Shown here: one piece after another, positions 1 to 64,000 of the stretch
How the letters are laid out: each line of letters begins with the position of its first letter
Numbering within the stretch: position 1 is the stretch's first letter
Source of the DNA: an uncultured virus (IMG/VR IMGVR_UViG_3300018494_004239)
Lineage: Duplodnaviria; Heunggongvirae; Uroviricota; Caudoviricetes
DNA: 64,000 nt
Reading direction: 5' to 3' (one strand)
IMG/VR virus record: IMGVR_UViG_3300018494_004239
Made by a program: the position numbers and the translations under genes
The notes under the pieces: generated by a model
Databases searched by the model: none
What the model saw: the letters and a program-made list of their open reading frames with translations, nothing else
What the model was told of the DNA's origin: nothing

Positions 1-29
1 GAGGCACCTCGATGTCTGCCGTCGGTCGG

Positions 30-331
30 AGATGAGTGCACTTCCTGTGCAAAAAGTTTTTGAAGAGGCGACGAATTCGTCTTTCAGAGATGAATTTTCG
101 GTTTAATTTGGAAACTTTTTATCGCCGTTACCCTACCAGAGGCAGGCGGAGAAGTTTGTATGAAAAAAGTTTTTCGTTATTTTTTGGTTTGTTATATATA
201 TCATTGCAATGATATAGTTGTGCTGTCCGCAGGGATGGCAGATGAGTGCACTGTCTGATTTTGAAGTTTGCTAAAAAGTGCGTTATTCCATTTTTCAGAG
301 ATGAAAATGATGTATGGTTTGGAAATTTTTC
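30..331. repeat. Degenerate direct repeat, period about 210 bp
   Basis: AGATGAGTGCACT at 30-42 and 240-252; TTTCAGAGATGAA at 82-94 and 293-305; TTTGGAAA at 107-114 and 318-325 (offsets 210-211). Confidence 0.75.
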
Positions 332-353
332 GGAAGGTTGGTTCGCTATTTTA

Positions 354-376
354 GGGGACTGGGGAGGGAGGGTGGG
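354..376 (+). other. Putative G-quadruplex-forming motif
   Basis: GGGGACTGGGGAGGGAGGGTGGG: five G-runs of 3 or more with 1-3 nt loops, in AT-rich intergenic DNA. Confidence 0.6.
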
Positions 377-451
377 TTGATGTTGAATTTGGAATTTTAC
401 AAAACCTCCGCAAAAGATAAGAAAATGCGGAGGTTTAGTGAAATATTTTGG

Positions 452-480
452 TTGACATTGCGGGTAATTTGTGGTATAAT
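452..480 (+). promoter_or_regulatory. sigma70/sigmaA promoter with extended -10
   Basis: TTGACA 452-457, 17 bp spacer, TG-N-TATAAT ending at 480. Confidence 0.85.
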
Positions 481-516
481 ATAATAAAGAAAACGGAGAA
501 AGAGGTGACTCAAAAA

Positions 517-1176
517 ATGACAAAAGCACATATCTATGTATATGGTTGTATGCACGATGTTGTGGTATATAAAGCGGATTTCCCAAGAATAGACCCGAAT
601 GTTGTTTATACACTTGAGGAACTTCAAGATATGGGTTTATCTGTTTTATCACCTGCTTGGCACTACTGCAACAGAAACGATGAAGTTCGTGATAATTTCG
701 GCGAGAAGATTAGCGTTGTAATTGATGGAATTGACTATGATAAAATCCGCAGAGATTACAATGCTTGTGCAGAAGTTACCTTAATTTTGAGCACACCTGC
801 TGTTTTTACCTTTTCTGATGGTGATAAAAATTATTACATTGACAGAACAACAGTCCTTGCAAAATATACGACACAGCACATTGAGGAACGGATTGTTTAT
901 CGACTTTCTGTTTTATCGAAGAATAATTATGATGAGGATTTGTATAAATATTTGGTAGAAAATTTCTCTACCGAACGAAAGTTAAGTTTTGAAGAAAGTA
1001 ATATCATTGGTCTTTCTGAAAATCAATTCTCTGTTTTGGCCAACTATATTGGAGATGTTGATTTCCAAAAGGAGTGGAGCGATGAAGATGGTGGTAACCT
1101 CTTTGTTGCTTGGTATAATCCAGATTTTCAAAAAGTAAAAAGCAATGATATTCCGTACTATGAGGTAATGATATAA
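517..1176 (+). CDS. Hypothetical protein, paralog of the next ORF
   Basis: ORF; ATG 517 follows GAGGTG RBS and the promoter; shares DFPxIDPN, DxxKIxxDY, FxDGxK and ExFxxERxL motifs with 1176-1625. Confidence 0.75.
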   Translation: MTKAHIYVYGCMHDVVVYKADFPRIDPNVVYTLEELQDMGLSVLSPAWHYCNRNDEVRDNFGEKISVVIDGIDYDKIRRDYNACAEVTLILSTPAVFTFSDGDKNYYIDRTTVLAKYTTQHIEERIVYRLSVLSKNNYDEDLYKYLVENFSTERKLSFEESNIIGLSENQFSVLANYIGDVDFQKEWSDEDGGNLFVAWYNPDFQKVKSNDIPYYEVMI

Positions 1177-1625
1177 TGTATAATTTCTCCAACAAAATTA
1201 CATTTTTACTGGTTGATTATCCCGATATTGACCCTAATGAAATATATGAATACGATGACCTAATTAATGCAGGATACACCCTTGTTCCATCCAAAAATAA
1301 GAAGGCATTGCTTCGCAGAAACGAAATCGTAAAGAAGTATGGGATTCCAATGCAGGTTGTAGTTGAAAACTATGATTTGAACAAAATTGCAGTGGATTAC
1401 GAAGCAAGAGGTAAGGTTCGTTTGGTACAAAGAAGTGGACTTTGGGTAATTTTTACCGATGGAAGAAAAGAAATCGCAATTTCTGTAGGCGAAATCGCTA
1501 ATTATTCCACTCCTTCTGTAAAAACATTCTTTGTTCTGAAGGAAGAAGAAGTTGCAGACATCATAGATGATGAATATGTCGAGGAATATATAAAGGAAAG
1601 TTTCGTTGTTGAACGGGATTTGTAA
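1176..1625 (+). CDS. Hypothetical protein, paralog of 517-1176, possibly truncated by an internal TAA
   Basis: TAATG coupling to the upstream gene; frame stays open for 43 codons past the stop, to 1757. Confidence 0.7.
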   Translation: MYNFSNKITFLLVDYPDIDPNEIYEYDDLINAGYTLVPSKNKKALLRRNEIVKKYGIPMQVVVENYDLNKIAVDYEARGKVRLVQRSGLWVIFTDGRKEIAISVGEIANYSTPSVKTFFVLKEEEVADIIDDEYVEEYIKESFVVERDL

Positions 1626-1760
1626 CCAGATTTGATTTCCCAGACATTTTTGTCAAAAGGACAAATATTGGGCATAGAGAATTTATCGTATGCAGAATTG
1701 TATTCCAAATACGATGAAAACAATCCAAATATCTATGCAAAAATTGTGCATCAATAATCG

Positions 1761-1790
1761 TTTTGCCCCTATGAAAAATAGGGGCAAAAA
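1761..1790 (+). terminator. Intrinsic terminator-like hairpin
   Basis: TTTTGCCCCTAT-GAAAA-ATAGGGGCAAAA inverted repeat. Confidence 0.7.
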
Positions 1791-1804
1791 TATGAAAAAA
1801 GTAG

Positions 1805-1833
1805 TTGACAAATGACTTTATTTATGCTATAAT
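1805..1833 (+). promoter_or_regulatory. sigma70 promoter of the tRNA
   Basis: TTGACA 1805-1810, N17, TATAAT 1828-1833 with TG extension. Confidence 0.85.
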
Positions 1834-1853
1834 AAGCACACCGTAAGAGATAC

Positions 1854-1930
1854 GGGCCTTTAGCTCAGCTGGTGAGAGCTCTCGGCTCATAACCGAATGG
1901 TCGTAGGTTCGAATCCTACAAGGCCCACCA
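1854..1930 (+). tRNA. tRNA with CAT anticodon, most likely tRNA-Ile2 (lysidine type)
   Basis: Cloverleaf: acceptor GGGCCTT/AAGGCCC, D-arm AGCTCAGCTGGTGAGAGC, loop CTCATAA, T-loop GGTTCGAATCC, encoded CCA; body resembles Firmicutes Ile2 rather than initiator or elongator Met. Confidence 0.9.
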
Positions 1931-1933
1931 TAG

Positions 1934-1972
1934 AAAATGCGAGATGTTGTTTTTCAATGTCTCGCATTTTTT
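1934..1972 (+). terminator. Terminator after the tRNA
   Basis: AAAATGCGAGA...TCTCGCATTTTTT. Confidence 0.7.
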
Positions 1973-2046
1973 CTTTCTTTTCTCTTGCATTTTTGTCTGA
2001 ATTAGATTATAATTTTAGTAAAATTACGAAATTTGGAGGTAATAGT

Positions 2047-2829
2047 ATGAATTGTCCCAGATGCGGTGCAGTAAATGCCGAAAGTGCAAAAAAGTGCAAT
2101 AACTGCAGTTCTCCCACAGGAGCACGAGATGCCGTGAATAGAGTGAAACCAGATGCTGATATGTATGGGCACTGGACAAAAGAAATCGTTGTTGACGAAT
2201 ATAGAAATATTGCGAGAAATAAATATATCAATAAGTTACCAGAAATGCTTTTTGTGGTTTCTTCCAAACCGAAAAATAATAATAAAGCAAGTGAGGGTAT
2301 GATTGTAATTTTTGTTGCTTTCTGTATTACTTTCGTTGTGCCGAGTATTATTGGTACATTTTTATCAACAATTGCTAATATGATTTTGTTTTTGGTCTGC
2401 TTTGGTTGCTCTGTTTTTTGGATTTACACACAGAGAGGTGCATTTAAATCCAATAAAACTCCAACAACTGCAAACGAATTCCATAATAAGCAAATGGAAA
2501 TGCTTCACAAAAGAAAAAAATTGTACTATTCCAGTCCTAATGTTTTAGGATATAGTGTTTATAATGGTAGATACATTCAGAAGGCAGATAATTTCCAAGA
2601 AGAAAAAATCTTCGATTACTATATCTACTACGAAGTAGAAAAAAGAAATATCAATACCGTTTATTACGATGACCATTTTGGCGAATATGTTTTTACACTC
2701 CATAAACCAGTTTATATGGATTATGATATGCCTATGGTGAGCGAATTTAGATTGCCCGATATTTTTGATGACACATCATTGTCTATGGCACTTGATATTG
2801 ATTTACCGCCAAGAAATACACCATTCTAA
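2047..2829 (+). CDS. Zinc-ribbon membrane protein, tandem paralog 1
   Basis: GGAGG RBS before ATG 2047; N-terminal CxxC..CxxC; two hydrophobic helices; C-terminal DIFDDT..L..LPP.N.PF. Confidence 0.8.
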   Translation: MNCPRCGAVNAESAKKCNNCSSPTGARDAVNRVKPDADMYGHWTKEIVVDEYRNIARNKYINKLPEMLFVVSSKPKNNNKASEGMIVIFVAFCITFVVPSIIGTFLSTIANMILFLVCFGCSVFWIYTQRGAFKSNKTPTTANEFHNKQMEMLHKRKKLYYSSPNVLGYSVYNGRYIQKADNFQEEKIFDYYIYYEVEKRNINTVYYDDHFGEYVFTLHKPVYMDYDMPMVSEFRLPDIFDDTSLSMALDIDLPPRNTPF

Positions 2830-2844
2830 TAAGGAGGTATCATT

Positions 2845-3648
2845 ATGCAGTGTAAAAAATGTAAGAAAAATATACCGTTTTTCGCATCTAAATGTAATCA
2901 CTGTCACAGAGATTCTGGTTGGAAATTGCCAGAACACAATGAGATTACAGAAGATATGTTTGAACAACGTGTAATCAGAGTTCCAGTTGATTATAATAAA
3001 AAGACTGCACGGCAAAATTATCTTAATACTTTGCCAGAGTATCAAGAATTAAATGCCATTGTGGAAGCACAAAGACCAAAGAGAATGGGACTTGGTAAAG
3101 CATTCTTAAAAACAATGCTGATTTTAGCAATTTCATTTGCATTGATTTTTGTTGGTTTTTATTTTGTAAAAATAGCGGATAGCGAAACACTTAAAACATT
3201 CCTTCCAGTTATAATTGGCGGAGTGATTGTTGTTTATGTACTTTTTGCAACAACAGATATTTTAAAGCGAGGTAAGAAAAAGAGACTTGCTGCGAGAGAA
3301 AAAGTTTTGCGATTGCACGATACCAAAGGCACATATTATGCTAACCAGAATGTTTTCGGATATATCAAATATGACCATATGAAAAGTTTTACTCGCAAAG
3401 TGGGCGAAGATGATTACGAAACATACTACAAACATTATTATGCTTATTATGAGATTGAAAAGAGGAATATTAAAAGCATTACTTATGACCCATATTATGC
3501 AGAATATGTTGTAATTATGAATAAACCAGTTTACTACGATTATAACTTTGCACCAACTGTTGAATTTAGAATTCAAGATGTGTTTGACGATACAGAACTT
3601 TCTAATGCTTTGGAAAGAAACTTGCCTCCTAAAAATATAAGATTTTAA
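2845..3648 (+). CDS. Zinc-ribbon membrane protein, tandem paralog 2
   Basis: AGGAGG RBS; CKKC..CNHC; two TM segments; same C-terminal domain. Confidence 0.85.
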   Translation: MQCKKCKKNIPFFASKCNHCHRDSGWKLPEHNEITEDMFEQRVIRVPVDYNKKTARQNYLNTLPEYQELNAIVEAQRPKRMGLGKAFLKTMLILAISFALIFVGFYFVKIADSETLKTFLPVIIGGVIVVYVLFATTDILKRGKKKRLAAREKVLRLHDTKGTYYANQNVFGYIKYDHMKSFTRKVGEDDYETYYKHYYAYYEIEKRNIKSITYDPYYAEYVVIMNKPVYYDYNFAPTVEFRIQDVFDDTELSNALERNLPPKNIRF

Positions 3649-3660
3649 GGAGGAGCATAA

Positions 3661-4203
3661 ATGATATGTAGAAAATGTGGTGCCGCAATTCCCTTTGCTT
3701 CTTTGAAATGCAATAATTGTCATTCCGATGTCTGGAATAAAATGGGGAATGAGTTAGTTCCACCAACAGATATGTATGGAAATAAGGTCATTGCTTTTAC
3801 ACCAGATGAAGCGAAGGATAGAGCAAGGTGGAGATACTACAATCAAGTCTTGCTTAACGAGAGCAATGCTAATACACCAGAATTTCAGATACATTGCCGT
3901 AAGGCATGTTATTATGTAAATAAAAATGTTATTGGTTATTCTTTGTTGAAAAAAACTGTTGAAAGTAAATGGGGAGACAAAATTACCAATTACTATACTT
4001 ATCATGAAATCGATAGAAAAAATATTCGTGGGGTTGGGTATGATAGCAAATATGGTGAATATATTATTTTGCTATATCAACCAGTATATGTTGATTATGA
4101 TTTGCCACCAACAACTGAATTTCGTTTTCAGGATATTTTCGATGATACAAAATTAACAATAGCATTAAAGTGTAGTTTACCTGCTAAAAATATGCCATTT
4201 TAA
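3661..4203 (+). CDS. Zinc-ribbon protein, tandem paralog 3, lacking the TM segments
   Basis: CRKC..CNNC; same C-terminal domain; hydrophobic middle absent. Confidence 0.85.
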   Translation: MICRKCGAAIPFASLKCNNCHSDVWNKMGNELVPPTDMYGNKVIAFTPDEAKDRARWRYYNQVLLNESNANTPEFQIHCRKACYYVNKNVIGYSLLKKTVESKWGDKITNYYTYHEIDRKNIRGVGYDSKYGEYIILLYQPVYVDYDLPPTTEFRFQDIFDDTKLTIALKCSLPAKNMPF

Positions 4204-4207
4204 TACA

Positions 4208-4240
4208 AAAAGACCGTTCTTTTTATAAGAACGGTCTTTG
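4208..4240. terminator. Bidirectional terminator between convergent genes
   Basis: AAAGACCGTTCT...AGAACGGTCTTT. Confidence 0.75.
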
Positions 4241-4243
4241 TTA

Positions 4244-4723
4244 TTAGTTTTTAACGAAAATTTCGTGCACCTCTGAAGGTAAATATTGAGAAATGTCTTT
4301 ACCAAACGAATGTAATTCTCTTACCATTGAAGAAGAAATAACATCGTTTTTGGCGCGAAAATAAATTGTTTTTAACTCTGGATTGATTTCGTGATTGATT
4401 TTTGCAATATTTTCTTCGTACATATAATCGGAGGTGTTTCTTAAACCACGAACAAGATATTCGATGTCATTGATTTCGCAGAATTCTGCTACGAGACCTT
4501 TCGTGATTACAACTTGTACATTATTTAATCCCTTACGACCAAGTACTCTACCAATAGCGAGTGCCATCTCTCGAACATCGGTCTTTCGATTTTTGCTTGG
4601 ATTATTTGCTATACAAACAAAAACTTTATCAAACAACTTGCTTGCTTCTTCTACAACAGATAAATGACCGTTTGTAAAGGGGTCAAAACTTCCTGCATAA
4701 ATTGCTCTCGTTTCTTTTGCCAT
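4244..4723 (-). CDS. coaD: Pantetheine-phosphate adenylyltransferase
   Basis: YAGSFDPFTNGH, VRGLR..DY.YE and ISSSMVRE motifs. Confidence 0.92.
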   Translation of the reverse strand: MAKETRAIYAGSFDPFTNGHLSVVEEASKLFDKVFVCIANNPSKNRKTDVREMALAIGRVLGRKGLNNVQVVITKGLVAEFCEINDIEYLVRGLRNTSDYMYEENIAKINHEINPELKTIYFRAKNDVISSSMVRELHSFGKDISQYLPSEVHEIFVKN

Positions 4724-4724
4724 T

Positions 4725-5192
4725 TTACTCACCATCCTTCAAAATATAAATTTCAGATGTAACCATATCTGTTTTCTGAATATAACAATGAGGCGTGTTT
4801 TGGGTTCTCATTGAAGTATAACCAAGGTCTTTAAGACCTTTTTCAACTTGTTCAATTTTTTCAGATGTCCTGCGAACATTAAAGTCGCTTTCTGTATTAG
4901 CACCCCAAGTATCGCTCACACTTTCTTTTGTTACGATAATACATTCGTTTCTATCATAAGACATTAGTGCGAACATAATGATTTCTTCACAGTCATTATC
5001 ATCGCTGCCAGTCTTGATTGCTTTTAAAAATTGCGGGGTATCATAAGAAATACCACAAGACATAGGCATGCTGGGGATTCTATAACCAACGAAAGATAGT
5101 GCGGTTGCTAATCCATTGATGAAAATTAGTGCTTCTTTTTCTGTTTGAAATTTTTCAGTAGAAAGGTCATTTAAGTTAATTACTTTATACAT
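4725..5192 (-). CDS. Hypothetical protein
   Basis: ORF with AAGGAG RBS; minus-strand promoter at 5224-5252. Confidence 0.7.
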   Translation of the reverse strand: MYKVINLNDLSTEKFQTEKEALIFINGLATALSFVGYRIPSMPMSCGISYDTPQFLKAIKTGSDDNDCEEIIMFALMSYDRNECIIVTKESVSDTWGANTESDFNVRRTSEKIEQVEKGLKDLGYTSMRTQNTPHCYIQKTDMVTSEIYILKDGE

Positions 5193-5302
5193 ATTTACAA
5201 CTCCTTCATCCTTATTTGTTATTATTATACCACAAATTATTCGCAATGTCAACATAAAAAACAAATATTGCTCTCACTTTCGTGAGAGCAATATCTGTTA
5301 AC

Positions 5303-6019
5303 TTATTCAGTTACTTTGCGATATGTCTGGCGAGCAACACTTGCTGCACAAACATAAGCACCTTCGGGAGAAATAACGAGCAAGTCGCCAACCTTCAAAG
5401 CAGTGGTATCGACCATGCCGTTTTCATCCATAGAATTGTTGCGCCAATCGTCTGCCCAATATCTCAAACCAGCATCCCACAATTCCTGTGTGACTTCAAT
5501 GCACATCTTATCTTCTGCATCAGTATGAATGAGCAGAAGGTCGATGCCATAAGGCATAAAACTGTCGCAAAACAGGTCTCTGTCTCTTTCGGTCTTGAGC
5601 GAGTTATAGATGCGAGCAAAGTTTGCCAGTCCTTCGGGCGAAAAGCGACCAATGGGTTTGGTATCGCCAGCTTCGATGGCACGAGAAACCTTCTTTTCTG
5701 TCCAAGCATAAGCATCGTAAGTGTTATTGCCATCGATAACACCAGAAGAGGAAGCATCTTCAAAGGTCTCTTCAATGAGGTGACCATCAATGGCACGAAC
5801 GACCATATGGCCATCTTTGTAAATCTGACCTTCAGGATTTTCCTTACTTCTTACACAAGTGACCTGTGCAGAAGCAAAACCATATCTCTTCATACTGGGA
5901 ATAACGATGTTGTCCATTGACAACTTAATATAGGGAACAGCCAAGGTCTTTGCAAGTTCGTGAATCATAGAACAAGCGGTTGCATAATGCATGCGAGGGG
6001 AAGTTTCAAAAGTTTTCAT
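5303..6019 (-). CDS. Hypothetical protein
   Basis: ORF with AAGGAGG RBS; C-terminal VGDLLV...Y.....RQTY weakly recalls PGDYG-type phage proteins. Confidence 0.7.
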   Translation of the reverse strand: MKTFETSPRMHYATACSMIHELAKTLAVPYIKLSMDNIVIPSMKRYGFASAQVTCVRSKENPEGQIYKDGHMVVRAIDGHLIEETFEDASSSGVIDGNNTYDAYAWTEKKVSRAIEAGDTKPIGRFSPEGLANFARIYNSLKTERDRDLFCDSFMPYGIDLLLIHTDAEDKMCIEVTQELWDAGLRYWADDWRNNSMDENGMVDTTALKVGDLLVISPEGAYVCAASVARQTYRKVTE

Positions 6020-6201
6020 AAGTAATGTCCTCCTTAAAGACAGCGACAATTGGAGAAAATTGTCAAATCAAAATATTAGTTAGTGTGTATATGTCAAAGA
6101 TTAAAGTTATTTAGATGTTCTCCTGCAAATATAACAAAAATCTGATATAAATATTATAATAAAGAAAAAAAGAAATTTCAAAAAATAAAAACAACCTTCG
6201 C

Positions 6202-7053
6202 TTATTTCGAAGGTTGCTCTATGAGATTTCTGTATTCTGCTGGAACTATATGGGATAAATAATTGAAATTTGGAATGTCTGCTGCCTTATTTTGTGAAAT
6301 CGAATATACTAAACAAATATTTTCACTTAATTCTGATAAAAGAAAATATTTTGTTACATTACGGGAAGTTACTTTGTAACTTTCGAACTCTATATCGCTA
6401 ATGATATAGTTTTCTAATCTTTCAATTTCGTCTTTTTTATTAAGTTGCAAAACATCTAAATTGTGTTCTGTTTGCGATTCTCTTAAAGAGACATTGATTA
6501 AATATTTATCTGTGATGATATTGCCATACCAATCTTTCATAAAAAATTCCAATACATTATTAGGTTTATGGATGTAAACAGATACGGAATAATCTTCTGT
6601 ATTTTCGCCCGTACTTTTAATTGGTTTTTTTAATTCAAACATATAGAAAATTTGATTATGATAAATAGACGATGTATCGCTTACTGGAGATAGTTTGTCC
6701 ATATCTTCAAGCGGGAGTGTTGGAATGACAGTCTTATCCACTTCCATTTGAGATAATTCGACTTTTTTATTTTCAAACATCTTGTTTGTGATAGAATTGT
6801 ACGATATGTTTATGATATGAATGATTAAAACACCAACAACAATTAACAGCAGAGTGAAAACAAGAATTTTAGCATCCCTCACAATATCAACATTAACTCT
6901 CCCAGCGAGTAAATCATATAAAGTTTCGCATTTTTTCTTAATAAAGCTAAAACCAGCGAGAACTTTTCCCTTTATATATTTAAGAAAAGAAAGCATCTTA
7001 CTTAAAAAAGTATGCAGATGCTTTTCTTTATTTGATTTGTTTTGCATCTGCAT
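6202..7053 (-). CDS. Hypothetical membrane-anchored protein
   Basis: 283-aa ORF with one hydrophobic helix (ILVFTLLLIVVGVLIIHII), directly downstream of metK. Confidence 0.7.
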   Translation of the reverse strand: MQMQNKSNKEKHLHTFLSKMLSFLKYIKGKVLAGFSFIKKKCETLYDLLAGRVNVDIVRDAKILVFTLLLIVVGVLIIHIINISYNSITNKMFENKKVELSQMEVDKTVIPTLPLEDMDKLSPVSDTSSIYHNQIFYMFELKKPIKSTGENTEDYSVSVYIHKPNNVLEFFMKDWYGNIITDKYLINVSLRESQTEHNLDVLQLNKKDEIERLENYIISDIEFESYKVTSRNVTKYFLLSELSENICLVYSISQNKAADIPNFNYLSHIVPAEYRNLIEQPSK

Positions 7054-7068
7054 ACCTCTCTTTCTAAA

Positions 7069-8124
7069 TTATTTTTCCCAAGATACATCCTTGTTCCCAA
7101 AATGTCCGTAGGAACTTACTTTATTATAATCTACATTGAGTAAGTCTAATGACTTAATGATTCCTTGTGGAGTTAAGTCATAATTATTTTTGATGTAATT
7201 TTCCAAATCCTCAATTGTGTAATCTTCTTCGATGCCTTCTGCAGTTACACAAATAGAAACGGGGTCTTTTACACCAATAGCATATGCAATTTGAATTTCA
7301 CACTTGTCACAAAATTCTTTTCTTACGAGGTCTTTTGCAATTTTACGTGCAATATAAGCACCAGAACGGTCAACTTTCGAGGCATCTTTGCCGCTGAAAC
7401 ACCCTCCACCATGGCGACACATACCGCCATAAGTATCTGCAATGATTTTTCTGCCTGTTAAACCGCTATCGCCGAAAGAACCAGAAACAACAAATCTTCC
7501 AGTTGGGTTGATTAGAATTTCAAAATCTGTATTGAGACCATAATGCTTTGCACTTCTATACATTACATCTTCAATATAACTTTTGAAATCATCTGTTTCA
7601 TATTCTTTTTTGTGAGAAGTGGAAATCAGAAAAGTTGTGATTCTGTGATTGTCATAATCAAACGATACCTGACTTTTTGCATCTCTGCCAAGCATTGGGT
7701 TTCTTTCTTTGTCTAAAATTTGCAGTGCATGTGTGGCAACTGCAAAGGGGATTGGTAACATTTCGGGAGTTTCGTTGGTTGCATAACCAAACATCATTCC
7801 TTGGTCGCCAGCACCACCTTTGTCAACACCCATTGCAATGTCGGCACTTTGTTTTGAAATATTGGTTTGAATTTTGAAATTCCTTACATCAAGGTCAATA
7901 TTAGATAAAACACCACAAACAATTCTGGTAATGGTTGCATCGTCTAAAGTTGCTTTTGATGTAACTTCGCCTACAATATAAATATCATTATCTTTAATCA
8001 TTGTCTCAACAGCAACACGACTTTGTTTGTCGTTCTGTAAAAGATAAGTTAAGATTGCATCACTGATTTGGTCGCAAATTTTATCTGGGTGTCCATTGGA
8101 AACCTGTTCGCTTGTAAAAATCAT
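7069..8124 (-). CDS. metK: S-adenosylmethionine synthetase
   Basis: FTSEQVSNGHPDKICDQISD, GAGDQG, GLTGRKIIADTYGG and GGGCFSGKD..KVDRS motifs. Confidence 0.97.
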   Translation of the reverse strand: MIFTSEQVSNGHPDKICDQISDAILTYLLQNDKQSRVAVETMIKDNDIYIVGEVTSKATLDDATITRIVCGVLSNIDLDVRNFKIQTNISKQSADIAMGVDKGGAGDQGMMFGYATNETPEMLPIPFAVATHALQILDKERNPMLGRDAKSQVSFDYDNHRITTFLISTSHKKEYETDDFKSYIEDVMYRSAKHYGLNTDFEILINPTGRFVVSGSFGDSGLTGRKIIADTYGGMCRHGGGCFSGKDASKVDRSGAYIARKIAKDLVRKEFCDKCEIQIAYAIGVKDPVSICVTAEGIEEDYTIEDLENYIKNNYDLTPQGIIKSLDLLNVDYNKVSSYGHFGNKDVSWEK

Positions 8125-8273
8125 ATGAAGTCCCTCTTTTCTGAAAAAGTGTTATTTTAAATATTATAGCACAGATAAGAGCATAAGTCAACACTAAAAA
8201 GACAAAAAATGGGTATTGACAGTGTTTCGATTTTATTATATAATAAAGGAAAGAAATATATGGAGGTATAATT

Positions 8274-8699
8274 ATGGACAAAATATTGTTTATGGAACAG
8301 ATGGAAGAAAACACTCGTTATAATCTTGTATTTCCTTTTCATATCGACCATTCTAAACTTTTAGGACGGAAGTTCTTTTCCGAAAGCGAAACCTCTTTTC
8401 ATCAACATACATTTGAAGATGTATTGAAAGATGCTTTTATGGAACCAAATGCTTTCTATCTGACAGATGAAGATAAAGAATTCTATTCTAAACAAGAATT
8501 AACCTTTGTTGAAAAAGTAATTGCTTGCGAAAAAGCAAAAATCGAAAAAGGTTATGAAATGATGTCTTTTGAACTCGAAAAAGAAACCATTAACTACATT
8601 AATATATATAAAGAGCAAAATAACTGCACTTTTGAGGAGGCAGTTAATAAAATTCTAAAAGAAATGATTGATTTCTATTCGCACGAAAACAAAGACTAA
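8274..8699 (+). CDS. Hypothetical protein, possible C-terminal ribbon-helix-helix
   Basis: Promoter 8216-8244, GGAGG RBS; C-terminal MSFELEKETINYI...TFEEAVNKILKE. Confidence 0.7.
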   Translation: MDKILFMEQMEENTRYNLVFPFHIDHSKLLGRKFFSESETSFHQHTFEDVLKDAFMEPNAFYLTDEDKEFYSKQELTFVEKVIACEKAKIEKGYEMMSFELEKETINYINIYKEQNNCTFEEAVNKILKEMIDFYSHENKD

Positions 8700-8706
8700 A
8701 GAACGA

Positions 8707-8732
8707 AAACACGACCCGAAGGTCGTGTTTTC
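8707..8732 (+). terminator. Intrinsic terminator
   Basis: AAAACACGACC-CGAA-GGTCGTGTTTT. Confidence 0.8.
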
Positions 8733-9134
8733 TTATGTATAGGGTTGAGAGAAGACCCTTTAATCCTTGTAATTTTTTCGTTGCTGTTTGCATCTGAACG
8801 AATTCGTGTGCCAAGGAATGGGAGGAACACACGATATATTAAACACCTATTTTACAAACTACTCTCTCAATAATTTGTTTTTCAATTTGCCACGGGGATA
8901 GCAAACAGATAATCGGATTAGGTGAAACCAATTATCTTATCTAATTAAAATTTCTCCAAATAAAAATGGAATAATTAGAACAACTATAATATAAAATATA
9001 TTAAAAAATTAATCAAAAAATTTTTTGAAATTAAGGGTTGACATTGGGAAAAGTTTGTGATATAATAAAAACACGGTTAGGGAAACCGTGCCAAAAAAAA
9101 TAAAAAATAAAATATATTCAGGAGGTTTTGAACT

Positions 9135-10787
9135 ATGGAATCAATTCTTATTCCCGTAGGTATCGCAGTTGGAGCACTTGTGGTACTTATCATTTTCCTT
9201 TGCTCTATTTATAAGGTCGCAGACATCGATAAGGCACTCATCATCACTGGTGGTAAGGAACCTATCATCAAGGTATCTGGCGGTAGTTTCGTAATTCCGA
9301 TTTTCCGCAAGGCACAGTATTTCGACTTGTGTATGCTTACTGTTAAGGCAGATAGAGACGAAATTCGTACCATTACATCTGTACCTATTGTTACTGACTG
9401 GACTGCACAGATTCGTCCCGATGTAAATAATCCTGATAACTTGAAGAAGGCAATTATGTCCTTTAAGGAGCGCGGTTCTGATGGTATTATTCAGGATGTT
9501 AAGTTGACACTTACTGGTGCTGTTCGTGATATCGTGGCATCTATGACACCTGAAGCAGTTTTGAAGGATAAGGCAAAGTTTGCTGAAAATGTCCGTGATA
9601 CTGTTCAGGACGAAATGCGCAATATGGGTATGGAACTTGTTTCCTTGAATATTCAGGACATTTCCGACAACAATCATTACTACGACAATATCGCTGCTCT
9701 TGATATGGAAGATAAGCGTCTTGCAGCAGAGAACAAGCGAGCAGATATTGACCGTGATGTTCGTAAGAAGAAGGCAGAGGCAGAGAAGGATGCTTCCCAG
9801 AACGAACTTGATGCTCGTCTCGCTATTGCTGAAAAGCAGAGAGACAACGACATTAAGAAGGCAGGATTCAAGGCAGAAACTGACCGTGCTAATGCCGATG
9901 CAGAAATTGCTGGTGAACTTCAGAGAACCGTTCGTCAGCAGGAAGTTGCTGAACAGCAGGGTCGTGTTGAGGTCGTAAGACAGGAACAGGCAAACCTTGC
10001 TGCCGAAAAGGAAAAGGCAGTTATCGCTACCAAGGCAGAAGCAGAAAAAGAGCGTCAGCGTATCGCTGCCGAGGCAGAGGCAAATGTTAACCGCATTGCT
10101 GCTGAAACTCGTGTTCAGGTTGCTGAAAAGGATGCAAATGCAACCAAGATTTCTGCGGATGCTATTGCAGAGAAGACCCGTAAGGAAGGTCAGGCTGTCG
10201 CTGATGTTGCTCGTCAGAAGGGTATTGCAGAGGCAGAAGTTACCAAGCAGAGAGGTCTTGCAGAAGCACAGGTCGTTAAGGAAAAGGGTCTTGCCGAAGC
10301 AGAGGCAGAGCGTGCAAAGTTGATGGCACAGGCAGATGGTGAAAGAGCACTTGCTGATGCTCGTGCATCTAACGAAAAGGTTAACTTCGAGATTGAAAGT
10401 CTCAAGATTAAGTGCGATGCACAGATTCAGATTGCAACCCAGACTGCACAGATTATGGCAAACCTTGGTCAGAATGCCGAGTTTGTTAATATCGGTGGTA
10501 TGGCACAGGGTCCTGGTGCTATCGGTGGCGGTAGTGGCAATGTACTTCTCGACACTCTTGCTGGCATTCCTACTCTTATGAAGAGTTTGAATGTCCAGAA
10601 CGAGGCACTCAATGGTCGTTCCTTTAACGAGGAAGTAGAGGGTCTTGTTGGTAGTGTAGCGAACCCTATGAAGGGTATGCTTGTTAACACTACTGGTGAA
10701 GATAAGTCCCTTCCTGCTCCTGTGGTAGAGGAAAAGACTTCCAAGAAGTTCCATAAGGGTTCAAAGAAAACTGACGGCGAAGTATAA
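9135..10787 (+). CDS. Flotillin-family (SPFH/Band 7) membrane protein
   Basis: N-terminal TM, SPFH domain (ALIITG, FVIPIF, LNIQDISD), long AEA-rich coiled coil; promoter 9038-9066. Confidence 0.92.
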   Translation: MESILIPVGIAVGALVVLIIFLCSIYKVADIDKALIITGGKEPIIKVSGGSFVIPIFRKAQYFDLCMLTVKADRDEIRTITSVPIVTDWTAQIRPDVNNPDNLKKAIMSFKERGSDGIIQDVKLTLTGAVRDIVASMTPEAVLKDKAKFAENVRDTVQDEMRNMGMELVSLNIQDISDNNHYYDNIAALDMEDKRLAAENKRADIDRDVRKKKAEAEKDASQNELDARLAIAEKQRDNDIKKAGFKAETDRANADAEIAGELQRTVRQQEVAEQQGRVEVVRQEQANLAAEKEKAVIATKAEAEKERQRIAAEAEANVNRIAAETRVQVAEKDANATKISADAIAEKTRKEGQAVADVARQKGIAEAEVTKQRGLAEAQVVKEKGLAEAEAERAKLMAQADGERALADARASNEKVNFEIESLKIKCDAQIQIATQTAQIMANLGQNAEFVNIGGMAQGPGAIGGGSGNVLLDTLAGIPTLMKSLNVQNEALNGRSFNEEVEGLVGSVANPMKGMLVNTTGEDKSLPAPVVEEKTSKKFHKGSKKTDGEV

Positions 10788-10837
10788 TCGCTATATATAA
10801 CAAGACACCCCAAGTCGAAAGACTTGGGGTGTTTGCT

Positions 10838-11383
10838 TTACTTGAGGGAAGAACAGATTTTGTCAAAACAGACTTCAAGGGTGTATTTCACTTCTGTGGT
10901 GAAATATCCACATTCGCCATCGAAAATCTTGTTTTTGGCAACATCAAAAGGCATTCCGTCTTTATAAGCACGTTTTGCGGTCAGTGCTTCGAAGCAATCG
11001 GCAATGCCCACTAATTGCACCATCAAAGGCAAATCTGTTTTAGCGGTGGTTTGCGGATAACCAGAACCGTCAGACTTTCTGTGGTGATACATCGCTGCTT
11101 CCATAACTTCCTTCTTGTGTTCGCCAACATAAAACTCTTCTATGTAGTTTATGCCGTAAACAGGATGCATGTTAACAGATGCTCTCTCTTCATCTGTCAA
11201 TTTCCCATTTTTAGAAATGATGTCTAAAATGCGAATTTTACCTGCATCATGCCACAAACCACATTCGTAAGCAATGTCGCTTGGCAAATTAGCCTGTTCT
11301 GCAAGAATACTGGAAATTAAAGCAGTTCTACGGGAATGATTAACTGTTTCCTCGTTCAAAAGATTAAAGATTTTTTCTACCAT
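10838..11383 (-). CDS. Stand-alone HD-GYP phosphohydrolase
   Basis: HS, HDAGK, GKLTDEE, HP, HHRKSDGSGYP and IADCFEALT.KRAYK motifs. Confidence 0.88.
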   Translation of the reverse strand: MVEKIFNLLNEETVNHSRRTALISSILAEQANLPSDIAYECGLWHDAGKIRILDIISKNGKLTDEERASVNMHPVYGINYIEEFYVGEHKKEVMEAAMYHHRKSDGSGYPQTTAKTDLPLMVQLVGIADCFEALTAKRAYKDGMPFDVAKNKIFDGECGYFTTEVKYTLEVCFDKICSSLK

Positions 11384-11514
11384 GATAAAGACTCCTTCCA
11401 ATATGTAAAATATAACAATGCCATATTAACATTTTATATTTTTAAAAACAAAAAAATGTTGACATTGCTAATGAAATATGATACAATAAATATACACAGA
11501 AAGGAGTTGTTTTC

Positions 11515-12369
11515 ATGAAAATTCGAGATTATATTAAGCAATGGTCAACACTATTCTATTCGCGCAATCCATACGGTAAATCAATTCCAAGTACATATCT
11601 ATTCTCCGAAAAACTTATTAGAGAATATGACAAGGACGGTAGAAAAGTGTATTATGCCAATCTGTCTGAACTGAAACAAGATGGTTGGAGCATGGATTAC
11701 ATTGTTCCTGCAGAAACAGAGGCTCCGTGGGAGATTTGGGAAATTGTTTCGTTTTCTCCAATTTTTCATCGTTTGATGCAAGAGGAGAAGATGTGTCCAT
11801 CAAATTACATCGTGAATATTATAGATGCTCTCGATGCTTATGAGGATGAAGATGCAGAACGAAATGAAATAATTCACACTGAAGATTTTTATATAGGAAC
11901 AATCGCTCGTGGTCTTCGTGCTTTGGCAAGTTATATTCGTGAATATAGTTTGGCGGAAATTATAGAAGATTATCTGCTAAAATATGCTCTTCAATACGGT
12001 GTACAATTCGAAATGTATCGTGCCTCCGTAACACAAGACATGAAATATAAGACCGATATTCTCTTCCGTTACGATAATCAACTGTATCGTGCTTGGTCTT
12101 ATCAGACTACGAAAAACGGAATTCCAAAAACGAGCAGACGAGTTCTTAATGCGAATGGGCGCGGTTATAATATTCTGTTCCCATTTAACATGTGGGAAAA
12201 GAACAATGTTGCTGGTTGGTTCTTGTATGATGAAAAGATTACGGAAAACACAATTACAAAACTAATCACAAATAATGCAGAGATTCCAATGGAGCATTGG
12301 GAATATTGTGAGAAAGTGATGCAAGACAACAACATAATTAAGATACCTGCTATTTTCGTAGTAGAGTGA
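11515..12369 (+). CDS. Hypothetical protein, paralog of 36101-36970, possible PD-(D/E)xK nuclease fold
   Basis: Shares RGLR..AS.IRE, K.D.LFR.DNQ..R.WSYQ, G.NIL.PF, GWFLYD and K.PAIF with the paralog. Confidence 0.7.
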   Translation: MKIRDYIKQWSTLFYSRNPYGKSIPSTYLFSEKLIREYDKDGRKVYYANLSELKQDGWSMDYIVPAETEAPWEIWEIVSFSPIFHRLMQEEKMCPSNYIVNIIDALDAYEDEDAERNEIIHTEDFYIGTIARGLRALASYIREYSLAEIIEDYLLKYALQYGVQFEMYRASVTQDMKYKTDILFRYDNQLYRAWSYQTTKNGIPKTSRRVLNANGRGYNILFPFNMWEKNNVAGWFLYDEKITENTITKLITNNAEIPMEHWEYCEKVMQDNNIIKIPAIFVVE

Positions 12370-12419
12370 ATACATAACACCACTTCTGAAAAAAGTGGTG
12401 TTATTTTTGCAAAAAGGGG

Positions 12420-12451
12420 TTGACAACTTAATATCAATATGATATAATGTA
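12420..12451 (+). promoter_or_regulatory. sigma70 promoter overlapped by a candidate NrtR operator
   Basis: TTGACA 12420-25 and TATAAT 12443-48; palindrome AACTTAATATCA-ATA-TGATATAATGTA at 12425-12451 matches sites at 21857 and 27242. Confidence 0.75.
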
Positions 12452-12483
12452 AGTACAATAAAACAGGAAAGGATTGTTATAAT

Positions 12484-12816
12484 ATGTTTGAAAATAGAAA
12501 AAGTGTAAACTGTAAGGTCATTATGCCAGCAAAGGCATTCAGAATCAATAGCGAGGAAGATTACGATGGTTTTGATGTGATGTGCAAGCGTGGTCGAAAT
12601 TGCGATTGTGAATATCAAAACAGCGGATATTGCTCTTGCAATGGTATTTGCGGTGACCAAGAAAAGATTGGTTATGTAAAACCGAATTCTGCCTGTCGTA
12701 TGTATCCGCCTGTAGGTTCTTATGTTATTTATAACATCAAAGGAGAAATTATTACAGTAACCGAAGAACAGGCGAAATCCTCTGTTGTTTTCGAAGATAG
12801 TGGTGAAACACTATGA
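12484..12816 (+). CDS. Hypothetical Cys-rich protein
   Basis: First gene of the NDT-nrtR operon; ATGA overlap with the next gene. Confidence 0.7.
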   Translation: MFENRKSVNCKVIMPAKAFRINSEEDYDGFDVMCKRGRNCDCEYQNSGYCSCNGICGDQEKIGYVKPNSACRMYPPVGSYVIYNIKGEIITVTEEQAKSSVVFEDSGETL

Positions 12817-13247
12817 GAAAAGTGTATTTAGCAAGTCCTTTTTTCTCTGAAAAAGAATTGGTTGTCTATAAAGAAGTAATCGAACTTTTGCGGGCATTGA
12901 AGGACACAGAAGTATATGTTCCAATGGAACACGAAATAGAAAACGGCACAGAAATCGAAAACCATGTTTGGGCAGAAAAGGTCTTCGCGCTTGATAGAAA
13001 AGCACTTTGCGAAAGTGAATATGTATTTGTGCTTAATTTCGGAATGTATTCCGACAGCGGAACTGCTTGGGAAGCAGGATATGCCTTTGGAAAAGGCAAA
13101 AAGGTTTACCAAGTTTGTTGCGGGGATGATTGCGATTATTCTTTGATGATGATGAATGGATGCAGTCATGTAATTACACTTGATGATTTGAGAAAAGGAA
13201 TTCTGCCAGAAAAAGAAGGAAGATTGGCAGAAATAGTCCAAAAGTGA
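12813..13247 (+). CDS. Nucleoside 2-deoxyribosyltransferase / N-glycosidase family protein
   Basis: VYLASPFF and DSGTAWEAGYA motifs. Confidence 0.88.
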   Translation: MRKVYLASPFFSEKELVVYKEVIELLRALKDTEVYVPMEHEIENGTEIENHVWAEKVFALDRKALCESEYVFVLNFGMYSDSGTAWEAGYAFGKGKKVYQVCCGDDCDYSLMMMNGCSHVITLDDLRKGILPEKEGRLAEIVQK

Positions 13248-13257
13248 GGTAAGAAAA

Positions 13258-13974
13258 ATGAGCGATAATAAAAATTTTATGAGTTATGAGAGACCTTCGG
13301 TAACGGCAGACGTCGTTATGTTTAAGGTTCACGATAAAATCATTGACAAAAGACAGAAGAGCAAGAAAAGTCTTCGTGTTCTCTTGATTCGAAGAGATAC
13401 AGAACCTTATGAGGGTAAGTGGTCTCTTCCTGGTGGTTTCGTCGGCATTGACGAAACTATTGAGGAAGTTGCTCGCAGAAAGGTTTTTGAAAAGACTGGC
13501 TATGACCAGTATTACCTTGAGCAACTTTACACCTTCGATGGTATTGACCGTGATAGTCGTTGGCGTGTTATTTCTACGGCATATGTTGGAATTATGAAAC
13601 CTCATACTTTTACAAAGCAGTATGGAACTCATGCTGGTGAGTGGTTTGAGATTCTTGATGATAACACCTTGATTGGTATTGATACACTTCGTACTTTAAC
13701 TTTTGACGACCTTGCTTTTGACCACGGGAAAATTATCACAAAGGCGCTTGAAAGAGTTCGTGGTAAGTTGTTTTATTCTGATATCGGTTTCGAGTTTGAA
13801 GAAGAGGAGTTTACTGTTGGTTCTTTACAGGGAACTTTTGAGACCATTTTAAATAAACCTATCAGTAACTTTAAGCGCACTATGGACAGTCGTATTGAAG
13901 AAACCGATAAGACTGTCTATGGTATGGCATATCGTCCTGCAAAAGTTTATCGAAAGAAGAAACTCGATGATTAA
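13258..13974 (+). CDS. nrtR: NrtR-type Nudix-wHTH regulator (ADP-ribose responsive)
   Basis: PSVTADVV, WSLPGGFV, degenerate Nudix box (RRKVFEKTG), LEQLYTF..RD.R.RVIS.AY, LAFDH, C-terminal FT..L...E and RPAKVYR. Confidence 0.85.
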   Translation: MSDNKNFMSYERPSVTADVVMFKVHDKIIDKRQKSKKSLRVLLIRRDTEPYEGKWSLPGGFVGIDETIEEVARRKVFEKTGYDQYYLEQLYTFDGIDRDSRWRVISTAYVGIMKPHTFTKQYGTHAGEWFEILDDNTLIGIDTLRTLTFDDLAFDHGKIITKALERVRGKLFYSDIGFEFEEEEFTVGSLQGTFETILNKPISNFKRTMDSRIEETDKTVYGMAYRPAKVYRKKKLDD

Positions 13975-14329
13975 ACGGTTTGTTTGCATTCTGCTCGGAG
14001 TATTGATTGTCTTTTCTCTTGTTGGGTGTGATTTAGAACCCGTGGAACGGCCAGAACAACCACATTTGTACTGGAAAGATATTGATGTTGTTGTTACCAA
14101 TGTCAACAGGAAACATTGGTTTGCTACGACACATCATTACATCATTGAGATAACCGTTAAAAGCGAAGAGTATGGATTAGAAAAAACGATAACTTCCGAA
14201 GGCGGAGGCATGTTCGCTCCGCAACATTGGGGTGTCGAAAAGGGCGATGTTGTAACTGCACAATTGTATTCGTGGGTTATGGATAGTACAGGTGAGGTTG
14301 TTAGACGAGATATCCATTCGTTAAAATAA
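13967..14329 (+). CDS. Hypothetical lipoprotein
   Basis: Signal peptide with lipobox LVGC. Confidence 0.75.
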   Translation: MIKRFVCILLGVLIVFSLVGCDLEPVERPEQPHLYWKDIDVVVTNVNRKHWFATTHHYIIEITVKSEEYGLEKTITSEGGGMFAPQHWGVEKGDVVTAQLYSWVMDSTGEVVRRDIHSLK

Positions 14330-14368
14330 AAAAGGAGTTGAACGAATATGTTCAACTCCTTGTTTTCT

Positions 14369-15355
14369 TTAGTTTCTATTTTTTGCATATTCCCAAGCAC
14401 TTTTGCACATTTCTTCAATAGATAATTCTGTTTTCCATCCAAGTTCTTTTTGTGCTTTCATTGGGTCTGCATAACACTGTGCAATGTCTCCTGGGCGACG
14501 GTCACAGATAACCTTTTCTACATTTAGATGATTTACCCTGTTAAATGTGTTGATGATATCTAAAACAGAATAACCAGTTCCTGTTCCCAAATTATATACT
14601 TTGAGATTTCCCATTCTATCAAGTGCTTTTATATGACCTTTTGCTAAATCAACTACATGAATATAATCTCTAACACCAGTTCCGTCTATTGTTGGATAGT
14701 CTGTGCCAAAAACTGTGATTTTGTCAGCTTTTCCAAGTGCTACATCGATAATTCTTGGCATTAAGTTATTAGGAATGCCATTGGGGTTTTCTCCAAGCAA
14801 TCTGCTTGCATGTGCGCCAACGGGGTTGAAATATCTCAATAGTGTTGCGGAGAATTGCGGATTTGCTGCACAAATATCTTTTAGCATTGTTTCGATATGT
14901 AACTTTGTTGTTCCGTATGGATTTGTTGTTCTTAAAAGTGCATTTTCGTCGATTGGGACAATGTCTGGATTTCCATATACTGTTGCACTTGAGGAAAAAA
15001 CGATTTTATTACAGTTGTTTTCACTCATTGTTTTAAGAAGGTTGATTGTGCCACCGACATTGTTATCGTAATAATCTAACGGTTTTTCAACAGATTCTCC
15101 TACTGCTTTTAGTCCCGCAAAGTGTACAACTGATTCAAAATTAAAAAATTTAAACAGTTCCTTCATCTCTTTTTCATTTCTTATATCCATTTCGATAAAA
15201 TAAGGCCTTTTATTGGTAATTGCTTCAATGTCGTCTATTACACTTTTCGAGGAATTAGAAAGGTTGTCAACAATCAAAACTTCTTTTCCCTCATTAAGTA
15301 ATTCAACTGCTGTATGTGAACCAATATAACCAGTTCCGCCAGTTACTAAAACCAT
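14369..15355 (-). CDS. galE: UDP-glucose 4-epimerase
   Basis: VTGGTGYIGSHT, HFAGLKAVGES, SSSATVYG, YGTTK, LRYFNPVGAH and RDYIHVVDLA motifs. Confidence 0.96.
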   Translation of the reverse strand: MVLVTGGTGYIGSHTAVELLNEGKEVLIVDNLSNSSKSVIDDIEAITNKRPYFIEMDIRNEKEMKELFKFFNFESVVHFAGLKAVGESVEKPLDYYDNNVGGTINLLKTMSENNCNKIVFSSSATVYGNPDIVPIDENALLRTTNPYGTTKLHIETMLKDICAANPQFSATLLRYFNPVGAHASRLLGENPNGIPNNLMPRIIDVALGKADKITVFGTDYPTIDGTGVRDYIHVVDLAKGHIKALDRMGNLKVYNLGTGTGYSVLDIINTFNRVNHLNVEKVICDRRPGDIAQCYADPMKAQKELGWKTELSIEEMCKSAWEYAKNRN

Positions 15356-15359
15356 AGTA

Positions 15360-15683
15360 TCACTCTCCTAAAATTTTTATGTCTTTTGTGTCGAGTTCCG
15401 AATCTTTCCAACCAAGTTCGGCATTAAGTGGAAAACACTTTTTGTTTTCATTGAATAATTCTGCTAATTTTGTTGGGTCATTAAGCAAATTTTCTTTGTG
15501 TCTTGCCTGTCTAAAACATCTTTTTGTGTTTTGTTTTTGCCAATACACAGTAATGTCGTACACAAAGCAATCTGAAAGAACATCAGTGTTGTGTACGAGC
15601 ACGAAATCTATGACCCGATTTTTATCGGGACATTCATATAATGTTTTGTTATGAGATAGAATTTTTTTAGTTAAAAACGTCAT
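15360..15683 (-). CDS. Hypothetical protein
   Basis: ORF co-oriented and adjacent to galE. Confidence 0.6.
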   Translation of the reverse strand: MTFLTKKILSHNKTLYECPDKNRVIDFVLVHNTDVLSDCFVYDITVYWQKQNTKRCFRQARHKENLLNDPTKLAELFNENKKCFPLNAELGWKDSELDTKDIKILGE

Positions 15684-15848
15684 AAAAACACCACCAAAAG
15701 GAATATTTTATTATATAATATATCGGTTTACATAAAAAATCAAAAAATAATGCAACTTTTTCTAATATTTGTTCAGTTTCTATTTTGTTGACAAAGTTGC
15801 AAAAATATTGTATAATATATGAAATTACATAAAAAAGGAGATATCGTT

Positions 15849-18641
15849 ATGGACAACAATCAATTTGGTAACGGGATTCCGACTGATAATAATTATCAGG
15901 GAAGACCTATGCCACAAAACATGAATAATGTCCCTATGCAAAATACACAAAACACAAATCCTCAATTTGTAATTGGTGGACAAAATAATGGATATCGAAA
16001 TCCAAATCCTCCAACTCAACCAACACAAAATGGTGGGGTTTATGGGCAATACAATAATCCGCAGTATATGCAACAACAACCTATCGCACCGCTGCAACCG
16101 CCCACACAAATTCCTATTCCACCAGTACCACCAGTACCGCCAACACCACAAACTCCTCCTATGACGCCTGAACAACCTAAAAAGACAAAGAAGGATAAAA
16201 AGGTTAAAGGAAAGAAAAAGAAAAAGCACATTGGTTTATGGATTTTCTTATCTTTAATCTTAATTGGTGCAGGTATCTTTGGTTTATTTAAGTGGCAAAA
16301 TAATGTAGCAACAGAATATCTACAAAATATTTTGAGCGACCAACCTTTTGAATATGTCGATACAAACTATTGTGATTATGTAACTGACAACATTGTAATT
16401 CCGCAAGAAATTGAAGTCGGCGAGGGCGATGTGGAAAAAATCCAATGGTCAAGTGATAATCCTAATGTGCTTAATACAATAGGAGAGGTAAATAGACCGA
16501 GTAATGCAAATGCTGTTGTTAAATTAACGGCAGAAGTAAAACACGGTTTAGGAACTGGTAAAAAAGATTATTATATTACCGTTATAAAGACAGACGTAAT
16601 TGATGATGAAGATATCTTTGTGTTAACACCCGAAGATATTGAAAAAGGCATCGGAAACAACAATATGGTTATCACTTACAACGAGGATGATATTATCGAT
16701 AGTATTGATGGTAATTTCAATTCTACAATCGTTTCTTCTGCTGATGATGCTATAAAAGTACTTAATAAGTATAGACAACTTATGAATATAGGTGATGAAG
16801 TAGAATTTAAAGTTTGTGATGTTCAGACGGCACTAGAAGGTAAATGTTTTATGGTTGAACAATACTACAACGATTTGCCTGTCTTTGGTAGAACTGTTAC
16901 AATGACAACTAACGCTTCTAATCATTTGGATTCAATTAACTTAAATATTGTTAGAAATATCAATGTCGGCACTAACGGTGAAATGACCGAAGATGAAATT
17001 AATTCTGTATTGTCTTCTCATTATGGCATTACAATCAAAATCACAGAACACACAAAAGGTATTTTCGTGTCAGAAGAAAAAGCACATCTTGTATATAAGT
17101 GTACTGCTTTAGGACAAGAAAATGATAAAATTGTTATCAAAACTGTTTATTTAGACATTGACTCCAAAAAAGTAGTAGCAGATGTTGAAATTTCGACTGG
17201 TTTGGGGTCTATGACAACCGCTTATGGCGAGGATGTGTTCGGTGAAGACCAAGTGTTTAAAGCAAATAAAGCGGCTTTGTATTTCCTTGAAGATACGGGA
17301 AGAAATATCAAAATCATTGATGGTTCACACAATATTACTGATATCGGTGATGAAATCTTTTGGGGTGATGATGCACCAATGATGATAGTCGTTTTAAAAA
17401 AGCAGTTTGGTTTACCAATTTCGAGTACAAAAAACACTTTCAAAGATGCTGGTCAGGGTGTTTCTGCATATAAGAATTTTATCACGACATATGACTGGTA
17501 TAAAGATACTCTTGGAAGAACTTCTTTTGATGGAAAAGGTAAAGAAATAAAATGTGTTGTAAATTCTCCTGCTGCTAAAAATAATGCCTCATATCTTGGC
17601 GGAGATTTTAGATTTTTCATCTGTGGAGATGCACCAGCATTTAAGTATGCACTTTGTGCAGGTGTGGATGTAATTGGACACGAGTATACTCACGGTGTTT
17701 TCGATGCGATTACGGCGGACGGTAGTTCAATGAATTTTTCTTCCATCAATGAGGCATATGCCGATATTTTTGGGTGCCTAATTGATAATGATTGGCAAAT
17801 GGCTGAATGGTTGGGAGAACCATTAAGAGATGCAACTGGTGCTTCTGGTAATGAACTTTGGGGCACAAAATATCCAGATACTTATCTCGGAGAAAATTGG
17901 AGCAACGATGATTGCCACATTAACGGTATATTATTGAGTCGTGCCGCATTTAGAATGACTCAAAGAGGTTTTACAAATGAGGATGTAGCAAAGATTTGGT
18001 ATCAGTCTATGTTTTACGGATACGATGACTGGTCTAATTTCCTCGATGTAAGAAGTAATGTCGAAAAAGCAGCAAGAAAACTTGGGTATACAGATGAACA
18101 ATTGATTGTTATTGGCGATATTTTTGGAGAACTTGGTATTGGTGAAATGCCAACAAAGCAAATTCAAAATATGTCTGTTGAGGGTCATGCATTTAAGGAT
18201 GATACAGTAGAAAAAGATTTCTTAATCGTATGGTCTCCAATTGGAAGTTTATTTGGAAGTCCAATTCTTATTTACGAAGAAGATAACAGTCTTGAACAAA
18301 CAATGACTGATGCTCAAATTTCTGAAAAACTAACACAATATATGATGGATGTTATTGTTGGAGATAATCAGATACCAGACAATGAATATCTCGATATTAA
18401 ATTTGATATAAAAGTTGAATATTCGAGAATGCCAAAATGGATTATGAAAATTGTTAAAAACTTCGCAGAAGAAGCAAGAACTACCATGATTGAATCTGTG
18501 TCATCTGAAACTGGGCAAACATCAGAAGATACAGGAAGTTGGTTTAATTTATTCTTCCTTGTACAAACATATCACGGAACGTCGTATGATTTTTGGACTG
18601 AATGTATGGGAATGGATTTTAGCGAATTTTCATTTGAATAA
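15849..18641 (+). CDS. Membrane-anchored M4 (thermolysin-like) metallopeptidase
   Basis: Q/N/P-rich N-terminus, basic stretch plus TM, Ig-like segment (IQWSSDNP), propeptide-like region, NNA, HEYTH and NEAYADIFG motifs; promoter 15788-15816. Confidence 0.88.
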   Translation: MDNNQFGNGIPTDNNYQGRPMPQNMNNVPMQNTQNTNPQFVIGGQNNGYRNPNPPTQPTQNGGVYGQYNNPQYMQQQPIAPLQPPTQIPIPPVPPVPPTPQTPPMTPEQPKKTKKDKKVKGKKKKKHIGLWIFLSLILIGAGIFGLFKWQNNVATEYLQNILSDQPFEYVDTNYCDYVTDNIVIPQEIEVGEGDVEKIQWSSDNPNVLNTIGEVNRPSNANAVVKLTAEVKHGLGTGKKDYYITVIKTDVIDDEDIFVLTPEDIEKGIGNNNMVITYNEDDIIDSIDGNFNSTIVSSADDAIKVLNKYRQLMNIGDEVEFKVCDVQTALEGKCFMVEQYYNDLPVFGRTVTMTTNASNHLDSINLNIVRNINVGTNGEMTEDEINSVLSSHYGITIKITEHTKGIFVSEEKAHLVYKCTALGQENDKIVIKTVYLDIDSKKVVADVEISTGLGSMTTAYGEDVFGEDQVFKANKAALYFLEDTGRNIKIIDGSHNITDIGDEIFWGDDAPMMIVVLKKQFGLPISSTKNTFKDAGQGVSAYKNFITTYDWYKDTLGRTSFDGKGKEIKCVVNSPAAKNNASYLGGDFRFFICGDAPAFKYALCAGVDVIGHEYTHGVFDAITADGSSMNFSSINEAYADIFGCLIDNDWQMAEWLGEPLRDATGASGNELWGTKYPDTYLGENWSNDDCHINGILLSRAAFRMTQRGFTNEDVAKIWYQSMFYGYDDWSNFLDVRSNVEKAARKLGYTDEQLIVIGDIFGELGIGEMPTKQIQNMSVEGHAFKDDTVEKDFLIVWSPIGSLFGSPILIYEEDNSLEQTMTDAQISEKLTQYMMDVIVGDNQIPDNEYLDIKFDIKVEYSRMPKWIMKIVKNFAEEARTTMIESVSSETGQTSEDTGSWFNLFFLVQTYHGTSYDFWTECMGMDFSEFSFE

Positions 18642-18741
18642 TTAATAACAGTGCTCAAAGGTCGATGACTTTTGGGCACTTTCTATTTGCAGTAATCTTT
18701 ATTGACTTTTTATAAATGGGCTGTCATAATATAGTAAAGAG

Positions 18742-19950
18742 GTGATAAAATTGAATAATTCTTTTACTTTTATCGACCTGTTTGCTGGTATTGGCGCTTT
18801 TCATTTAGCACTTGAAAAACTTGGAGGCAAATGTGTTTTTGCATCAGAAATAGATAAATATGCAATCGAAACTTATGAAGAAAATTTCAACATGAGTTCT
18901 GACTGCAACATATTCGATGTGAAAGCAGAAGATATTCCCAAACATGATATTTTGTGTGCAGGTTTTCCTTGTCAGCCATTTTCAAATGCTGGACATAAGA
19001 AGGGTTTTGTTGATACAAGAGGAACTTTGTTTTTTGAGATTGAAAGAATTTTAAAATATCACAAAACAAAGTATATTATTTTAGAAAACGTAAAGCACCT
19101 TGTAAATCACGATGATGGAAATACATTTAGGGTAATTAAAGAGCATTTAAGTGACCTTGGTTATGTTTTAACAAAAGACCCACTAATCGTTTCTCCTCAT
19201 CATATAGGAGTACCACAAAATAGAGAACGTATTTTTATTGTTGGTATTCATCGAGATTATTATGAAGGAGAATATATCGAAATCGATGTTCCAAATAAAG
19301 AAAATTATCCTAGCACAAGTGTATTTTCCGTTTTGGACAGACATATAGATAATTATTCCGAATATGCAATAAGTGAATATGAAGGAGATGTATTAAGAGC
19401 ATGGGATGCTTTAATTAAACACTTTAGGAAGCATAATAAAAAAGTAATCTCACCAATTTTGATTGACGAATTTGGTCAAGATTATGATTATACAAATTTG
19501 CCAAAGTGGAAACAGGACTATTGTCAAAAAAATAGAGAATTTTATTTAAACAACAAAGAATATTTAGACGCTTGGATGCAACTTTTTGAAGTTAATAAAT
19601 TCAAAAAGAGAGATAGGAAACTTGAATGGCAAGCGGGAGACACCGCAGATAGTGTTTATGAAACACTTATACAATTGAGACAATCGGGAATAAGGTGTAA
19701 AAGAACAAGCACTTTTCCTGCTCTCGTTGCCATAGTGCAAACATCTATTGTCGGAAAATATTTGAGGAGAATTACTCCAAGAGAAGCGGCAAGATTGCAA
19801 TCTTTCCCAGAAAATTACATATTAAACAAAAATGAACACATGGCATATAAGCAACTTGGTAACAGTGCCAATGTTGATGTCATTGTTTATATAGCAGAAC
19901 AATTGCTAAAAATAAAATTAAAAGGAGCAGATAATAATGAGCAAATGTGA
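18742..19950 (+). CDS. dcm: DNA (cytosine-5)-methyltransferase, no adjacent restriction enzyme
   Basis: FIDLFAGIG, GFPCQPFS, ENV, PQNRERIFIVG, EAARLQSFP and QLGNS motifs. Confidence 0.93.
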   Translation: MIKLNNSFTFIDLFAGIGAFHLALEKLGGKCVFASEIDKYAIETYEENFNMSSDCNIFDVKAEDIPKHDILCAGFPCQPFSNAGHKKGFVDTRGTLFFEIERILKYHKTKYIILENVKHLVNHDDGNTFRVIKEHLSDLGYVLTKDPLIVSPHHIGVPQNRERIFIVGIHRDYYEGEYIEIDVPNKENYPSTSVFSVLDRHIDNYSEYAISEYEGDVLRAWDALIKHFRKHNKKVISPILIDEFGQDYDYTNLPKWKQDYCQKNREFYLNNKEYLDAWMQLFEVNKFKKRDRKLEWQAGDTADSVYETLIQLRQSGIRCKRTSTFPALVAIVQTSIVGKYLRRITPREAARLQSFPENYILNKNEHMAYKQLGNSANVDVIVYIAEQLLKIKLKGADNNEQM

Positions 19951-20371
19951 AAAATCAATTTTATGGAAAGACAGAAAGAGACACATGGGGATGCCAATTT
20001 CTTTTACAAAGTATGCAGTTGACGAAGAGAGACTTTATTTAGATAAGGGTTTCTTCACAACAAATTCTGACGAAATTCTTTTATACAGAATTTTGGATAT
20101 CAAAACAAAAAGAACTTTTTGGCAGAAAATTTTTGGAGTAGGAACAGTTACATTGTATTCTGCAGACCAAACAGATAGAGTATTGGAACTTAAAAATATT
20201 AAAAAACCGAAAGATGTCCATCACTTTATTAGCGAATTAGTTGAAAAGCGTAGAAGAGAACGTGGAGTGGCGGGTCGTGAAATGGTTGGTTCTGGCATGG
20301 TAAGTGCTGACGATGTTGACCATATTTGCGGAGATACCGATGGTGATGGAATCCCAGATGCACTCGAATAA
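19937..20371 (+). CDS. Bacterial PH-domain protein
   Basis: LWKDRKR, GFF...DEILLYRILD and QKIFGVGTV motifs. Confidence 0.8.
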   Translation: MSKCEKSILWKDRKRHMGMPISFTKYAVDEERLYLDKGFFTTNSDEILLYRILDIKTKRTFWQKIFGVGTVTLYSADQTDRVLELKNIKKPKDVHHFISELVEKRRRERGVAGREMVGSGMVSADDVDHICGDTDGDGIPDALE

Positions 20372-20418
20372 TAGAAAAAATAAGACACATCGAATTCAAT
20401 TCGATGTGTCTTTTTTCA

Positions 20419-21177
20419 TTATTTAATACCACAAGCATCTTTGGCGAGCTTATCAACTAATTCGTTTAATTCAACACCAGTATGGGATTTTACTTTAAAA
20501 AAGTTAACTTTGATTTTGTCGGAAACATTTTGAATGAAGTTATAGTATGCGATGGTCTGTTTTTTCTTTCTTTTCCACTCACCAGTTGCCCACTTTTCAA
20601 TACCTTCATAGTCGTAATAAATATCGATTTTATCATAACCACGAGCAATTGCCTCTTTTATGGCACATTTTGAGGCAATGATTTCGCCAGCAACATTTCT
20701 TAATTGTGCATCTTCCAAATCGTTACCGCAACCAGATAGATTTACTTGTTCTCCGTCAAAGAAAATGACAGCGCCCCATCCATAAGTGAACTTTTCAAGA
20801 TTGAAACTGCCATCAACATAAGCAACACATCCTGTTTTTGGGGTATCAAATGTCGGTTTTGGGTTTGTACTTTTATTTTGATAAGATGTAATTGTGGAAA
20901 CTGCATCATCAAAAATATAAGTACTCATAAACTTTGCAGAAGGGAAACCATTTGTTTGTGCTTGACAATCTGGCCAATTAGTGAAAATACCAATAATTCT
21001 ACCATTGGAAACAGGATAAACCTTTCCTAAAATCTTGTCATAATAGTTGATTGCCTCAACAACATCATTGCACTTTTTGTATTCTGGTGTTGGATAGTCT
21101 GCAATGGCAAGTTTCATATTGTCTTCATCAAAAAAGAAACCTTCATATTTTCCTTTTTTTACAACATAAACATCCAT
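20419..21177 (-). CDS. rnhA: Ribonuclease HI with two N-terminal viroplasmin-like hybrid-binding domains
   Basis: YVVKKG..G and Y.V.NGR..GIF.NW..C..Q..GF; YVDGSF, RNVAGEI, YDYEGIEKW and KVKSHTG..NE..D.LAK motifs. Confidence 0.9.
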   Translation of the reverse strand: MDVYVVKKGKYEGFFFDEDNMKLAIADYPTPEYKKCNDVVEAINYYDKILGKVYPVSNGRIIGIFTNWPDCQAQTNGFPSAKFMSTYIFDDAVSTITSYQNKSTNPKPTFDTPKTGCVAYVDGSFNLEKFTYGWGAVIFFDGEQVNLSGCGNDLEDAQLRNVAGEIIASKCAIKEAIARGYDKIDIYYDYEGIEKWATGEWKRKKKQTIAYYNFIQNVSDKIKVNFFKVKSHTGVELNELVDKLAKDACGIK

Positions 21178-21704
21178 TACTTAATCTTCCTTTCTACTGT
21201 AATAATTGTGTCATTGTGCCAACCGCCGTGAGGCACCATCAAAATTTCCACGATTTCGAAACCATATTTTTTACCAATACCACCACTATTCCAAGAACAA
21301 GTTATTACATACCCTCCTTTTTTTACAAGGCGACTAATTTGTTCTTTTTGTTTCGACCAATAAGAAGCTTGTGTAGTTTCCATATTTACACTCATATTAA
21401 ATTTTTTGTATACTTCTGATACTTGGCGAGGGCTGTACGGTGCGTCGTATAGTATCATGTCTGCACAATTGTCGTCCAAAATTTTTAAAAAGTCAGTTGC
21501 ATCCATATTATAATCTGTTCCGTATTGAGGGTCTAAATCATTTGTAATGGTTGCAATTTTATTTTTGTTGGCAAAAGGGTCTACAATGGTTGGGTTTGGG
21601 GGTAGTTTCCCAATATATTTTTCAATAAGTTCTTTTACTGGTTTAATATCGAATGTATTTTTGTTCGGCATACACCAAACTCTGTTAATCTCAATCTTTG
21701 ACAT
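21177..21704 (-). CDS. Small phage-type adenine DNA methyltransferase-like protein
   Basis: TFDIKP, VDPFAN, TNDL, DAPYSPRQ (DPPY variant) and HGG.HNDTI..VE motifs. Confidence 0.75.
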   Translation of the reverse strand: MSKIEINRVWCMPNKNTFDIKPVKELIEKYIGKLPPNPTIVDPFANKNKIATITNDLDPQYGTDYNMDATDFLKILDDNCADMILYDAPYSPRQVSEVYKKFNMSVNMETTQASYWSKQKEQISRLVKKGGYVITCSWNSGGIGKKYGFEIVEILMVPHGGWHNDTIITVERKIK

Positions 21705-21778
21705 AATATATTCTCCTTTGTGGTTATATTTCTACATATATTATATCATAAACAAGTGCTAATGTCAACACAAAAATG

Positions 21779-21883
21779 GACTTAATATCAAATTGAAAAT
21801 AATTTTTATTTTTTGTCTTAAAACTCTTGACAAATCAAAAAACTTGTGCTATAATCTACTTAACATCAAAATGATAATAAGTA
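21779..21883 (+). promoter_or_regulatory. Promoter of the NADAR-pncA/prs operon with candidate NrtR operators
   Basis: TTGACA 21827-32, TATAAT 21850-55; TACTTAACATCA-AAA-TGATAATAAGTA at 21857-83; weaker copy at 21779-21805. Confidence 0.8.
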
Positions 21884-21899
21884 AAAGGAGATGTACATT

Positions 21900-22889
21900 A
21901 TGATTGAAAAGTTTGACGGTTTATATGATTTTTTGAGCAATTTCTATGAGAGTAAGATTGAGTTTGAGGGCATTGTTTATCCTACTGTGGAACATGCCTT
22001 CCAAGCAGCAAAAACTCTTGATGTAAACGAGAGACAAAATATTGCTAACCTTACAACTCCTTCTCTTGCTAAACGAGCAGGTCGTTCTGTAAAACTTCGT
22101 GCTGACTGGGAGAATGTTAAAGATGAGGTTATGCTTACCTGTCTTCGTGCAAAGTTCGCTATTCCCGAATTGAGGGAGCGCCTTATTCACACTGGTAATG
22201 AGTGGTTGGTTGAAGGCAACGCTTGGCACGATAATTATTGGGGCGATTGTTCTTGTTTTAAATGTGCAAATATTAAGGGCAAGAATACTCTCGGTTATCT
22301 GCTTTGTAAGGTGAGAAAAGAAATCGTTGACAATGCAGAAGAAATTCTTGTTGTTGTCGATATGCAAAATGACTTCACCAAAGGTGTCCTTGGTAACGAG
22401 GAAACGAAGAATGTTATTCCTACTGTCGCAAAGTGCATTAAAGAGCATCGTGCAAATGGTGGCAAAGTTATCTTCACTTACGATACTCACTATGCAGACA
22501 CCTATATGGATAGTCAGGAAGGTCGTAATCTTCCTGTTCCTCACTGTTTTGATGGTGAAAAGGGATGGGAAATTGTAGATGAACTTCGTCCTTATGTCGC
22601 TAATGCCATTTGCATTAAGAAACCTACTTTTGGTAGTGTTGAACTCGCAAACTATTTGGTAACGAAAGAGAAGGAACTCGCTGCAATTGGTAAGAAGTTG
22701 GTTGTTAAGTTTGTCGGTGTTTGCACTGACATCTGTGTTGTATCCAATGTTATGCTTGTTAAAGCATTTCTGCCAGAGGTAGAGGTTGTGGTTTATGAAA
22801 ACTGTTGTGCGGGTGTAACTCCTGAAAAGCATAATGCAGCAATCGAAACTATGAAATCCTGTCAGGTTAAGGTGGCTAACTGTGAATAA
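21900..22889 (+). CDS. NADAR domain fused to nicotinamidase (PncA/isochorismatase family)
   Basis: N-terminal FLSNFY, YPTVEHAFQAAK, AKF, LVEGN.WHDNYWG, GKN.LG; C-terminal VVVDMQNDF, DTH, PHC, KPTFGS, GVCTDICV. Confidence 0.9.
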   Translation: MIEKFDGLYDFLSNFYESKIEFEGIVYPTVEHAFQAAKTLDVNERQNIANLTTPSLAKRAGRSVKLRADWENVKDEVMLTCLRAKFAIPELRERLIHTGNEWLVEGNAWHDNYWGDCSCFKCANIKGKNTLGYLLCKVRKEIVDNAEEILVVVDMQNDFTKGVLGNEETKNVIPTVAKCIKEHRANGGKVIFTYDTHYADTYMDSQEGRNLPVPHCFDGEKGWEIVDELRPYVANAICIKKPTFGSVELANYLVTKEKELAAIGKKLVVKFVGVCTDICVVSNVMLVKAFLPEVEVVVYENCCAGVTPEKHNAAIETMKSCQVKVANCE

Positions 22890-23211
22890 TTTAAAAATCA
22901 CAATCCCTTCTTATGACCAATTTTGTTCAATGAATAATAATAGGGAATATAAGGGGTTGGAATTCAAAGTTCACATGACAGAAAACCTATACCTATTGTT
23001 TGAAATGAGAAACGAAAATTTAATATTCATAAATGGTCAGTCTAAAATATATGTTGCTTGGTGTACCCATAATGGGTTTCCAATCGCTACCGAAACATAT
23101 ATAAATTGTAAGGAAGGATATGACGAAGCAATTAAGTTTTTGTTTCAAACTGCAGAAAAATTCGAAAATGTATTTCGTGATTTTTTGAAAAATACAACTG
23201 TTGCGAGGTAA
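22882..23211 (+). CDS. Hypothetical protein
   Basis: Overlapping, co-oriented ORF inside the operon. Confidence 0.6.
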   Translation: MNNLKITIPSYDQFCSMNNNREYKGLEFKVHMTENLYLLFEMRNENLIFINGQSKIYVAWCTHNGFPIATETYINCKEGYDEAIKFLFQTAEKFENVFRDFLKNTTVAR

Positions 23212-23216
23212 AGAAA

Positions 23217-23441
23217 ATGGATAGTTATAATCTGGAATATAAAGATGTCCTTTGCAAGTCTGTTGACTGGGAGACATATACTTTTGTCCTTGTGTTTAGG
23301 GGAAAGGAATATGTATATAAGCAACAGGGAGACATTAGTTGTTCTGCTGACACAGACCATATTCGTTGTGTTATTGAAGAGTTTAAGACTAATTTGATGA
23401 CACAATTTTTCGAAGAAAACTTTGATAAGGAGTGCGATTAA
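23217..23441 (+). CDS. Hypothetical protein
   Basis: ORF with GAGG RBS inside the operon. Confidence 0.6.
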   Translation: MDSYNLEYKDVLCKSVDWETYTFVLVFRGKEYVYKQQGDISCSADTDHIRCVIEEFKTNLMTQFFEENFDKECD

Positions 23442-23442
23442 G

Positions 23443-24282
23443 ATGATTAAACTTAATGAAAATATTGTTGAAATGGGTAGATTCCCAGATGGCACCATGG
23501 CAATTAAGAATGAATTTTTTGCTGAAATCGTAAACGAAAACGAATTTGCATTTGAATGGTATTATGAAAATAACGACGAAACTATGCTTCTTTTTAATGT
23601 TGTAATGCATTTGAGAGAGCATGCTCCGAGAGATGCAAAGTTTTATCTATATATGTATTATATTCCTAATGCAAGAATGGATAGAACGAAGGAAATATCT
23701 GAAGTTTTTACTTTAAAGTATTTCTGCCAGTTAATCAACATGATGAACTTTGAAAAAGTTTTTGTTCTTGATGCACATTCCAGTGTTTCTTTGGCACTTA
23801 TTGACCGTGTTGTGCAACTTGATGTTGGTAAATATATCAATAATGCTATTGAGATGTATAATCCTGATGTGATTTTCTTCCCCGATGAAGGAAGTTGTAA
23901 GAGATATGCAGATATCATCAACGGCAAAGCAATGCACGGCAGAAGTACGAAAAATAAGCATGCTTATCCTGTTGCTTATGCAAATAAAAACCGTGATTGG
24001 AGCACTGCTAAAATCCTTGGTCTTGAGGTTGTCGGAAAAGAGTTACTTGATGGCAAGAGAGTTCTTATTGTCGATGATATCTGTTCCAAGGGTGGAACAT
24101 TCTATTATTCTGCAAAGGCACTCCGAGAGTGTGGGGCGACCAATATCGGTCTTTACATCACTCATTGCGAAAACACAATTCTCACTGGCGACTTGATTAA
24201 GTCTGATTTGGTCGAAAATATCTATACAACTAATAGTATTTTTACAGAAGAACATCCGTTAATTACTAAAGTCGATTTGTAA
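23443..24282 (+). CDS. prs: Ribose-phosphate pyrophosphokinase-like protein (divergent type seen beside NAMPT; possibly Adps-like)
   Basis: RFPDGT, YIPNARMDR, LDAHS, FPDEG, IVDDICSKGGTF and YITH motifs. Confidence 0.85.
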   Translation: MIKLNENIVEMGRFPDGTMAIKNEFFAEIVNENEFAFEWYYENNDETMLLFNVVMHLREHAPRDAKFYLYMYYIPNARMDRTKEISEVFTLKYFCQLINMMNFEKVFVLDAHSSVSLALIDRVVQLDVGKYINNAIEMYNPDVIFFPDEGSCKRYADIINGKAMHGRSTKNKHAYPVAYANKNRDWSTAKILGLEVVGKELLDGKRVLIVDDICSKGGTFYYSAKALRECGATNIGLYITHCENTILTGDLIKSDLVENIYTTNSIFTEEHPLITKVDL

Positions 24283-24313
24283 TTTGGGCATAGAAAAAGA
24301 AGGTTGATGAAAA

Positions 24314-24583
24314 TCAACCTTCTTTTTGTTCTTTAAAACCCATCCCCTTGAAATCAGGTGGGGTGTTGAGAGTTAGTTTTGTGGGGATACTTTCTCGTCT
24401 ATATCTCAACTTTCCATATCGCATTGTCTTATCATATACTTTGCAACAGGAATACTTTTCTACATATGATTTCGCATCGTCTTCGTTTTCAAAATAACCG
24501 ATTTCTTCTACTCCAAATTCAACACGACCGCAACCTTGCAAGTCAAATAAATGCTCTATGATAAAAATCTCTTTTTCTTTCAC
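24314..24583 (-). CDS. Hypothetical protein
   Basis: GTG start after GGAGG RBS. Confidence 0.6.
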   Translation of the reverse strand: MKEKEIFIIEHLFDLQGCGRVEFGVEEIGYFENEDDAKSYVEKYSCCKVYDKTMRYGKLRYRRESIPTKLTLNTPPDFKGMGFKEQKEG

Positions 24584-24695
24584 AATAACACCTCCATTAT
24601 TTTAAAATATATTATATAACAAAGTGAATGATGAATTTTTTTGCCCACACAATGTATTAATCCAATGGCATTGTTTGAGATTGTGAATAATATCA

Positions 24696-25130
24696 TTATC
24701 CTTCGCATTCTTTGAGAAGTTCAAAGTGATGGTCTTTGAGAATCTCTTGGATAAATTCATTGGCAACTTCGTCGTGATATTTTACATCTTTCACAACAAC
24801 ATGTTTTCCTTCTTCAAGTGCTTTCTTAATCATTTGATATTCTTCGAGTTCATAAGGTGGAAGAGTTTCTGGGTTGAAGTTTTCAACATCGTCTTCATTC
24901 CACCAAGAATTAGCATAATGTTCATTGAGTTCTTCAATGGTTCGGAAAACTCGACCCTCCGAATCGTACCAGTCTTCGCCTTTAATGGTTGCAATGTGGT
25001 CTACAATATGGTCATACATTTTAAGAATTGGATATTTTTTCAGTTCTTCTTCGGAATAATCTTCTTTTTTGTATGCGATTACAAAAGACGAACTGGAACT
25101 ATTTGTTACAAAACCTGTTCTAAATTTCAC
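24696..25130 (-). CDS. Hypothetical protein of the FVTNSSSSSF N-terminal family
   Basis: MKFRTGFVTNSSSSSF, a motif I recall from phage and MGE proteins. Confidence 0.8.
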   Translation of the reverse strand: MKFRTGFVTNSSSSSFVIAYKKEDYSEEELKKYPILKMYDHIVDHIATIKGEDWYDSEGRVFRTIEELNEHYANSWWNEDDVENFNPETLPPYELEEYQMIKKALEEGKHVVVKDVKYHDEVANEFIQEILKDHHFELLKECEG

Positions 25131-25248
25131 AGTGCTTTCCTCCTGTTTTTTTCTTTATTATAACATATTGAGAGACCGTTGTCAACATTTTAGATTGACA
25201 AAGTGTTTGTTTTTTGATATAATTGTTTTAAAAGAGGAGGTATAAAAT

Positions 25249-25725
25249 GTGAAAAAAGTCTTAATTAGTATATTTTGTTTAGTTTCAGGATTAGTGTTAA
25301 ATCTTTTTATTCACGAGGGTTCGCACTTCTTGTTTTTGAATATTTGCAATGGCAATTTTGTTGATGGAGGTTTTGGCACAGAAAGTTTTGTGTCTGGTTA
25401 TGTTGATGTAAAATACATTCCTCTCGTTGCATTAAGTAGTATTTTTGTTCCGCTAACCATATCTTGTATTTTGGTGTTTATAAAACAACTATATGTTCAA
25501 ATTTTTTGTTGTGCATTTACGATTTCTACTTTTATGAATTCGTTGTTGGGTCTGATAATGAATTTTTTCGAAAAAAATACGGCAACAAGAGGAACATATG
25601 ATGTCCTTCTCGCTGCCGATTATAGCAATAATTCGGTTTTTATATTGTTTATAACTTTTGTTTTTCTTGTTGTTTCTGGTATTGTTATTGGTTTTAACAT
25701 GAAGCGAATAATAGATAGTTTTTAG
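25249..25725 (+). CDS. Membrane protein with HExxH (M50-like metalloprotease)
   Basis: FIHEGSH within hydrophobic helices; promoter 25195-25223. Confidence 0.65.
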   Translation: MKKVLISIFCLVSGLVLNLFIHEGSHFLFLNICNGNFVDGGFGTESFVSGYVDVKYIPLVALSSIFVPLTISCILVFIKQLYVQIFCCAFTISTFMNSLLGLIMNFFEKNTATRGTYDVLLAADYSNNSVFILFITFVFLVVSGIVIGFNMKRIIDSF

Positions 25726-26432
25726 TGGATTCTGTGTTTTGCTAACTCAAAATGTTCTTTGTTTGCTTCAATGCCAATAAATGTTCTATTTAAGTTTTTA
25801 CAAGCAACACCAGTAGAACCACTACCCATAAAAGGGTCTAAAACCGTATCATTTTCTTTACTGCAAAGTAAAACACATCTTTCCATTAAAGCAATTGGTT
25901 TTTGGGACGAGTGTTTTACTTTTTCTTTTGAGTTATGCGGTAATGCTGGGATATCGCTCCACACATCCGAAAGAGAGACACCATCTTTCAGTGTTCCCTC
26001 TGTGTACTCTTTTCTTTTGGATTCGGATTGGATTTTTATGTTGTTAAAAACAGGATTGCCCTTTGTGTAATAGCAAATTGGTTCATAACCAGAAGCAAGT
26101 GCTTTGCCACGAGTATTATTAAATGCTCTTTTTCTGCTCCAGATAATTATTCTTCTTTCTTCAAAATATTTATCTAAAAGCAATGCAATGTGACGGTTGT
26201 ATTGTCTTCCTGTAAACATAATAATTGAAGCATCATCTTTCGTAATTCTATCGAATTCTTTAATGCAATTATGTATAAATTCCAAATATTCTTCGCTATT
26301 TTTCCATTGATTATCCCAATCGTCATCAACAACTTGAAAATATGGAATATCCGTTATGACACAATCGACTGTTTTAGACTGCATCTTTTTCATATTTTCC
26401 AAACAATCACCTAAAACTAAAATATTTCCCAT
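25722..26432 (-). CDS. DNA methyltransferase (N6A/N4C, beta class)
   Basis: GDCLE, TDIPY, H..QKP and VLDPFMGSGSTG motifs. Confidence 0.9.
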   Translation of the reverse strand: MGNILVLGDCLENMKKMQSKTVDCVITDIPYFQVVDDDWDNQWKNSEEYLEFIHNCIKEFDRITKDDASIIMFTGRQYNRHIALLLDKYFEERRIIIWSRKRAFNNTRGKALASGYEPICYYTKGNPVFNNIKIQSESKRKEYTEGTLKDGVSLSDVWSDIPALPHNSKEKVKHSSQKPIALMERCVLLCSKENDTVLDPFMGSGSTGVACKNLNRTFIGIEANKEHFELAKHRIH

Positions 26433-26520
26433 AAACACCCTCCTATTGAGTTATTTCTTAATTATATATGAAAGAAATGAAAAAAGCAAATAGAAAAACC
26501 CGCCGAAGCGGGTTTTCTAA

Positions 26521-26685
26521 TTAGTCTTGCTTTGTGTCTTTTTGTTTTTGCATTTCCAACTCTTCTTTTTTGAGGCGATTGGATTCTTCGATTGCTTCAG
26601 CAAGGCGATTTGCAGCCTTTACCATTGCAGGGAAATCGCAATCAAAGAATTTTGCTCCTCTTCTAGTCTGTGCAAAATTGTTCAT
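26521..26685 (-). CDS. Small hypothetical protein (54 aa), not in the ORF track
   Basis: MNNFAQTRRGAKFFDCDFPAMVKAANRLAEAIEESNRLKKEELEMQKQKDTKQD; GGAGGA RBS; terminator AAAACCCGCCGAAGCGGGTTTT just downstream. Confidence 0.7.
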   Translation of the reverse strand: MNNFAQTRRGAKFFDCDFPAMVKAANRLAEAIEESNRLKKEELEMQKQKDTKQD

Positions 26686-26830
26686 AACATATCCTCCTTC
26701 GAATATATAAATTTTCTAACAGATTCATTATAATATATACGAAAATTTTTATCAAAAAATATTTGCATAGTTGACATTGCCGAGTTTTTGTGATATAATT
26801 ATATTATAAAATATATGGAGGTTAGAAGAA

Positions 26831-27148
26831 ATGATTTCTCTCATAGTTGCATTTATTGTAATTACCCTTATTCTTGCGGGGTTTGTTCTATTTAGCAAAC
26901 TAAATTGGTTGCAGTTCGCTGCTTTAACACTTGTAATTGGAATTTTAATTATGTTTGTTCCTGTATTTTTTCAACATCAAGCGGTTGTTGGCGATAAGGA
27001 GTTTGTATGCAGGGGTGAGCAATTTAGTAAATATTATTGCGACACAGATGAAAATAAATACTATGAAATTGCTCTCGAACACAATTGGAAGTTCTGGGAT
27101 GTTTATAGTGTAACAGAGGTTGCGGAAGCGGATATTCCCAAAAAATAA
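26831..27148 (+). CDS. Hypothetical membrane protein
   Basis: Two N-terminal TM helices; promoter 26771-26799. Confidence 0.7.
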   Translation: MISLIVAFIVITLILAGFVLFSKLNWLQFAALTLVIGILIMFVPVFFQHQAVVGDKEFVCRGEQFSKYYCDTDENKYYEIALEHNWKFWDVYSVTEVAEADIPKK

Positions 27149-27211
27149 TCTACTATGATGCGGTTCTAAAAAAGAATCGCATCTTTTTTTTATTTTTTTA
27201 TCGAAAAGGTC

Positions 27212-27268
27212 TTGACAAATCGAAAATCTTGTGCTATAATCTACTTAACATCAAAGTGATATTAAGTA
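27212..27268 (+). promoter_or_regulatory. Promoter of the NAMPT-like/nadE operon with a candidate NrtR operator
   Basis: TTGACA 27212-17, TATAAT 27235-40, TACTTAACATCA-AAG-TGATATTAAGTA at 27242-68; near-identical to 21826-21886. Confidence 0.82.
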
Positions 27269-27306
27269 AAAAATATCACAAAACCAAAATAAAAGGAGAT
27301 ATTGTT

Positions 27307-29103
27307 ATGAGTAAATTTGAAAGACTTATTCCCATGTTGTTAACCGATTTTTATAAGACCATCCATCACCTTGCCTATGTTCCCAAGTTGGAATATCTGG
27401 TAAGTTACTGGACACCTCGAAAGAGCAGATATGAAGATTGCAATAAGGCAGTTGTTTTCGGTCTGCAGGGTACTGCAAAGAAGTATCTCATTGAGTACTT
27501 TAATGAGCATTTCTTTAAGCGTCCTATCGAAGAGATTAAGGAAGAGTACATCCGCTATATTGCGAATACTATGAGTGTTCAGGCAGCAGACACTACAATT
27601 CTCGAAGCATTGCATTCTTTGGGGTATCTGCCTATTCGTATTAAGGCACTTCCCGAAGGCACTGTTGCAAACATCCGTACTCCTATTTATGAGTTCAAGA
27701 ACACCGTTGCTGGTTATGGTTGGCTTGTAAATTATCTGGAAACCTATCTCTCTGTTAATGTTTGGCATCCTATCAACTCTGCTACTGTTGCTTGGAGATA
27801 CCGTAAGGTTGTCAATGATGCATTTGAGAAGAGTGTTTCCAAGACTGCTGTTGCTCGTGTCGATGGCGATATGAAAACTGCAATGAATGCAGATTGCCTT
27901 AATGATAAGGAAAATACTGCTTGTGGTGATTTCTCCATGAGAGGCATGACCAGTATCGAAGGTGCTGCCAAGAGTTCTGCTGCTCACCTGCTTTCTTTCG
28001 TGAACACCGCAACCATTAGTGCAATTCCTTGGTTGGAAGAGTACTATAACTGTGATTGTACCAAGGAAGTCGTTGGTCGTGGTTGTCCTTCTACCGAACA
28101 CAGCGTTATGAGCTCTTATGGTCGTGAGGGCGAGTTTGAATGTTACCGTCACTTGATTGAAGATGTATTTCCTGCTGGTCCTTTAAGCATGGTATCTGAC
28201 ACCTATGATTATTGGAATGTGCTCACCAACTATTTGCCTCGTCTTAAGGCAAGCATTATGAATCGTAACGGCAAGATTATTATTCGTGGCGACTCTGGCG
28301 ACCCTGTCGATATTATCTGCGGTACTTTGAAGGCAAAAGACTATATGGTAGTCGATGGTCTTACCGAAGACGGTATTAAGGCATACTTTAAGAAGAAGGC
28401 AGAAGACGAATATCCTTGGAATGGTACTTCTGAAACTTGGTATCGTGTTCGTATTGGCGATTATCTTTATGAGGTTACTTGCGAACACGAATGGATTGCC
28501 GAAACCGATGACGGTGAAGGCGGATGCTACGGTGAAACTGTTGAATTCGTTGATTATAAGAAAACCTATATTACTCCCGAAATGAAGGGAACGGTTGAAA
28601 TTCTGTTTGAAATTTTCGGTGGTTATATCAATGCAAAGGGATTTAAGGTTCTTGATGAGCATATCGGTGCTATCTATGGTGATGCTATCACCTATGAGCG
28701 AGCAGTTGAAATCTATCAGAGATTGATGGATAAGCAGTATGCAGTTACTTGTGTAACTCTTGGTATTGGTTCTTATACCTATCAGTGTGTAACTCGTGAC
28801 TCTCTCGGTCAGGCATTGAAGGCAACCAATGCTATCATCGATGGCAAGGAAACCCAGATTTACAAGGACCCCAAGACCGACCATTCTGCTGGCAATAACT
28901 TCAAAAAGTCCCAGAAGGGAATGTGCTATGTTTACGAAGACGAAAGTGGCGATATTCTTTACAAGGATTGCTTAACTTTCGAAGACATGGAAAGCGAAGA
29001 ATATGCAGATAATATGCTTGAAACCATTTTCGAAGATGGTGTGATGGTTAAGGAATATTCTCTTGCAGAAATTCGTGCTCGTTTGAATAATGGCAATTTC
29101 TAA
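27307..29103 (+). CDS. NAMPT/NadV-fold nicotinate or nicotinamide phosphoribosyltransferase
   Basis: TDFYK..H, DFSMRG, STEHSVM, SMVSDTYD, IRGDSGDP, IYGDAIT, GIGSYTYQ..TRD, KDPKTD and KKSQKG motifs. Confidence 0.92.
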   Translation: MSKFERLIPMLLTDFYKTIHHLAYVPKLEYLVSYWTPRKSRYEDCNKAVVFGLQGTAKKYLIEYFNEHFFKRPIEEIKEEYIRYIANTMSVQAADTTILEALHSLGYLPIRIKALPEGTVANIRTPIYEFKNTVAGYGWLVNYLETYLSVNVWHPINSATVAWRYRKVVNDAFEKSVSKTAVARVDGDMKTAMNADCLNDKENTACGDFSMRGMTSIEGAAKSSAAHLLSFVNTATISAIPWLEEYYNCDCTKEVVGRGCPSTEHSVMSSYGREGEFECYRHLIEDVFPAGPLSMVSDTYDYWNVLTNYLPRLKASIMNRNGKIIIRGDSGDPVDIICGTLKAKDYMVVDGLTEDGIKAYFKKKAEDEYPWNGTSETWYRVRIGDYLYEVTCEHEWIAETDDGEGGCYGETVEFVDYKKTYITPEMKGTVEILFEIFGGYINAKGFKVLDEHIGAIYGDAITYERAVEIYQRLMDKQYAVTCVTLGIGSYTYQCVTRDSLGQALKATNAIIDGKETQIYKDPKTDHSAGNNFKKSQKGMCYVYEDESGDILYKDCLTFEDMESEEYADNMLETIFEDGVMVKEYSLAEIRARLNNGNF

Positions 29104-29162
29104 CAAAAATGCTCCCAGTTAATCTGGGAGCACCTACATAAAATAAGGAAAGAGGTAACTAT

Positions 29163-29927
29163 ATGGAAAAATTTAATGCTTTGAAGGTTAAAAATGATAT
29201 TGTTGAGTGGATTCGTCAGTGGTTCGAAGAGAACGGAAAGGGTTGTAATGCCATTATTGGTATTTCTGGTGGTAAGGATAGTTCCATCGCCGCCGCCTTG
29301 TGTGTAGAAGCATTGGGTAAAGATAGGGTGATTGGTGTTACGATGCCAAATACGGTTCAAGTAACCGAGGATGCACTTAATCAGACTATGAATGCGGTAA
29401 ACGATGTTGTTAAGAGTCTTGGTATTGTATGCTATACCGTACCTATCAATGCACCGTATTGTTCTCTTATTCACTGCATTGAGAATGCAATGAATAAGGA
29501 TGTGAGTGAACAGACTGCCATCAATCTCGCTCCGAGAATTCGTATGTCTACTCTTTATGCGGTATCCCAGTCCTGTAATGGTCGCGTAGTAAACACCTGT
29601 AATCTTTCTGAAGATTGGGTGGGTTATTCTACAAGATGGGGCGATAGCGTCGGTGATTTTGCCCCTTTGAAGAGTTTTACTGTTACGGAACTAAAACAGA
29701 TTGGTTACGAACTTGCACATCTGCTTCCAAAGCATCTTGTAGACAGAGTTCCTACGGATGACTTGTGTGGTAAGACCGACGAAGATAATCTCGGTTTCAC
29801 TTATGCAGTATTGGATAAATACATTCGTACTGGTAAGTGCGAAGATGTTAAGGTGAAAGAACTTATCGATGAAAAACACCGCAAGAATCTTTTTAAGGAA
29901 AGACCTATCCCTAAATTTGAATATTGA
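29163..29927 (+). CDS. nadE: NH3-dependent NAD+ synthetase
   Basis: GISGGKDSS, NLAPRIRM..LY, NLSE..VGY.T.WGD and PTD.L...TDED.LGF.Y motifs; no glutaminase domain. Confidence 0.95.
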   Translation: MEKFNALKVKNDIVEWIRQWFEENGKGCNAIIGISGGKDSSIAAALCVEALGKDRVIGVTMPNTVQVTEDALNQTMNAVNDVVKSLGIVCYTVPINAPYCSLIHCIENAMNKDVSEQTAINLAPRIRMSTLYAVSQSCNGRVVNTCNLSEDWVGYSTRWGDSVGDFAPLKSFTVTELKQIGYELAHLLPKHLVDRVPTDDLCGKTDEDNLGFTYAVLDKYIRTGKCEDVKVKELIDEKHRKNLFKERPIPKFEY

Positions 29928-29966
29928 AAAAGAAACTTCTGCACAAAATTTGTGCAGAAGTTTTTA

Positions 29967-30392
29967 TTATGCCTTTGTTGTTTCTTCGCTTATGGTTGTA
30001 CTTGGAACGATTACATTTTTGCCGTTTATCTTTTTGAAACAATCATCATAAGAAGTTGTTTCTTCGCCGATAATATGAACAGTCCAAGCATCTTCTTCTA
30101 TTGGAATCCATGAATTCTTTTCAGCATTGAAAATCTTTTTATAACCATATCTGTAATTTTCGCACTGGAAGATGTCGCCTTCAGTAGGATTTTCTGGAAA
30201 TTTATCGCCAGTTCTTAACATCGTTCCGTCCACCATAATATATGCACTTGCATCGGGGACAGAAACAATGTTGATTACAACTTCTTCTTGGGACTGTGTG
30301 TTCTCTGTTGGTTCGTTATTTTTAGAACAACCTGCAAAACACGAAATTGCCAAAATGCCTACGAGTAATAAAAGAATAATTTTTTTCATCAT
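29967..30392 (-). CDS. Hypothetical lipoprotein
   Basis: Signal peptide with FAGC lipobox. Confidence 0.75.
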   Translation of the reverse strand: MMKKIILLLLVGILAISCFAGCSKNNEPTENTQSQEEVVINIVSVPDASAYIMVDGTMLRTGDKFPENPTEGDIFQCENYRYGYKKIFNAEKNSWIPIEEDAWTVHIIGEETTSYDDCFKKINGKNVIVPSTTISEETTKA

Positions 30393-30402
30393 TTTCACTC
30401 CT

Positions 30403-32076
30403 TTAAAATTTTAGTCCGCATTCTGGGCAGAATTTGGGCACGCTTTGAAAATTGGTAAAATTATATCCACAGGAGGGGCAGAACCTTGGTGGTTGTTGCA
30501 CTACCTGTTGTGTGTTTTCTACTGGTTTGGGTTGACCGCAATTACTGCAGAATTTGAGATAGTTTTGTGTACCGCAATTTCTGCACATCCATTGTGAATT
30601 GTCAGTAGGGCTAAGCATTACCTTAAAAGGTGTTGCTCTTCTTTGACCACAAAAACCGCAAAAATCACCTATTGCTTCATTTAAGCAATTTGGGCACAAC
30701 CATTCATTGTCTTCGCCAAATGGTGAAAAAATAGTTGCATTTTGTGGTTTGTTAACGGGTTTTTGAACAGACATATCAGACATTGAAAGGTTAAGACCTT
30801 CGATTCCTACATCAATATGCTTTGGTTCTTCCCTTTTTGGTTGAATTTGCATTGATTGAACCGTGTTCTCAAAAGTATTTGGTGGTACATTTTGAGTTAA
30901 TGGGAAGAAAGGTGTCGTCTGTTGTGTATGTTGTGTGCGTTGTGACATTTCTATAGAGAAGTTATTGTCATTATTCTCTTTTGTGTCACAATCATCAACT
31001 GTTTCAACTGGAAGTTGTACATATTGTTGGAAACCTTGTTTTGGAGGTTGTTGTACGAATACATCTGTTTGACTATTTTGCAAATCATCAAATTTTTCTT
31101 CGTATGCGGTGAAGTCAAAACTAACTTCTTGTACATCTTGTGTCATACCAGCGTTTTCAGTATTTTCTTCGACGGTACCAATTTCCATCGTTTCAACATT
31201 AAAATCAAAATCTTCTGGTATTTCAATTTTCTGTTCTTTTACATTTTCTTCAATATATTCTTGTGGCATTTCGATTGGCATTATTGGTTGAACAGAAAAT
31301 TGTGAAAATCGTTTCATATCTGGTTCTGGTTCTTCAACAATGTCTTCTTCGGCAGGGACAAAACCAATATCGTCAATCCTTGCTTCTGTTAAATTCAGTC
31401 CTAACACTTTTGCAAATGTAACTCGGTTGGCCGCATTGTTTATGATATCATTTCTTAAATGTTCTAATTCTTCTGGATTTACATTTTGCATTGAGTATTG
31501 TTTTAATTCATCTAACACACAAGATAATAGGTCTTGTGAAATTTTTGTTACAAAACTATCAGTAATACAATATTCACCGTCATCATTTGTTACTATTCTT
31601 TGAAATAGTGTAAAGGGGTCTGAAATCTTAACAGAAAACACTCCGCTAAAATCAATTAAAAAATCTTTATTATTATATCTGTATTCTATTGGCGCTGGAG
31701 GGAAGATGCTTATATTGTTAATTGGTTTGAAGTTTACGAAAACACATTGTCTATCTTTTCCCAAAAAAGAAAAGTCAGAATTAGTGAAAAAATCCATATC
31801 AACAGTTTGTCTGTCGCATCTGCCAAAGATGAATGCTGGCGAAGAGCATTCTTCAATATAATATACTCCTTCTGAAAAACAAAAATCTGAAAACTTTCCG
31901 TTTTCGAGAATAAAAACACCTTGGTTGTTGCTGATGTTTATATATTGAGGAGCGGAGGTTGCTTTTTTATTATAAATATTTGCCTTTTTAAATAAAGTTT
32001 TATCTGGCATATTAGAAAAATACATCGGATAATCGTCAGTATTAGAAATTGCTTTATTTATTAGGAGTAATCCCAT
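30403..32076 (-). CDS. SPFH-like (YdjI-type) protein with low-complexity linker and C-terminal zinc ribbons
   Basis: N-terminal SPFH-like pattern (ENGK, G.FS.KI.DP..F); three C-terminal CxxC..FCxxCG ribbons. Confidence 0.7.
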   Translation of the reverse strand: MGLLLINKAISNTDDYPMYFSNMPDKTLFKKANIYNKKATSAPQYINISNNQGVFILENGKFSDFCFSEGVYYIEECSSPAFIFGRCDRQTVDMDFFTNSDFSFLGKDRQCVFVNFKPINNISIFPPAPIEYRYNNKDFLIDFSGVFSVKISDPFTLFQRIVTNDDGEYCITDSFVTKISQDLLSCVLDELKQYSMQNVNPEELEHLRNDIINNAANRVTFAKVLGLNLTEARIDDIGFVPAEEDIVEEPEPDMKRFSQFSVQPIMPIEMPQEYIEENVKEQKIEIPEDFDFNVETMEIGTVEENTENAGMTQDVQEVSFDFTAYEEKFDDLQNSQTDVFVQQPPKQGFQQYVQLPVETVDDCDTKENNDNNFSIEMSQRTQHTQQTTPFFPLTQNVPPNTFENTVQSMQIQPKREEPKHIDVGIEGLNLSMSDMSVQKPVNKPQNATIFSPFGEDNEWLCPNCLNEAIGDFCGFCGQRRATPFKVMLSPTDNSQWMCRNCGTQNYLKFCSNCGQPKPVENTQQVVQQPPRFCPSCGYNFTNFQSVPKFCPECGLKF

Positions 32077-32194
32077 TTATTTCACCTCTCCTATAAGTCT
32101 CTTATTTGTATATAGTATAACATTTCCATCCTAATGTCAAGATTATGATAGAAAAAAACAACGGTTCTTTTAAAGAACCGTTGTGTAGAAAGTA

Positions 32195-33553
32195 TTAGGA
32201 ATTTCGAAGTTTTTTAGAAGAATTATCGAATGCTTTTCTCAAACAATCTTGTGACGTTGAAGATGAAGTAAGAGATGCCTGTGTTGCAGTGATTTCGTCC
32301 ATTGCGGTTGAGGCACAACAACTATAGCAAGCGGTCATGGAATTGATTGTAGCGGCAGATTCTGCAAAGGACAAAGAAGCGCCTTCGTAATCAGCAGTGG
32401 AATATGCTTTTGAAGCATTATAAACATATCTGTCTTTTACTGTTGCCATAATCTCATCAATAACATCTTTGTTTTCGACAAGGTCTTCTTTTTTTGCGAC
32501 AATAGGCAGTTTTCGAGACATTGTTGCGGTATTTTTGCCACCGTCAGGTGTTTCATAAGTTACACTAACTGCAATTTCAACTTCTTTTAACTCTTCAACC
32601 AATACAGAAAATTCATAGTAGATTGTTTTATTGGAATAAAGATTGCCAAGTTTGATGCAAATATTATCCTTTTGGATTTCTTCGTTGTAATTATTGTAAT
32701 TAGGTTTGAATGCCACCATATCTGGTAGTTTTATGTTTACAATAGCATCTTTACACACAATTGCTTGTGCCGACTTCAACTCTGTTGCAAAAATGTCTTT
32801 AATTGCAAGTGCATCGGAGATGTGATTGAAAGAACCAGCACAGTTACCAGAAATTGCTTCCATAATTCCAAGGTCATAATCATCACCAAGACCAATGGAA
32901 GATGTAGAAATGCTACGATTTAAGATTTTTGGCATAAATTCTATAAACTGTTTTTCTGTGTCGAGTCCAACATTTGCACAACCGTCAGATAAAAGAACGA
33001 TTTTGCAATTGTATTTTTCCGTATCTGCAGAAGTGAATAAATCCGCTGCAGTTTCGAGAGCACCAGAAATATTCGTACAACCACCAGTTCGAATTCTGTT
33101 GATATTTGACTTTACTTCGTTTCGATTTTTATTGCTAACAGTGATTGGTTGCTGTTCTACTCTAATTCCATCATCAAACGATACGACAGCAAATTTGTCG
33201 CCTTCATTAAGTAAATCGAGTAATTCACAAGTTGCACTTAAAGCACAATCCAACTTCGATACATGGTAACTGCCACTGAGACTATTGGTATAAGTAAAGG
33301 AGGATGCTGAGCTGATTGAATTGCAAGTTACCACAGAATCATTAAATAATACAGGTGAGTCTTGGATTCTCTGGCGAGAGGCAGGAGAACTCATAGAACC
33401 ACTGCGGTCAATAACTGGGATTAGAAAAACAGGTTTTGTGCTTTTCTTAATGTGTTTCTTTTTGTCTTCACTCACATCAATAGTGAGTTTGAGGAAATTT
33501 TTCAAATTTCCGCTAAAAATATTATCTGATGCAAAACTTAAATTTACTTTCAT
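32195..33553 (-). CDS. von Willebrand factor A domain protein
   Basis: MIDAS DRSGSM, GGCTNI..AL, LLSDG.AN and IGLGDDY motifs. Confidence 0.88.
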   Translation of the reverse strand: MKVNLSFASDNIFSGNLKNFLKLTIDVSEDKKKHIKKSTKPVFLIPVIDRSGSMSSPASRQRIQDSPVLFNDSVVTCNSISSASSFTYTNSLSGSYHVSKLDCALSATCELLDLLNEGDKFAVVSFDDGIRVEQQPITVSNKNRNEVKSNINRIRTGGCTNISGALETAADLFTSADTEKYNCKIVLLSDGCANVGLDTEKQFIEFMPKILNRSISTSSIGLGDDYDLGIMEAISGNCAGSFNHISDALAIKDIFATELKSAQAIVCKDAIVNIKLPDMVAFKPNYNNYNEEIQKDNICIKLGNLYSNKTIYYEFSVLVEELKEVEIAVSVTYETPDGGKNTATMSRKLPIVAKKEDLVENKDVIDEIMATVKDRYVYNASKAYSTADYEGASLSFAESAATINSMTACYSCCASTAMDEITATQASLTSSSTSQDCLRKAFDNSSKKLRNS

Positions 33554-33570
33554 AATTTTTCGACCCTTTC

Positions 33571-34374
33571 TTATTTTGAATTAATAAAGTTAATAATTTC
33601 GATTAAGCGTTCGCGCGATACATCGGATGATACTGTAATTGTAACATCTTTATTAATGCGAACTGTTGTTTCTTGTTCTCTATATGGTTTGGTTGTTTCC
33701 GCAACCATTGCAGTTGGGACAATAAATGTTTGTGGGATAATATCTTTTGCACTTGTACAAGAGTTATCATATCCGTTATATGCAGTTGTAGATGCACATA
33801 ATCCATCGCAAACAGATGTTTGACTATTTGAGAAATTGCAACTATCATCAGAATATGCTACGGAATTACTTTCAGTATTTGACGAGCAAGAAGAAACCGA
33901 TTGCGAAAAACAATTATCCATAAAATCATTGAAATTTCTTGGTTTGTTAAAATTGTTTTCTGGTAACTCTGAAGTTACAGAGTTGATAAAAGCGGTTTTC
34001 GATTGTTTCGCACTTCTCATACTTATTGTCATAGGTGTATCAGTAGTTGCGGCAGAATAGGTTTCGCTCGCAGAAACAGAATATGTTTTGCTTCTGCTTA
34101 CTGCATCAGTGATAACATTGTCTACTTGTTTATCATATTCTTTGTCATTGGCAATGCAATCTCTGATTTCATCCAAAGACATAGAAGTTTTATCTTTGAG
34201 ATAAGTAATTCTCTTGAGCATTTCATATTCTTTATCAGTAAAAGCGCATTTACCTTTTCCTAAATCGGGAAACATTTTTTTGTCATAAGCATAATAATTT
34301 AATGTTCTGACAGAAATTGATACACCTTCTTCTTCTCTTAATTTATTCACAAGAGATTCTGCTGTATAATTCAT
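33571..34374 (-). CDS. MerR-like HTH protein with Ser/Thr-rich linker
   Basis: ISVRTLNYYA...L..I..L.....SLDEIR. Confidence 0.75.
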   Translation of the reverse strand: MNYTAESLVNKLREEEGVSISVRTLNYYAYDKKMFPDLGKGKCAFTDKEYEMLKRITYLKDKTSMSLDEIRDCIANDKEYDKQVDNVITDAVSRSKTYSVSASETYSAATTDTPMTISMRSAKQSKTAFINSVTSELPENNFNKPRNFNDFMDNCFSQSVSSCSSNTESNSVAYSDDSCNFSNSQTSVCDGLCASTTAYNGYDNSCTSAKDIIPQTFIVPTAMVAETTKPYREQETTVRINKDVTITVSSDVSRERLIEIINFINSK

Positions 34375-34391
34375 AAAAATCGCTCCTTTTT

Positions 34392-34457
34392 TTACAGTTC
34401 GGTGTACTGTTTACAGTTAACTGTAATAAATATAAAATATTTTTTTTTATTTGTCAA
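34392..34457 (-). promoter_or_regulatory. Promoter of the MerR-like/vWA operon with a palindromic operator
   Basis: -35 at 34452-57 (TTGACA), -10 TATATT at 34429-34; perfect palindrome TTACAGTTAACTGTAA at 34411-26 and a related half-site at 34392. Confidence 0.65.
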
Positions 34458-34602
34458 GTATTTGCAAAATATTTTTTTGATTTTTAAATAGATAAAAGAT
34501 AAAATAACCATGTTTAGGATTGTTCTTATATATTGGCGGAATTTAAGACTTTCTTTGAACGATACTTACACTATAAAGATTTGTCTTTAAGGAGGACATA
34601 AT

Positions 34603-34902
34603 ATGAAAACTACTAATACTGCTAAAAAACTCAATGCATTCGATAGAATGCTCCATAGACTTGTCGATAAGTTTATGGCAAATCAGGACGGAATTCGTAA
34701 TTACTGTCTGTGGACAGCACTGATTTCCGACCTTGTTATCCTCTTCCTCGCAGGAGGTATTTATGGTGCTTGCTGGTTTACCCCTCTCGAAATGTGGGTA
34801 AATGTTGTAGGCATCTGTGCTGTTGCTGGTTTCGCATCCGTGTTCATCGTTGGCCTTTTCAGACCCCTCGTGATGCTTTACGGTGCTATTACTGGTAAAT
34901 AA
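34603..34902 (+). CDS. Small membrane protein
   Basis: AAGGAGG RBS; two hydrophobic helices; downstream terminator. Confidence 0.7.
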   Translation: MKTTNTAKKLNAFDRMLHRLVDKFMANQDGIRNYCLWTALISDLVILFLAGGIYGACWFTPLEMWVNVVGICAVAGFASVFIVGLFRPLVMLYGAITGK

Positions 34903-35201
34903 GCACATAAGAAGAAGAGAGCCCCGCCAGCTCTCTTTCTTTTCTTTTAAATGGAAAAATACGACACTCAAAGTTATTTGAGTGTTATTTTTTTGTAAAA
35001 ATATTGAAGATACTCCCACCCACCTTCCATCCATAACCCAATAAAAAATAAAAAAGCACACTCTTCTCTAAAAAACCTTTTATACTTAACCCTTTCACAT
35101 TTTATCTTTCCTTTATGTTTTCGACTAATTTCCTAAAAAGCAGTTGACACTACCCTCTAAATATGATATAATAAGTATAGAAAAATATAAGGAGAATCCG
35201 T

Positions 35202-36089
35202 ATGAAAAGTGAAAAAAATATTCTGATTGCATTCATCTTAAATCTTGCTTTTTCCATCTTTGAATTCATCGGTGGCATCTTTACGAACAGTATTGCAATT
35301 ATGTCAGATTCTATTCACGATATAGGCGATGCAATGAGCATTGGAATTTCGTATATTTTGGAAAAGAAAAGCAAAAAGCAACCAGATGAAATATATACTT
35401 ATGGATATTCACGATATTCCGTAATGGGAAGTATTATTACTGTTTTGATACTTCTTGTCGGTTCTATCTTGGTGATTATTAATTCTGTAAATCGCATCAT
35501 AAATCCACAAGAAATCAATATCAATGGAATGATTATTTTTGCCGTTATTGGTGTTGTTGTTAATTTTTTTGCAGCATTTTTTACACGGCACGGAGATAGT
35601 CTAAATCAAAAAGCAGTTAATCTTCATATGATAGAAGATGTTCTTGGGTGGATAGTCGTTTTAATTGGTGCTGTTGTTATAAAATTCACCAACTTCAAAC
35701 TTATTGACCCGATTTTGTCTATTTGTGTTGCTGTTTATATTTTCATTCATGCATTTCAACACCTTAAAGAAGCCATAGACTTGTTTCTTGTTAAAATCCC
35801 GAAAAGAATTGATGTTGACGAAATTAAACATCATCTGAAAGAAATTGAAGGTGTTTTGGATGTTCACCATATTCACATTTGGAGTATGGATGGAAACAGC
35901 AACTATGCCACAATGCATGTTGTAGTCGATGATAATTCGAAGGATATTAAGAAAGCAGTAAAAGAAAAATTGCACGAGCATAATATTGCTCATGCAACAA
36001 TTGAGATTGAAAGTAAAGATGAGCACTGTGATGACAAACATTGTCATGTAAATACCCACAGTCATCATCACGGTCATCATCACCATTAA
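35202..36089 (+). CDS. czcD: Cation diffusion facilitator (CzcD/ZitB-like) transporter
   Basis: SDSIHD, TYGY.R, LHMIED, DPI, HHIHIWS and His-rich tail. Confidence 0.92.
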   Translation: MKSEKNILIAFILNLAFSIFEFIGGIFTNSIAIMSDSIHDIGDAMSIGISYILEKKSKKQPDEIYTYGYSRYSVMGSIITVLILLVGSILVIINSVNRIINPQEININGMIIFAVIGVVVNFFAAFFTRHGDSLNQKAVNLHMIEDVLGWIVVLIGAVVIKFTNFKLIDPILSICVAVYIFIHAFQHLKEAIDLFLVKIPKRIDVDEIKHHLKEIEGVLDVHHIHIWSMDGNSNYATMHVVVDDNSKDIKKAVKEKLHEHNIAHATIEIESKDEHCDDKHCHVNTHSHHHGHHHH

Positions 36090-36100
36090 GGAGGAAAACT

Positions 36101-36970
36101 ATGTTAAGCGAAAAGATAAGAGTTCTTGTGGAAGAGTGGGCAAAATATGATTTTACATATAATGCTTACGGACCTCAAATTCCCGATAAAATCCTTTATA
36201 ATCCCGTTATGATTAGAGAGGATAATAAATACAAATTAAAGGGGAAAACTCTTGCAGAGTATAAGCAGAATGGTTTTATTACCGAATGCATCTATAATGA
36301 TGTTACAAAGAAAACCAGCGCTGAAAAAGACAGCAATCCTGTTATCTTCACAAAAATCTTCCGTGATTTAAGAGATAAGAACGAACTTATGCCTTCTAAC
36401 TTTGTTTATCATGTAGTTCGTACATTGGATGCTTATAATAAAGACGGTAAATATGATATGGACTATTATGCAAAGACTGTTTGCCGTGGACTTCGCTCCT
36501 TTGCGAGTTTTATTCGTGAAATTGACTTGCAGGAAGTCCTACACGAGTTTCTGACGACTATTTCTCGTGTAAGAAAGGTACAATACTGTTTGCTTGATAG
36601 TACCGCTAATGACGACGTGGAAGGCAAGGCAGATGTTCTATTTAGGTTTGATAATCAGACGGTGCGAGTTTGGTCTTATCAGGTAACGAAACCTGGTATC
36701 GAAAGAACCAGTAATCGTATTGTTGATTTTGACGGTAATCCTCGTCTTTCCCCTGAAAAGAATAACGGTTTTAATATTCTTATGCCATTTGATTATTATA
36801 AAAAGAAAGACGATTGTTTCGGTTGGTTTCTTTATGACAAGAATGAGGTGAGACACAATCTCATTAGTTTGCTTATTAATCCTCAACCAGTTCCTTATGA
36901 TAGTTTTTATAAGGAAGTTGCAAAGGATAGAAATAAAGTAAAGACACCTGCTATTTTTCAAGTTGCTTAA
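36101..36970 (+). CDS. Hypothetical protein, paralog of 11515-12369
   Basis: AAGGAGG RBS; shared motifs as listed for 11515-12369. Confidence 0.75.
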   Translation: MLSEKIRVLVEEWAKYDFTYNAYGPQIPDKILYNPVMIREDNKYKLKGKTLAEYKQNGFITECIYNDVTKKTSAEKDSNPVIFTKIFRDLRDKNELMPSNFVYHVVRTLDAYNKDGKYDMDYYAKTVCRGLRSFASFIREIDLQEVLHEFLTTISRVRKVQYCLLDSTANDDVEGKADVLFRFDNQTVRVWSYQVTKPGIERTSNRIVDFDGNPRLSPEKNNGFNILMPFDYYKKKDDCFGWFLYDKNEVRHNLISLLINPQPVPYDSFYKEVAKDRNKVKTPAIFQVA

Positions 36971-37431
36971 TAGATATTTATGAGAGAAGATTGCTTTTGT
37001 AGTCTTCTCTCTTTTTTTGCATTATTGATTATCACTGTGGTGATAGTTCTTTTTTATATATTGGATATGTAATTGTTTTTTCTTTGGTGTTTTAATCTAT
37101 ATGTGTATTTTAATAGTCTATATATGTTTATCTTTATATATACTATGTGTATTTTGCTATTTTATCGAATACAGGAATAAGGTTGGGTGGAGGGTGAAAA
37201 TAAAAAAATTTTATGAATATTTTTGTGAATAGATATTCAACTTTGAGTGCATTGTGTGTATTATGTGTATTTTAGTGGAACGTAGTTCCGTTTTATGCAG
37301 AACATGCAAAAAAGATGAATAAATGCAAGTTTTATGTCAGAATAAATGGGTTGACATTGTTAAAAAAGTATGATATAATGTGTTCAGCACAAATCCAAAC
37401 ACAATATATAGTAAGGAGTAATAAATAAAAT

Positions 37432-38184
37432 ATGCATAAATTTACATTAAGTGCGGAACAAGAATCGAGAAAAAATCAACTTATAAAACACGATACAAGA
37501 AAACAAGATGTCGAATATGCTTTCATCAGTAAGATTACTGGTATGGTTTACATAGGTTGGTCAAATAAGCAATTCGAGACGAGATTAAAGCAACATATCA
37601 AAAATGCACGCAATGGAATTGGTCAAAACAGCAAGTTCTATAATGAGATAAGAAAAAACGGGATTGAAAGTTTTGATTTTGTTATTTTGGAATTTGTTCC
37701 AAAAGGACAAGGACCAGCAAGAGAAAAAGAACTTATTCAATATCATGATACTTTTCGTAACGGATATAATTCAACGAGTGGTGGCGAAGGCGGCGAGAAA
37801 GTGGATGGTAAATTGTTTGCTCAATTATACGAAGAGGGTTATGAAGTAAAGGAAATTGCTGCAATGTATAATTACGATAAAGATACAGTACGATTAAAGT
37901 TGCAAGAATATGGATATGATACACGAGCAAATTGCACATCAAATCGTGGGCGCGAGATTCTAATGTGTGATATTGAAACTGGCGAAGTTCTGGAGCGTTT
38001 TTGCACTATAAGCGATGCTGGTAGGGAGATGAGGAGACGAGGACTTTCAAATACAAAAGAACTTAAAGGGACTGTTAGTAAGATTAGCGATTCTGCAAGA
38101 GTAGAAAGTCATAATGCATGTGGATATAAATGGAGGTATGCTGACAATAGCAAACCGATTCATCCAAATTGGGGTCGTACATAA
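37432..38184 (+). CDS. Free-standing GIY-YIG homing endonuclease with C-terminal HTH/NUMOD1-like domains
   Basis: YAFISKITGMVYIGWS, RLKQH, E..LI....GYN; ERF.TISDAGR and GYKWRY; own promoter 37351-37379. Confidence 0.85.
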   Translation: MHKFTLSAEQESRKNQLIKHDTRKQDVEYAFISKITGMVYIGWSNKQFETRLKQHIKNARNGIGQNSKFYNEIRKNGIESFDFVILEFVPKGQGPAREKELIQYHDTFRNGYNSTSGGEGGEKVDGKLFAQLYEEGYEVKEIAAMYNYDKDTVRLKLQEYGYDTRANCTSNRGREILMCDIETGEVLERFCTISDAGREMRRRGLSNTKELKGTVSKISDSARVESHNACGYKWRYADNSKPIHPNWGRT

Positions 38185-38567
38185 AAAGAGAAGGTTTTCC
38201 CTTCTCTTTTTGTTTTAAATATATGTTTATAATTGATATATAAAAGTAGCATTTCGGCAATAGAAGGTGTTTACTGCCGATATGCTACTATTGTTTCATC
38301 GGGTTTGCATTGTTTCATTACTGATGAAATAATGGAAGTCTTAATGAAATAATTTTGTGTTTTAACTTTTTTGTGGAGTAATGGGATTAGCGGAGTGTTC
38401 TTTTTTGATGGGTCGTGAAGGTGGGATGGGTGGAATGCACTCATTGGGTGTATTCTATTTTTCATTCTGATACAAAGTAGTATCAGTTTGTATCAAAACA
38501 GAAAAGGTTGACACATTAGACATAATGTGATATAATTATGATAACAAAAGAAAGAGAGGAAAACATT

Positions 38568-38957
38568 ATGGCAAAATACACTTATACTTACAAGAAGGTT
38601 TATCTTTTTTGGGTCGAAAACAACGAAATTCAGAGAAAAGAAATTGAAATCGAGATTCCAGATTGGAAAGATGCTATTTATCTGTCGTTAAGTTCTCGTT
38701 TATATGAATGTAAAGAGAAACAGGAAATCATGAAGTTAATTGACGATGTTTTTTCGTTGCGACCAACTCTTAATAGCGAATACGAAATTGTGCGGGTAGA
38801 TAGTCCATTTGCCAGAGTTGGTAAATATGGCATGTGGAGTTATTCCGATGATGTAGAAAAGTATCGGAGTAAACTGCAGGAGAAAATTGCAGAGGAAATT
38901 AAGGATATTAGGGAAGAACTTATAAAGAAACAAAAACTTTTGCGGGATATTCTTTGA
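38568..38957 (+). CDS. Hypothetical protein
   Basis: Promoter 38508-38536, GAGG RBS, downstream terminator. Confidence 0.7.
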   Translation: MAKYTYTYKKVYLFWVENNEIQRKEIEIEIPDWKDAIYLSLSSRLYECKEKQEIMKLIDDVFSLRPTLNSEYEIVRVDSPFARVGKYGMWSYSDDVEKYRSKLQEKIAEEIKDIREELIKKQKLLRDIL

Positions 38958-39263
38958 TAAAATAGACGGTCTGGGTTAACAGACCGTCTATTGTCGTTTC
39001 TGGGGCGATTTAATGGCGATTTGGGAGGTTTTGTGGAGTGGATAGGGTTCGTGTATGGTTAGAAAGTATTTGCTGTTTTAGGGGATTTTGAAGGGCGGTG
39101 GGAGAGGCGTTGTTCTTATGCAGTCTGTTGCTTGTCGCAAGGTGCGACTATTGATTCACTGTTCATAAAAAAGACACAATTGTTTTTACATAAAAAGGTT
39201 GACATTGCCATTGGATTATGATATAATAAGTTCAACAAAATAAAGAAAGGCGGTATTCCGAAA

Positions 39264-39671
39264 ATGGACTACACAAAGACAAGAGCAGAAGACATCGCAG
39301 CAGAATTTTTCAAGGGACACCCTAACGAAGAAGTTGAAATTGCATATGCAGAAGAGAAAATTCGAGAAGCATATATGGTTGAGACTGGCGAAGAATTGAG
39401 AGACCCTGGTAGAACCGTTAGACTTCTTTACGAACTCGAATTCGTCGAGAGACCGAGAAAGGGTGTTTACAAGTACAACCCTGCAACTTCTTCCAATAAC
39501 ACAAGTAAAGAGGCTGTCGGTCACAGTGTGAGACCGAAAAACTATGTTTTCGATATGCAGACTGTTGAAGCAGCACTCGCAAAAGCGAAGACAAGTAAGG
39601 ATGAAAATGCAAGACGATGCTTTCAGAAGATGTATAATGCACTGAAAAAGCACGGCATTGTAACATATTAA
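39264..39671 (+). CDS. Hypothetical protein, probable winged-helix
   Basis: Promoter 39199-39227; FFK.HPN...RDPGRTVRLL......RKGVYKY.P. Confidence 0.7.
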   Translation: MDYTKTRAEDIAAEFFKGHPNEEVEIAYAEEKIREAYMVETGEELRDPGRTVRLLYELEFVERPRKGVYKYNPATSSNNTSKEAVGHSVRPKNYVFDMQTVEAALAKAKTSKDENARRCFQKMYNALKKHGIVTY

Positions 39672-39813
39672 AAATTATGTACATTTGCAAAGGGGTCGAA
39701 ATCGACCCCTTTAATTTTTAAATAATCATTTTGCATATTGTTAAAAATAAGTTGACAATTGCCAAAAAATGTGATATATTGGGTGTATAAAAAATCATAT
39801 GGAGGTTTTCTTT

Positions 39814-40461
39814 ATGCGCATTATGCTACCAGTTGTTATGGCGGTTCTTTTATGTGTGCTTCTTATCTCTTGCGGGGCAAAAGATGTTTCCGCACCAACA
39901 GACACCCCAACTGAATCTATTACTCAAACCGAGGGGTCTGTTGAAGCAGATAACTCCGAAAATGCGACAACACCAACCGATACTGCACCAAAGGAAGAAA
40001 GTCAATATATCTACTTGGGCGGTACGAAAAGCGATGTTGCTCCAGAATGTAAGGTATTGGTAAAAGAAGTTGAAAAAAGTGAATATTGTTTTGTGGAAGA
40101 TAAGGATAGTCGAAGCGGATATTCGCTGAAAGTTTCCGAAAAGAAGCGATTACCCTGTGGAATTACAAATAAAGGCGAAGCAGATACTCAATCTGAATAT
40201 GGAGAAACAATTGCTTCTGGGTCAAATATAAATGGAGAAAAGAAAATTTCTTATACAGCAATTAGACGAACTGAACCTGCATCTGACGAAAATGATGTGT
40301 ATTTCATTTATGTGGATTATGGTTGTAAAAATTGTCGAGTTGAATTCTTGACTACATTGAGTACAAAAAATGAAACAACGGTCAACGACGACAAAGTAAC
40401 TGAATATGCAGCAAAAATTATTAAACAAATTGATTTTCATTGTCCCACTTGTTGCGAATAA
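39814..40461 (+). CDS. Hypothetical lipoprotein
   Basis: LISC lipobox, Thr/Pro linker, two CxxC motifs. Confidence 0.75.
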   Translation: MRIMLPVVMAVLLCVLLISCGAKDVSAPTDTPTESITQTEGSVEADNSENATTPTDTAPKEESQYIYLGGTKSDVAPECKVLVKEVEKSEYCFVEDKDSRSGYSLKVSEKKRLPCGITNKGEADTQSEYGETIASGSNINGEKKISYTAIRRTEPASDENDVYFIYVDYGCKNCRVEFLTTLSTKNETTVNDDKVTEYAAKIIKQIDFHCPTCCE

Positions 40462-40512
40462 AAGATAAGGACTTGGTTGCAATAACCAAGTCCTTTTTTG
40501 TATATGTGTTAA

Positions 40513-41178
40513 TCAGATTTCGCTTTCCATTTCCAAGAGTTCTTCTTTTGTGAATACATCTTTTTCAATTAAAATTTCGGTTCTCGTGCGATTATTTCTT
40601 TTGTTTTCTTGGCAACAATTTTCGACGATACCTTTGATAGTATCTATATCCTTGAAATAAAGGGGCAATTCATGTTTGCAATTTATATAACTGGAATTTC
40701 TTACATCGCCCTTGAAGTGTTTAGTAGCATACTCTGTTTTTCTTATAAAAAATGGAGAATCAACTTTAAAGATTGGAAAATCGGTGTCTTTCACTATATC
40801 TAAAATAGTATTATACTCGATAGTAAAAGTAAATCTTTCGCCTTTGAATTCATATGTATGTTCTAAATAATCTTTTTGCAAGGCAATACTTTCATTTGTT
40901 CTTTTTCTAAAATCCCAAATATAATTCTTAAAAATACTGTTGTAGCACACTAAACCAAACGGAACGGCCATTATAGCGATTAGAAATGCTTCGAGGAACA
41001 GAAAAACAATTAGTTCTGGTACTGGAAAAATTATAAATAAGATAATTGGAATTATGATTGGCAACGAGAAAAAGAATAGCGCAAATATATATGCAACTAT
41101 TTTCTTTCTGATTAAGGTTCTTTTGCATTCTTTTATGAATTCTGCTTTTCTCTGCTCATCAACATAATATGTTTGCAT
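40513..41178 (-). CDS. Hypothetical membrane protein
   Basis: Two TM helices; AAGGAGG RBS. Confidence 0.7.
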   Translation of the reverse strand: MQTYYVDEQRKAEFIKECKRTLIRKKIVAYIFALFFFSLPIIIPIILFIIFPVPELIVFLFLEAFLIAIMAVPFGLVCYNSIFKNYIWDFRKRTNESIALQKDYLEHTYEFKGERFTFTIEYNTILDIVKDTDFPIFKVDSPFFIRKTEYATKHFKGDVRNSSYINCKHELPLYFKDIDTIKGIVENCCQENKRNNRTRTEILIEKDVFTKEELLEMESEI

Positions 41179-41289
41179 ATGGTTGCCTCCTTCAAATATA
41201 TATGAAGAAATTATAAAGCATTTTTACAGAAAAATCAATTAACAAACTTATGAAAAAATCCGAGACCACTGGTCTCGGATTGTTGTTTT

Positions 41290-41991
41290 TTAAATGATAA
41301 TTGCGAAATTAACATTTGGTAAGTCATTAATTTCATCCATAATTTTATCGACATCTGCTTTTTTGCCCAACTTTAGGAACATTTCTGCACCAACTGCTTT
41401 GGGATTTTCTGTCTTTGCTTTGGTAAGACTAATCTGGTTTATGGTGATATCTTTTGCTTCAATATTCTTCAAACTCGCATTTAGAAATTTTGCATCTTCG
41501 AATTCCACGAAAACACTAACACGGGTTGTGTTTCTATACAACTTTTTATCTACACTGCCAAGTTTTCCAGTGATGAAAAATACTAATAATGCACCGACAA
41601 TTGCTGCTTCATAGAAACCATAACCAACCGCAATACCAACAGCACCAGTTGTCCAGACACAAGCGGCTGTGGTGAGGCCTGTTACGACAGATTTGTTTTT
41701 AACCAATATTGTTCCTGCCCCAAGGAAACCGATACCAGATACAACCTGTGCGGCAATTCTCGTTACATCGCCAGTTCCATAGGTCGCATTGATATGTAGA
41801 CCAACCATCGAGGCAATTGTTGCACCAAGACAAACAAGTATGTGGGTTCTTAAACCTGCTGCACGACCAACTTTTTCTCGTTCAACACCAATGATACCAC
41901 TCAAAATTGTTGCCAAAAGCAGTCTTACGATTACAGACCAAATATTGAAGTCTCTTAATACTTCTACAATATATAGTATTTTCTCTGTCAT
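41290..41991 (-). CDS. mgtC: MgtC/SapB family protein
   Basis: IGVERE....AGLRTH.LV, RIAAQVVSGIGFLGAG and GLTTAA.W motifs. Confidence 0.92.
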   Translation of the reverse strand: MTEKILYIVEVLRDFNIWSVIVRLLLATILSGIIGVEREKVGRAAGLRTHILVCLGATIASMVGLHINATYGTGDVTRIAAQVVSGIGFLGAGTILVKNKSVVTGLTTAACVWTTGAVGIAVGYGFYEAAIVGALLVFFITGKLGSVDKKLYRNTTRVSVFVEFEDAKFLNASLKNIEAKDITINQISLTKAKTENPKAVGAEMFLKLGKKADVDKIMDEINDLPNVNFAIII

Positions 41992-42048
41992 ATTTCTCAC
42001 CTTCTTACAAGATTTTGTATAGGGGCGATTTCTCGCCCCTATTTGATT

Positions 42049-44427
42049 TTACTTGGAATAACGAATATCGTTATTTTTTGCCCACTTACTGATATATTCA
42101 ATAAGTTCTTTATCCCTTACTCTGTGAGGGGGATGGTCAGAATGTCCATAAAACTGGGTGATTGCATTGTAAGCGGGTTTTACTTCAAGAGTGAAGTAAG
42201 GAGTGTCAGGTTCGTCAACTTTTCTTACAAAGAGAATGACACTATCCCCTCGCTTGATGGCATCTCCATAAGAACCAACACAGTGGTTGAGCAATCTACC
42301 TTCCTCAAACAAATCTTTCAGTGTTTTCGGATAGGTAATCATATACTTCTGACCTTTGTGGGAATACTTTTTGCCGTATTCTTCGGTAGTTTTTTGGAAT
42401 TTTTCTTCGCTCTGTTCGTCTTCAATAATTTTCTTTTTGTAAACAACCTTATCGTGTTCGGTACGAAGAGCAGCGGGGTATTTCACTCGTCTGTCATTTA
42501 GGTCAGAACCAATAACTTCACAGGCATCCAAATAGTCTGCCCATTCAGAAGTTGCTGTTTGGGGATTTACACATTGTGTAAGACGAACTCGTTCAATATA
42601 TTCACAAATTTGATGAATGGAAAGACCAAATTTTCTACAAATATCTGCTACTTTATATACAGAAATGTAGTTGTTTGTAATATACTGATAATTTTCAGCA
42701 GTGATGTTGTTATCAAGGTTATAGAGTAATTGCAGAGAGTTGTGTGCATCAACTCGTCTATCGGGAGAAAGCGAGTTAAGAATTTTTACACAACTTTTAG
42801 AAATTCTCAAAGCAGATGCAACATCATTCTTTTCAAGGTCAAACTTTACTTCTGGAGAAAGTGTAATCCAATCAAATTTTTCCAAAATGTTAGAAAGGAT
42901 AGATGTTTGTCCTTCTTTTATGAATTTTTCGAGCACGGGATATTTTCTGTAAAGCAGTGCAAATGCAGCAACTGTGTCTGTACTTGCAGAATCACGATAT
43001 CTACTTTGCTCGTTAATTCTATCAATGGCAGACCATTGCATATTGAAATTGGTTGCCATATTGTGAATATAAGGGATAGATGAATTGTAGTTGATTTTGA
43101 AAGTTTTTGCCATAGAATAAGATAAACCATAACCATTGCCACGAAGAATTGTGGTGTTTGCCATAATGTTATCCTTGTCAAACTCTTTATCAATTACAAT
43201 AATAGTTTTGGGATAATGATTTTCGGTAATCGGGATAAATAAATTTCTTCCGTTTTCTGCCAAACAACGGTAAAGGGCATCAAAAATAATAATACCGTTA
43301 TTATAGTCGCAAACAACATTGACCGAATGTTTGATATTGTTTGTGGTTGTCAAATCCTTCATCCTATTGAAAGGAATGACTACACCGCAATGGTCGCAAG
43401 AGAACTCCATAGTCTCTCTTTCGGCAGCACTTTGGTATCTGTTAATTACAACAGAATTAATACCGCCACAGTCGGGACAAATATATTTAATGGTCTGTGA
43501 GTTTGCGATTTCATCAATCTCCGTAATGGTGTAATAAATATGGTCGTTTTTGACAGTGAAAGGAGTGGGTTTCGGGAGAGTTTCGTAAATGGACTTTACT
43601 AACATCTCTCGCTTATTTGCAGACTTGCTGACAGGTCTATTCTCTTTAATCATATAACGAACATTATCTAATTTTGCAAGGTCGATACTGTAAAAACCAT
43701 TGGTTTTGGTTTTGCTTAACAGTTCTTTGATGTTGTTCGCATTATAACCAGTAGTCATTGCGAAAAACTCATTGAATAAAGCATCCTCTGCCAAAATAAT
43801 TTTCTTACGGTCATAGGTTGTTGTATAGGAATTATAAAAGGATGCGGTTGACCGTCTGTAAGAACGAACATTTGCAATTTCCGACTTGCTAAAGATAATC
43901 ATATTTCCTTCATCAAGGAACATAAGATTTCTCTGACCAGTTGTTTCGTCAAAATTGAAAAATCCTTTGTATTCGTGAAGAATATAATAGGTTTCATCTT
44001 CGACAACTGCTTTGTCTAATACGAAAGTAGCATGGGAATTACGATAACGACTGTCGGAATTTCCATACTGGAAGTCTGCATGGAAGAAACTCTTGCTATC
44101 TTCTTCGGTGCAAATATAAATATCTACATCTTTTGAAAAAGTAAAGTCTTCCTTTAGGTCGCTAATTGCTCTCGGAGAGTAATAGGTATCATTGCTTCCA
44201 CATTCTGGGCAGACGAGAGTAGATACTTCGCCAGAGATAGAGAACCTATGACTGCAGTTGGAAGAAATGCAATCGGTTTTCTTCTCTTTTTTGCCATTAG
44301 GGACAATAATTGTTTTTTGCGAAGTCTTAAAAATCGGGAAGAAAATATTCTTTCCAATCATTTTAGTGATAAGTTTGGTGGGTAAATTATTTACCTCCAA
44401 AAGTGCTTCAAAATGTGCTTTTTTCAT
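42049..44427 (-). CDS. PcfJ-like domain protein with zinc ribbons
   Basis: C-terminal WADYL, P.AL...HD, EG..LNHCVGSY, ILFVR......PYFTLE; several CxxC pairs; GGAGG RBS. Confidence 0.85.
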   Translation of the reverse strand: MKKAHFEALLEVNNLPTKLITKMIGKNIFFPIFKTSQKTIIVPNGKKEKKTDCISSNCSHRFSISGEVSTLVCPECGSNDTYYSPRAISDLKEDFTFSKDVDIYICTEEDSKSFFHADFQYGNSDSRYRNSHATFVLDKAVVEDETYYILHEYKGFFNFDETTGQRNLMFLDEGNMIIFSKSEIANVRSYRRSTASFYNSYTTTYDRKKIILAEDALFNEFFAMTTGYNANNIKELLSKTKTNGFYSIDLAKLDNVRYMIKENRPVSKSANKREMLVKSIYETLPKPTPFTVKNDHIYYTITEIDEIANSQTIKYICPDCGGINSVVINRYQSAAERETMEFSCDHCGVVIPFNRMKDLTTTNNIKHSVNVVCDYNNGIIIFDALYRCLAENGRNLFIPITENHYPKTIIVIDKEFDKDNIMANTTILRGNGYGLSYSMAKTFKINYNSSIPYIHNMATNFNMQWSAIDRINEQSRYRDSASTDTVAAFALLYRKYPVLEKFIKEGQTSILSNILEKFDWITLSPEVKFDLEKNDVASALRISKSCVKILNSLSPDRRVDAHNSLQLLYNLDNNITAENYQYITNNYISVYKVADICRKFGLSIHQICEYIERVRLTQCVNPQTATSEWADYLDACEVIGSDLNDRRVKYPAALRTEHDKVVYKKKIIEDEQSEEKFQKTTEEYGKKYSHKGQKYMITYPKTLKDLFEEGRLLNHCVGSYGDAIKRGDSVILFVRKVDEPDTPYFTLEVKPAYNAITQFYGHSDHPPHRVRDKELIEYISKWAKNNDIRYSK

Positions 44428-44560
44428 ATCAATTCCTCCTTTTTCTTTAATATAATTATACCATAAAACACTGCGAATGTCAACCAGAAAATACAAAAAA
44501 CATACAAAAGAACCACTTTCAAAGAAAGTGGTTCTGTAATAAGACATAGTATTAACACAT

Positions 44561-45508
44561 TTAATTATCGAATGCAAATACAATACGAATGTCGTTAGGG
44601 TCGTCGATGCCGTACTTCTTTGCGATTTCTTTCATTTCTTCGATACCACAGTAAAGTGCAGTTTCTTTCTTTGCCTCTTCGTCCTTTTCCCAGACTACCA
44701 AAATAACTGGGCAAAGTGCAGACTGAAAAACATCCTGCAAAGTTTCAGGAGTGAATTCCTGAACGGTCATACCTTCGGGAAGAGTTCCGCCCATTCTCTT
44801 GAATGCTTCATAAAAAGCAACATCCATCTTGTATTTGTCAGAATAATAGTCCTTCAAATCAGCAGTGATGAGTTCGTGGAGAGAAAGGAAACTTGGGGTG
44901 TGGTAATCGCCGTGAGGACCGCAGTATTCGAAGTTTACTCTCCAGCGACCATAATCTTGCATTTCTTCATCCCAGTCGTCTTCGTAGTAATCTTTTAGAA
45001 ATGCTTCAATATTGGGGTAATACTTATAGTGAGGAATCCGTTCAAAGCGACCACCATTTGCATAAGCATCTCGAACATAATAATCGGGTGTCTGATTTCC
45101 GCTTTGAGTATAACCGAGAGAATTATACTGCTTATCAAATGTATCAACTTCTGTTCTTTGTTTTACATTGAGTGTCTCATATTCCTCTTTTGTGAGATGA
45201 GTTTTCTCAACAGCAGAAGGTTCGTGGTAATTACCGTCTTTGTCAACAAAGAGGATTTGACCATCATTGTCGTCATAAAATCTTTCTTTTGCTCTGTTTG
45301 TGTAAGTTTCGAAGTCAAATTTCATTGCACTGATGTCTTCGGGGAGACCCTTCGCTTCAAAGCCCTTGATGTTGAAAGAGTTTCTTACACCTGCAAGAAC
45401 TGAAAAAAGACCATAATTTCTGCTGTCAAATGATTCTGGGATTTCTTTTACCCATTGCCATTTGCCATTTTTTCTGATTTCTGTGATAATATGAATATCG
45501 CAACCCAT
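44561..45508 (-). CDS. MGCDIH-family hypothetical protein, paralog A
   Basis: MGCDIH, R.Y.LF..L..VRN, KGLP.D, H..S.L.L.EL and RIVFAFD motifs. Confidence 0.85.
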   Translation of the reverse strand: MGCDIHIITEIRKNGKWQWVKEIPESFDSRNYGLFSVLAGVRNSFNIKGFEAKGLPEDISAMKFDFETYTNRAKERFYDDNDGQILFVDKDGNYHEPSAVEKTHLTKEEYETLNVKQRTEVDTFDKQYNSLGYTQSGNQTPDYYVRDAYANGGRFERIPHYKYYPNIEAFLKDYYEDDWDEEMQDYGRWRVNFEYCGPHGDYHTPSFLSLHELITADLKDYYSDKYKMDVAFYEAFKRMGGTLPEGMTVQEFTPETLQDVFQSALCPVILVVWEKDEEAKKETALYCGIEEMKEIAKKYGIDDPNDIRIVFAFDN

Positions 45509-45521
45509 TTAAATTTCCTCC

Positions 45522-46154
45522 TTATTCGCAATCAATTTCTAACTTGGTTTTTTCGTGCATTTTCTTTAACTTTTCCATAGAAATTACACATTCGTTTTCC
45601 TTACCGTTTTCGTAACCTTCTAATGCAAGGTTGGTAGCATTTCCGTTTACAAAAATATTATAGACGGAAAGGAAAGGGTGTTCTTCCATCATCTCAAAGA
45701 ATAACTCACCGTCCACAATGTGATGTAGGGGAATCTGAACGGGAGTTTTATTTTCAACAGATTCTTTGGTGGCAGAGACCATATCGCCATTGTACTTAAA
45801 TTCAAGAGTAGAAACTGCATTATAAATGCCGTTTTCAACACGACACTCCAATACACCAGCATAATTCATCTTAAAGCGAATTAGTGTATTTTTCTTTTCT
45901 GCGAGCTTTCTCTCAAGTTTGTCGATTTCATTCTTTTGCGCCTTTAAGACTTCCTGCGCAAAGTGGTCAATACGACCATTTAAAGAAATCATAGAAACAG
46001 AAGAAATAGTGGTCTCTGGAACATCAAGCATACTCTTTGCATAATGTCGTTCAGAAATGCCAACTTTCTCAACAAAAATCTTGTTCTTTTCAATAACTTC
46101 CTTTTCCTCACGAGAAATCTTACCGTTTACAGAAGAAAAGATATATAACTTCAT
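45522..46154 (-). CDS. Hypothetical protein
   Basis: ORF with AAGGAG RBS and upstream minus-strand promoter. Confidence 0.7.
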   Translation of the reverse strand: MKLYIFSSVNGKISREEKEVIEKNKIFVEKVGISERHYAKSMLDVPETTISSVSMISLNGRIDHFAQEVLKAQKNEIDKLERKLAEKKNTLIRFKMNYAGVLECRVENGIYNAVSTLEFKYNGDMVSATKESVENKTPVQIPLHHIVDGELFFEMMEEHPFLSVYNIFVNGNATNLALEGYENGKENECVISMEKLKKMHEKTKLEIDCE

Positions 46155-46286
46155 AATTCATTCTCCTTTGTGTATTTTCTTTAATATTATTATACCACAA
46201 AGTATTCTCAATGTCAACCTGTTTTTATGAAAAGTATCTGATTTGGGTACTAAAAAAGCAACTTCGAAAAGAAGTTGCTTTTTGTG

Positions 46287-46856
46287 TTATCTAACAGTAA
46301 AAAACTGTACTTTTTTGATATATTCTTTTTTGAGTTCCCAAAAGGTTGCTTGTACCCATTTCCCACGAGCACACCAGTCCGTTTCTTTGGGTTCAATATT
46401 ATAAATTCCTTGCCAAGATTCTTCAATGACATGTTCTCTTTCTTCTTTCGAAAGACTATCTAACCATTCATGGTCTTTGTCAAAGGTTTCTTCATCCCAA
46501 CAATTGGTGTTTAAATACCATTTATTGAGAACAAAGTGCCAAGCATCGAAGTCTGTCAGGAGAACATCTTTATCTGGTACTTCAATTTCCATACAAACCA
46601 TTTTGTCGCCACGGCGTCCGTGTTCGGATGAAGAGCGAAGGTCTGGTTTCTTTCTTTTGAAGTCCCTTGTATGCCATGCCCAAACAGGGTATGTTACATT
46701 TTTAGGAGGTTTGCCGATTTTGATTTTCATTTCTTCGCACAACCATTTATATCTGTCTCGAAAAAATTTATCGGTTCGCCTACCATCACAAACATATTTA
46801 CCTGTTTCTAAAATTTTCTCATAAACTTCAACTGGTTGTACAGTCCATAAAATCAC
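46287..46856 (-). CDS. DUF3841-like protein
   Basis: ILWTVQ, Y.WL...M, YPVWAW, KPDLR, LLTDFDAWH.VLN, SW and QATFW motifs. Confidence 0.8.
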   Translation of the reverse strand: MILWTVQPVEVYEKILETGKYVCDGRRTDKFFRDRYKWLCEEMKIKIGKPPKNVTYPVWAWHTRDFKRKKPDLRSSSEHGRRGDKMVCMEIEVPDKDVLLTDFDAWHFVLNKWYLNTNCWDEETFDKDHEWLDSLSKEEREHVIEESWQGIYNIEPKETDWCARGKWVQATFWELKKEYIKKVQFFTVR

Positions 46857-46873
46857 AAAATCACTCCTTTTTG

Positions 46874-47764
46874 TTAAGAATCGAAAGCAAAAACGATACG
46901 AATATCTTCGTCGTTTACTATATTGTACTTTTCTTTAATCTTGCATAGTTCTTCAACACCTTCATTGTAATTTTCTTGGCAACAGGTTTCATAAGGGTCA
47001 ACTACAAAGGAAACTTTGTTATTGCCATCCACTTCGTCACCAATAATCATTGTTTCGGGAAAATCGCCACCTAATTCTTCTTTAAGACATACCAAAAACT
47101 CTTTATTAACCAAAAATTCTTTTTCGGAAGATTTAGTCATTACCTTGGTTTTGAGTTCTGCCAGAGAAAGATAAGAATGACTGTGGAGGTCGCTGTCAAA
47201 ATCGACATCATAGTATCCAAAGTCTTGCTCTTCATCATACCAAGGATAATTATAATATGCTTTATTGAATTCCTTGATGTCAGAATATAGGAAACGATAG
47301 GGAATTTCCATAAATTGCCCACCAACTTTTTGTGCATCCTGTACAAAATACTTTTGAGGGTAAGCGGTTTGAGTGGGAGAATAATAGCGAAGCGACTGTT
47401 CGTGTGTCATTCCGCTCTTAAGTTCTTCGTAAAATTCGAAATCAATTTCGGTTTTCAGACTTTCGTCATAAACTTGAACATATTTTTTGTCTTCTCCGCC
47501 AATATAACAGACAAAAGTCTCCTTGTGGTTATATGCTCTTTCGAGTTCTTCTCGGTGAGAAGTAAATCTAAAACGGCGACCACTAACATCGTGGGGTAGA
47601 CCTTTTTGCTCAAAACCATCTCGTCCGTAACTGTTACGGACATTTCTGTTTAAGATGGAAAAAACACCGTAACTTCTGCTGTCAAAAACAACGGGTAAGT
47701 CAGGGACATATTCCCACTTTCCATTTTTCTTTATTTCAACAATTGTATGAATATCGCAACCCAT
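46874..47764 (-). CDS. MGCDIH-family hypothetical protein, paralog B
   Basis: Same motif set as 44561-45508. Confidence 0.85.
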   Translation of the reverse strand: MGCDIHTIVEIKKNGKWEYVPDLPVVFDSRSYGVFSILNRNVRNSYGRDGFEQKGLPHDVSGRRFRFTSHREELERAYNHKETFVCYIGGEDKKYVQVYDESLKTEIDFEFYEELKSGMTHEQSLRYYSPTQTAYPQKYFVQDAQKVGGQFMEIPYRFLYSDIKEFNKAYYNYPWYDEEQDFGYYDVDFDSDLHSHSYLSLAELKTKVMTKSSEKEFLVNKEFLVCLKEELGGDFPETMIIGDEVDGNNKVSFVVDPYETCCQENYNEGVEELCKIKEKYNIVNDEDIRIVFAFDS

Positions 47765-47765
47765 A

Positions 47766-48452
47766 TTAGTTCTCCTTTCTTCCTTTTGTGTACATCCAAG
47801 ATTGAGGTGCTCTTTGAATTGGATTTCCGTTCCTATCTAAAAATTCACAGGTTGGAGTGGGGGTATCATATTTGATAACATCTTTCAAGACGATACCATA
47901 TTGGTAGTAAGTTTCGTCAAATTCGTTGTAATAACCGATTTTGGACAACCACTTATCGCATTCCTCAATTCTTGCATTACCAATGTCGTTTTTGTCGATA
48001 ATCTTTTTTACGAGGTCGTAATCAAAAATCTTAAAAGTATCAATTAAACTTCCAGTTGTGCGAAGACTTTCGAGTTCTTCTTCGCAGAAAGCATAATTAA
48101 GAATAAAACCATAGCGATAATTTTTGTATGTGTCGAATTCCTTCTTGAGTTTACGGTAATGTTCTGCGATATCCTTATCGCCCTTGATGTGTTCGAAATA
48201 ATAGTCAATGAAAGGATATGCACCATAAATAGGCCATTTATTATTCTTAATAGAACTTAATACAGGAATGATGTAATCCACAACACATTCGCCTACAATA
48301 GCACGAGCACCACCATATCTTGCGGTTTCGTAGATATAAATCTTGTCGCCACTCTTAAAATCATTGGGTAATTTTGTTCTAAATTCAATGGGTTTTTCTC
48401 CGCTCAAAATCATTTGAGACCATTGTTTATATATAGAAATAACAATATCCAT
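47766..48452 (-). CDS. ASCH-domain protein with internal insertion
   Basis: ISI...W...ILSGEK.IEFR, IYIYET, IVGE at the N-terminus; RAPQSWMY at the C-terminus. Confidence 0.8.
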   Translation of the reverse strand: MDIVISIYKQWSQMILSGEKPIEFRTKLPNDFKSGDKIYIYETARYGGARAIVGECVVDYIIPVLSSIKNNKWPIYGAYPFIDYYFEHIKGDKDIAEHYRKLKKEFDTYKNYRYGFILNYAFCEEELESLRTTGSLIDTFKIFDYDLVKKIIDKNDIGNARIEECDKWLSKIGYYNEFDETYYQYGIVLKDVIKYDTPTPTCEFLDRNGNPIQRAPQSWMYTKGRKEN

Positions 48453-48614
48453 TTATATATGCCTCCTATTAGTTCTTTATCTTATTATACCATAAAACAT
48501 ACCCAATGTCAACATACAAAGCAAAAAAGTAAGCACATAATGCGCTTACTTTTTTATTGCTTTGGTCGCATAAAAAGATGAGGGCATCAAAGATGCCCTC
48601 ACCAAATTGTCACT

Positions 48615-49004
48615 TTATTCGATGTACGGAAGTTTGGATAAAATGTCAGCAGGGACATTGTCTTTCCATACGTGACTGTTCTGCAAGATGTAATTGTTGT
48701 AAGAAGATGCGGTTTTATTTGCACGCATTTTTGCCTGTTCCGCCCAAGACTGCTTTTCTTCATCATCACTGTCCTTATACTGTTCGTAGGTCAGTTTGTC
48801 TGCTTCATAATTTGCAATCATAGCACGGCAGGTATCTTCTACCTTCTTGATGGTTTCATAGTTGGTATTATCATCGGCCTTCTGAACCTTATTGAACCAA
48901 CCATTCCACACTTCTCTGCCTGCGGGAGTAGCGCCAAAGAAAATGGCACAAAACAGGACGAGAGCAACAACGACGGAAATAATCACAGTTAAAGTCTTAT
49001 TCAT
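48615..49004 (-). CDS. Hypothetical protein with N-terminal TM
   Basis: GGAGG RBS; hydrophobic N-terminus; coupled to the upstream lipoprotein. Confidence 0.75.
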   Translation of the reverse strand: MNKTLTVIISVVVALVLFCAIFFGATPAGREVWNGWFNKVQKADDNTNYETIKKVEDTCRAMIANYEADKLTYEQYKDSDDEEKQSWAEQAKMRANKTASSYNNYILQNSHVWKDNVPADILSKLPYIE

Positions 49005-49007
49005 TTT

Positions 49008-49571
49008 TTAGTCCTCCTCATAAGTTACATCAAAATTGATTACAGGATTCTCGATAGTCATAGGAATATCGGTATACAGATAAGTGCCAGTCCATTCAAT
49101 GTAATTGCCCATAGTGTCAAAGAAGAAAATACCACTGTCATTTTCTCCATAAGAACCATCGACATCGGTGAGCCATTCGTTCTTATAGGTACTGCCAGAA
49201 GAAATTTCGAAATATTCACTATCGGGTGTCAAATAACTGTTGAGACTACTTACCTTACCATCTACAACAAACTTGCCGACAACTGCACCACTTTCAGTGA
49301 AAAGCACAATATAACCCAAAGGCTTTTCTACTGCACAAGGAACAGCATCTGCCTTATCTCTCTGACCGTTTACCCAGTAAGCACGACGAATGAGGTTGTA
49401 GCGCTCAAGGGAATAGTCAATGTCGGTAGGGGTAGGTTGATTGGTCTGCAATTTGTTTGCGATTTCCTTGGTATTTGTCTTGTCTACAGTGCTACCGCTG
49501 GGAGCGTCACAAGCAGTAAACAGGAACATAATACATACAACAACCAAGATACAAGATACAACTTTCTTCAT
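49008..49571 (-). CDS. Hypothetical lipoprotein
   Basis: FTAC lipobox; SLERYNL, GKVSSLNSYLTP and DGSYGEND.GIFFF motifs. Confidence 0.8.
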   Translation of the reverse strand: MKKVVSCILVVVCIMFLFTACDAPSGSTVDKTNTKEIANKLQTNQPTPTDIDYSLERYNLIRRAYWVNGQRDKADAVPCAVEKPLGYIVLFTESGAVVGKFVVDGKVSSLNSYLTPDSEYFEISSGSTYKNEWLTDVDGSYGENDSGIFFFDTMGNYIEWTGTYLYTDIPMTIENPVINFDVTYEED

Positions 49572-49734
49572 TTTTTTAGTTTCCTCCTAAAATTTTTATA
49601 GTTAAATGATTATTTTTGTCCATTACAATATGCAGAAGATAAAACATAATCCCTCCTTAATATATTCTTAATAATGGACAATTTGATTATATAAAATATG
49701 TTTTTTTATTTCAAAAAAATATTGCCAATACGAC

Positions 49735-49767
49735 AAGAAACCCCGCATCGTTATGCGGGGTTTCTTA
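49735..49767. terminator. Terminator hairpin just outside the transposon
   Basis: AAGAAACCCCGCAT-CGTT-ATGCGGGGTTTCTT. Confidence 0.75.
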
Positions 49768-49804
49768 ATTTTAGTTTCAAATTAAATTGTCATTTAACAA
49801 TTAC

Positions 49805-49940
49805 TGTTGATTATAAACTTATTTTGAAACAGAACTATGCTTTTTCATAGTTTTCTTCGTGATTTATTAGAAACTTATTATAAAACAAAGCAATATAATG
49901 TCTTTGATAGTTACAATGTTGTGAAACTTGTTTTGAAACA
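49805..49940 (+). repeat. Transposon left end with three spaced TnsB-binding-like repeats
   Basis: TAAACTTATTTTGAAACA 49814-31, GAAACTTATTATAAAACA 49870-87, GAAACTTGTTTTGAAACA 49923-40. Confidence 0.85.
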
Positions 49941-50002
49941 AAACTTAATAGTGTTATAAATTGTTTTTTATTTTTATAAGTTTCCGTTTATATAAAAATA
50001 TT

Positions 50003-50935
50003 TTATTGTAAGCCAACCGAGAAATATGTCGATATTGGTGTTGACAAACTCATAACAATGGAAGCAGGATGATTTTCTTGTGCTTTTGAATAACCAAAAA
50101 TAATATCTCCAAATTCCATCTCTGCTTTGAATAAGTCAATCAATTCTTTGTGATTAAAAAGTGTAACATTTGTGTTATACTTTTTATTTATATATTGAAT
50201 TGCAGTATTTAAATTATCTTGATTAGTCTCAAATGCAATTGCATCGCACATCCCGTTTTTCATAAAATGAATAACTGGAGTTAAGAAGATTTTATCTACT
50301 TCAATAGGTTTCATTTTATATCCAAACTCATTGCCCTCAATAATGTTGGACTTATATCTTTTGATAAAATCTGCCTTATTCATACCAAGATAAATATGTG
50401 CATCACTAATTTTAAATAGAGTTTTGTTCCTGATTTCTTTTAGAAAATCCTTTGGTGAAAATTCATATTCTTCTGCAAAATCGTTGACTGCTTCTTCTAA
50501 AAACATCTTTTCTAATACAGGAATAACAAAATTATCTTTTTCTGATTGTGGTGCACAGCAGTTATAATAGCAGTGTTCAAAAAATAAACACACATGTCTA
50601 CAATAGCATTGCTGAATTCTGCTTTTTAAATACTTAAAAGTATCAATCGGTTCAACTTCTTTTAATTCGATAGAATAATCTGTTGTGTCGTTTTCTCTTT
50701 TATACTCATATACAGAGCCAGCGAAACGAAAATAAGAATATCGTTTTATATTGTTTTTCTCAATAACATTAGAATCTGTCCACAAGTGTTGTTCTATTGC
50801 TAAATATAAGTCTGGGTCAAAAGAACAAGAGTCGTCTACTACGATATCTCTCAATAGGCAACGATGTCCATTTCTGACACACTTTGCTACACCACTAATT
50901 TCTTCGCCTATAAGTTGTTTTAAATTTTCTCTCAT
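50003..50935 (-). CDS. Hypothetical cargo protein with a Cys cluster
   Basis: AGGAG RBS; CYCRHVCLFFEHCYYNCC. Confidence 0.7.
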   Translation of the reverse strand: MRENLKQLIGEEISGVAKCVRNGHRCLLRDIVVDDSCSFDPDLYLAIEQHLWTDSNVIEKNNIKRYSYFRFAGSVYEYKRENDTTDYSIELKEVEPIDTFKYLKSRIQQCYCRHVCLFFEHCYYNCCAPQSEKDNFVIPVLEKMFLEEAVNDFAEEYEFSPKDFLKEIRNKTLFKISDAHIYLGMNKADFIKRYKSNIIEGNEFGYKMKPIEVDKIFLTPVIHFMKNGMCDAIAFETNQDNLNTAIQYINKKYNTNVTLFNHKELIDLFKAEMEFGDIIFGYSKAQENHPASIVMSLSTPISTYFSVGLQ

Positions 50936-50996
50936 AACTAATTCTCCTAAAAAATAGCATACGATTGCACACACAACCAATCGTATGCCATTAATT

Positions 50997-51434
50997 TTAT
51001 TCTTTGTTTGTTACAAACGGGTCTTTTGATTTTTTAAGAAAATTCTCGATTGCCTTTTCTCTTAAACCAAAATTTTCTGCCATCAAGGTGGCAATAACTG
51101 AAAGTTGTTGTTTCAATGGAAATGCTTTAAATATTTTATAATATTCTAATTCGATACAACAGGGAACTTTCATTCGGAGTTCTTCAAAAATTGCATCTAA
51201 AAGACTACCTTTTCCATTGATAGCAAAAGGAGAATCACCAATGTGTCTTTGTTCTGAATTGGCGACAAGCAATTTGTAAATACTTTCGCTTGTGTGTTCT
51301 TCCTTTGGACGATATGTGGTAATATACGATGACAATGCATTTAACAGCATTGTCGCGCAATGATAATTTTGTTTATTATCATATGCAAAAGGATTTCTAA
51401 ACATAATTCCGCAATAATCATATTCAAATAACAT
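50997..51434 (-). CDS. Hypothetical cargo protein
   Basis: GAGG RBS; promoter at 51557-51585 on the minus strand. Confidence 0.7.
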   Translation of the reverse strand: MLFEYDYCGIMFRNPFAYDNKQNYHCATMLLNALSSYITTYRPKEEHTSESIYKLLVANSEQRHIGDSPFAINGKGSLLDAIFEELRMKVPCCIELEYYKIFKAFPLKQQLSVIATLMAENFGLREKAIENFLKKSKDPFVTNKE

Positions 51435-51668
51435 ATTTTTTAACCTCGTTTCTTATTTTTTGAAGAGATTCGTGTGTGTGGAAATCCAGTTATAACCTCT
51501 ACTTCAGGTTAATCTTCAAAAGAATAAGTAGTTAAAACTTGCGGAATTCTAATTTTATTATAACATAAATATGCCATTCTGTCAATAGAATTGAATTAAA
51601 GCAATTAAAAAAGGCACCCCTGTTTTTTTATCAAAATAACGAGTTTCTTTTTATCGCCAAACTCTTAA

Positions 51669-53795
51669 TTAAATGGTATTGTTTTTGTATCTTGGATGTT
51701 TTTTAAAAAAATCTGAATAATATTCCAATAATATTTTTTCATACTTTGGTTTTAAACTACCTCTGTTTTTCGCTTTTCGTTGCCTTAAAAACCACTGACC
51801 CACTTTATTTCCATTGTGTATTTCTTTGACTGAAGGAAAATAATTTCCTGTTTCATTAACAAATACTTTATATTCATTAAACCTTTGTTCCCACTTATAA
51901 AATGCAGTATCGAATACAAAATCTATATCTTTAAGTGCTTGTATCTTTTCTTGTGAAAGTTGTCCTTTTCTGTAATATTGTCTGGTTACAATCAACCAAC
52001 TATATAGATTATATCCTTTGTATGTTTCATTCATCACTGGACACAGATGTCCAAACTCGTTTTTGTATTCAATACAAAGTTGATACCAAAAATCCCAAGT
52101 TGACAAAGGACTTTGAATGGATTTGCGATTTTTTACAGGTAATAAGGAAGATGGTGTTGGTCTTTTAATCTCTTGCAATATATGTCTATTTGTCAACTCA
52201 ATGGTTTCGTCTGTTTCCTTGTCATATATAATACATTTTTCTTTTCTTTTTCCTACAATTTCATATCTATCATCAGAATATTCTTTTAACATTATTTTCA
52301 ATTCCCTTAACGACACTTGATTGTAGCATTTGGGACATCTGGCACCAATAAGAAAATTGTATGGCACATATTCGTGTGCGCATCCACAAATGTTGTGCCT
52401 AATGGTGACTTTATCTTTACGAATAGAACCAATATCACAAACCGTATATTCATCCCCAACAACATCCCTTATTTCTTGTTCAAGATTTTCTTTTGTAAAT
52501 CCTTGACAATGAGGACATTTAGGCCATTTTAAAAACCATCTGAATGATTTATATTCAAACTCTCTACCACAATCATTGTGACGGAACTTTGCAGGAAATG
52601 TAGCACCGTTAAATTCAACCAACTTGAATTGTGGGTGTTTTTTCATCTCTTTTTCTGCTTCTTTTCTTTGCATTTTTATACCACACTTGCATCTTTTGTG
52701 ATTAAAAACGAAGTTATTTAAACTGGTAAGGTGTTCTTCGCCACAAGGTTTATGGAATAGACGTATGCTGTTTTTAGTTTTAGTTGGTAGGAAACCTTTG
52801 AAAACATATTCTCCGTTTCCACCAATTTTAATCAATCTCTTTATCAAATCTATTTCTTTAAGTTTATCATCACAAAATGTACAACCCCATCCATCTTTAA
52901 GTGCTTGTTCTGTTGTGTAAAAAGTCTTACCGCACTTATCACATTTTTGTTCAATGATTAGAGAAAATTTCTTCGCTTTTACTAATATGTCTTTTGGATT
53001 TGGGTATGCATACATCAATACTTTAATAAAATCTTTTATTGGAAAGTTACAATCGTTTTTAGACCACAAACTTTCTTTGGAATAAGTTTTGCCATTTTTG
53101 AGTATTTCGTTTATTTTTATGACCAATTCCTTTTTATTTGATTCTAATATCCCTAATTTATCGATTATGATTTTCATTAAATCATTAGAATTAGATTGAA
53201 AATTGTTTTCTAACAGAAAATGGGTATAATCAGCATATTCGCACTCTTTTTCAAAAGTGTCTGCTAACTCCATTTGTTCCAAAGTTTCATCTTTGTAAAT
53301 GTATTTCGAATTCCTTTTTTGAATAAATAATGGGGTGTGATGTTTATGACAAACACAAACACCATTTAACTGATGAGAACGATGAATGTAAGTTTCTCCG
53401 AATAATTCCTTATCTTCCTTCATACATTCTTTACACATACGGAAATCTGTCATTAAATATTCTTTTATGGTATATATGTTATTTTCTTTTCTGAAAATAG
53501 GATTTATGAACTTTGTCTGCATCTTGGGTGGATAAGACAATAATTCAAATTGTAGAGTAGATAAACTTAAATATAATTCTGAAACAGGGGTTGTACAATT
53601 AAGAAAATTATAGAATGAACCAAAACCTTTTCTAATATCTATGGGAAGTAAAAACTTGCTAAAGTATTCTTTACCGAAATAGGTTTCAAAAAACAGAGGA
53701 ACGGAAAGTTTATTGGCGTTTGCTAATCTCATTACCCAAGAATATAAGAATTCGTCTGGGTAAGGGGCAACAATCATAGGAATGAATTTATTCAT
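51669..53795 (-). CDS. tniQ: TniQ/TnsD-like target selector with zinc-finger repeats and helicase-associated (HA) domains
   Basis: PYPDEFLYSWVMRLA..N and CKEC...D....GETYIHRSHQL.GVCVCHKH (TniQ); four C/HxxCG..CxxC units; two W...Y/F.....F/YK...GH/N...W...QR/TR HA-like repeats. Confidence 0.88.
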   Translation of the reverse strand: MNKFIPMIVAPYPDEFLYSWVMRLANANKLSVPLFFETYFGKEYFSKFLLPIDIRKGFGSFYNFLNCTTPVSELYLSLSTLQFELLSYPPKMQTKFINPIFRKENNIYTIKEYLMTDFRMCKECMKEDKELFGETYIHRSHQLNGVCVCHKHHTPLFIQKRNSKYIYKDETLEQMELADTFEKECEYADYTHFLLENNFQSNSNDLMKIIIDKLGILESNKKELVIKINEILKNGKTYSKESLWSKNDCNFPIKDFIKVLMYAYPNPKDILVKAKKFSLIIEQKCDKCGKTFYTTEQALKDGWGCTFCDDKLKEIDLIKRLIKIGGNGEYVFKGFLPTKTKNSIRLFHKPCGEEHLTSLNNFVFNHKRCKCGIKMQRKEAEKEMKKHPQFKLVEFNGATFPAKFRHNDCGREFEYKSFRWFLKWPKCPHCQGFTKENLEQEIRDVVGDEYTVCDIGSIRKDKVTIRHNICGCAHEYVPYNFLIGARCPKCYNQVSLRELKIMLKEYSDDRYEIVGKRKEKCIIYDKETDETIELTNRHILQEIKRPTPSSLLPVKNRKSIQSPLSTWDFWYQLCIEYKNEFGHLCPVMNETYKGYNLYSWLIVTRQYYRKGQLSQEKIQALKDIDFVFDTAFYKWEQRFNEYKVFVNETGNYFPSVKEIHNGNKVGQWFLRQRKAKNRGSLKPKYEKILLEYYSDFFKKHPRYKNNTI

Positions 53796-53810
53796 ACTTT
53801 ATTCCTCCTA

Positions 53811-55418
53811 TTATCCAATAAAATCTCTCATAGTCGTTGTATCCATTTCTGGGATACTCGACTTTTTCTTTTTATCTGCAGATTTGGTATTTCTTCTGTG
53901 AGTAAGTTTATCAAGAACCAAACGACTCATTTCTCTTTCGGATTTAGGATTGTCTTTGGTCTGTTTTATAACTAAATTAAATGCCTTTTCAATTTGAGAA
54001 AGAGAATATTCATCATATAGGGCAGTGATATTTGCTACAATATTTTTCAACATTAGCATTTTATCGACTGCTTTATTTTGTTTTTGTAACAAGTCTTCTG
54101 CTTCTTTTTCCTGCTTTGCATTATCAATGATAGAAGCGACTCTAACTTCTGCATCTTGTCTGATGCCCATAAGTTTTCTTGCCGCTTCAATTGATTCCAA
54201 ATCCGCAAGAACATTCTGAATTCCTGGGTAATATCTTTGTGCTATATCATAGACATATTTCGCATCGATTACGGGGCGTTTCTTTCGCTCTAAATAGTCG
54301 TAATGCATACAGGAGTATATTCCTATAAGTTGGTCCACAATGCCTTTGGTGACATCGTAGAGGGCATCTACAAGTTCCTCTGTTACATCAATTGGTTCAT
54401 CAAACCATTGATAGTTAAATAGTTGAGTGACAAGGAATGTAAAAAACATTTTGTTCTCACAATACATATTACCGTTGATTACTGTTCCAATTCTTCTTGT
54501 GGTTCTTAATTCCTTAAACATTTTGTCTCTGGCATCTTCTGTACCTACAACAGCGATAGCGACTTTTGTTCTGTTAGATAAAGTCATTAAAGATTCAAAA
54601 GAACTTTCTTTTGTTCTATCAAAATCTATGAGTTGTATCTCATCAAAGATAATCATTCCGATACCAAATCTTTCTATTAACTCACGAACCTTCTCCATTT
54701 TTCTGCCAAGTGTGGTTGTTTTTGCAATCTCTTTTGCATAAACAGGTTGAGTATTGCCGAGCGCCTTATCAACAGCATCGCCAATGCCTTCATATAATGC
54801 AGAGAAATTACTATTGGGTACACAGTTTACAACCAAATAAACAATCTGGACATATTGTGTAAACTCATCTACACGATGTATAATGGTTTGTGGATAATGC
54901 GAAAGCAATGTTTGGATTGCGGAACTTTTGCCACAACCAGAATAACCTATGAGAGAGAATCCTGCATTTGTAGAATCGGCAGAATTACCATATAAAACAC
55001 AGTTGGTTTCTGTCTCTATATCGTTTGAAATATATTCAATTGGTTTATCGTTTATGGGTTTGATTTTCCTTGACCTATAAGATGTAATTAAAGCATTATA
55101 GAATGAAAATTCCAAATTCTTGTGGAATGTAAGAGGAAATCTTATCTGCCTTAAAGTGCTAACTTGCAACATCTTTTCTAATTTGGTCATATTTTTGACC
55201 TTATCGTAGTCGTATGTTAAAAGATGTTTTGTGTATGCATCTCTTACATCATCTTCGTGTCTCGGATGTGGCAATGCCTCTATGTATGGGTTACCGATAT
55301 CACATTCAACAAGTGCCTTAACATATCTGGCATTTACGATTTTGTTTTCTTCAAAATCATAATCTTCATATTGTGTCTCGAATTTTTCACATTCGTAATA
55401 ATTATATTTTATATCCAT
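53811..55418 (-). CDS. tnsC: TnsC-like AAA+ ATPase
   Basis: GNPYIEALP, Walker A GYSGCGKS, YLVVNC, Walker B IIFDEIQ, VGT, RR, T.GI. Confidence 0.92.
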   Translation of the reverse strand: MDIKYNYYECEKFETQYEDYDFEENKIVNARYVKALVECDIGNPYIEALPHPRHEDDVRDAYTKHLLTYDYDKVKNMTKLEKMLQVSTLRQIRFPLTFHKNLEFSFYNALITSYRSRKIKPINDKPIEYISNDIETETNCVLYGNSADSTNAGFSLIGYSGCGKSSAIQTLLSHYPQTIIHRVDEFTQYVQIVYLVVNCVPNSNFSALYEGIGDAVDKALGNTQPVYAKEIAKTTTLGRKMEKVRELIERFGIGMIIFDEIQLIDFDRTKESSFESLMTLSNRTKVAIAVVGTEDARDKMFKELRTTRRIGTVINGNMYCENKMFFTFLVTQLFNYQWFDEPIDVTEELVDALYDVTKGIVDQLIGIYSCMHYDYLERKKRPVIDAKYVYDIAQRYYPGIQNVLADLESIEAARKLMGIRQDAEVRVASIIDNAKQEKEAEDLLQKQNKAVDKMLMLKNIVANITALYDEYSLSQIEKAFNLVIKQTKDNPKSEREMSRLVLDKLTHRRNTKSADKKKKSSIPEMDTTTMRDFIG

Positions 55419-55431
55419 ATCGAATACCTCC

Positions 55432-57582
55432 TTACCAATCTTCCAATGCTTCGTCCCAATTGCTATATGTGTTTAACTTATTTTTCTTTACTGGGACTTC
55501 CTCTGCAGGAGGACATTCGGTTATTTTTTCAATAAACTCTTCTACCAAAACATCTTCCGTTTTTGGTGCTTCGAGTTTAGGTTGTTCTAATCTTTTGCTG
55601 ATTTTATTAGATTTAGATTTTGCCTGCTTTTCAATCTCACGAGCAGGTCTCATATCTTTTGCAGAAGGTAACATTGGTTTTGTCGCTTCTTCAACAATAG
55701 CATTGTTCATCGCATAATTGAATGCAGACAATTCTTCGTTATTAACCTTGCCTGCTGCGAGAAGTTCTTTTTTACCCTTGCGGAAATCTTCGTATTCCTT
55801 CATCGTCATACCAGCATATTCCGCATTCCCTTGAATTAGCGGGTTAAGTCTGGCGACCATTAACTTATTATCTCTGATATAATAAATCGAACCAACATCT
55901 CTCATATCCATTCTTGCTTCAAAATCTTTTCTTTTGTTGCCAGCATCAAACATCTCACGAGCAAGTTTTTTATCTTCTGTGTTTAGATAATATAATTCCT
56001 TATGACTGATACCTTTTCTGCTTACTTTGGCATTGATAGGTGTCATAAGATTGAATAGATATTGTTGCAGCGAAGGGATTGGTCTCGGTGTGAAACCGTT
56101 GTTTATGCCATATTTCCACAACAAAGCAGGAATGGGTTGAACCTTCTTCAAAATCATATCTTTTGTGAGTGGGAAATTTGTTAAGCATTGTTGGTTGTGA
56201 GTTAGAACAAAACCAATAACCATTTTAGTATATTCTTCAATATTCAACATCGCCTCTTGATGATGTTTGGAATCGTGTCTTTGGGTAATGAGACCATGAT
56301 TTTCAAGATGATGATTTTGTTTGAGATGTAATTGTCTAAATGACTGCTCTACAATACCTTTGAGAGAACCACACCCTGGCAATACGATATTTCTTTCAAT
56401 ACCAAGTTCATTGCAGATTCTCTCAAACTCTTTGCTTCTAAATTCAGCACCTTTGTCAACACGAACACGATTGGGAATAATGTTTGATGGCCAAATATCT
56501 TTGTTTTCATAACTAATTCCGTATCTCTCACAATACTTCTGTTTATCATCTGCAAGGTTTAGAAATAAGTTTGATAAACCAAGCATAGAGTTATTATCAA
56601 AAGCAACAGACACTGCCAAGATAATGCGAGAGTATACATCAACCATAAAGTACACTATCGGTCTGCCGATAGTTTTTGATGAGTCAATAACAGAAACCAA
56701 CGATATATCTGCTTCGCAAGCATCGATTTCTACCAAATCACCAGGTCCATTTACACCATTGAGTGAATCGCTTACAAGAAGTCTTTTGTTATTCTTTTGT
56801 TCGAGTGCAGATGTTTTTATTAAGTCTTTTTCTTGGTTTGTAAGATGTTTGTTGCAATAGTATCTAAATTGGTCGAGTGTTGGTCTTTCTGATATGGGCA
56901 ATAAAACAATACTGGGTTGACCGTTAATTATTTCTGTTTTTGTAAAATGCAACAAATTCATTTTGTCAAAAGCATCCTTGATGGATTTGTGTCTTCCAGA
57001 CTTATAATCTTTCAATGCTTCTTCAAAATGCTTGATAATTTCATCGGTGATAATAATTCCCGATGCCATAGAGTATTCTGGTGGGCGACCAGTTTTGGTC
57101 TCATAATTATATGTCTTGCCAGTATTTGCACCAAAATATCTCGAATCAACTAACGAATAATCTTGAAGACCACTTTGAAAATATTGAGTACATATTCTCC
57201 AGAAAGAACATCTTGCCAAGTTATATTTACTCATTATATCCTTGACTGTCCTGCCTCGTTTTTTACCGTTTAGTTCAATATAAGATGGTCCATATTCCTT
57301 GAGGACCTCATTCATTATCTGTTGTCTTATTGTGAATTTTTTCTGAAAACCCTCTGGTAAGTCATCCTTGTTGAAAACGATGGGTGGTTCGACTTTGATT
57401 ATTAATTCACCTGTTGCCACAAGTGCGAACAAGGTTTGTTTATTCATTAACGAGAGTAAAAACTTCGTAGTATTCATCTCGCATAAAGTAATATCATTGT
57501 TTACAACTGCAACAACTCGATATTGTTTGCCACTATGCTCATCTATAATAACATTACCAACGGTTAGCATTATATTATCCAT
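55432..57582 (-). CDS. tnsB: TnsB-like DDE transposase
   Basis: PTL.QFRY, GPGDLVEIDA, IGRP.VY..VDVYSR.I, VDKGAEF and KG.VEQSF motifs. Confidence 0.93.
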   Translation of the reverse strand: MDNIMLTVGNVIIDEHSGKQYRVVAVVNNDITLCEMNTTKFLLSLMNKQTLFALVATGELIIKVEPPIVFNKDDLPEGFQKKFTIRQQIMNEVLKEYGPSYIELNGKKRGRTVKDIMSKYNLARCSFWRICTQYFQSGLQDYSLVDSRYFGANTGKTYNYETKTGRPPEYSMASGIIITDEIIKHFEEALKDYKSGRHKSIKDAFDKMNLLHFTKTEIINGQPSIVLLPISERPTLDQFRYYCNKHLTNQEKDLIKTSALEQKNNKRLLVSDSLNGVNGPGDLVEIDACEADISLVSVIDSSKTIGRPIVYFMVDVYSRIILAVSVAFDNNSMLGLSNLFLNLADDKQKYCERYGISYENKDIWPSNIIPNRVRVDKGAEFRSKEFERICNELGIERNIVLPGCGSLKGIVEQSFRQLHLKQNHHLENHGLITQRHDSKHHQEAMLNIEEYTKMVIGFVLTHNQQCLTNFPLTKDMILKKVQPIPALLWKYGINNGFTPRPIPSLQQYLFNLMTPINAKVSRKGISHKELYYLNTEDKKLAREMFDAGNKRKDFEARMDMRDVGSIYYIRDNKLMVARLNPLIQGNAEYAGMTMKEYEDFRKGKKELLAAGKVNNEELSAFNYAMNNAIVEEATKPMLPSAKDMRPAREIEKQAKSKSNKISKRLEQPKLEAPKTEDVLVEEFIEKITECPPAEEVPVKKNKLNTYSNWDEALEDW

Positions 57583-57687
57583 AATATCTACTCCTATCAT
57601 ATTTTAATATTTTTGTGTTCCGAGCAGGAACGAGATTAGTCAAAATTAACAAAAGTATAAGAATACTGAATTTCTAACAAAAATGAG

Positions 57688-57825
57688 TTGACATTTAGAT
57701 AAGAAAATGCTATAATAAGAAAGCAGCATTAAAAAACACTTTTGTTAGATTGGTAGTCATACAAATGTTAATTTTAGTGTTGTTATACGGAAGTCCGCTA
57801 TTCGCAGTAGCGGGCTTCTTTTTTA
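57688..57825 (+). ncRNA. Candidate small RNA (about 100 nt) divergent from tnsB, with its promoter
   Basis: TTGACA 57688-93, N17, TGC-TATAAT 57711-16; long hairpin 57723-57783; terminator GAAGTCCGCTA-TTCGCAG-TAGCGGGCTTC plus T-run; no ORF. Confidence 0.6.
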
Positions 57826-57906
57826 TATTTGGTTTAGAGTCCGATATTGCGGACTCCATATTTTTGTTTGTATTTAACTTAAAATTCGCAGTAATAAGTT
57901 AAGGTG

Positions 57907-58857
57907 TTAATTGTTTTTATTTGTTTCTTCTTCGACACAATTGAAAAATTCTTCAATTGTTTCAACAGACTGGTGGGGTTTTGCAAGTGTTGTTTTTTCC
58001 ATTTTTTCAATATGTTTTTTAAAATAATCGGTAGTTGTTTCGCCTTTATCTATAAGAATACAGTGTCTACCTTCTTCAATACACACTCTACCTGTTGTTC
58101 CGCTACCTGCAAAGAAATCCAAGACGGTTGACCCAGGATATGATAATGCTTTAACTAATCTCCTGATGACTGCTAAAGGTTTTTGGGTTGGATGTCCAAC
58201 TCTTTCTAACGAATTACCATTTAATCTACCTATTTCCCATACATTTGTTGGATTTTTGCCTTTTTTAACATTTTCAGGATTCAGTCTCTTATCTTTTAAG
58301 GCATTTTTTAAATCTTCTTCTGAATATTTTACTCTAACAGAATCTAAATCAAAGTAATATTTATCGGTTTTTACGAACCAAATAATTTCCTCATGACGGT
58401 TTGCAAAATATCTATGGGCAGACATTCCATTTTTGTAATACCAAACAATTGTGTTGACTAACTTCCATTTAGTATTGTGGCGACAATGATAGATAATTTC
58501 AGTTAAATCGCCGCTTCTTTCATCTCTAAATTGAGTGCCACCAAAAACAACTAAACTGCCTTCGTCTTTCAAAACTCTCCAACATTCATTTAACCATTCA
58601 GCACACCAACTCATATAATTATCATATGTATCCCAATCTGCCAAATCCAAATTATAAGGAGGGTCAATGCAAATTAATTGGATTGATTTATCTGGTAGTT
58701 CTTTTAATGCAGTCAAGCAATCTTGAATCATTAATAGTTGAATGCTTTTTTCGGGCATCTCAAAGTCCTTTGATGTCTTATGCTTGATGTTGTCCTTATT
58801 CATTTTATTTAAAGACATAAGTGCAGAATTGTTGTGAGATTTATTATGTATAGCCAT
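57907..58857 (-). CDS. DNA adenine methyltransferase, M.RsrI-like (beta class)
   Basis: IDPPYN..LADWD, NGMSA.R.FANRHEEI.WF, KDKRLNPE.V.KG.NPTNVW, RLNGNSLERVGHPTQKP and VLDFFAGSG match my recollection of M.RsrI (GAATTC). Confidence 0.85.
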   Translation of the reverse strand: MAIHNKSHNNSALMSLNKMNKDNIKHKTSKDFEMPEKSIQLLMIQDCLTALKELPDKSIQLICIDPPYNLDLADWDTYDNYMSWCAEWLNECWRVLKDEGSLVVFGGTQFRDERSGDLTEIIYHCRHNTKWKLVNTIVWYYKNGMSAHRYFANRHEEIIWFVKTDKYYFDLDSVRVKYSEEDLKNALKDKRLNPENVKKGKNPTNVWEIGRLNGNSLERVGHPTQKPLAVIRRLVKALSYPGSTVLDFFAGSGTTGRVCIEEGRHCILIDKGETTTDYFKKHIEKMEKTTLAKPHQSVETIEEFFNCVEEETNKNN

Positions 58858-58859
58858 AT

Positions 58860-61520
58860 TTATAGTACCTCCAATTTAATATGTTCAATGTGAGATAAAA
58901 AGTCTGTGCCAAATGTTTCTTTAATCTCTTCAGTGTGATTTCCTTCTGATAATTTTGTAAAAGCATCAATATGATTTTCAAACATGAAATCTGTGATTAA
59001 TATTTTGTTTATGAAAATGTTGCTTCTGTCGGTTTTGACGATATCAGCCGTTTCTAATAAAGTAACAAGAAATGGGACACGATGCTTGGCACCTTCTGAC
59101 GTCGGAACCTCAATTCCTTGTGTTTCACAATATTTTTTAACAGATAGACTTTCGATGAAAAATTGATAGCAATCAGATTTTGTGATATTCATTTTTCGAT
59201 TATCAAAATACAAGAAGCACAAAAGTTGTCTGATTGCATCAAAATTAAATATAATGTTAAGATATTGCTTTCTCGCTTCGTCATTATCATTGAGATATGT
59301 TTTAATGTTTTCTACAAAAATAGAAACTCCAACATTCATTTCCCAACTGTAATCCTTTGATTTGAGTTTAAATGACAAATCAGCACAATCAATGATGGGT
59401 TTTAGAATAGTAAATAATTGTTTGCCTAATTCCGTTAATTCTGGCATCTTAACATCTAAACCATTTTTTCTGTCATCAGTTATTAATCCCATTCCCATCA
59501 TACCTTGTAATTTATATTTTGTTTGTCTTTGAAATGTGGCTAAATTACTGTCATCACTAAAGTCGCCTCTCATACGAATGAATTTTTCATTCATATATCC
59601 AGAAGTATCTTTTTCGTACAGAGATTTTAAAATGTACATAATATGACCGATATGTAATCCTTGTGGATAATGATATCCATTTTCTGTTATCTCTCCGATT
59701 TTTGTTAAGAATTGAAACCAACTACCAAACACCGAAGCATATTTGCTGGTTTTATATTTACCATCGGTATTAATATCTTCCATTGTTGGTTTTCGACCAA
59801 TTTTAGTTTTTAAGTCGAAGTATGCATCTATTAAGTCATCTTCGTTAATATTGTGATTTTGTTCATCCTGATAATCGAGAATTTGCTGAACCTCGTCATC
59901 AAATTTGACAACACATTTGGGATTGTATTCATATTCGAATTTTTCAAATGCATTTGACCCTTGCTTTGTTTTTTCTTTGACATTTTTTGCTAAATACTGA
60001 CGAACAAAATTAGCACGTTTGTAATTACCAATAAAGTCGAGAATAACTATTTTATCTTTATTTGAAGATAGGCGAAGACCACGACCAATTTGTTGTAGGA
60101 ATACAGTTTTTGATTCGGTGGGTCTTAAAAATAATAGCGACTGCACATTCGGAATATCAACACCTTCATTAAACATATCTACCGTAAAAGCAACAGCGAA
60201 CTCATTATTTCTAAATTTCTTAATCAACTCTTTATTATTTTCTACTGAAGAAACAATAGCAACAGCAGAAATTCCGTGAGAATTGAAAAAGTCCGCCATT
60301 CTTTGAGCATGTTTAATTGATACGCAAAAACCAATGGTTTTGTTGCCATTGCACAGTTCAATATATTTATTAAGAATCATTTTATTTCTCTCGTTAATGA
60401 TTAAATGATTCTCCAAATCTTTACTATCGTATTTTACACCGTTCCAACGAATATTTGTATAGTCAATATTATCTTTTAGTCCATGATATTCATAACTTAC
60501 CAAAAAACCTTTTTCAATGGCATCATTTAGGGTATACTCACTTACCTTATGATAATCAAACAATTCTAATATATCTTTTTTATCTTTCCTATCAGGTGTT
60601 GCGGTTATACCAAGCAAAAATTCTGGTGTAAAATAATTTATAATTTTTTTATATGTTTTACTTTCACCATGATGAACTTCATCAACAACTATATAATTGA
60701 ATGATTTTGGGTTAAATTGTCGCAAGGTTTCGTCTTTACAAAGGGAGTCCTTGGATGCAAAGAGAATTTTGCAATCGTGCAAATTCTCGGATGTACCACC
60801 ACCCAAAAAACCCGTTTTTACATCTCCCCAAACATCTCTATATGCTTCCTTGGATTGAGATAGAATTTCTAATCTATGAACCACAAACAATATTTTTGCA
60901 TCTGGATTTTTGTTATTGTATTGAAGAGCGTCTAATGCCGATAAATATGTTTTACCTGTACCTGTTGGCATTATAACTAATCCTTTTCCCCAACCTAATG
61001 CACGTTTATTTTTTAATGCAACCAGAACTTCTTCTTGAATTGCATTTGGTTCAATTTTGGTTGGTGGAAGTAGTTCTGGTGCATAAACTTTTAGGGTTAG
61101 TCGTATTTCGCTCGCAACACGGCTTCTCCAAGATGGGTCTAATAGTTGTGCATAGGAATACCTTCTTAAAATCCAACCGTGAAATAAAATTTCATTTTGC
61201 CTAAACAAATTATCGTCAAATTGAGCAGATGGTATAATGCCTTCTTTATGGTAGGTTTCTCCATTGATTTCGAATGCAATTTTATGTCCTTCAGGTGTGA
61301 TAATACCGAAATCTATTCTTCTTGATTTTCCCTCACTATCAATAAAGGGATATTGTGGAATTACCATAGGCATTTTGTCTTCACCTAAAATCGCAAACAA
61401 AAAGTCTCTAACAAATATTTTTTCGCTGTCAGGTATAATCTCTTCTTTATATACTTCCAAGTATTCATCACAAGTAATCGTCTTGAAATTTTTCAGTTTG
61501 TTTATGTTAATTTCTGTCAT
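58860..61520 (-). CDS. Nuclease-SF2 helicase fusion (DUF559/Vsr-like N-terminus, DEVH helicase, endonuclease-associated repeat)
   Basis: QYPF.....RIDF......FEING..YH...RQN.....GW; MPTGTGKT, DEVHH, GITATP.R, VDMFNEGVDIP, LRPT.S...FLQQIGRGLR; IGRKPT...Y...FGSW. Confidence 0.85.
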   Translation of the reverse strand: MTEININKLKNFKTITCDEYLEVYKEEIIPDSEKIFVRDFLFAILGEDKMPMVIPQYPFIDSEGKSRRIDFGIITPEGHKIAFEINGETYHKEGIIPSAQFDDNLFRQNEILFHGWILRRYSYAQLLDPSWRSRVASEIRLTLKVYAPELLPPTKIEPNAIQEEVLVALKNKRALGWGKGLVIMPTGTGKTYLSALDALQYNNKNPDAKILFVVHRLEILSQSKEAYRDVWGDVKTGFLGGGTSENLHDCKILFASKDSLCKDETLRQFNPKSFNYIVVDEVHHGESKTYKKIINYFTPEFLLGITATPDRKDKKDILELFDYHKVSEYTLNDAIEKGFLVSYEYHGLKDNIDYTNIRWNGVKYDSKDLENHLIINERNKMILNKYIELCNGNKTIGFCVSIKHAQRMADFFNSHGISAVAIVSSVENNKELIKKFRNNEFAVAFTVDMFNEGVDIPNVQSLLFLRPTESKTVFLQQIGRGLRLSSNKDKIVILDFIGNYKRANFVRQYLAKNVKEKTKQGSNAFEKFEYEYNPKCVVKFDDEVQQILDYQDEQNHNINEDDLIDAYFDLKTKIGRKPTMEDINTDGKYKTSKYASVFGSWFQFLTKIGEITENGYHYPQGLHIGHIMYILKSLYEKDTSGYMNEKFIRMRGDFSDDSNLATFQRQTKYKLQGMMGMGLITDDRKNGLDVKMPELTELGKQLFTILKPIIDCADLSFKLKSKDYSWEMNVGVSIFVENIKTYLNDNDEARKQYLNIIFNFDAIRQLLCFLYFDNRKMNITKSDCYQFFIESLSVKKYCETQGIEVPTSEGAKHRVPFLVTLLETADIVKTDRSNIFINKILITDFMFENHIDAFTKLSEGNHTEEIKETFGTDFLSHIEHIKLEVL

Positions 61521-61800
61521 AAGTGCCTCCTCTATCGTTTTTATCAATACTTCTAAATGTCTCGATAACTGAAATGGCTGCATTCGTAACAATATAGCGA
61601 CCCATATAGTTACCATCTTGTTCGACATAACCTTCTTTTTTCAGTTCATTCATAATTTTGTTTAGCGTAGAGCGACTAATTCCAAGAGCGTCAGCCACCT
61701 CTTGTTGTGTGATACGGGCACGATTATCCTCACCTTTAATATCATAAAGATAAGAGAGTGTTCGAAAATTGTCATTTATAAAACATTTAATTTGCATCAC
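61507..61800 (-). CDS. Winged HTH transcriptional regulator
   Basis: ITQQEVADALGISRSTLNKIMNELKKEGYV; overlaps the helicase start. Confidence 0.85.
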   Translation of the reverse strand: MMQIKCFINDNFRTLSYLYDIKGEDNRARITQQEVADALGISRSTLNKIMNELKKEGYVEQDGNYMGRYIVTNAAISVIETFRSIDKNDRGGTYDRN

Positions 61801-62050
61801 AGATTCACCACCTTCTTAATTTTTGTATAAATTATTGCACATATTTGTTTTATATTATAGAAAAGCATACTGGAAAATATAAATTTTGACTGATTTATAT
61901 GTTTTTTTGATACAATAAGAATGACAGATTTGCTTTTAAAGTGCGGAGTGCTTTCTCCAACCTTGTGTAAAATTTTCAACAATAATATAGAATATATAAA
62001 CTTTTTCTGAAAAAGTCAAGTATTGAATGTGTTTTTTATAATTAAAAAAT

Positions 62051-62082
62051 AAAATCCCTCTCATTACGAGAGGGATTTTTTG
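62051..62082. terminator. Terminator hairpin inside the transposon right end
   Basis: AAAATCCCTCTC-ATTAC-GAGAGGGATTTT. Confidence 0.7.
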
Positions 62083-62108
62083 TTTTAGATTAAATGATTA
62101 TTTACATT

Positions 62109-62199
62109 TGTTTCGGAATAAGTTTCAAACCTACTTTTAGAGAACTTTCCTATGTTTCAGAATAAGTTTCTATGTTTCGGTTTAAGTTTCTATTTTACA
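62109..62199 (-). repeat. Transposon right end with closely packed TnsB-binding-like repeats
   Basis: TGTTTCGGAATAAGTTTC 62109-26, TGTTTCAGAATAAGTTTC 62153-70, TGTTTCGGTTTAAGTTTC 62173-90, degenerate copy near 62132-49; inverted relative to the left-end repeats. Confidence 0.88.
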
Positions 62200-62200
62200 A

Positions 62201-62647
62201 TTACATCATCTTGTTAACGGTGTCTGCTACGAGTTTGCCATCTGCTTTGCCCTTAACCTTTGGCATAAGGTTCTTCATAAGCAAACCACGAGACTTGTTA
62301 TCAAGAGTTTCGATGCCACACTCTGCCATCGTTTCCTTGATGACAACGACGATTTCATCTTCGGTCATCAAAGTTGGAAGGAATTGTGAATAGATTTCCA
62401 TTTCGAATTTTACCTTCTCAATGAATTCTCCACCTTTGCCTTCTGGCACAGAATCAATGCTGTCCTTGCACTGCTTGACCATCTTTGTGACTACGGCAAT
62501 CTCCTCGTCGTCCGTAAGTGGGTGACGGAGGTCGATTTCTTTCTTCTTAAGTTGGTCGTAAAGCATTGCATAGGCATCTTTCTTCTGCTTGTCGTGCGCC
62601 TTCATAGCGGCATACATATTCTGCTTTGCAGTTTCTTGAATGCTCAT
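62201..62647 (-). CDS. yqeY: GatB/YqeY domain protein
   Basis: AAMKA.DK, LTDDEEI.V..KMVKQ.KDS, E..I...FLP..MTE.EI and KGKADGK motifs. Confidence 0.92.
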   Translation of the reverse strand: MSIQETAKQNMYAAMKAHDKQKKDAYAMLYDQLKKKEIDLRHPLTDDEEIAVVTKMVKQCKDSIDSVPEGKGGEFIEKVKFEMEIYSQFLPTLMTEDEIVVVIKETMAECGIETLDNKSRGLLMKNLMPKVKGKADGKLVADTVNKMM

Positions 62648-62724
62648 TGGTATAACCTCCTTGTTTAGATTTCTCGTTTATTATATCATAAACAATTTGG
62701 TTTGTCAACTGGTTTTTTGCATTT

Positions 62725-63723
62725 TTATTGGGTGATTGGAGTTACAACAGTTGATGTATAGGCATATCTTGTTTGACCATTTTCTTCATATTCATAAACT
62801 AATCTAAAATATTTATTTATATTTTCATTTGATGTGCTATATGTGATGCTGAAGTTAACAACTTTTTTGTCGGGATTCTGTAACGAAGCAAAATCTCCTG
62901 CATCAATTCTGTCTTTTAATAAGATTTTTGATGCGGCGGTATTGATATTGAGCGCTCCATGATTTTCGCTATGATATATAATATATATTTTGTCAAAATC
63001 AACATTTATGCCTTCCTCTTTTACAAGCACCATGTCATATTTTGTATAGTAAAGTCCATTTTCTTTTCCAATATAGGAATTTTCTATAATTGAAATATTT
63101 GGTATTTTAGTATCCGAAGATAAATCAATCCATTCATTTAGAGAAGTTTTTGTATGTGAATAATTGATATTGGAAGGTAATAAATCAGATAAAGTGGAAG
63201 TGTCGATATTCTTTTCTGCAACAAGTGTATAACCCGTTACAGTATTGTACCAATAAGTCATGTCGCTTTGCTTTGGTTCGAAAGTGGAAGAACTGGTCTT
63301 CATATAATTCTGCATAACTGCTTTTGCGGTTTCATGGTTTTGTGCATACTTATTATCAATATCGATGCGAATGCCGTTGAAACCTGCCAAACTTTCGAGT
63401 TTTTCAATATCAGCACGGGTTACTGCTTTGGTAACATTATATACTCTGCCTTGTGCGGCATCCATATTATCAGGAACTCCATCACCGTCTCCATCTTTGA
63501 TTGCACCAGATGCGATATCCTGCTTATATAATTCGTATTCGCTTACAAACCTTTCCATCGCATTCGTCATTTCACTGGCATTGGTGTTATCCGCAGATAC
63601 ATTTGCTCTGTCGATAAGTCCAGCAACGGAAGGAATAGCAATTGCCGCCAACACAGCAAGAATTCCGATTACCACAAGTAACTCGATAAGTGTAAAACCT
63701 TTTCGGGAAGTTAAAATTTTCAT
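62725..63723 (-). CDS. Type IV pilin/pseudopilin-like protein
   Basis: Prepilin cleavage/methylation motif KGFTLIELLVVIGILAVLAAIAIP. Confidence 0.88.
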   Translation of the reverse strand: MKILTSRKGFTLIELLVVIGILAVLAAIAIPSVAGLIDRANVSADNTNASEMTNAMERFVSEYELYKQDIASGAIKDGDGDGVPDNMDAAQGRVYNVTKAVTRADIEKLESLAGFNGIRIDIDNKYAQNHETAKAVMQNYMKTSSSTFEPKQSDMTYWYNTVTGYTLVAEKNIDTSTLSDLLPSNINYSHTKTSLNEWIDLSSDTKIPNISIIENSYIGKENGLYYTKYDMVLVKEEGINVDFDKIYIIYHSENHGALNINTAASKILLKDRIDAGDFASLQNPDKKVVNFSITYSTSNENINKYFRLVYEYEENGQTRYAYTSTVVTPITQ

Positions 63724-63820
63724 AAAAAATCATCCTTTCATTTATGTTAAACATAGCATAGATGATTTTTTTTTCTTGTCAAAGATATTTACAAATAATT
63801 ATTTTTCCGCCCACCCTTCT

Positions 63821-64000
63821 CCCCAAAACCCCCTCAAAAAGAAAAAACTCTTTCCCAACCCCCTTAAAAAAAGAAGAATTATTCTCCTTAAACTTCTTAA
63901 AAAGAAACACTGTTCTCCATAAACCCCTTTGGGGAAGAAAAACTATTTCCCCAAACCCCCTCAAAAAAGAAACACTGTTCTCCATAAAACCCTTTTGGGG
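63821..64000. repeat. Degenerate tandem repeat, unit about 32 bp, running off the window edge
   Basis: At least five units of the form CC(C/A)(C/T)AAACCCC..AAAAAGAAA.ACT.TT(C/T)T; AAAAGAAACACTGTTCTCCATAAA occurs twice exactly. Confidence 0.75.

Follow-up and report, generated by a model that had tools for sequence, protein, structure and literature searches.

A candidate nicotinate-type variant of NARP1, predicted to restore NAD+ through deamido-NAD, in an uncultured virus record

The 64,000-nt stretch of DNA analysed here (the window) carries genes for a nicotinamidase fused to a NADAR domain, an Adps-like Prs homologue, a Namat-like enzyme of the NAMPT fold and the NAD+ synthetase NadE, and we think it probable that they encode a nicotinate-type variant of NARP1, in which nicotinate and ADPR-PP would be joined to deamido-NAD, the latter being amidated by NadE. 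The genes, their common promoter/operator, the substitutions in the base pocket of the Namat-like enzyme and the association of these substitutions with PncA and NadE were observed directly. In the proposed route, for which all enzyme activities of the four-gene module are predicted from sequence, NAD+ would be cleaved to ADP-ribose and nicotinamide; the ADP-ribose, as judged from the NrtR family, would free an NrtR-type repressor from the common operator and turn both transcription units on; the PncA domain would convert nicotinamide to nicotinate, and the fused NADAR domain might conceivably release ADP-ribose from ADP-ribosylated targets; the Adps-like enzyme, by homology, would convert ADP-ribose to ADPR-PP; the Namat-like enzyme, which lacks the amide-binding Asp, would make deamido-NAD from nicotinate and ADPR-PP, skipping NaMN and NadD; and NadE would convert deamido-NAD to NAD+. 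The direct formation of deamido-NAD by the Namat-like enzyme would be the novel step; no description of this reaction was found in the literature.

The four NAD genes of the original prediction were all found where it had placed them, with matches in Pfam, PHROG and NCBIfam. The NADAR-nicotinamidase fusion (21891-22889, + strand) is a single ORF of 332 aa, in which Pfam detected NADAR at aa 12-145 (E 3e-24) and Isochorismatase/PncA at aa 152-329 (E 1e-31). Aligned with Pyrococcus PncA (1ilw), the PncA domain retains its Asp/Lys/Cys triad as well as its D-x-H...H metal site, and the same two-domain layout was found in 20 of the best 120 protein clusters (44-95% identity). The Prs homologue (23443-24282, +; phrog_619, 4e-70), a predicted ADP-ribose pyrophosphokinase, scored 79.6 bits on the PRPS model of NCBIfam (ribP_PPkin), below the cut-off of 113. 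When nine sequences including this protein were aligned, residues F18, R87, H121, D161, K185, D212 and D213 of ICP1 Adps were invariant; F92 and D216 were conserved neither in the window protein nor in that of phage FADO. For the Namat-like transferase (27307-29103, +; phrog_448, 1e-160), a predicted nicotinate ADP-ribose transferase, the closest solved structures were 9w5w and 9w5x (E 2e-128), which we read as SPbetaL1 Namat, their numbering and contact residues matching those in the paper on that enzyme; canonical NAMPTs gave at most 190 bits. It matched NAMPT_N and not NAPRTase_N in Pfam, has two insertions (approximately aa 179-206 and 354-426) and scored 461.6 bits on NF006629, for which 'nicotinate phosphoribosyltransferase' is a name only. 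The last gene (29163-29927, +) encodes a single-domain NH3-dependent NadE (TIGR00552, 156.6 bits; cut-off, 63.65).

The four genes form two transcription units, not one operon; between the units lie approximately 3 kb of unrelated genes, among them one for a DNA methylase on the reverse strand. Their predicted co-regulation was confirmed by an 84-nt stretch common to both units (repeat D1; 21803-21886 and 27188-27271, 87% identical), each copy of which has a sigma-70 promoter with 12 of 12 consensus positions followed by the palindrome TTAANATCANNNTGATNTTAA. This palindrome is enriched, with four sites in the 64 kb (12428, 21782, 21860 and 27245) against 0.24 expected, a number reached in none of 100 shuffles. 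Unit 1 has a distal operator-like copy with two mismatches (21782..21802, +) 5' of the -35 box, a TG-extended promoter (21827..21855, +) and an operator palindrome directly 3' of the -10 box (21860..21880, +); it also includes hypothetical ORFs of 109 aa (22882..23211, +; no informative match) and 74 aa (23217..23441, +), and ends in a terminator-like hairpin (24294..24327, +). In unit 2, the promoter (27212..27240, +) is followed by an operator palindrome without mismatches 3' of the -10 box (27245..27265, +), and the end is marked by a hairpin terminator whose stem is a palindrome (I18; 29933..29963, no strand assigned, called on the - strand by the scan). At a distance of 8 kb upstream of the set there is an NrtR-type regulator gene that has the same operator. 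The promoter of its operon (TTGACA ... TATAAT; 12420..12448, +) has the operator palindrome TTAATATCAATATGATATAAT between/over the hexamers, and the promoter region pairs as inverted repeat I13 with 27242-27267. The operon starts with a hypothetical 110-aa ORF (12484..12816, +; no match in the Pfam, PHROG and NCBIfam searches), followed by a nucleoside 2-deoxyribosyltransferase-like gene (12813..13247, +; PF05014, E 2.7e-16; phrog_7995) and the regulator gene (13258..13974, +), whose product scored above the cut-off for both the Nudix domain (PF00293, 49.3 bits) and the NrtR winged helix (PF21906, 39.1 bits), and 95 bits on NF050029, under its equivalog cut-off. This protein is predicted to be the ADP-ribose-responsive repressor of the module; NrtR-DNA binding is weakened by ADP-ribose (PMC2330246).

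The base pocket was compared with that of SPbetaL1 Namat, of which Asp215 hydrogen-bonds the nicotinamide amide and the D215A mutant has 8.1-fold lower activity (about 1/8 left with nicotinamide; PMC12774641). In human NAMPT the amide is bound by the equivalent residue, D219; in NaPRTase this position is Ser (PMC4442680). Gly207, Ala235 and Ser262 of the window enzyme correspond to His187, Asp215 and Ala242 of SPbetaL1 Namat, and in the 170-sequence alignment these three columns split 54 Ala/Ser from 116 Asp/Glu sequences without overlap: at H187, 53 G and one S against His in 115/116 (one gap); at D215, 53 A and one S against 89 Asp and 27 Glu; and at A242, Ser in 54/54 against Ala in 116/116. 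The catalytic core (D13, Y15, F189, R192, the catalytic His, R306 and D308) was kept in all 54 Ala/Ser sequences. As for the adenine/AMP contacts in the same sequences, R40 was kept in 52/54, position F392 was aromatic in 54/54, position T398 was T in 53 and S in one, and R399, D400 and D361 were kept in 54/54. The clamp residue Tyr396 is Cys in the window enzyme and was aromatic in only 25/54; many of the Ala/Ser forms without an aromatic there have an insertion at this position. Since D215A keeps residual activity and Namat accepts PRPP in vitro (PMC12774641), the Ala form could still take nicotinamide or PRPP.

Scans of 20 out of the 64 parts of each collection gave 586 viral and 576 genomic candidates; from each set the 80 that most resembled the window were taken as related loci, a sample that is not random. 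Among the 169 loci, 52/53 with the Ala/Ser form adjoin nicotinamidase and/or NadE, the exception being on a cut contig, and none of the 116 loci with Asp/Glu forms has PncA or NadE. In the phage/viral loci (n = 89), NadE was found in 9/9 and PncA in 8/9 Ala/Ser loci (in the other one, the contig breaks off at Adps), and either gene in 0/80 Asp/Glu loci; in the genome loci (n = 80), PncA or NadE was found in 43/44 Ala/Ser loci (the remaining contig breaks off 100 nt before the gene) and in 0/36 Asp/Glu loci. An Adps partner was present in 9/9 viral and 41/44 genomic Ala/Ser loci, and the order of the module genes varied from locus to locus. NrtR genes adjoin 33/44 Ala/Ser-type and 21/36 Asp/Glu-type loci among the best 80 of the 576 genomic candidates. 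In the 89-row tree, one branch (SH-aLRT, 98) separated the Ala/Ser group from all other rows, and in the 170-row FastTree tree the Ala/Ser label took two changes, of which the starred branches force only one. Because the tree needs one or two changes, the Ala/Ser forms are taken as one old subfamily and not many independent events; the covariation of the pocket with PncA/NadE thus represents one or two historical events. The route originally proposed, from PncA through the NAMPT-fold enzyme and ADPR-PP to NadE, gains support from the replacement of the amide-binding Asp as in nicotinate enzymes, from the association of that replacement with PncA/NadE, from the retained adenine clamp and Adps partner, from recurrent ADP-ribose-handling accessories, and from the absence of a NadD-type gene from four complete or near-complete phage genomes carrying the set.

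The Pfam scan covered 71 window ORFs (most ORFs of at least 100 aa, excluding those merely overlapping a longer one), and PF01467, which marks the cytidylyltransferase fold, was detected only in 4244-4735 (- strand). This ORF was rejected as NadD and assigned to CoaD (TIGR01510, 151 bits; cut-off, 103), as NadD models gave at most 40 bits against cut-offs of at least 112; within this 64-kb fragment of the element, the claimed lack of NadD therefore holds. PF01467 was also absent from the five records carrying the set (Phass-1, complete, and IMG/VR genomes that are 96%, 100%, 100% and 31% complete), in a survey whose control was positive in 14/14 genomes, and from all 84 ORFs flanking the module. 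Bacterial hosts have NadD, so that the enzyme would be usable despite its absence from the phage genomes, which leaves some room for an unlikely alternative, ordinary Preiss-Handler salvage, in which PncA would supply nicotinate, the Prs-like protein PRPP, the NAMPT-fold enzyme NaMN and host NadD deamido-NAD, with NadE acting last. PncA and NadE are the classic genes of that pathway, the name of NF006629 and the PRPP activity of Namat in vitro (PMC12774641) agree with it, and the pocket changes would suit nicotinate with either ribosyl donor; however, the Prs-like protein is under the PRPS cut-off and groups with the Adps partners of Namat, a PRPP user would not need the adenine/AMP contacts kept in 52-54 of the 54 Ala/Ser forms, the module repeatedly includes Macro, PARG or NADAR genes, and phages bring NadE but not NadD (0/5 records), though NadD would become the bottleneck of a NaMN route. 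Furthermore, canonical PncB (PF17767) was found in 5/5 Clostridium-type genomes also carrying the module, which would make another plain NAPRT superfluous there.

That the Ala-type enzyme joins nicotinamide to ADPR-PP as in plain NARP1, with PncA and NadE as a co-located add-on feeding host PncB and NadD, seems to us very improbable. The residual activity of SPbetaL1 D215A, the intact catalytic core and clamp, and the frequent mixing of several NAD genes in NrtR regulons (PMC2330246) would be compatible with it, but the three pocket positions are altered in every Ala/Ser sequence and in none of the others, a PncA under the same promoter/operator would destroy the enzyme's own substrate, and the lack of PncA/NadE in the Asp/Glu loci is hard to square with an add-on independent of the pocket. 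Least probable of all is the use of another pyridine base or donor to give an NAD analogue or signalling decoy, or a housekeeping detoxification of ADP-ribose without a (counter-)defence role: the pocket is remodelled beyond the three perfect sites (at the SPbetaL1 184-equivalent, Phe/Trp is changed to Arg/Lys in 41/54 Ala/Ser forms) and the window version is NrtR-regulated and closest to chromosomal copies, but the constant PncA, which yields nicotinate, and NadE, which consumes deamido-NAD, point to nicotinate specifically, and the same module occurs in phage genomes, in one case (L105) adjoining the Thoeris inhibitor Tad3.

The nicotinate-type reading places the window beside several known systems. 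NARP1 (Adps and Namat), a counter-defence pathway of phages, is described from phages SPbetaL1, Bas63, FADO and ICP1 and from Paenibacillus foliorum (bioRxiv 10.1101/2024.02.11.579819; PMC12774641; PMC13586617). The window likewise pairs a Prs-fold Adps-like gene with a NAMPT-fold Namat-like gene; the best structural relative of the latter's product is the solved Namat, with the catalytic core intact and the adenine clamp largely kept, and the catalytic Lys185 and acceptor residues of Adps are present in the Adps-like protein. It differs from NARP1 in the four substitutions (Asp215 to Ala, Ala242 to Ser, His187 to Gly and Tyr396 to Cys), in the obligatory nicotinamidase and NadE partners of its type, in the predicted product (deamido-NAD, not NAD+) and in the division of the genes over two units under an NrtR operator. 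The Clostridium acetobutylicum Preiss-Handler operon, nrtR-pncA-pncB-nadD-nadE (PMC2330246, Table 1), shares the PncA entry, the NadE exit, the deamido-NAD intermediate and NrtR control, whereas the window has Adps-like and Namat-like genes in place of a PncB-type enzyme and NadD. In gamma-proteobacteria and Cytophaga, NrtR-regulated prs-nadV operons, interpreted in 2008 as salvage from PRPP and nicotinamide (PMC2330246), share NrtR, ADP-ribose as anti-repressor and a Prs-like/NadV-like pair whose promoter is covered by a palindromic operator, but have the Asp-type enzyme without PncA or NadE. NARP2 (Nampt and Nmnat) and NARP3 (PnuC and NadR; PMC13464706) are likewise NAD+ restoration encoded by mobile elements, but both depend on an adenylyltransferase and do without ADP-ribose, nicotinate and NadE.

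The NARP1-like route of the original prediction is supported by sequence, but its phage/anti-defence framing is tentative for the window, in which no phage structural genes were found in 64 kb and whose module, of the NrtR-regulated form, has its nearest relatives in chromosomal copies of Oscillospiraceae and Clostridium genomes. The window is read as part of a mobile element of an animal-gut bacterium. A proven NARP1 accessory is the Macro-domain ADPR-1''-phosphate phosphatase Adpp, which together with NARP1 makes up NARP1-AP (bioRxiv 10.64898/2026.01.28.702374); the word NADAR does not occur in the aRES and RyR preprints. An ADP-ribose-processing accessory within the module is common to NARP1-AP and the window type, and Macro genes lie between the Namat-like gene and NadE, or adjoin the module, in seven related loci (L003, L055, L148, L159, L146, L008 and L155), whereas the accessory of the window itself is NADAR fused to PncA. 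PARG was found in the module neighbourhood of L092, and in L137 and L140 a NADAR gene separates the Namat gene from NadE.

The four genes named in the original prediction were all present on the plus strand at 21.9-29.9 kb of the window and lay in two transcription units. Unit 1 contained the gene for a NADAR-PncA (nicotinamidase) fusion (21891-22889), two small uncharacterised ORFs and a Prs-like gene (23443-24282), and ended at a hairpin (24294-24327); unit 2 contained a NAMPT-fold gene (27307-29103) and nadE (29163-29927), and ended at a second hairpin (29933-29963). Between the two units lay a stretch of approximately 3 kb with unrelated genes, one of which, on the reverse strand, encodes a DNA methylase. 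The fusion was a single ORF of 332 aa, in which a NADAR domain was joined to an isochorismatase/nicotinamidase domain. In an alignment of the latter with the Pyrococcus enzyme (1ilw), D, DxH, H, K and C stood at matching positions, which we take to be the Asp/Lys/Cys triad and the D-x-H...H metal site of Pyrococcus PncA. The activity on nicotinamide is a putative assignment, since the score with the NCBIfam PncA equivalog was 30 bits (cut-off, 174). Of the 120 best protein clusters, 20 had the same fusion, with identities as low as 44%. Eight further clusters (P0019-P0026) of proteins of about 450 aa shared the PncA domain at 44-46% identity; their approximately 270 extra residues, for which no Pfam domain was recorded, may be a different partner to which nicotinamidases of this lineage are fused. 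NadE was of the single-domain, NH3-type.

The NAMPT-fold protein (598 aa; phrog_448, E 1e-160) was compared with solved structures. The best relatives were 9w5w and 9w5x (432 bits, E 2e-128), which fit the SPbetaL1 Namat of the structure paper in numbering and contact residues; the score was 356 bits with 9ke8 and at most 190 bits with NAMPT entries, and by these structure-entry scores the window enzyme was nearer to Namat, which forms NAD+ from ADPR-PP and nicotinamide in the phage pathway NARP1, than to NAMPT. The nicotinamide pocket of SPbetaL1 Namat consists of Phe189, Arg192, Asp215, Ala242, Arg306, Asp13' and Tyr15'; Asp215 is hydrogen-bonded to the amide, and the D215A substitution decreases the activity 8.1-fold (PMC12774641). 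The catalytic core (Asp13, Tyr15, Phe189, Arg192, the catalytic His, Arg306 and Asp308) was intact in the window enzyme and in all 54 sequences with Ala or Ser at SPbetaL1 position 215 (hereafter, Ala/Ser type; the remainder, Asp/Glu type). The amide-binding Asp215 was replaced by Ala (Ala235 in the window enzyme), Ala242 by Ser, and His187, two residues ahead of the stacking Phe, by Gly. Because of the replacements of Asp215 and Ala242, we did not class the window enzyme as a nicotinamide transferase. At the position equivalent to 215, human NAMPT (nicotinamide) has D219 whereas human NaPRTase (nicotinate) has S214 (PMC4442680). In the alignment of 170 sequences (two rows shorter than 430 aa were left out), positions 187, 215 and 242 were the sole columns without overlap between the 54 Ala/Ser and the 116 Asp/Glu sequences.

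The adenine clamp of Namat is composed of Arg40', Phe392, Tyr396, Thr398', Arg399' and Asp400', with the motif GSX.X.X.TRD (PMC12774641). The window enzyme had GSYTYQCVTRD, with Tyr at position 3, Cys at position 7 and T-R-D kept, together with the equivalent of SCL Arg40. Except for Tyr396, the AMP/adenine contacts were retained in 52-54 of the 54 Ala/Ser forms; the counts of core and clamp residues were taken from motif-anchored alignment columns. Relative to the solved Namat, the gene carried insertions of approximately 28 aa (27841-27924) and 73 aa (28366-28584), the larger of which also occurred in two Asp-type enzymes, that of phage Kirov and that of a further related locus (L004), and is thus unrelated to the pocket switch.

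The pocket type was then set against gene content in related loci, which consisted of four counted (L001, L002, L008 and L009) of six phage records, 85 IMG/VR loci (the second IMG/VR set being the best 80 of 586 relatives from 20 of 64 collection parts) and 80 genome loci (the best 80 of 576, from species-representative genomes). The presence of PncA and NadE was scored by tblastn with the proteins of the window and of four relatives. Among the 89 phage and viral loci, nine were of the Ala/Ser type (NadE, 9; PncA, 8; either, 9) and 80 were of the Asp/Glu type (NadE, 0; PncA, 0; either, 0); among the 80 genome loci, 44 were of the Ala/Ser type (NadE, 33; PncA, 37; either, 43) and 36 were of the Asp/Glu type, again with 0 for NadE, PncA and either. 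At the sole viral Ala/Ser locus without PncA the contig was cut at the Adps gene, and at the sole genomic Ala/Ser locus with neither gene it was cut 100 nt ahead of the Namat-like gene. Two loci with a weak or absent tblastn match for NadE (L156 and L103) had a glutamine-type NadE or a CN-hydrolase fragment by Pfam. The gene orders were PncA-Adps-Namat-x-NadE, PncA-Namat-NadE-Adps and Adps...Namat-NadE-PncA; in the complete genome of the gut phage Phass-1, nicotinamidase, Prs and NAMPT were annotated consecutively, with NadE one small gene later.

In a quick IQ-TREE tree of 89 rows (L005, with a split ORF, was left out), the ten Ala/Ser rows were set apart from all others by a single branch (SH-aLRT 98), which was equalled in none of 500 label shuffles. 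In a FastTree tree of 170 rows reconstructed with the trait columns removed, 48 of the 54 Ala/Ser sequences formed one clade, and the label needed two changes, of which the starred branches force only one. The Ala/Ser sequences were 34-69% identical to the window enzyme; the closest in the 170-row tree were two Oscillospiraceae MAG sequences (69%), followed by Clostridium. The association of the pocket with PncA and NadE thus goes back to one or two ancient events and has persisted through deep divergence, without many independent origins, and so few changes give no power for an independent-contrast test; therefore, we claim no statistical independence.

The Prs-like protein (279 aa) matched the phage family phrog_619 (E 4e-70). 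Every PRPS equivalog model scored far below its cut-off (TIGR01251, 79.6 bits; cut-off, 113), and the PDB match to PRPS was only E 1.6e-8. The protein fell short of the curated family threshold for a canonical ribose-phosphate pyrophosphokinase. Adps, the NARP1 enzyme that converts ADP-ribose to ADPR-PP, has a PRPS-like fold that lacks the C-terminal helices of PRPS and contains Lys185 together with the acceptor residues Phe18, Arg87, His121, Asp161, Asp212 and Asp213 (PMC13586617); the window protein was classed with Adps by these features. In an alignment of nine sequences including the Adps of ICP1, FADO and Kirov, the ICP1 residues Phe18, Arg87, His121, Asp161, Lys185, Asp212 and Asp213 were invariant; Phe92 and Asp216 of ICP1 were conserved neither in the window protein nor in that of phage FADO. 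A Prs-like partner accompanied the Ala/Ser enzyme at all 9 viral loci and at 41 of the 44 genomic ones.

Five lines of evidence point to ADP-ribose, not PRPP, as the ribosyl source. The Ala/Ser enzyme is accompanied by the Prs-like partner, which keeps the ICP1 Adps residues, and the AMP/adenine contacts of Namat are preserved apart from Tyr396. In addition, genes that handle ADP-ribose were found repeatedly within the module or next to it. They encode Macro proteins at seven loci, a microbial PARG at one (L092), and NADAR, which lies between the Namat-like gene and nadE in two MAGs of Ruminococcus and, in the window, forms a fusion with PncA. A Macro protein, Adpp, is the proven accessory of NARP1-AP. 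The fourth and fifth lines, the absence of PF01467 proteins from phage records and the presence of canonical PncB in Clostridium-type genomes, also bear on ordinary Preiss-Handler salvage.

In such salvage, deamido-NAD would be formed through a NadD supplied by the host, and in C. acetobutylicum the known operon nrtR-pncA-pncB-nadD-nadE (PMC2330246) has the corresponding gene set; in the module, however, the Adps-like and Namat-like genes occupy the place of pncB and nadD. That the window encodes no NadD, as had been predicted, held in a Pfam scan of 71 window ORFs: the only protein of the cytidylyltransferase fold (PF01467), encoded at 4244-4735 (-), is CoaD (NCBIfam TIGR01510, 151 bits; cut-off, 103), and it scored at most 40 bits with NadD models (cut-offs, at least 112). 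No PF01467 protein was found in five related phage records carrying the set, four of which are phage genomes with a completeness of 96% or more (positive control, 14 of 14), or among 84 module-flanking ORFs (of 127 candidates) scanned with Pfam. A PncB-type NAPRT was rejected as the identity of the window enzyme, which has NAMPT_N (PF18127) instead of NAPRTase_N and scored 19 bits with TIGR01513 (cut-off, 297). Canonical PncB was encoded in all five Clostridium-type genomes with the module, in which a second plain NAPRT would therefore be redundant. We regard Preiss-Handler salvage through a host NadD as unlikely. The probability that remains falls to a plain NARP1 pathway with an unrelated add-on, or to other products; the Prs-like and NAMPT-fold genes are those expected of NARP1, whereas the replaced Asp215 and the confinement of PncA and NadE to Ala/Ser loci speak against the former.

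The co-regulation predicted for the four genes is borne out by promoter and operator sequences that the two units share and under which both would be regulated. The 84 nt ahead of unit 1 (21803-21886) were 87% identical to those ahead of unit 2 (27188-27271), and in both copies a perfect TTGACA-17-TATAAT promoter was directly followed by the palindrome TTAANATCANNNTGATNTTAA. With two mismatches at most, this pattern occurred at four sites in 64 kb (0.24 expected; four were reached in none of 100 shuffles): two before unit 1, one before unit 2 and one at 12428-12448, overlying an operon's promoter; among the products of this operon is a protein with Nudix and NrtR-type winged-helix domains (13258-13974). 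The window thus has the make-up of an NrtR regulon, namely such a regulator and a palindrome at the target promoters and at the regulator's own operon. NrtR repressors are displaced from DNA by ADP-ribose, as described for the Synechocystis and Shewanella proteins (PMC2330246), so that the module is predicted to be inducible by the product of NAD+ cleavage. In 18 bacterial operons of the Ala/Ser type, a similar palindrome, ATCA-N3-TGAT, was located upstream of the first gene, at a distance of 40-225 nt; only matches directly upstream of operons were used in this comparison, the loose pattern being noisy (at least one match with three or fewer mismatches in 75 of 171 loci). The exact operator pattern of the window was found in none of the 171 related loci.

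The NrtR operon also encodes, under the same operator, a nucleoside 2-deoxyribosyltransferase-like protein (12813-13247, +), whose substrate might be a pyridine nucleoside or nucleotide and for which no homologue was seen among 169 related loci. As for the small ORFs, the Atlas scores of orf109 in unit 1 were at the noise level (0.82 or less), orf74 in the same unit had no similarity to two 'YorP-like' ORFs of Kirov, and no homologue of the small ORFs queried (orf68 was left out) was found among the 169 loci.

Gene content, shared promoter/operator sequences, substitutions and associations being as observed, the module probably serves a nicotinate-type rebuilding of NAD+ from ADPR-PP via deamido-NAD, with each enzyme activity and the regulation itself inferred. 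ADP-ribose would de-repress both units; PncA would convert nicotinamide to nicotinate and NH3; the Adps-like enzyme would convert ADP-ribose, with ATP, to ADPR-PP; the Namat-like enzyme would join ADPR-PP and nicotinate to give deamido-NAD and PPi; and NadE would convert deamido-NAD, with ATP and NH3, to NAD+. As a general statement, we lean slightly to the view that the Ala-type relatives of Namat are nicotinate ADP-ribose transferases that form deamido-NAD in one step, without NaMN or an adenylyltransferase; in the window, ADP-ribose, the substrate of the pathway, would induce it through an NrtR repressor encoded on the same mobile element, and the fused NADAR domain would supply additional ADP-ribose from ADP-ribosylated targets. 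If this is true, a new reaction (nicotinate + ADPR-PP to deamido-NAD) would be added to NAD biochemistry, and phages and mobile elements would have a fourth route to undo NAD+-depleting immunity (NARP3 consists of PnuC and NadR; PMC13464706). It would also explain the nadD-less operons of 'Prs + NAMPT-like + PncA + NadE' in many genomes of Clostridium, Lachnospiraceae, Oscillospiraceae and Sphingobacterium, and would provide an annotation rule, by which Gly/Ala/Ser at SPbetaL1 positions 187/215/242 mark the nicotinate type as against the nicotinamide type. The presence of an NrtR operator on such an element also suggests a counter-defence inducible by the host NADase's own product.

In the full-text literature, no description was found that links NARP1, Namat or Adps to NadE, nicotinamidase, nicotinic acid or deamido-NAD. 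Nicotinic acid, NadE and nicotinamidase had counts of 0 in the Namat structure paper, and NadE, PncA, nicotinamidase, nicotinic acid and deamid- were not mentioned in the accessible text of the Osterman preprint, the Adps structure paper, the RyR preprint or the aRES preprint, nor was nicotinate in the last three; two matches to 'NadE' in a 2026 editorial were to the surname Nadel. The supplementary tables of the NARP1 preprints might list such partners.

The window (GC content, approximately 34%) encodes a Tn7-like TniQ/TniB/integrase set, four DNA methylases, a GIY-YIG homing endonuclease, PcfJ-like proteins, MetK, CoaD, YqeY and many uncharacterised ORFs; no phage structural genes were found in it with PHROGs (69 proteins) or Pfam (71 proteins). 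A PcfJ-like protein (42049-44583) matched 412 phage records and 578 plasmid records at less than 30% identity, and Megablast gave no match for the module against phages or for window 40000-60000 against plasmids. The element may be a large phage, a plasmid or a chromosomal island, and with the element type divided among these, a counter-defence role of the module in the window is plausible only. The stretch was present in metagenome runs of animal faeces and gut, of which six of the seven best-matching may be the source sample; there were no RNA runs among the matches listed.

Several neighbouring genes were also noted. A 550-aa SPFH/Band 7 protein (9135-10787, +) had 69.5% DNA identity to L003:15590-16986; L003 comes from IMG/VR, where it is listed as a provirus (CheckV completeness, 100%), and has the four-gene module too; the crAss-like phage cr126_1 has an SPFH gene two genes past its Adps gene, and directly downstream of nadE in the window were genes for a weakly SPFH-like/double-zinc-ribbon protein and a VWA protein (30403-32076 (-) and 32195-33553 (-)). 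YqeY/GatB-like proteins recurred near NARP1-type modules, between the Adps and Namat-like genes at one locus (L055:817-1263) and four genes past Namat in phage Kirov (Kirov_84, L001); the window copy (62201-62647, -) lay elsewhere from the module. An Ala-type module on a contig binned as a Nanoarchaeia MAG had, directly upstream of its PncA gene, a gene for a Tad3-family Thoeris inhibitor (L105:7610-8401); this contig is probably phage DNA, because a T4-type RNA ligase is also encoded on it. In the Tn7-like set (51669-57600, -), TniQ was joined to helicase-associated domains, and the other members were a TniB-like AAA ATPase and a transposase of the rve type. For the four DNA methyltransferase genes (18742-19950, 21177-21704, 25722-26438 and 57907-58857; one C5, three N6/N4 or related), one of which lies between the two NAD units, no restriction partner was noticed. 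Besides CoaD (4244-4735, -), the cofactor genes of the element included a full-length SAM synthetase (7069-8124, -; phrog_1569, E 3e-129). Finally, the product of 15819-18641 (+) is a metallopeptidase of the thermolysin type (M4; 940 aa), which has an FTP propeptide motif as well as an atrophied Ig domain.

What the first reader, a model, noticed from the sequence alone, without database searches (positions are those of the whole stretch)
49800..62647. Intact Tn7-like transposon with an apparent attachment site at the 3' end of yqeY
Seen: TGT..ACA termini, spaced repeats at one end and packed repeats at the other, and a perfect ATTAC duplication. The right copy (62200-04) contains the yqeY stop codon, so the gene is left intact. 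The packed end faces yqeY and carries a terminator (62051-82). Known: Tn7 inserts downstream of glmS with its right end toward the gene recognised by TnsD. yqeY is not among the att genes I know (glmS, comM, parE, yciA, guaC, rsmJ, ffs, tRNAs). Inference: a protein-guided Tn7 family targets yqeY, here probably on a mobile replicon.
Basis: partly seen in the sequence, partly recalled or inferred. Interest (0 to 1): 0.8.

Follow-up and report, generated by a model that had tools for sequence, protein, structure and literature searches.

The report
Tn7-like transposon at yqeY, lacking tnsA
A 12.4-kb Tn7-type jumping gene sits exactly at the stop codon of a yqeY gene in an animal-gut DNA molecule; its placement looks like deliberate homing to a site not yet described, but this copy has lost one of its two cutting enzymes and carries a restriction-modification cassette in that place.

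Summary
A 12,395-bp element (49805-62199) has TGT...ACA termini, three spaced end repeats on the left, three packed on the right, and a perfect ATTAC duplication that contains the yqeY stop codon. yqeY stays whole.

The element encodes intact-looking TnsB, TnsC and a 708-aa TniQ (TniQ domain, zinc-ribbon repeats, two HA domains). "Intact" is only partly right. It has no tnsA, whereas 47 of 47 assessable relatives carry tnsA directly upstream of tnsB. In that position sit a wHTH gene, a PD-(D/E)xK nuclease-SF2 helicase and a type II methyltransferase.

Relatives with resolved ends home to nrdD, not yqeY: 15 of 17 have the right end just past the nrdD stop. That group was already reported in a 2025 preprint. 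The window's TniQ falls in a separate, well-supported clade of 36 of the 68 tree rows. DNA context was reachable only for the window and one short contig.

Recurrence at yqeY is therefore untested. Geometry supports homing: the insertion lies 24-84 nt from the most conserved yqeY coding block, and the one other in-clade left end also has TAA at positions 2-4 of its inferred duplication. Two runs hold both flanks without the element. I found no published yqeY attachment site. Moderate interest.

The parts
49735..49766 (.). Hairpin in the left flank, 34-65 bp beyond the insertion point. It is probably the native terminator of yqeY, now separated from the gene by the element.
   Evidence: 14-bp perfect inverted repeat (I5). 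Called terminator-like on the + strand. The T-rich tail on the - strand was judged by eye.
49800..49804 (.). Left copy of the 5-bp target duplication, ATTAC
49805..49947 (+). Left end: TGT terminus and three spaced TnsB-type repeats (core motifs at 49815, 49871, 49924)
50003..50980 (-). Cargo ORF of unknown function (325 aa; the Atlas record starts at residue 16)
   Evidence: No Pfam, PHROG, PADLOC or NCBIfam hit. The Atlas gives only weak helical-repeat structural neighbours, TM 0.35-0.44.
50997..51434 (-). Cargo ORF of unknown function (145 aa)
   Evidence: No family above cut-off
51669..53795 (-). TniQ target selector, 708 aa: N-terminal TniQ domain, zinc-ribbon repeats (about 280-500), two HA domains (about 556-700)
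   Evidence: Pfam TniQ 9e-16 and HA 2.9e-21. The invariant Cys/His columns are present. The middle region matches DNA-binding parts of phage HNH/homing endonucleases.
53811..55418 (-). TnsC AAA+ regulator, 535 aa
   Evidence: AAA_22 and TniB. Matches Tn7 TnsC 8glu at 6.6e-15, with Walker A and B visible in the alignment.
55432..57600 (-). TnsB DDE transposase, 722 aa
   Evidence: Matches Tn7 TnsB 7pik at 4.7e-40 over residues 24-660. D293, D382 and E418 are invariant among 9 family members.
57907..58857 (-). Cargo: type II N6/N4 DNA methyltransferase, 316 aa
   Evidence: Pfam N6_N4_Mtase 8.8e-62. PADLOC MTase_II 2.3e-106.
58860..61520 (-). Cargo: restriction-type nuclease-helicase. N-terminal PD-(D/E)xK domain (REase_MTES_1575/DUF559 type), SF2 helicase, HNH_repeat/HA-like module. 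The probable start is residue 37 of the long ORF.
   Evidence: ResIII 7.5e-37 and Helicase_C. PADLOC mREase_IV 6.8e-77. Atlas start. MTES_1575 in 35 of 35 aligned N-domain homologues. Model pLDDT 87 with weak matches to PD-(D/E)xK nuclease folds and no TnsA in the listed rows.
61507..61800 (-). Winged-HTH regulator, 97 aa; probably the controller of the restriction-modification cassette
   Evidence: HTH_24 6.7e-11 and many other wHTH families
61797..61982 (-). Doubtful 61-aa ORF (TTG start, low complexity); more likely leader or promoter DNA
   Evidence: No family. Sequence read.
62051..62079 (.). Bidirectional terminator inside the right end. On the - strand it would stop read-through from yqeY.
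   Evidence: 12-13 pairs, called on both strands
62109..62199 (-). Right end: three packed TnsB-type repeats (core motifs at 62110-62125, 62154-62169, 62174-62189) and the ACA terminus
62200..62204 (.). Right copy of the duplication, ATTAC; it contains the yqeY stop codon
62201..62647 (-). yqeY (GatB/YqeY family), 148 aa, complete; the proposed attachment gene
   Evidence: Pfam YqeY 1.1e-30, covering 3-141 of 143 profile positions. Residues 121-140 are the most conserved block.
62680..62708 (-). yqeY's own promoter-like site (TTGACA, 17 nt, TG-TATAAT; 12 of 12)

Best explanation
This is a Tn7-family transposon of the gut-Firmicute group whose selector is a TniQ fused to zinc-ribbon and HA DNA-binding modules.

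Inferred mechanism: TniQ bound the conserved 3' coding block of yqeY (the codons for ...MPKVKGKADGKLV). It recruited TnsC, and TnsB joined the ends about 25-60 bp away, right end toward the gene. This made a 5-bp duplication that straddles the stop codon. The gene stays whole, and the terminator in the right end replaces the displaced native one.

Shown: the insertion, its anatomy, the intact TnsB/TnsC/TniQ motifs, and alleles of the host DNA that lack the element.

Inferred: that yqeY is the dedicated home site of this TniQ clade.

This copy has no tnsA. A self-contained cassette (wHTH regulator, PD-(D/E)xK nuclease-helicase, methyltransferase, its own terminators) occupies the slot between the right end and tnsB. 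I think the cassette replaced tnsA. If so, this copy can no longer excise by cut-and-paste on its own. It is either fixed or depends on TnsA supplied in trans.
For: - Ends, repeats and duplication.
- Core proteins.
- Relatives home with the same geometry. 17 of the 45 loci searched gave ends with a perfect 5-bp duplication. In 15 of those 17 the right end faces the 3' end of nrdD, with the duplication starting 10-12 nt after the stop. Five flank ORFs were confirmed as NRDD by Pfam.
- The window's TniQ belongs to a separate clade (support 99; 36 of 68 rows). It carries a 55-residue segment (501-555) that the nrdD-type selectors lack.
- YqeY residues 121-140 are 81-99% conserved across 121 sequences. 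They lie 24-84 nt from the insertion point.
- The one other in-clade locus with DNA (L024) has three left-end repeats spaced 54-55 bp. By register with the window's left end, its inferred duplication is T-TAA-C, against G-TAA-T here. None of the 10 distinct duplications of the nrdD group has TAA at positions 2-4.
- Runs X7 and X12 carry both flanks, including yqeY at 98-99.7% identity, at depth 15-20 and 3.6-6.4. Depth inside the element is about 0-5 and 0-1.
- tnsA is absent here and present in 47 of 47 relatives.
Against: - Only one insertion event at yqeY was seen. X6 holds the identical allele but may belong to the same sampling campaign.
- No base-level empty site with a single ATTAC was listed among the joints.
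- None of the 96 related loci fetched has yqeY.
- Matching contig lengths between TniQ, YqeY and left-flank homologues found no co-occurrence.
- The family does make off-site insertions: L033 lies at another site, L061 sits at nrdD with its left end facing the gene, and L001 is elsewhere.
- The L024 TAA coincidence has a chance probability of about 0.04 by base composition, and the matching right end was not seen.
- Whether loss of tnsA is a trait of the clade or of this copy alone is unknown.
Confidence: 0.6

Rival explanations
1. Chance or off-target insertion. The element's true home site is elsewhere (for instance the chromosomal site of the 93%-identical TniQ found on an 817-kb contig), and this copy simply landed harmlessly behind yqeY.
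For: - Off-site copies exist in the family: L033 has the same ends as nrdD-homing copies but sits at another site, and L001 is not at nrdD.
- Only one yqeY event was seen.
- None of the 96 related loci fetched holds yqeY.
Against: A random hit would rarely fall in a short intergenic gap, at the stop codon of a convergent gene, with the right end toward that gene and 24-84 nt from its most conserved block. In the family, 16 of 17 mapped insertions are at the home gene. L024 has TAA in the same register.
Confidence: 0.22
2. The element is still autonomous without TnsA. [quoted passage not shown] Loss of tnsA is then a working variant, not decay.
For: - TnsB, TnsC and TniQ are full length with their catalytic and ATPase motifs.
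- The duplication is perfect and both ends are complete.
- The identical element is present in runs X6 and X10.
Against: 47 of 47 relatives keep tnsA. No resolvase was found in the element. In Tn7 proper, TnsB needs the TnsA protein to be active at all (recalled). No second copy or other context was seen.
Confidence: 0.2
3. The feature recognised is not yqeY but something in the left flank, such as the hairpin at 49735-49766 or the promoter region of the next gene.
For: A strong hairpin lies 34-65 bp from the insertion point, a similar distance on the other side.
Against: In Tn7 (recalled), and in 15 of 17 mapped relatives, the recognised gene is on the right-end side. Here the right end faces yqeY. 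L024's left flank has no such hairpin.
Confidence: 0.05

Closest known systems
[quoted passage not shown]
   Same: - Same transposase family: TnsB 47-55% and TnsC 51-58% identical.
- Same TniQ build of TniQ domain, zinc-ribbon repeats and HA domains.
- TGT/ACA ends, a 5-bp duplication, and the right end facing the 3' end of a conserved gene, with a hairpin inside the right end.
- L004 is the Fusibacillus element itself.
   Different: - TniQ is only 27-32% identical, lies in a separate clade, and has an extra 55-residue segment.
- The neighbour is yqeY, and no nrdD is in the window.
- The duplication overlaps the stop codon instead of starting 10-12 nt after it.
- tnsA is missing here and a restriction-modification cassette takes its place.
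Tn7 (tnsABCDE; attTn7 downstream of glmS)
   Same: TnsB and TnsC are homologous to the solved Tn7 proteins. The ends are asymmetric, spaced on the left and packed on the right, with a 5-bp duplication. The insertion is oriented, just past a conserved gene that is left intact.
   Different: There is no TnsA and no TnsE. The selector has a different DNA-binding region, with no solved-structure match for the TniQ. The home gene is different.
[quoted passage not shown]
   Same: The gene set is TnsB, TnsC and TniQ without TnsA.
   Different: No Cas12k or CRISPR array, and no TniR resolvase, was found. TnsB is far closer to Tn7 TnsB (4.7e-40) than to V-K TnsB (3.7e-06). All close relatives have tnsA, so the absence looks secondary.

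Membership tests
Tn7-like transposons | TnsB: DDE (rve) transposase homologous to Tn7 TnsB | tested here: met
   7pik 4.7e-40 over residues 24-660. D293, D382 and E418 are invariant in 9 sequences. Pfam rve 3.1e-06, which is below its gathering score.
Tn7-like transposons | TnsC: AAA+ regulator | tested here: met
   AAA_22 6.6e-12 and TniB 2.3e-10. Tn7 TnsC 8glu 6.6e-15, with Walker A and B aligned.
Tn7-like transposons | TniQ/TnsD target selector | tested here: met
   PF06527 9e-16 at residues 6-156. The conserved Cys/His columns are present.
Tn7-like transposons | TnsA endonuclease (heteromeric cut-and-paste transposase) | tested here: not met
   No PF08722 hit in any element ORF. tblastn with 7 relatives' TnsA, and an HMM run at maximum sensitivity over all ORFs of at least 30 aa in the window, found nothing (best E 0.66-0.77). 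47 of 47 relatives have it.
Tn7-like transposons | TGT...ACA termini with several TnsB-binding repeats, spaced at the left end and packed at the right | tested here: met
Tn7-like transposons | 5-bp target-site duplication | tested here: met
   ATTAC at 49800-49804 and 62200-62204
Tn7-like transposons | Recurrent insertion at one attachment site, fixed in position and orientation | tested here: inconclusive
   One event at yqeY. The in-clade locus L024 shows only a left end, with TAA at the same position in its inferred duplication.
nrdD-targeting Lachnospiraceae Tn7-like group | Right end about 10-12 nt plus the duplication downstream of the nrdD stop codon | tested here: not met
   No NrdD anywhere in the window. 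The neighbour is yqeY.
nrdD-targeting Lachnospiraceae Tn7-like group | TniQ groups with the nrdD-type selectors | tested here: not met
   The FastTree tree puts the window in a separate clade of 36 rows (support 99). The nrdD-type and L001-type selectors form another clade of 24 rows.
Tn5053/Tn402 or type V-K-like TnsA-less elements | Resolvase (TniR), or Cas12k with a CRISPR array, accompanying TnsB, TnsC and TniQ | tested here: not met
   No such family among the element's ORFs in Pfam, NCBIfam or PADLOC
Restriction-modification cargo | Nuclease plus methyltransferase pair | tested here: met
   PADLOC mREase_IV 6.8e-77 and MTase_II 2.3e-106. The N-domain is REase_MTES_1575 in 35 of 35 homologues. 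Specificity and activity were not tested.

The most novel reading that the evidence does not exclude
yqeY is the home site of a whole uncharted clade of Tn7-like elements (at least 35 TniQ clusters in gut metagenomes). In this lineage tnsA has been functionally swapped for a different PD-(D/E)xK enzyme, the nuclease-helicase that carries the same kind of HA/HNH-repeat DNA-binding module as the TniQ. That enzyme would cut the 5' strands at the donor ends, or otherwise assist transposition.
Probability: 0.07. Interest if true: 0.75.

Novelty: new member of a known kind. Interest (0 to 1): 0.4.

Why it matters
Protein-guided Tn7 elements are mined for safe-harbour insertion tools, and each new selector-site pair adds a usable specificity. 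If yqeY is confirmed as a home site, it becomes a new target: a small gene, widespread in Firmicutes, whose 3' coding block is nearly invariant.

The selector here is built from zinc-ribbon and HA modules that also occur in phage homing endonucleases. That shows how such specificities are assembled.

The copy also records a natural case in which a defence cassette took the place of tnsA. This bears on how Tn7-like elements lose cut-and-paste ability and become fixed islands or replicative elements.

Tried and rejected
- **Own genome:** none is held for this window.
- **Phage and plasmid collections:** the left flank gives no megablast match. No full-length TniQ relative is present, only domain-level matches.
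- **Viral contigs:** no TniQ relative and no exact match to the left-flank hairpin.
- **400 further genomes of the family of G001 (401 searched, G001 included):** 3 of 401 had TniQ matches, all distant.
- **yqeY in genomes that carry relatives:** it lies on other stretches, not beside the elements.
- **Co-occurrence by matching contig lengths:** comparing the TniQ, YqeY and left-flank protein hit lists gave no match, so nothing can be inferred either way.
- **Joint across the element:** the read-laying run listed no joint from 49804 to 62205. Contigs in X7 and X12 break before the site, and the table was cut, so only the depth profile is usable.
- **X10:** it holds the element at 100% identity with thin flank cover. 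I draw no conclusion from that.
- **TnsA-like fold in the nuclease-helicase N-domain:** Foldseek gave only weak PD-(D/E)xK matches (best E 0.02) and no TnsA in the listed rows.
- **Earlier findings of the scan:** nothing on this genome or sequence.
- **First tree run:** it did not finish, so I used FastTree.
Full report
**What is there.** The window carries a 12,395-bp insertion at 49805-62199. It starts with TGT, ends with ACA, and is flanked by ATTAC at 49800-49804 and 62200-62204. The left end has three repeats starting at 49807, 49863 and 49916. The right end has three starting at 62109, 62153 and 62173. Their core, AAACTT-N5-7-RAAAC, occurs 7 times in the window against 1.28 expected; 0 of 100 shuffles reached 7. 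Six of the 7 are at the two ends and point inward. yqeY (62201-62647, - strand; Pfam YqeY 1.1e-30) ends inside the right copy of the duplication, so it keeps its own stop codon. It has a 12-of-12 promoter-like site at 62708-62680. A strong hairpin at 49735-49766, now beyond the left end, looks like its original terminator. A hairpin at 62051-62079 inside the right end scores as a terminator on both strands.

**Genes.** All genes read from the right end on the - strand:
- a doubtful 61-aa ORF;
- a 97-aa winged-HTH protein;
- a nuclease-helicase (ResIII 7.5e-37; PADLOC type IV restriction enzyme 6.8e-77; true start probably residue 37);
- a type II methyltransferase (PADLOC 2.3e-106);
- after two hairpins and a gap of 306 bp, TnsB, TnsC and TniQ;
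- two ORFs of unknown function (145 and 325 aa; one search gave nothing usable for the larger one).

TnsB matches solved Tn7 TnsB at 4.7e-40 and keeps D293, D382 and E418. TnsC matches Tn7 TnsC at 6.6e-15, with Walker A and B. The TniQ (708 aa) has the TniQ domain, zinc-ribbon repeats and two HA domains. Its middle part resembles DNA-binding parts of phage HNH/homing endonucleases.

**No tnsA.** No ORF of the element matches the TnsA family. tblastn with seven relatives' TnsA, and a profile built from them and run at full sensitivity over every ORF of at least 30 aa in the window, found nothing. By contrast, all 47 related loci in which the start of tnsB and at least 700 bp upstream are present have tnsA directly upstream of tnsB; 4 further loci could not be assessed (Pfam PF08722 on 7 examples). 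In the window that slot holds the wHTH, nuclease-helicase and methyltransferase cassette. The N-domain of the nuclease-helicase is a PD-(D/E)xK restriction-type fold: REase_MTES_1575 in 35 of 35 aligned homologues, and a model with pLDDT 87. Its structural matches are weak, are to other nucleases of that fold, and include no TnsA in the listed rows. So "intact" is not right for the cut-and-paste machinery.

**Relatives and their home sites.** The TniQ has 158 homologues at E of 0.001 or better, the best at 93% identity from a contig of 817 kb labelled Agathobacter sp.. Scans with an alignment of 41 of them returned 16 loci from species genomes, 76 from metagenomes and none from viral contigs. 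None of the 96 related loci holds a yqeY by tblastn with four YqeY queries. In 45 loci with tnsB upstream of tniQ I searched for TGT/ACA ends with at least 20 of 30 terminal matches and a perfect 5-bp duplication. 17 gave a pair, falling into seven end types.
- In 15 of the 17 the right end faces the 3' end of nrdD, with the duplication starting 10-12 nt after the stop. NRDD was confirmed by Pfam on five flank ORFs and by tblastn on the others. In L055 only the last codons are in the contig, and I read them by eye.
- One copy (L033) sits elsewhere.
- One (L061) is at nrdD with its left end toward the gene.
- L001, whose TniQ is a different type, is next to neither gene.

This nrdD-homing group, including the Fusibacillus element that is my L004, is already described in a 2025 preprint (10.1101/2025.07.27.667033; passages read).

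**Where the window's selector stands.** In a FastTree tree of 68 TniQ rows, the window groups with P0001-P0034 and L024 in a clade of 36 rows (support 99). The nrdD-type and L001-type selectors form another clade of 24 rows. This tree has local support values only and some long branches outside these clades. Against the nrdD type, identity is 39% in the TniQ domain, 29% in the zinc-ribbon and HA parts, and a 55-residue segment (501-555) has no counterpart. A different home site is therefore expected, but the tree does not say which one.

The indirect evidence is as follows.
1. The geometry matches that of Tn7 at glmS (recalled) and of the relatives at nrdD: right end toward a convergent gene, and the gene left whole.
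2. Across 121 YqeY sequences the most conserved block is residues 121-140 (81-99% conservation of the window's residue). It lies 24-84 nt from the insertion point, the distance at which TnsD-type selectors bind (the distance rule is recalled).
3. L024, the only other in-clade DNA, ends 950 bp past tniQ. It shows three left-end-type repeats spaced 54-55 bp, against 53 and 56 here. By register with the window's left end, its terminal ACA is followed by T-TAA-C, where the window has G-TAA-T in gene orientation. None of the 10 distinct duplications of the nrdD group has TAA at positions 2-4. By base composition this coincidence has a probability of about 0.04. It is a hint, not a test.
4. Alleles without the element exist. 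Runs X7 and X12, from other studies, cover both flanks at depth 15-20 and 3.6-6.4, including yqeY pieces with 6 differences in 360 bases and 1 in 301. Depth inside the element is 0-5 and 0-1. No joint at base resolution was listed.

Run X6 holds the filled allele on an 18-kb contig without a single difference, but it may belong to the same campaign as the source.

**Host DNA.** The window is from animal-gut metagenomes, and no genome is held for it. The surroundings are mostly ORFs without families. Others include a PcfJ-like protein, a GIY-YIG homing endonuclease, an orphan C5 methylase, an NAD-salvage cluster and several PHROG families of unknown function. This yqeY is a stand-alone gene, only 41-48% identical to named Lachnospiraceae YqeY. 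A phage, plasmid or island is plausible, but nothing I ran shows it.

**Literature.**
- Full-text searches for Tn7 with yqeY found 3 papers holding both terms; the one work listed is unrelated.
- A search for yqeY with TniQ, TnsD or attTn7 listed no paper containing yqeY among the 10 shown of 147.
- Searches of the main text of PMC10293859 and of the held supplements of PMC8649781 and PMC10293859 (one file was cut when stored) found no YqeY or GatB entry.
- I therefore found no published yqeY attachment site. Supplements of preprints were closed.

**Verdict.** This is a real Tn7-family insertion, very probably placed by its TniQ at the 3' end of yqeY. That site is a new home site for a known kind of element, resting here on one event plus indirect support. 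The copy is not intact: tnsA has given way to a restriction-modification cassette. I put 0.6 on targeted homing to yqeY by a now TnsA-less element, 0.22 on an off-target landing, and smaller odds on the other readings.

Noticed in passing
window 49008-49571 (- strand): The 187-aa protein just left of the insertion has no Pfam or PHROG family. It has more than 6,300 homologues in gut metagenomes; the 120 listed are 64-96% identical. It is a very conserved, very common protein of unknown function.
   Followed up: partly
L026 16825-16860; L032 19626-19660: Beyond the left end of a 14.2-kb nrdD-homing element, the flank starts with a sequence that resembles the right terminus of another end type of the same family. 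This suggests stacked or decayed insertions at the nrdD site.
   Followed up: no
L061 2341-8756: One family member sits at the nrdD site with a perfect 5-bp duplication but in reverse, with its left end toward nrdD. The other 15 nrdD insertions have the right end toward the gene.
   Followed up: no
L002, L005, L051, L060: Several relatives carry two or three tniQ genes in tandem, which would allow more than one home site per element.
   Followed up: no
window 51669-53795, TniQ residues about 280-520: The zinc-ribbon repeat region of the selector matches proteins annotated as HNH or homing endonucleases and group I intron proteins in Staphylococcus, Lactococcus, Lactobacillus and Bacillus phages (113 phage records). 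The selector seems to borrow a homing-endonuclease DNA-binding module.
   Followed up: partly
window 62063-62067: The loop of the right-end terminator hairpin reads ATTAC, the same pentamer as the target duplication. This is probably coincidence.
   Followed up: no
window 13258-13974 and 21891-29927: A group of NAD-related genes: a NADAR-isochorismatase fusion, a phosphoribosyltransferase, a NAMPT-like enzyme and NAD synthase, plus a Nudix-NrtR regulator further left. It resembles the auxiliary NAD salvage sets of large phages.
   Followed up: no
window 37432-38184; 18742-19950; 42049-44583: A GIY-YIG homing endonuclease, an orphan C5 cytosine methylase and an 844-aa PcfJ-like protein lie in the same window. 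These fit a mobile or phage-like replicon.
   Followed up: no
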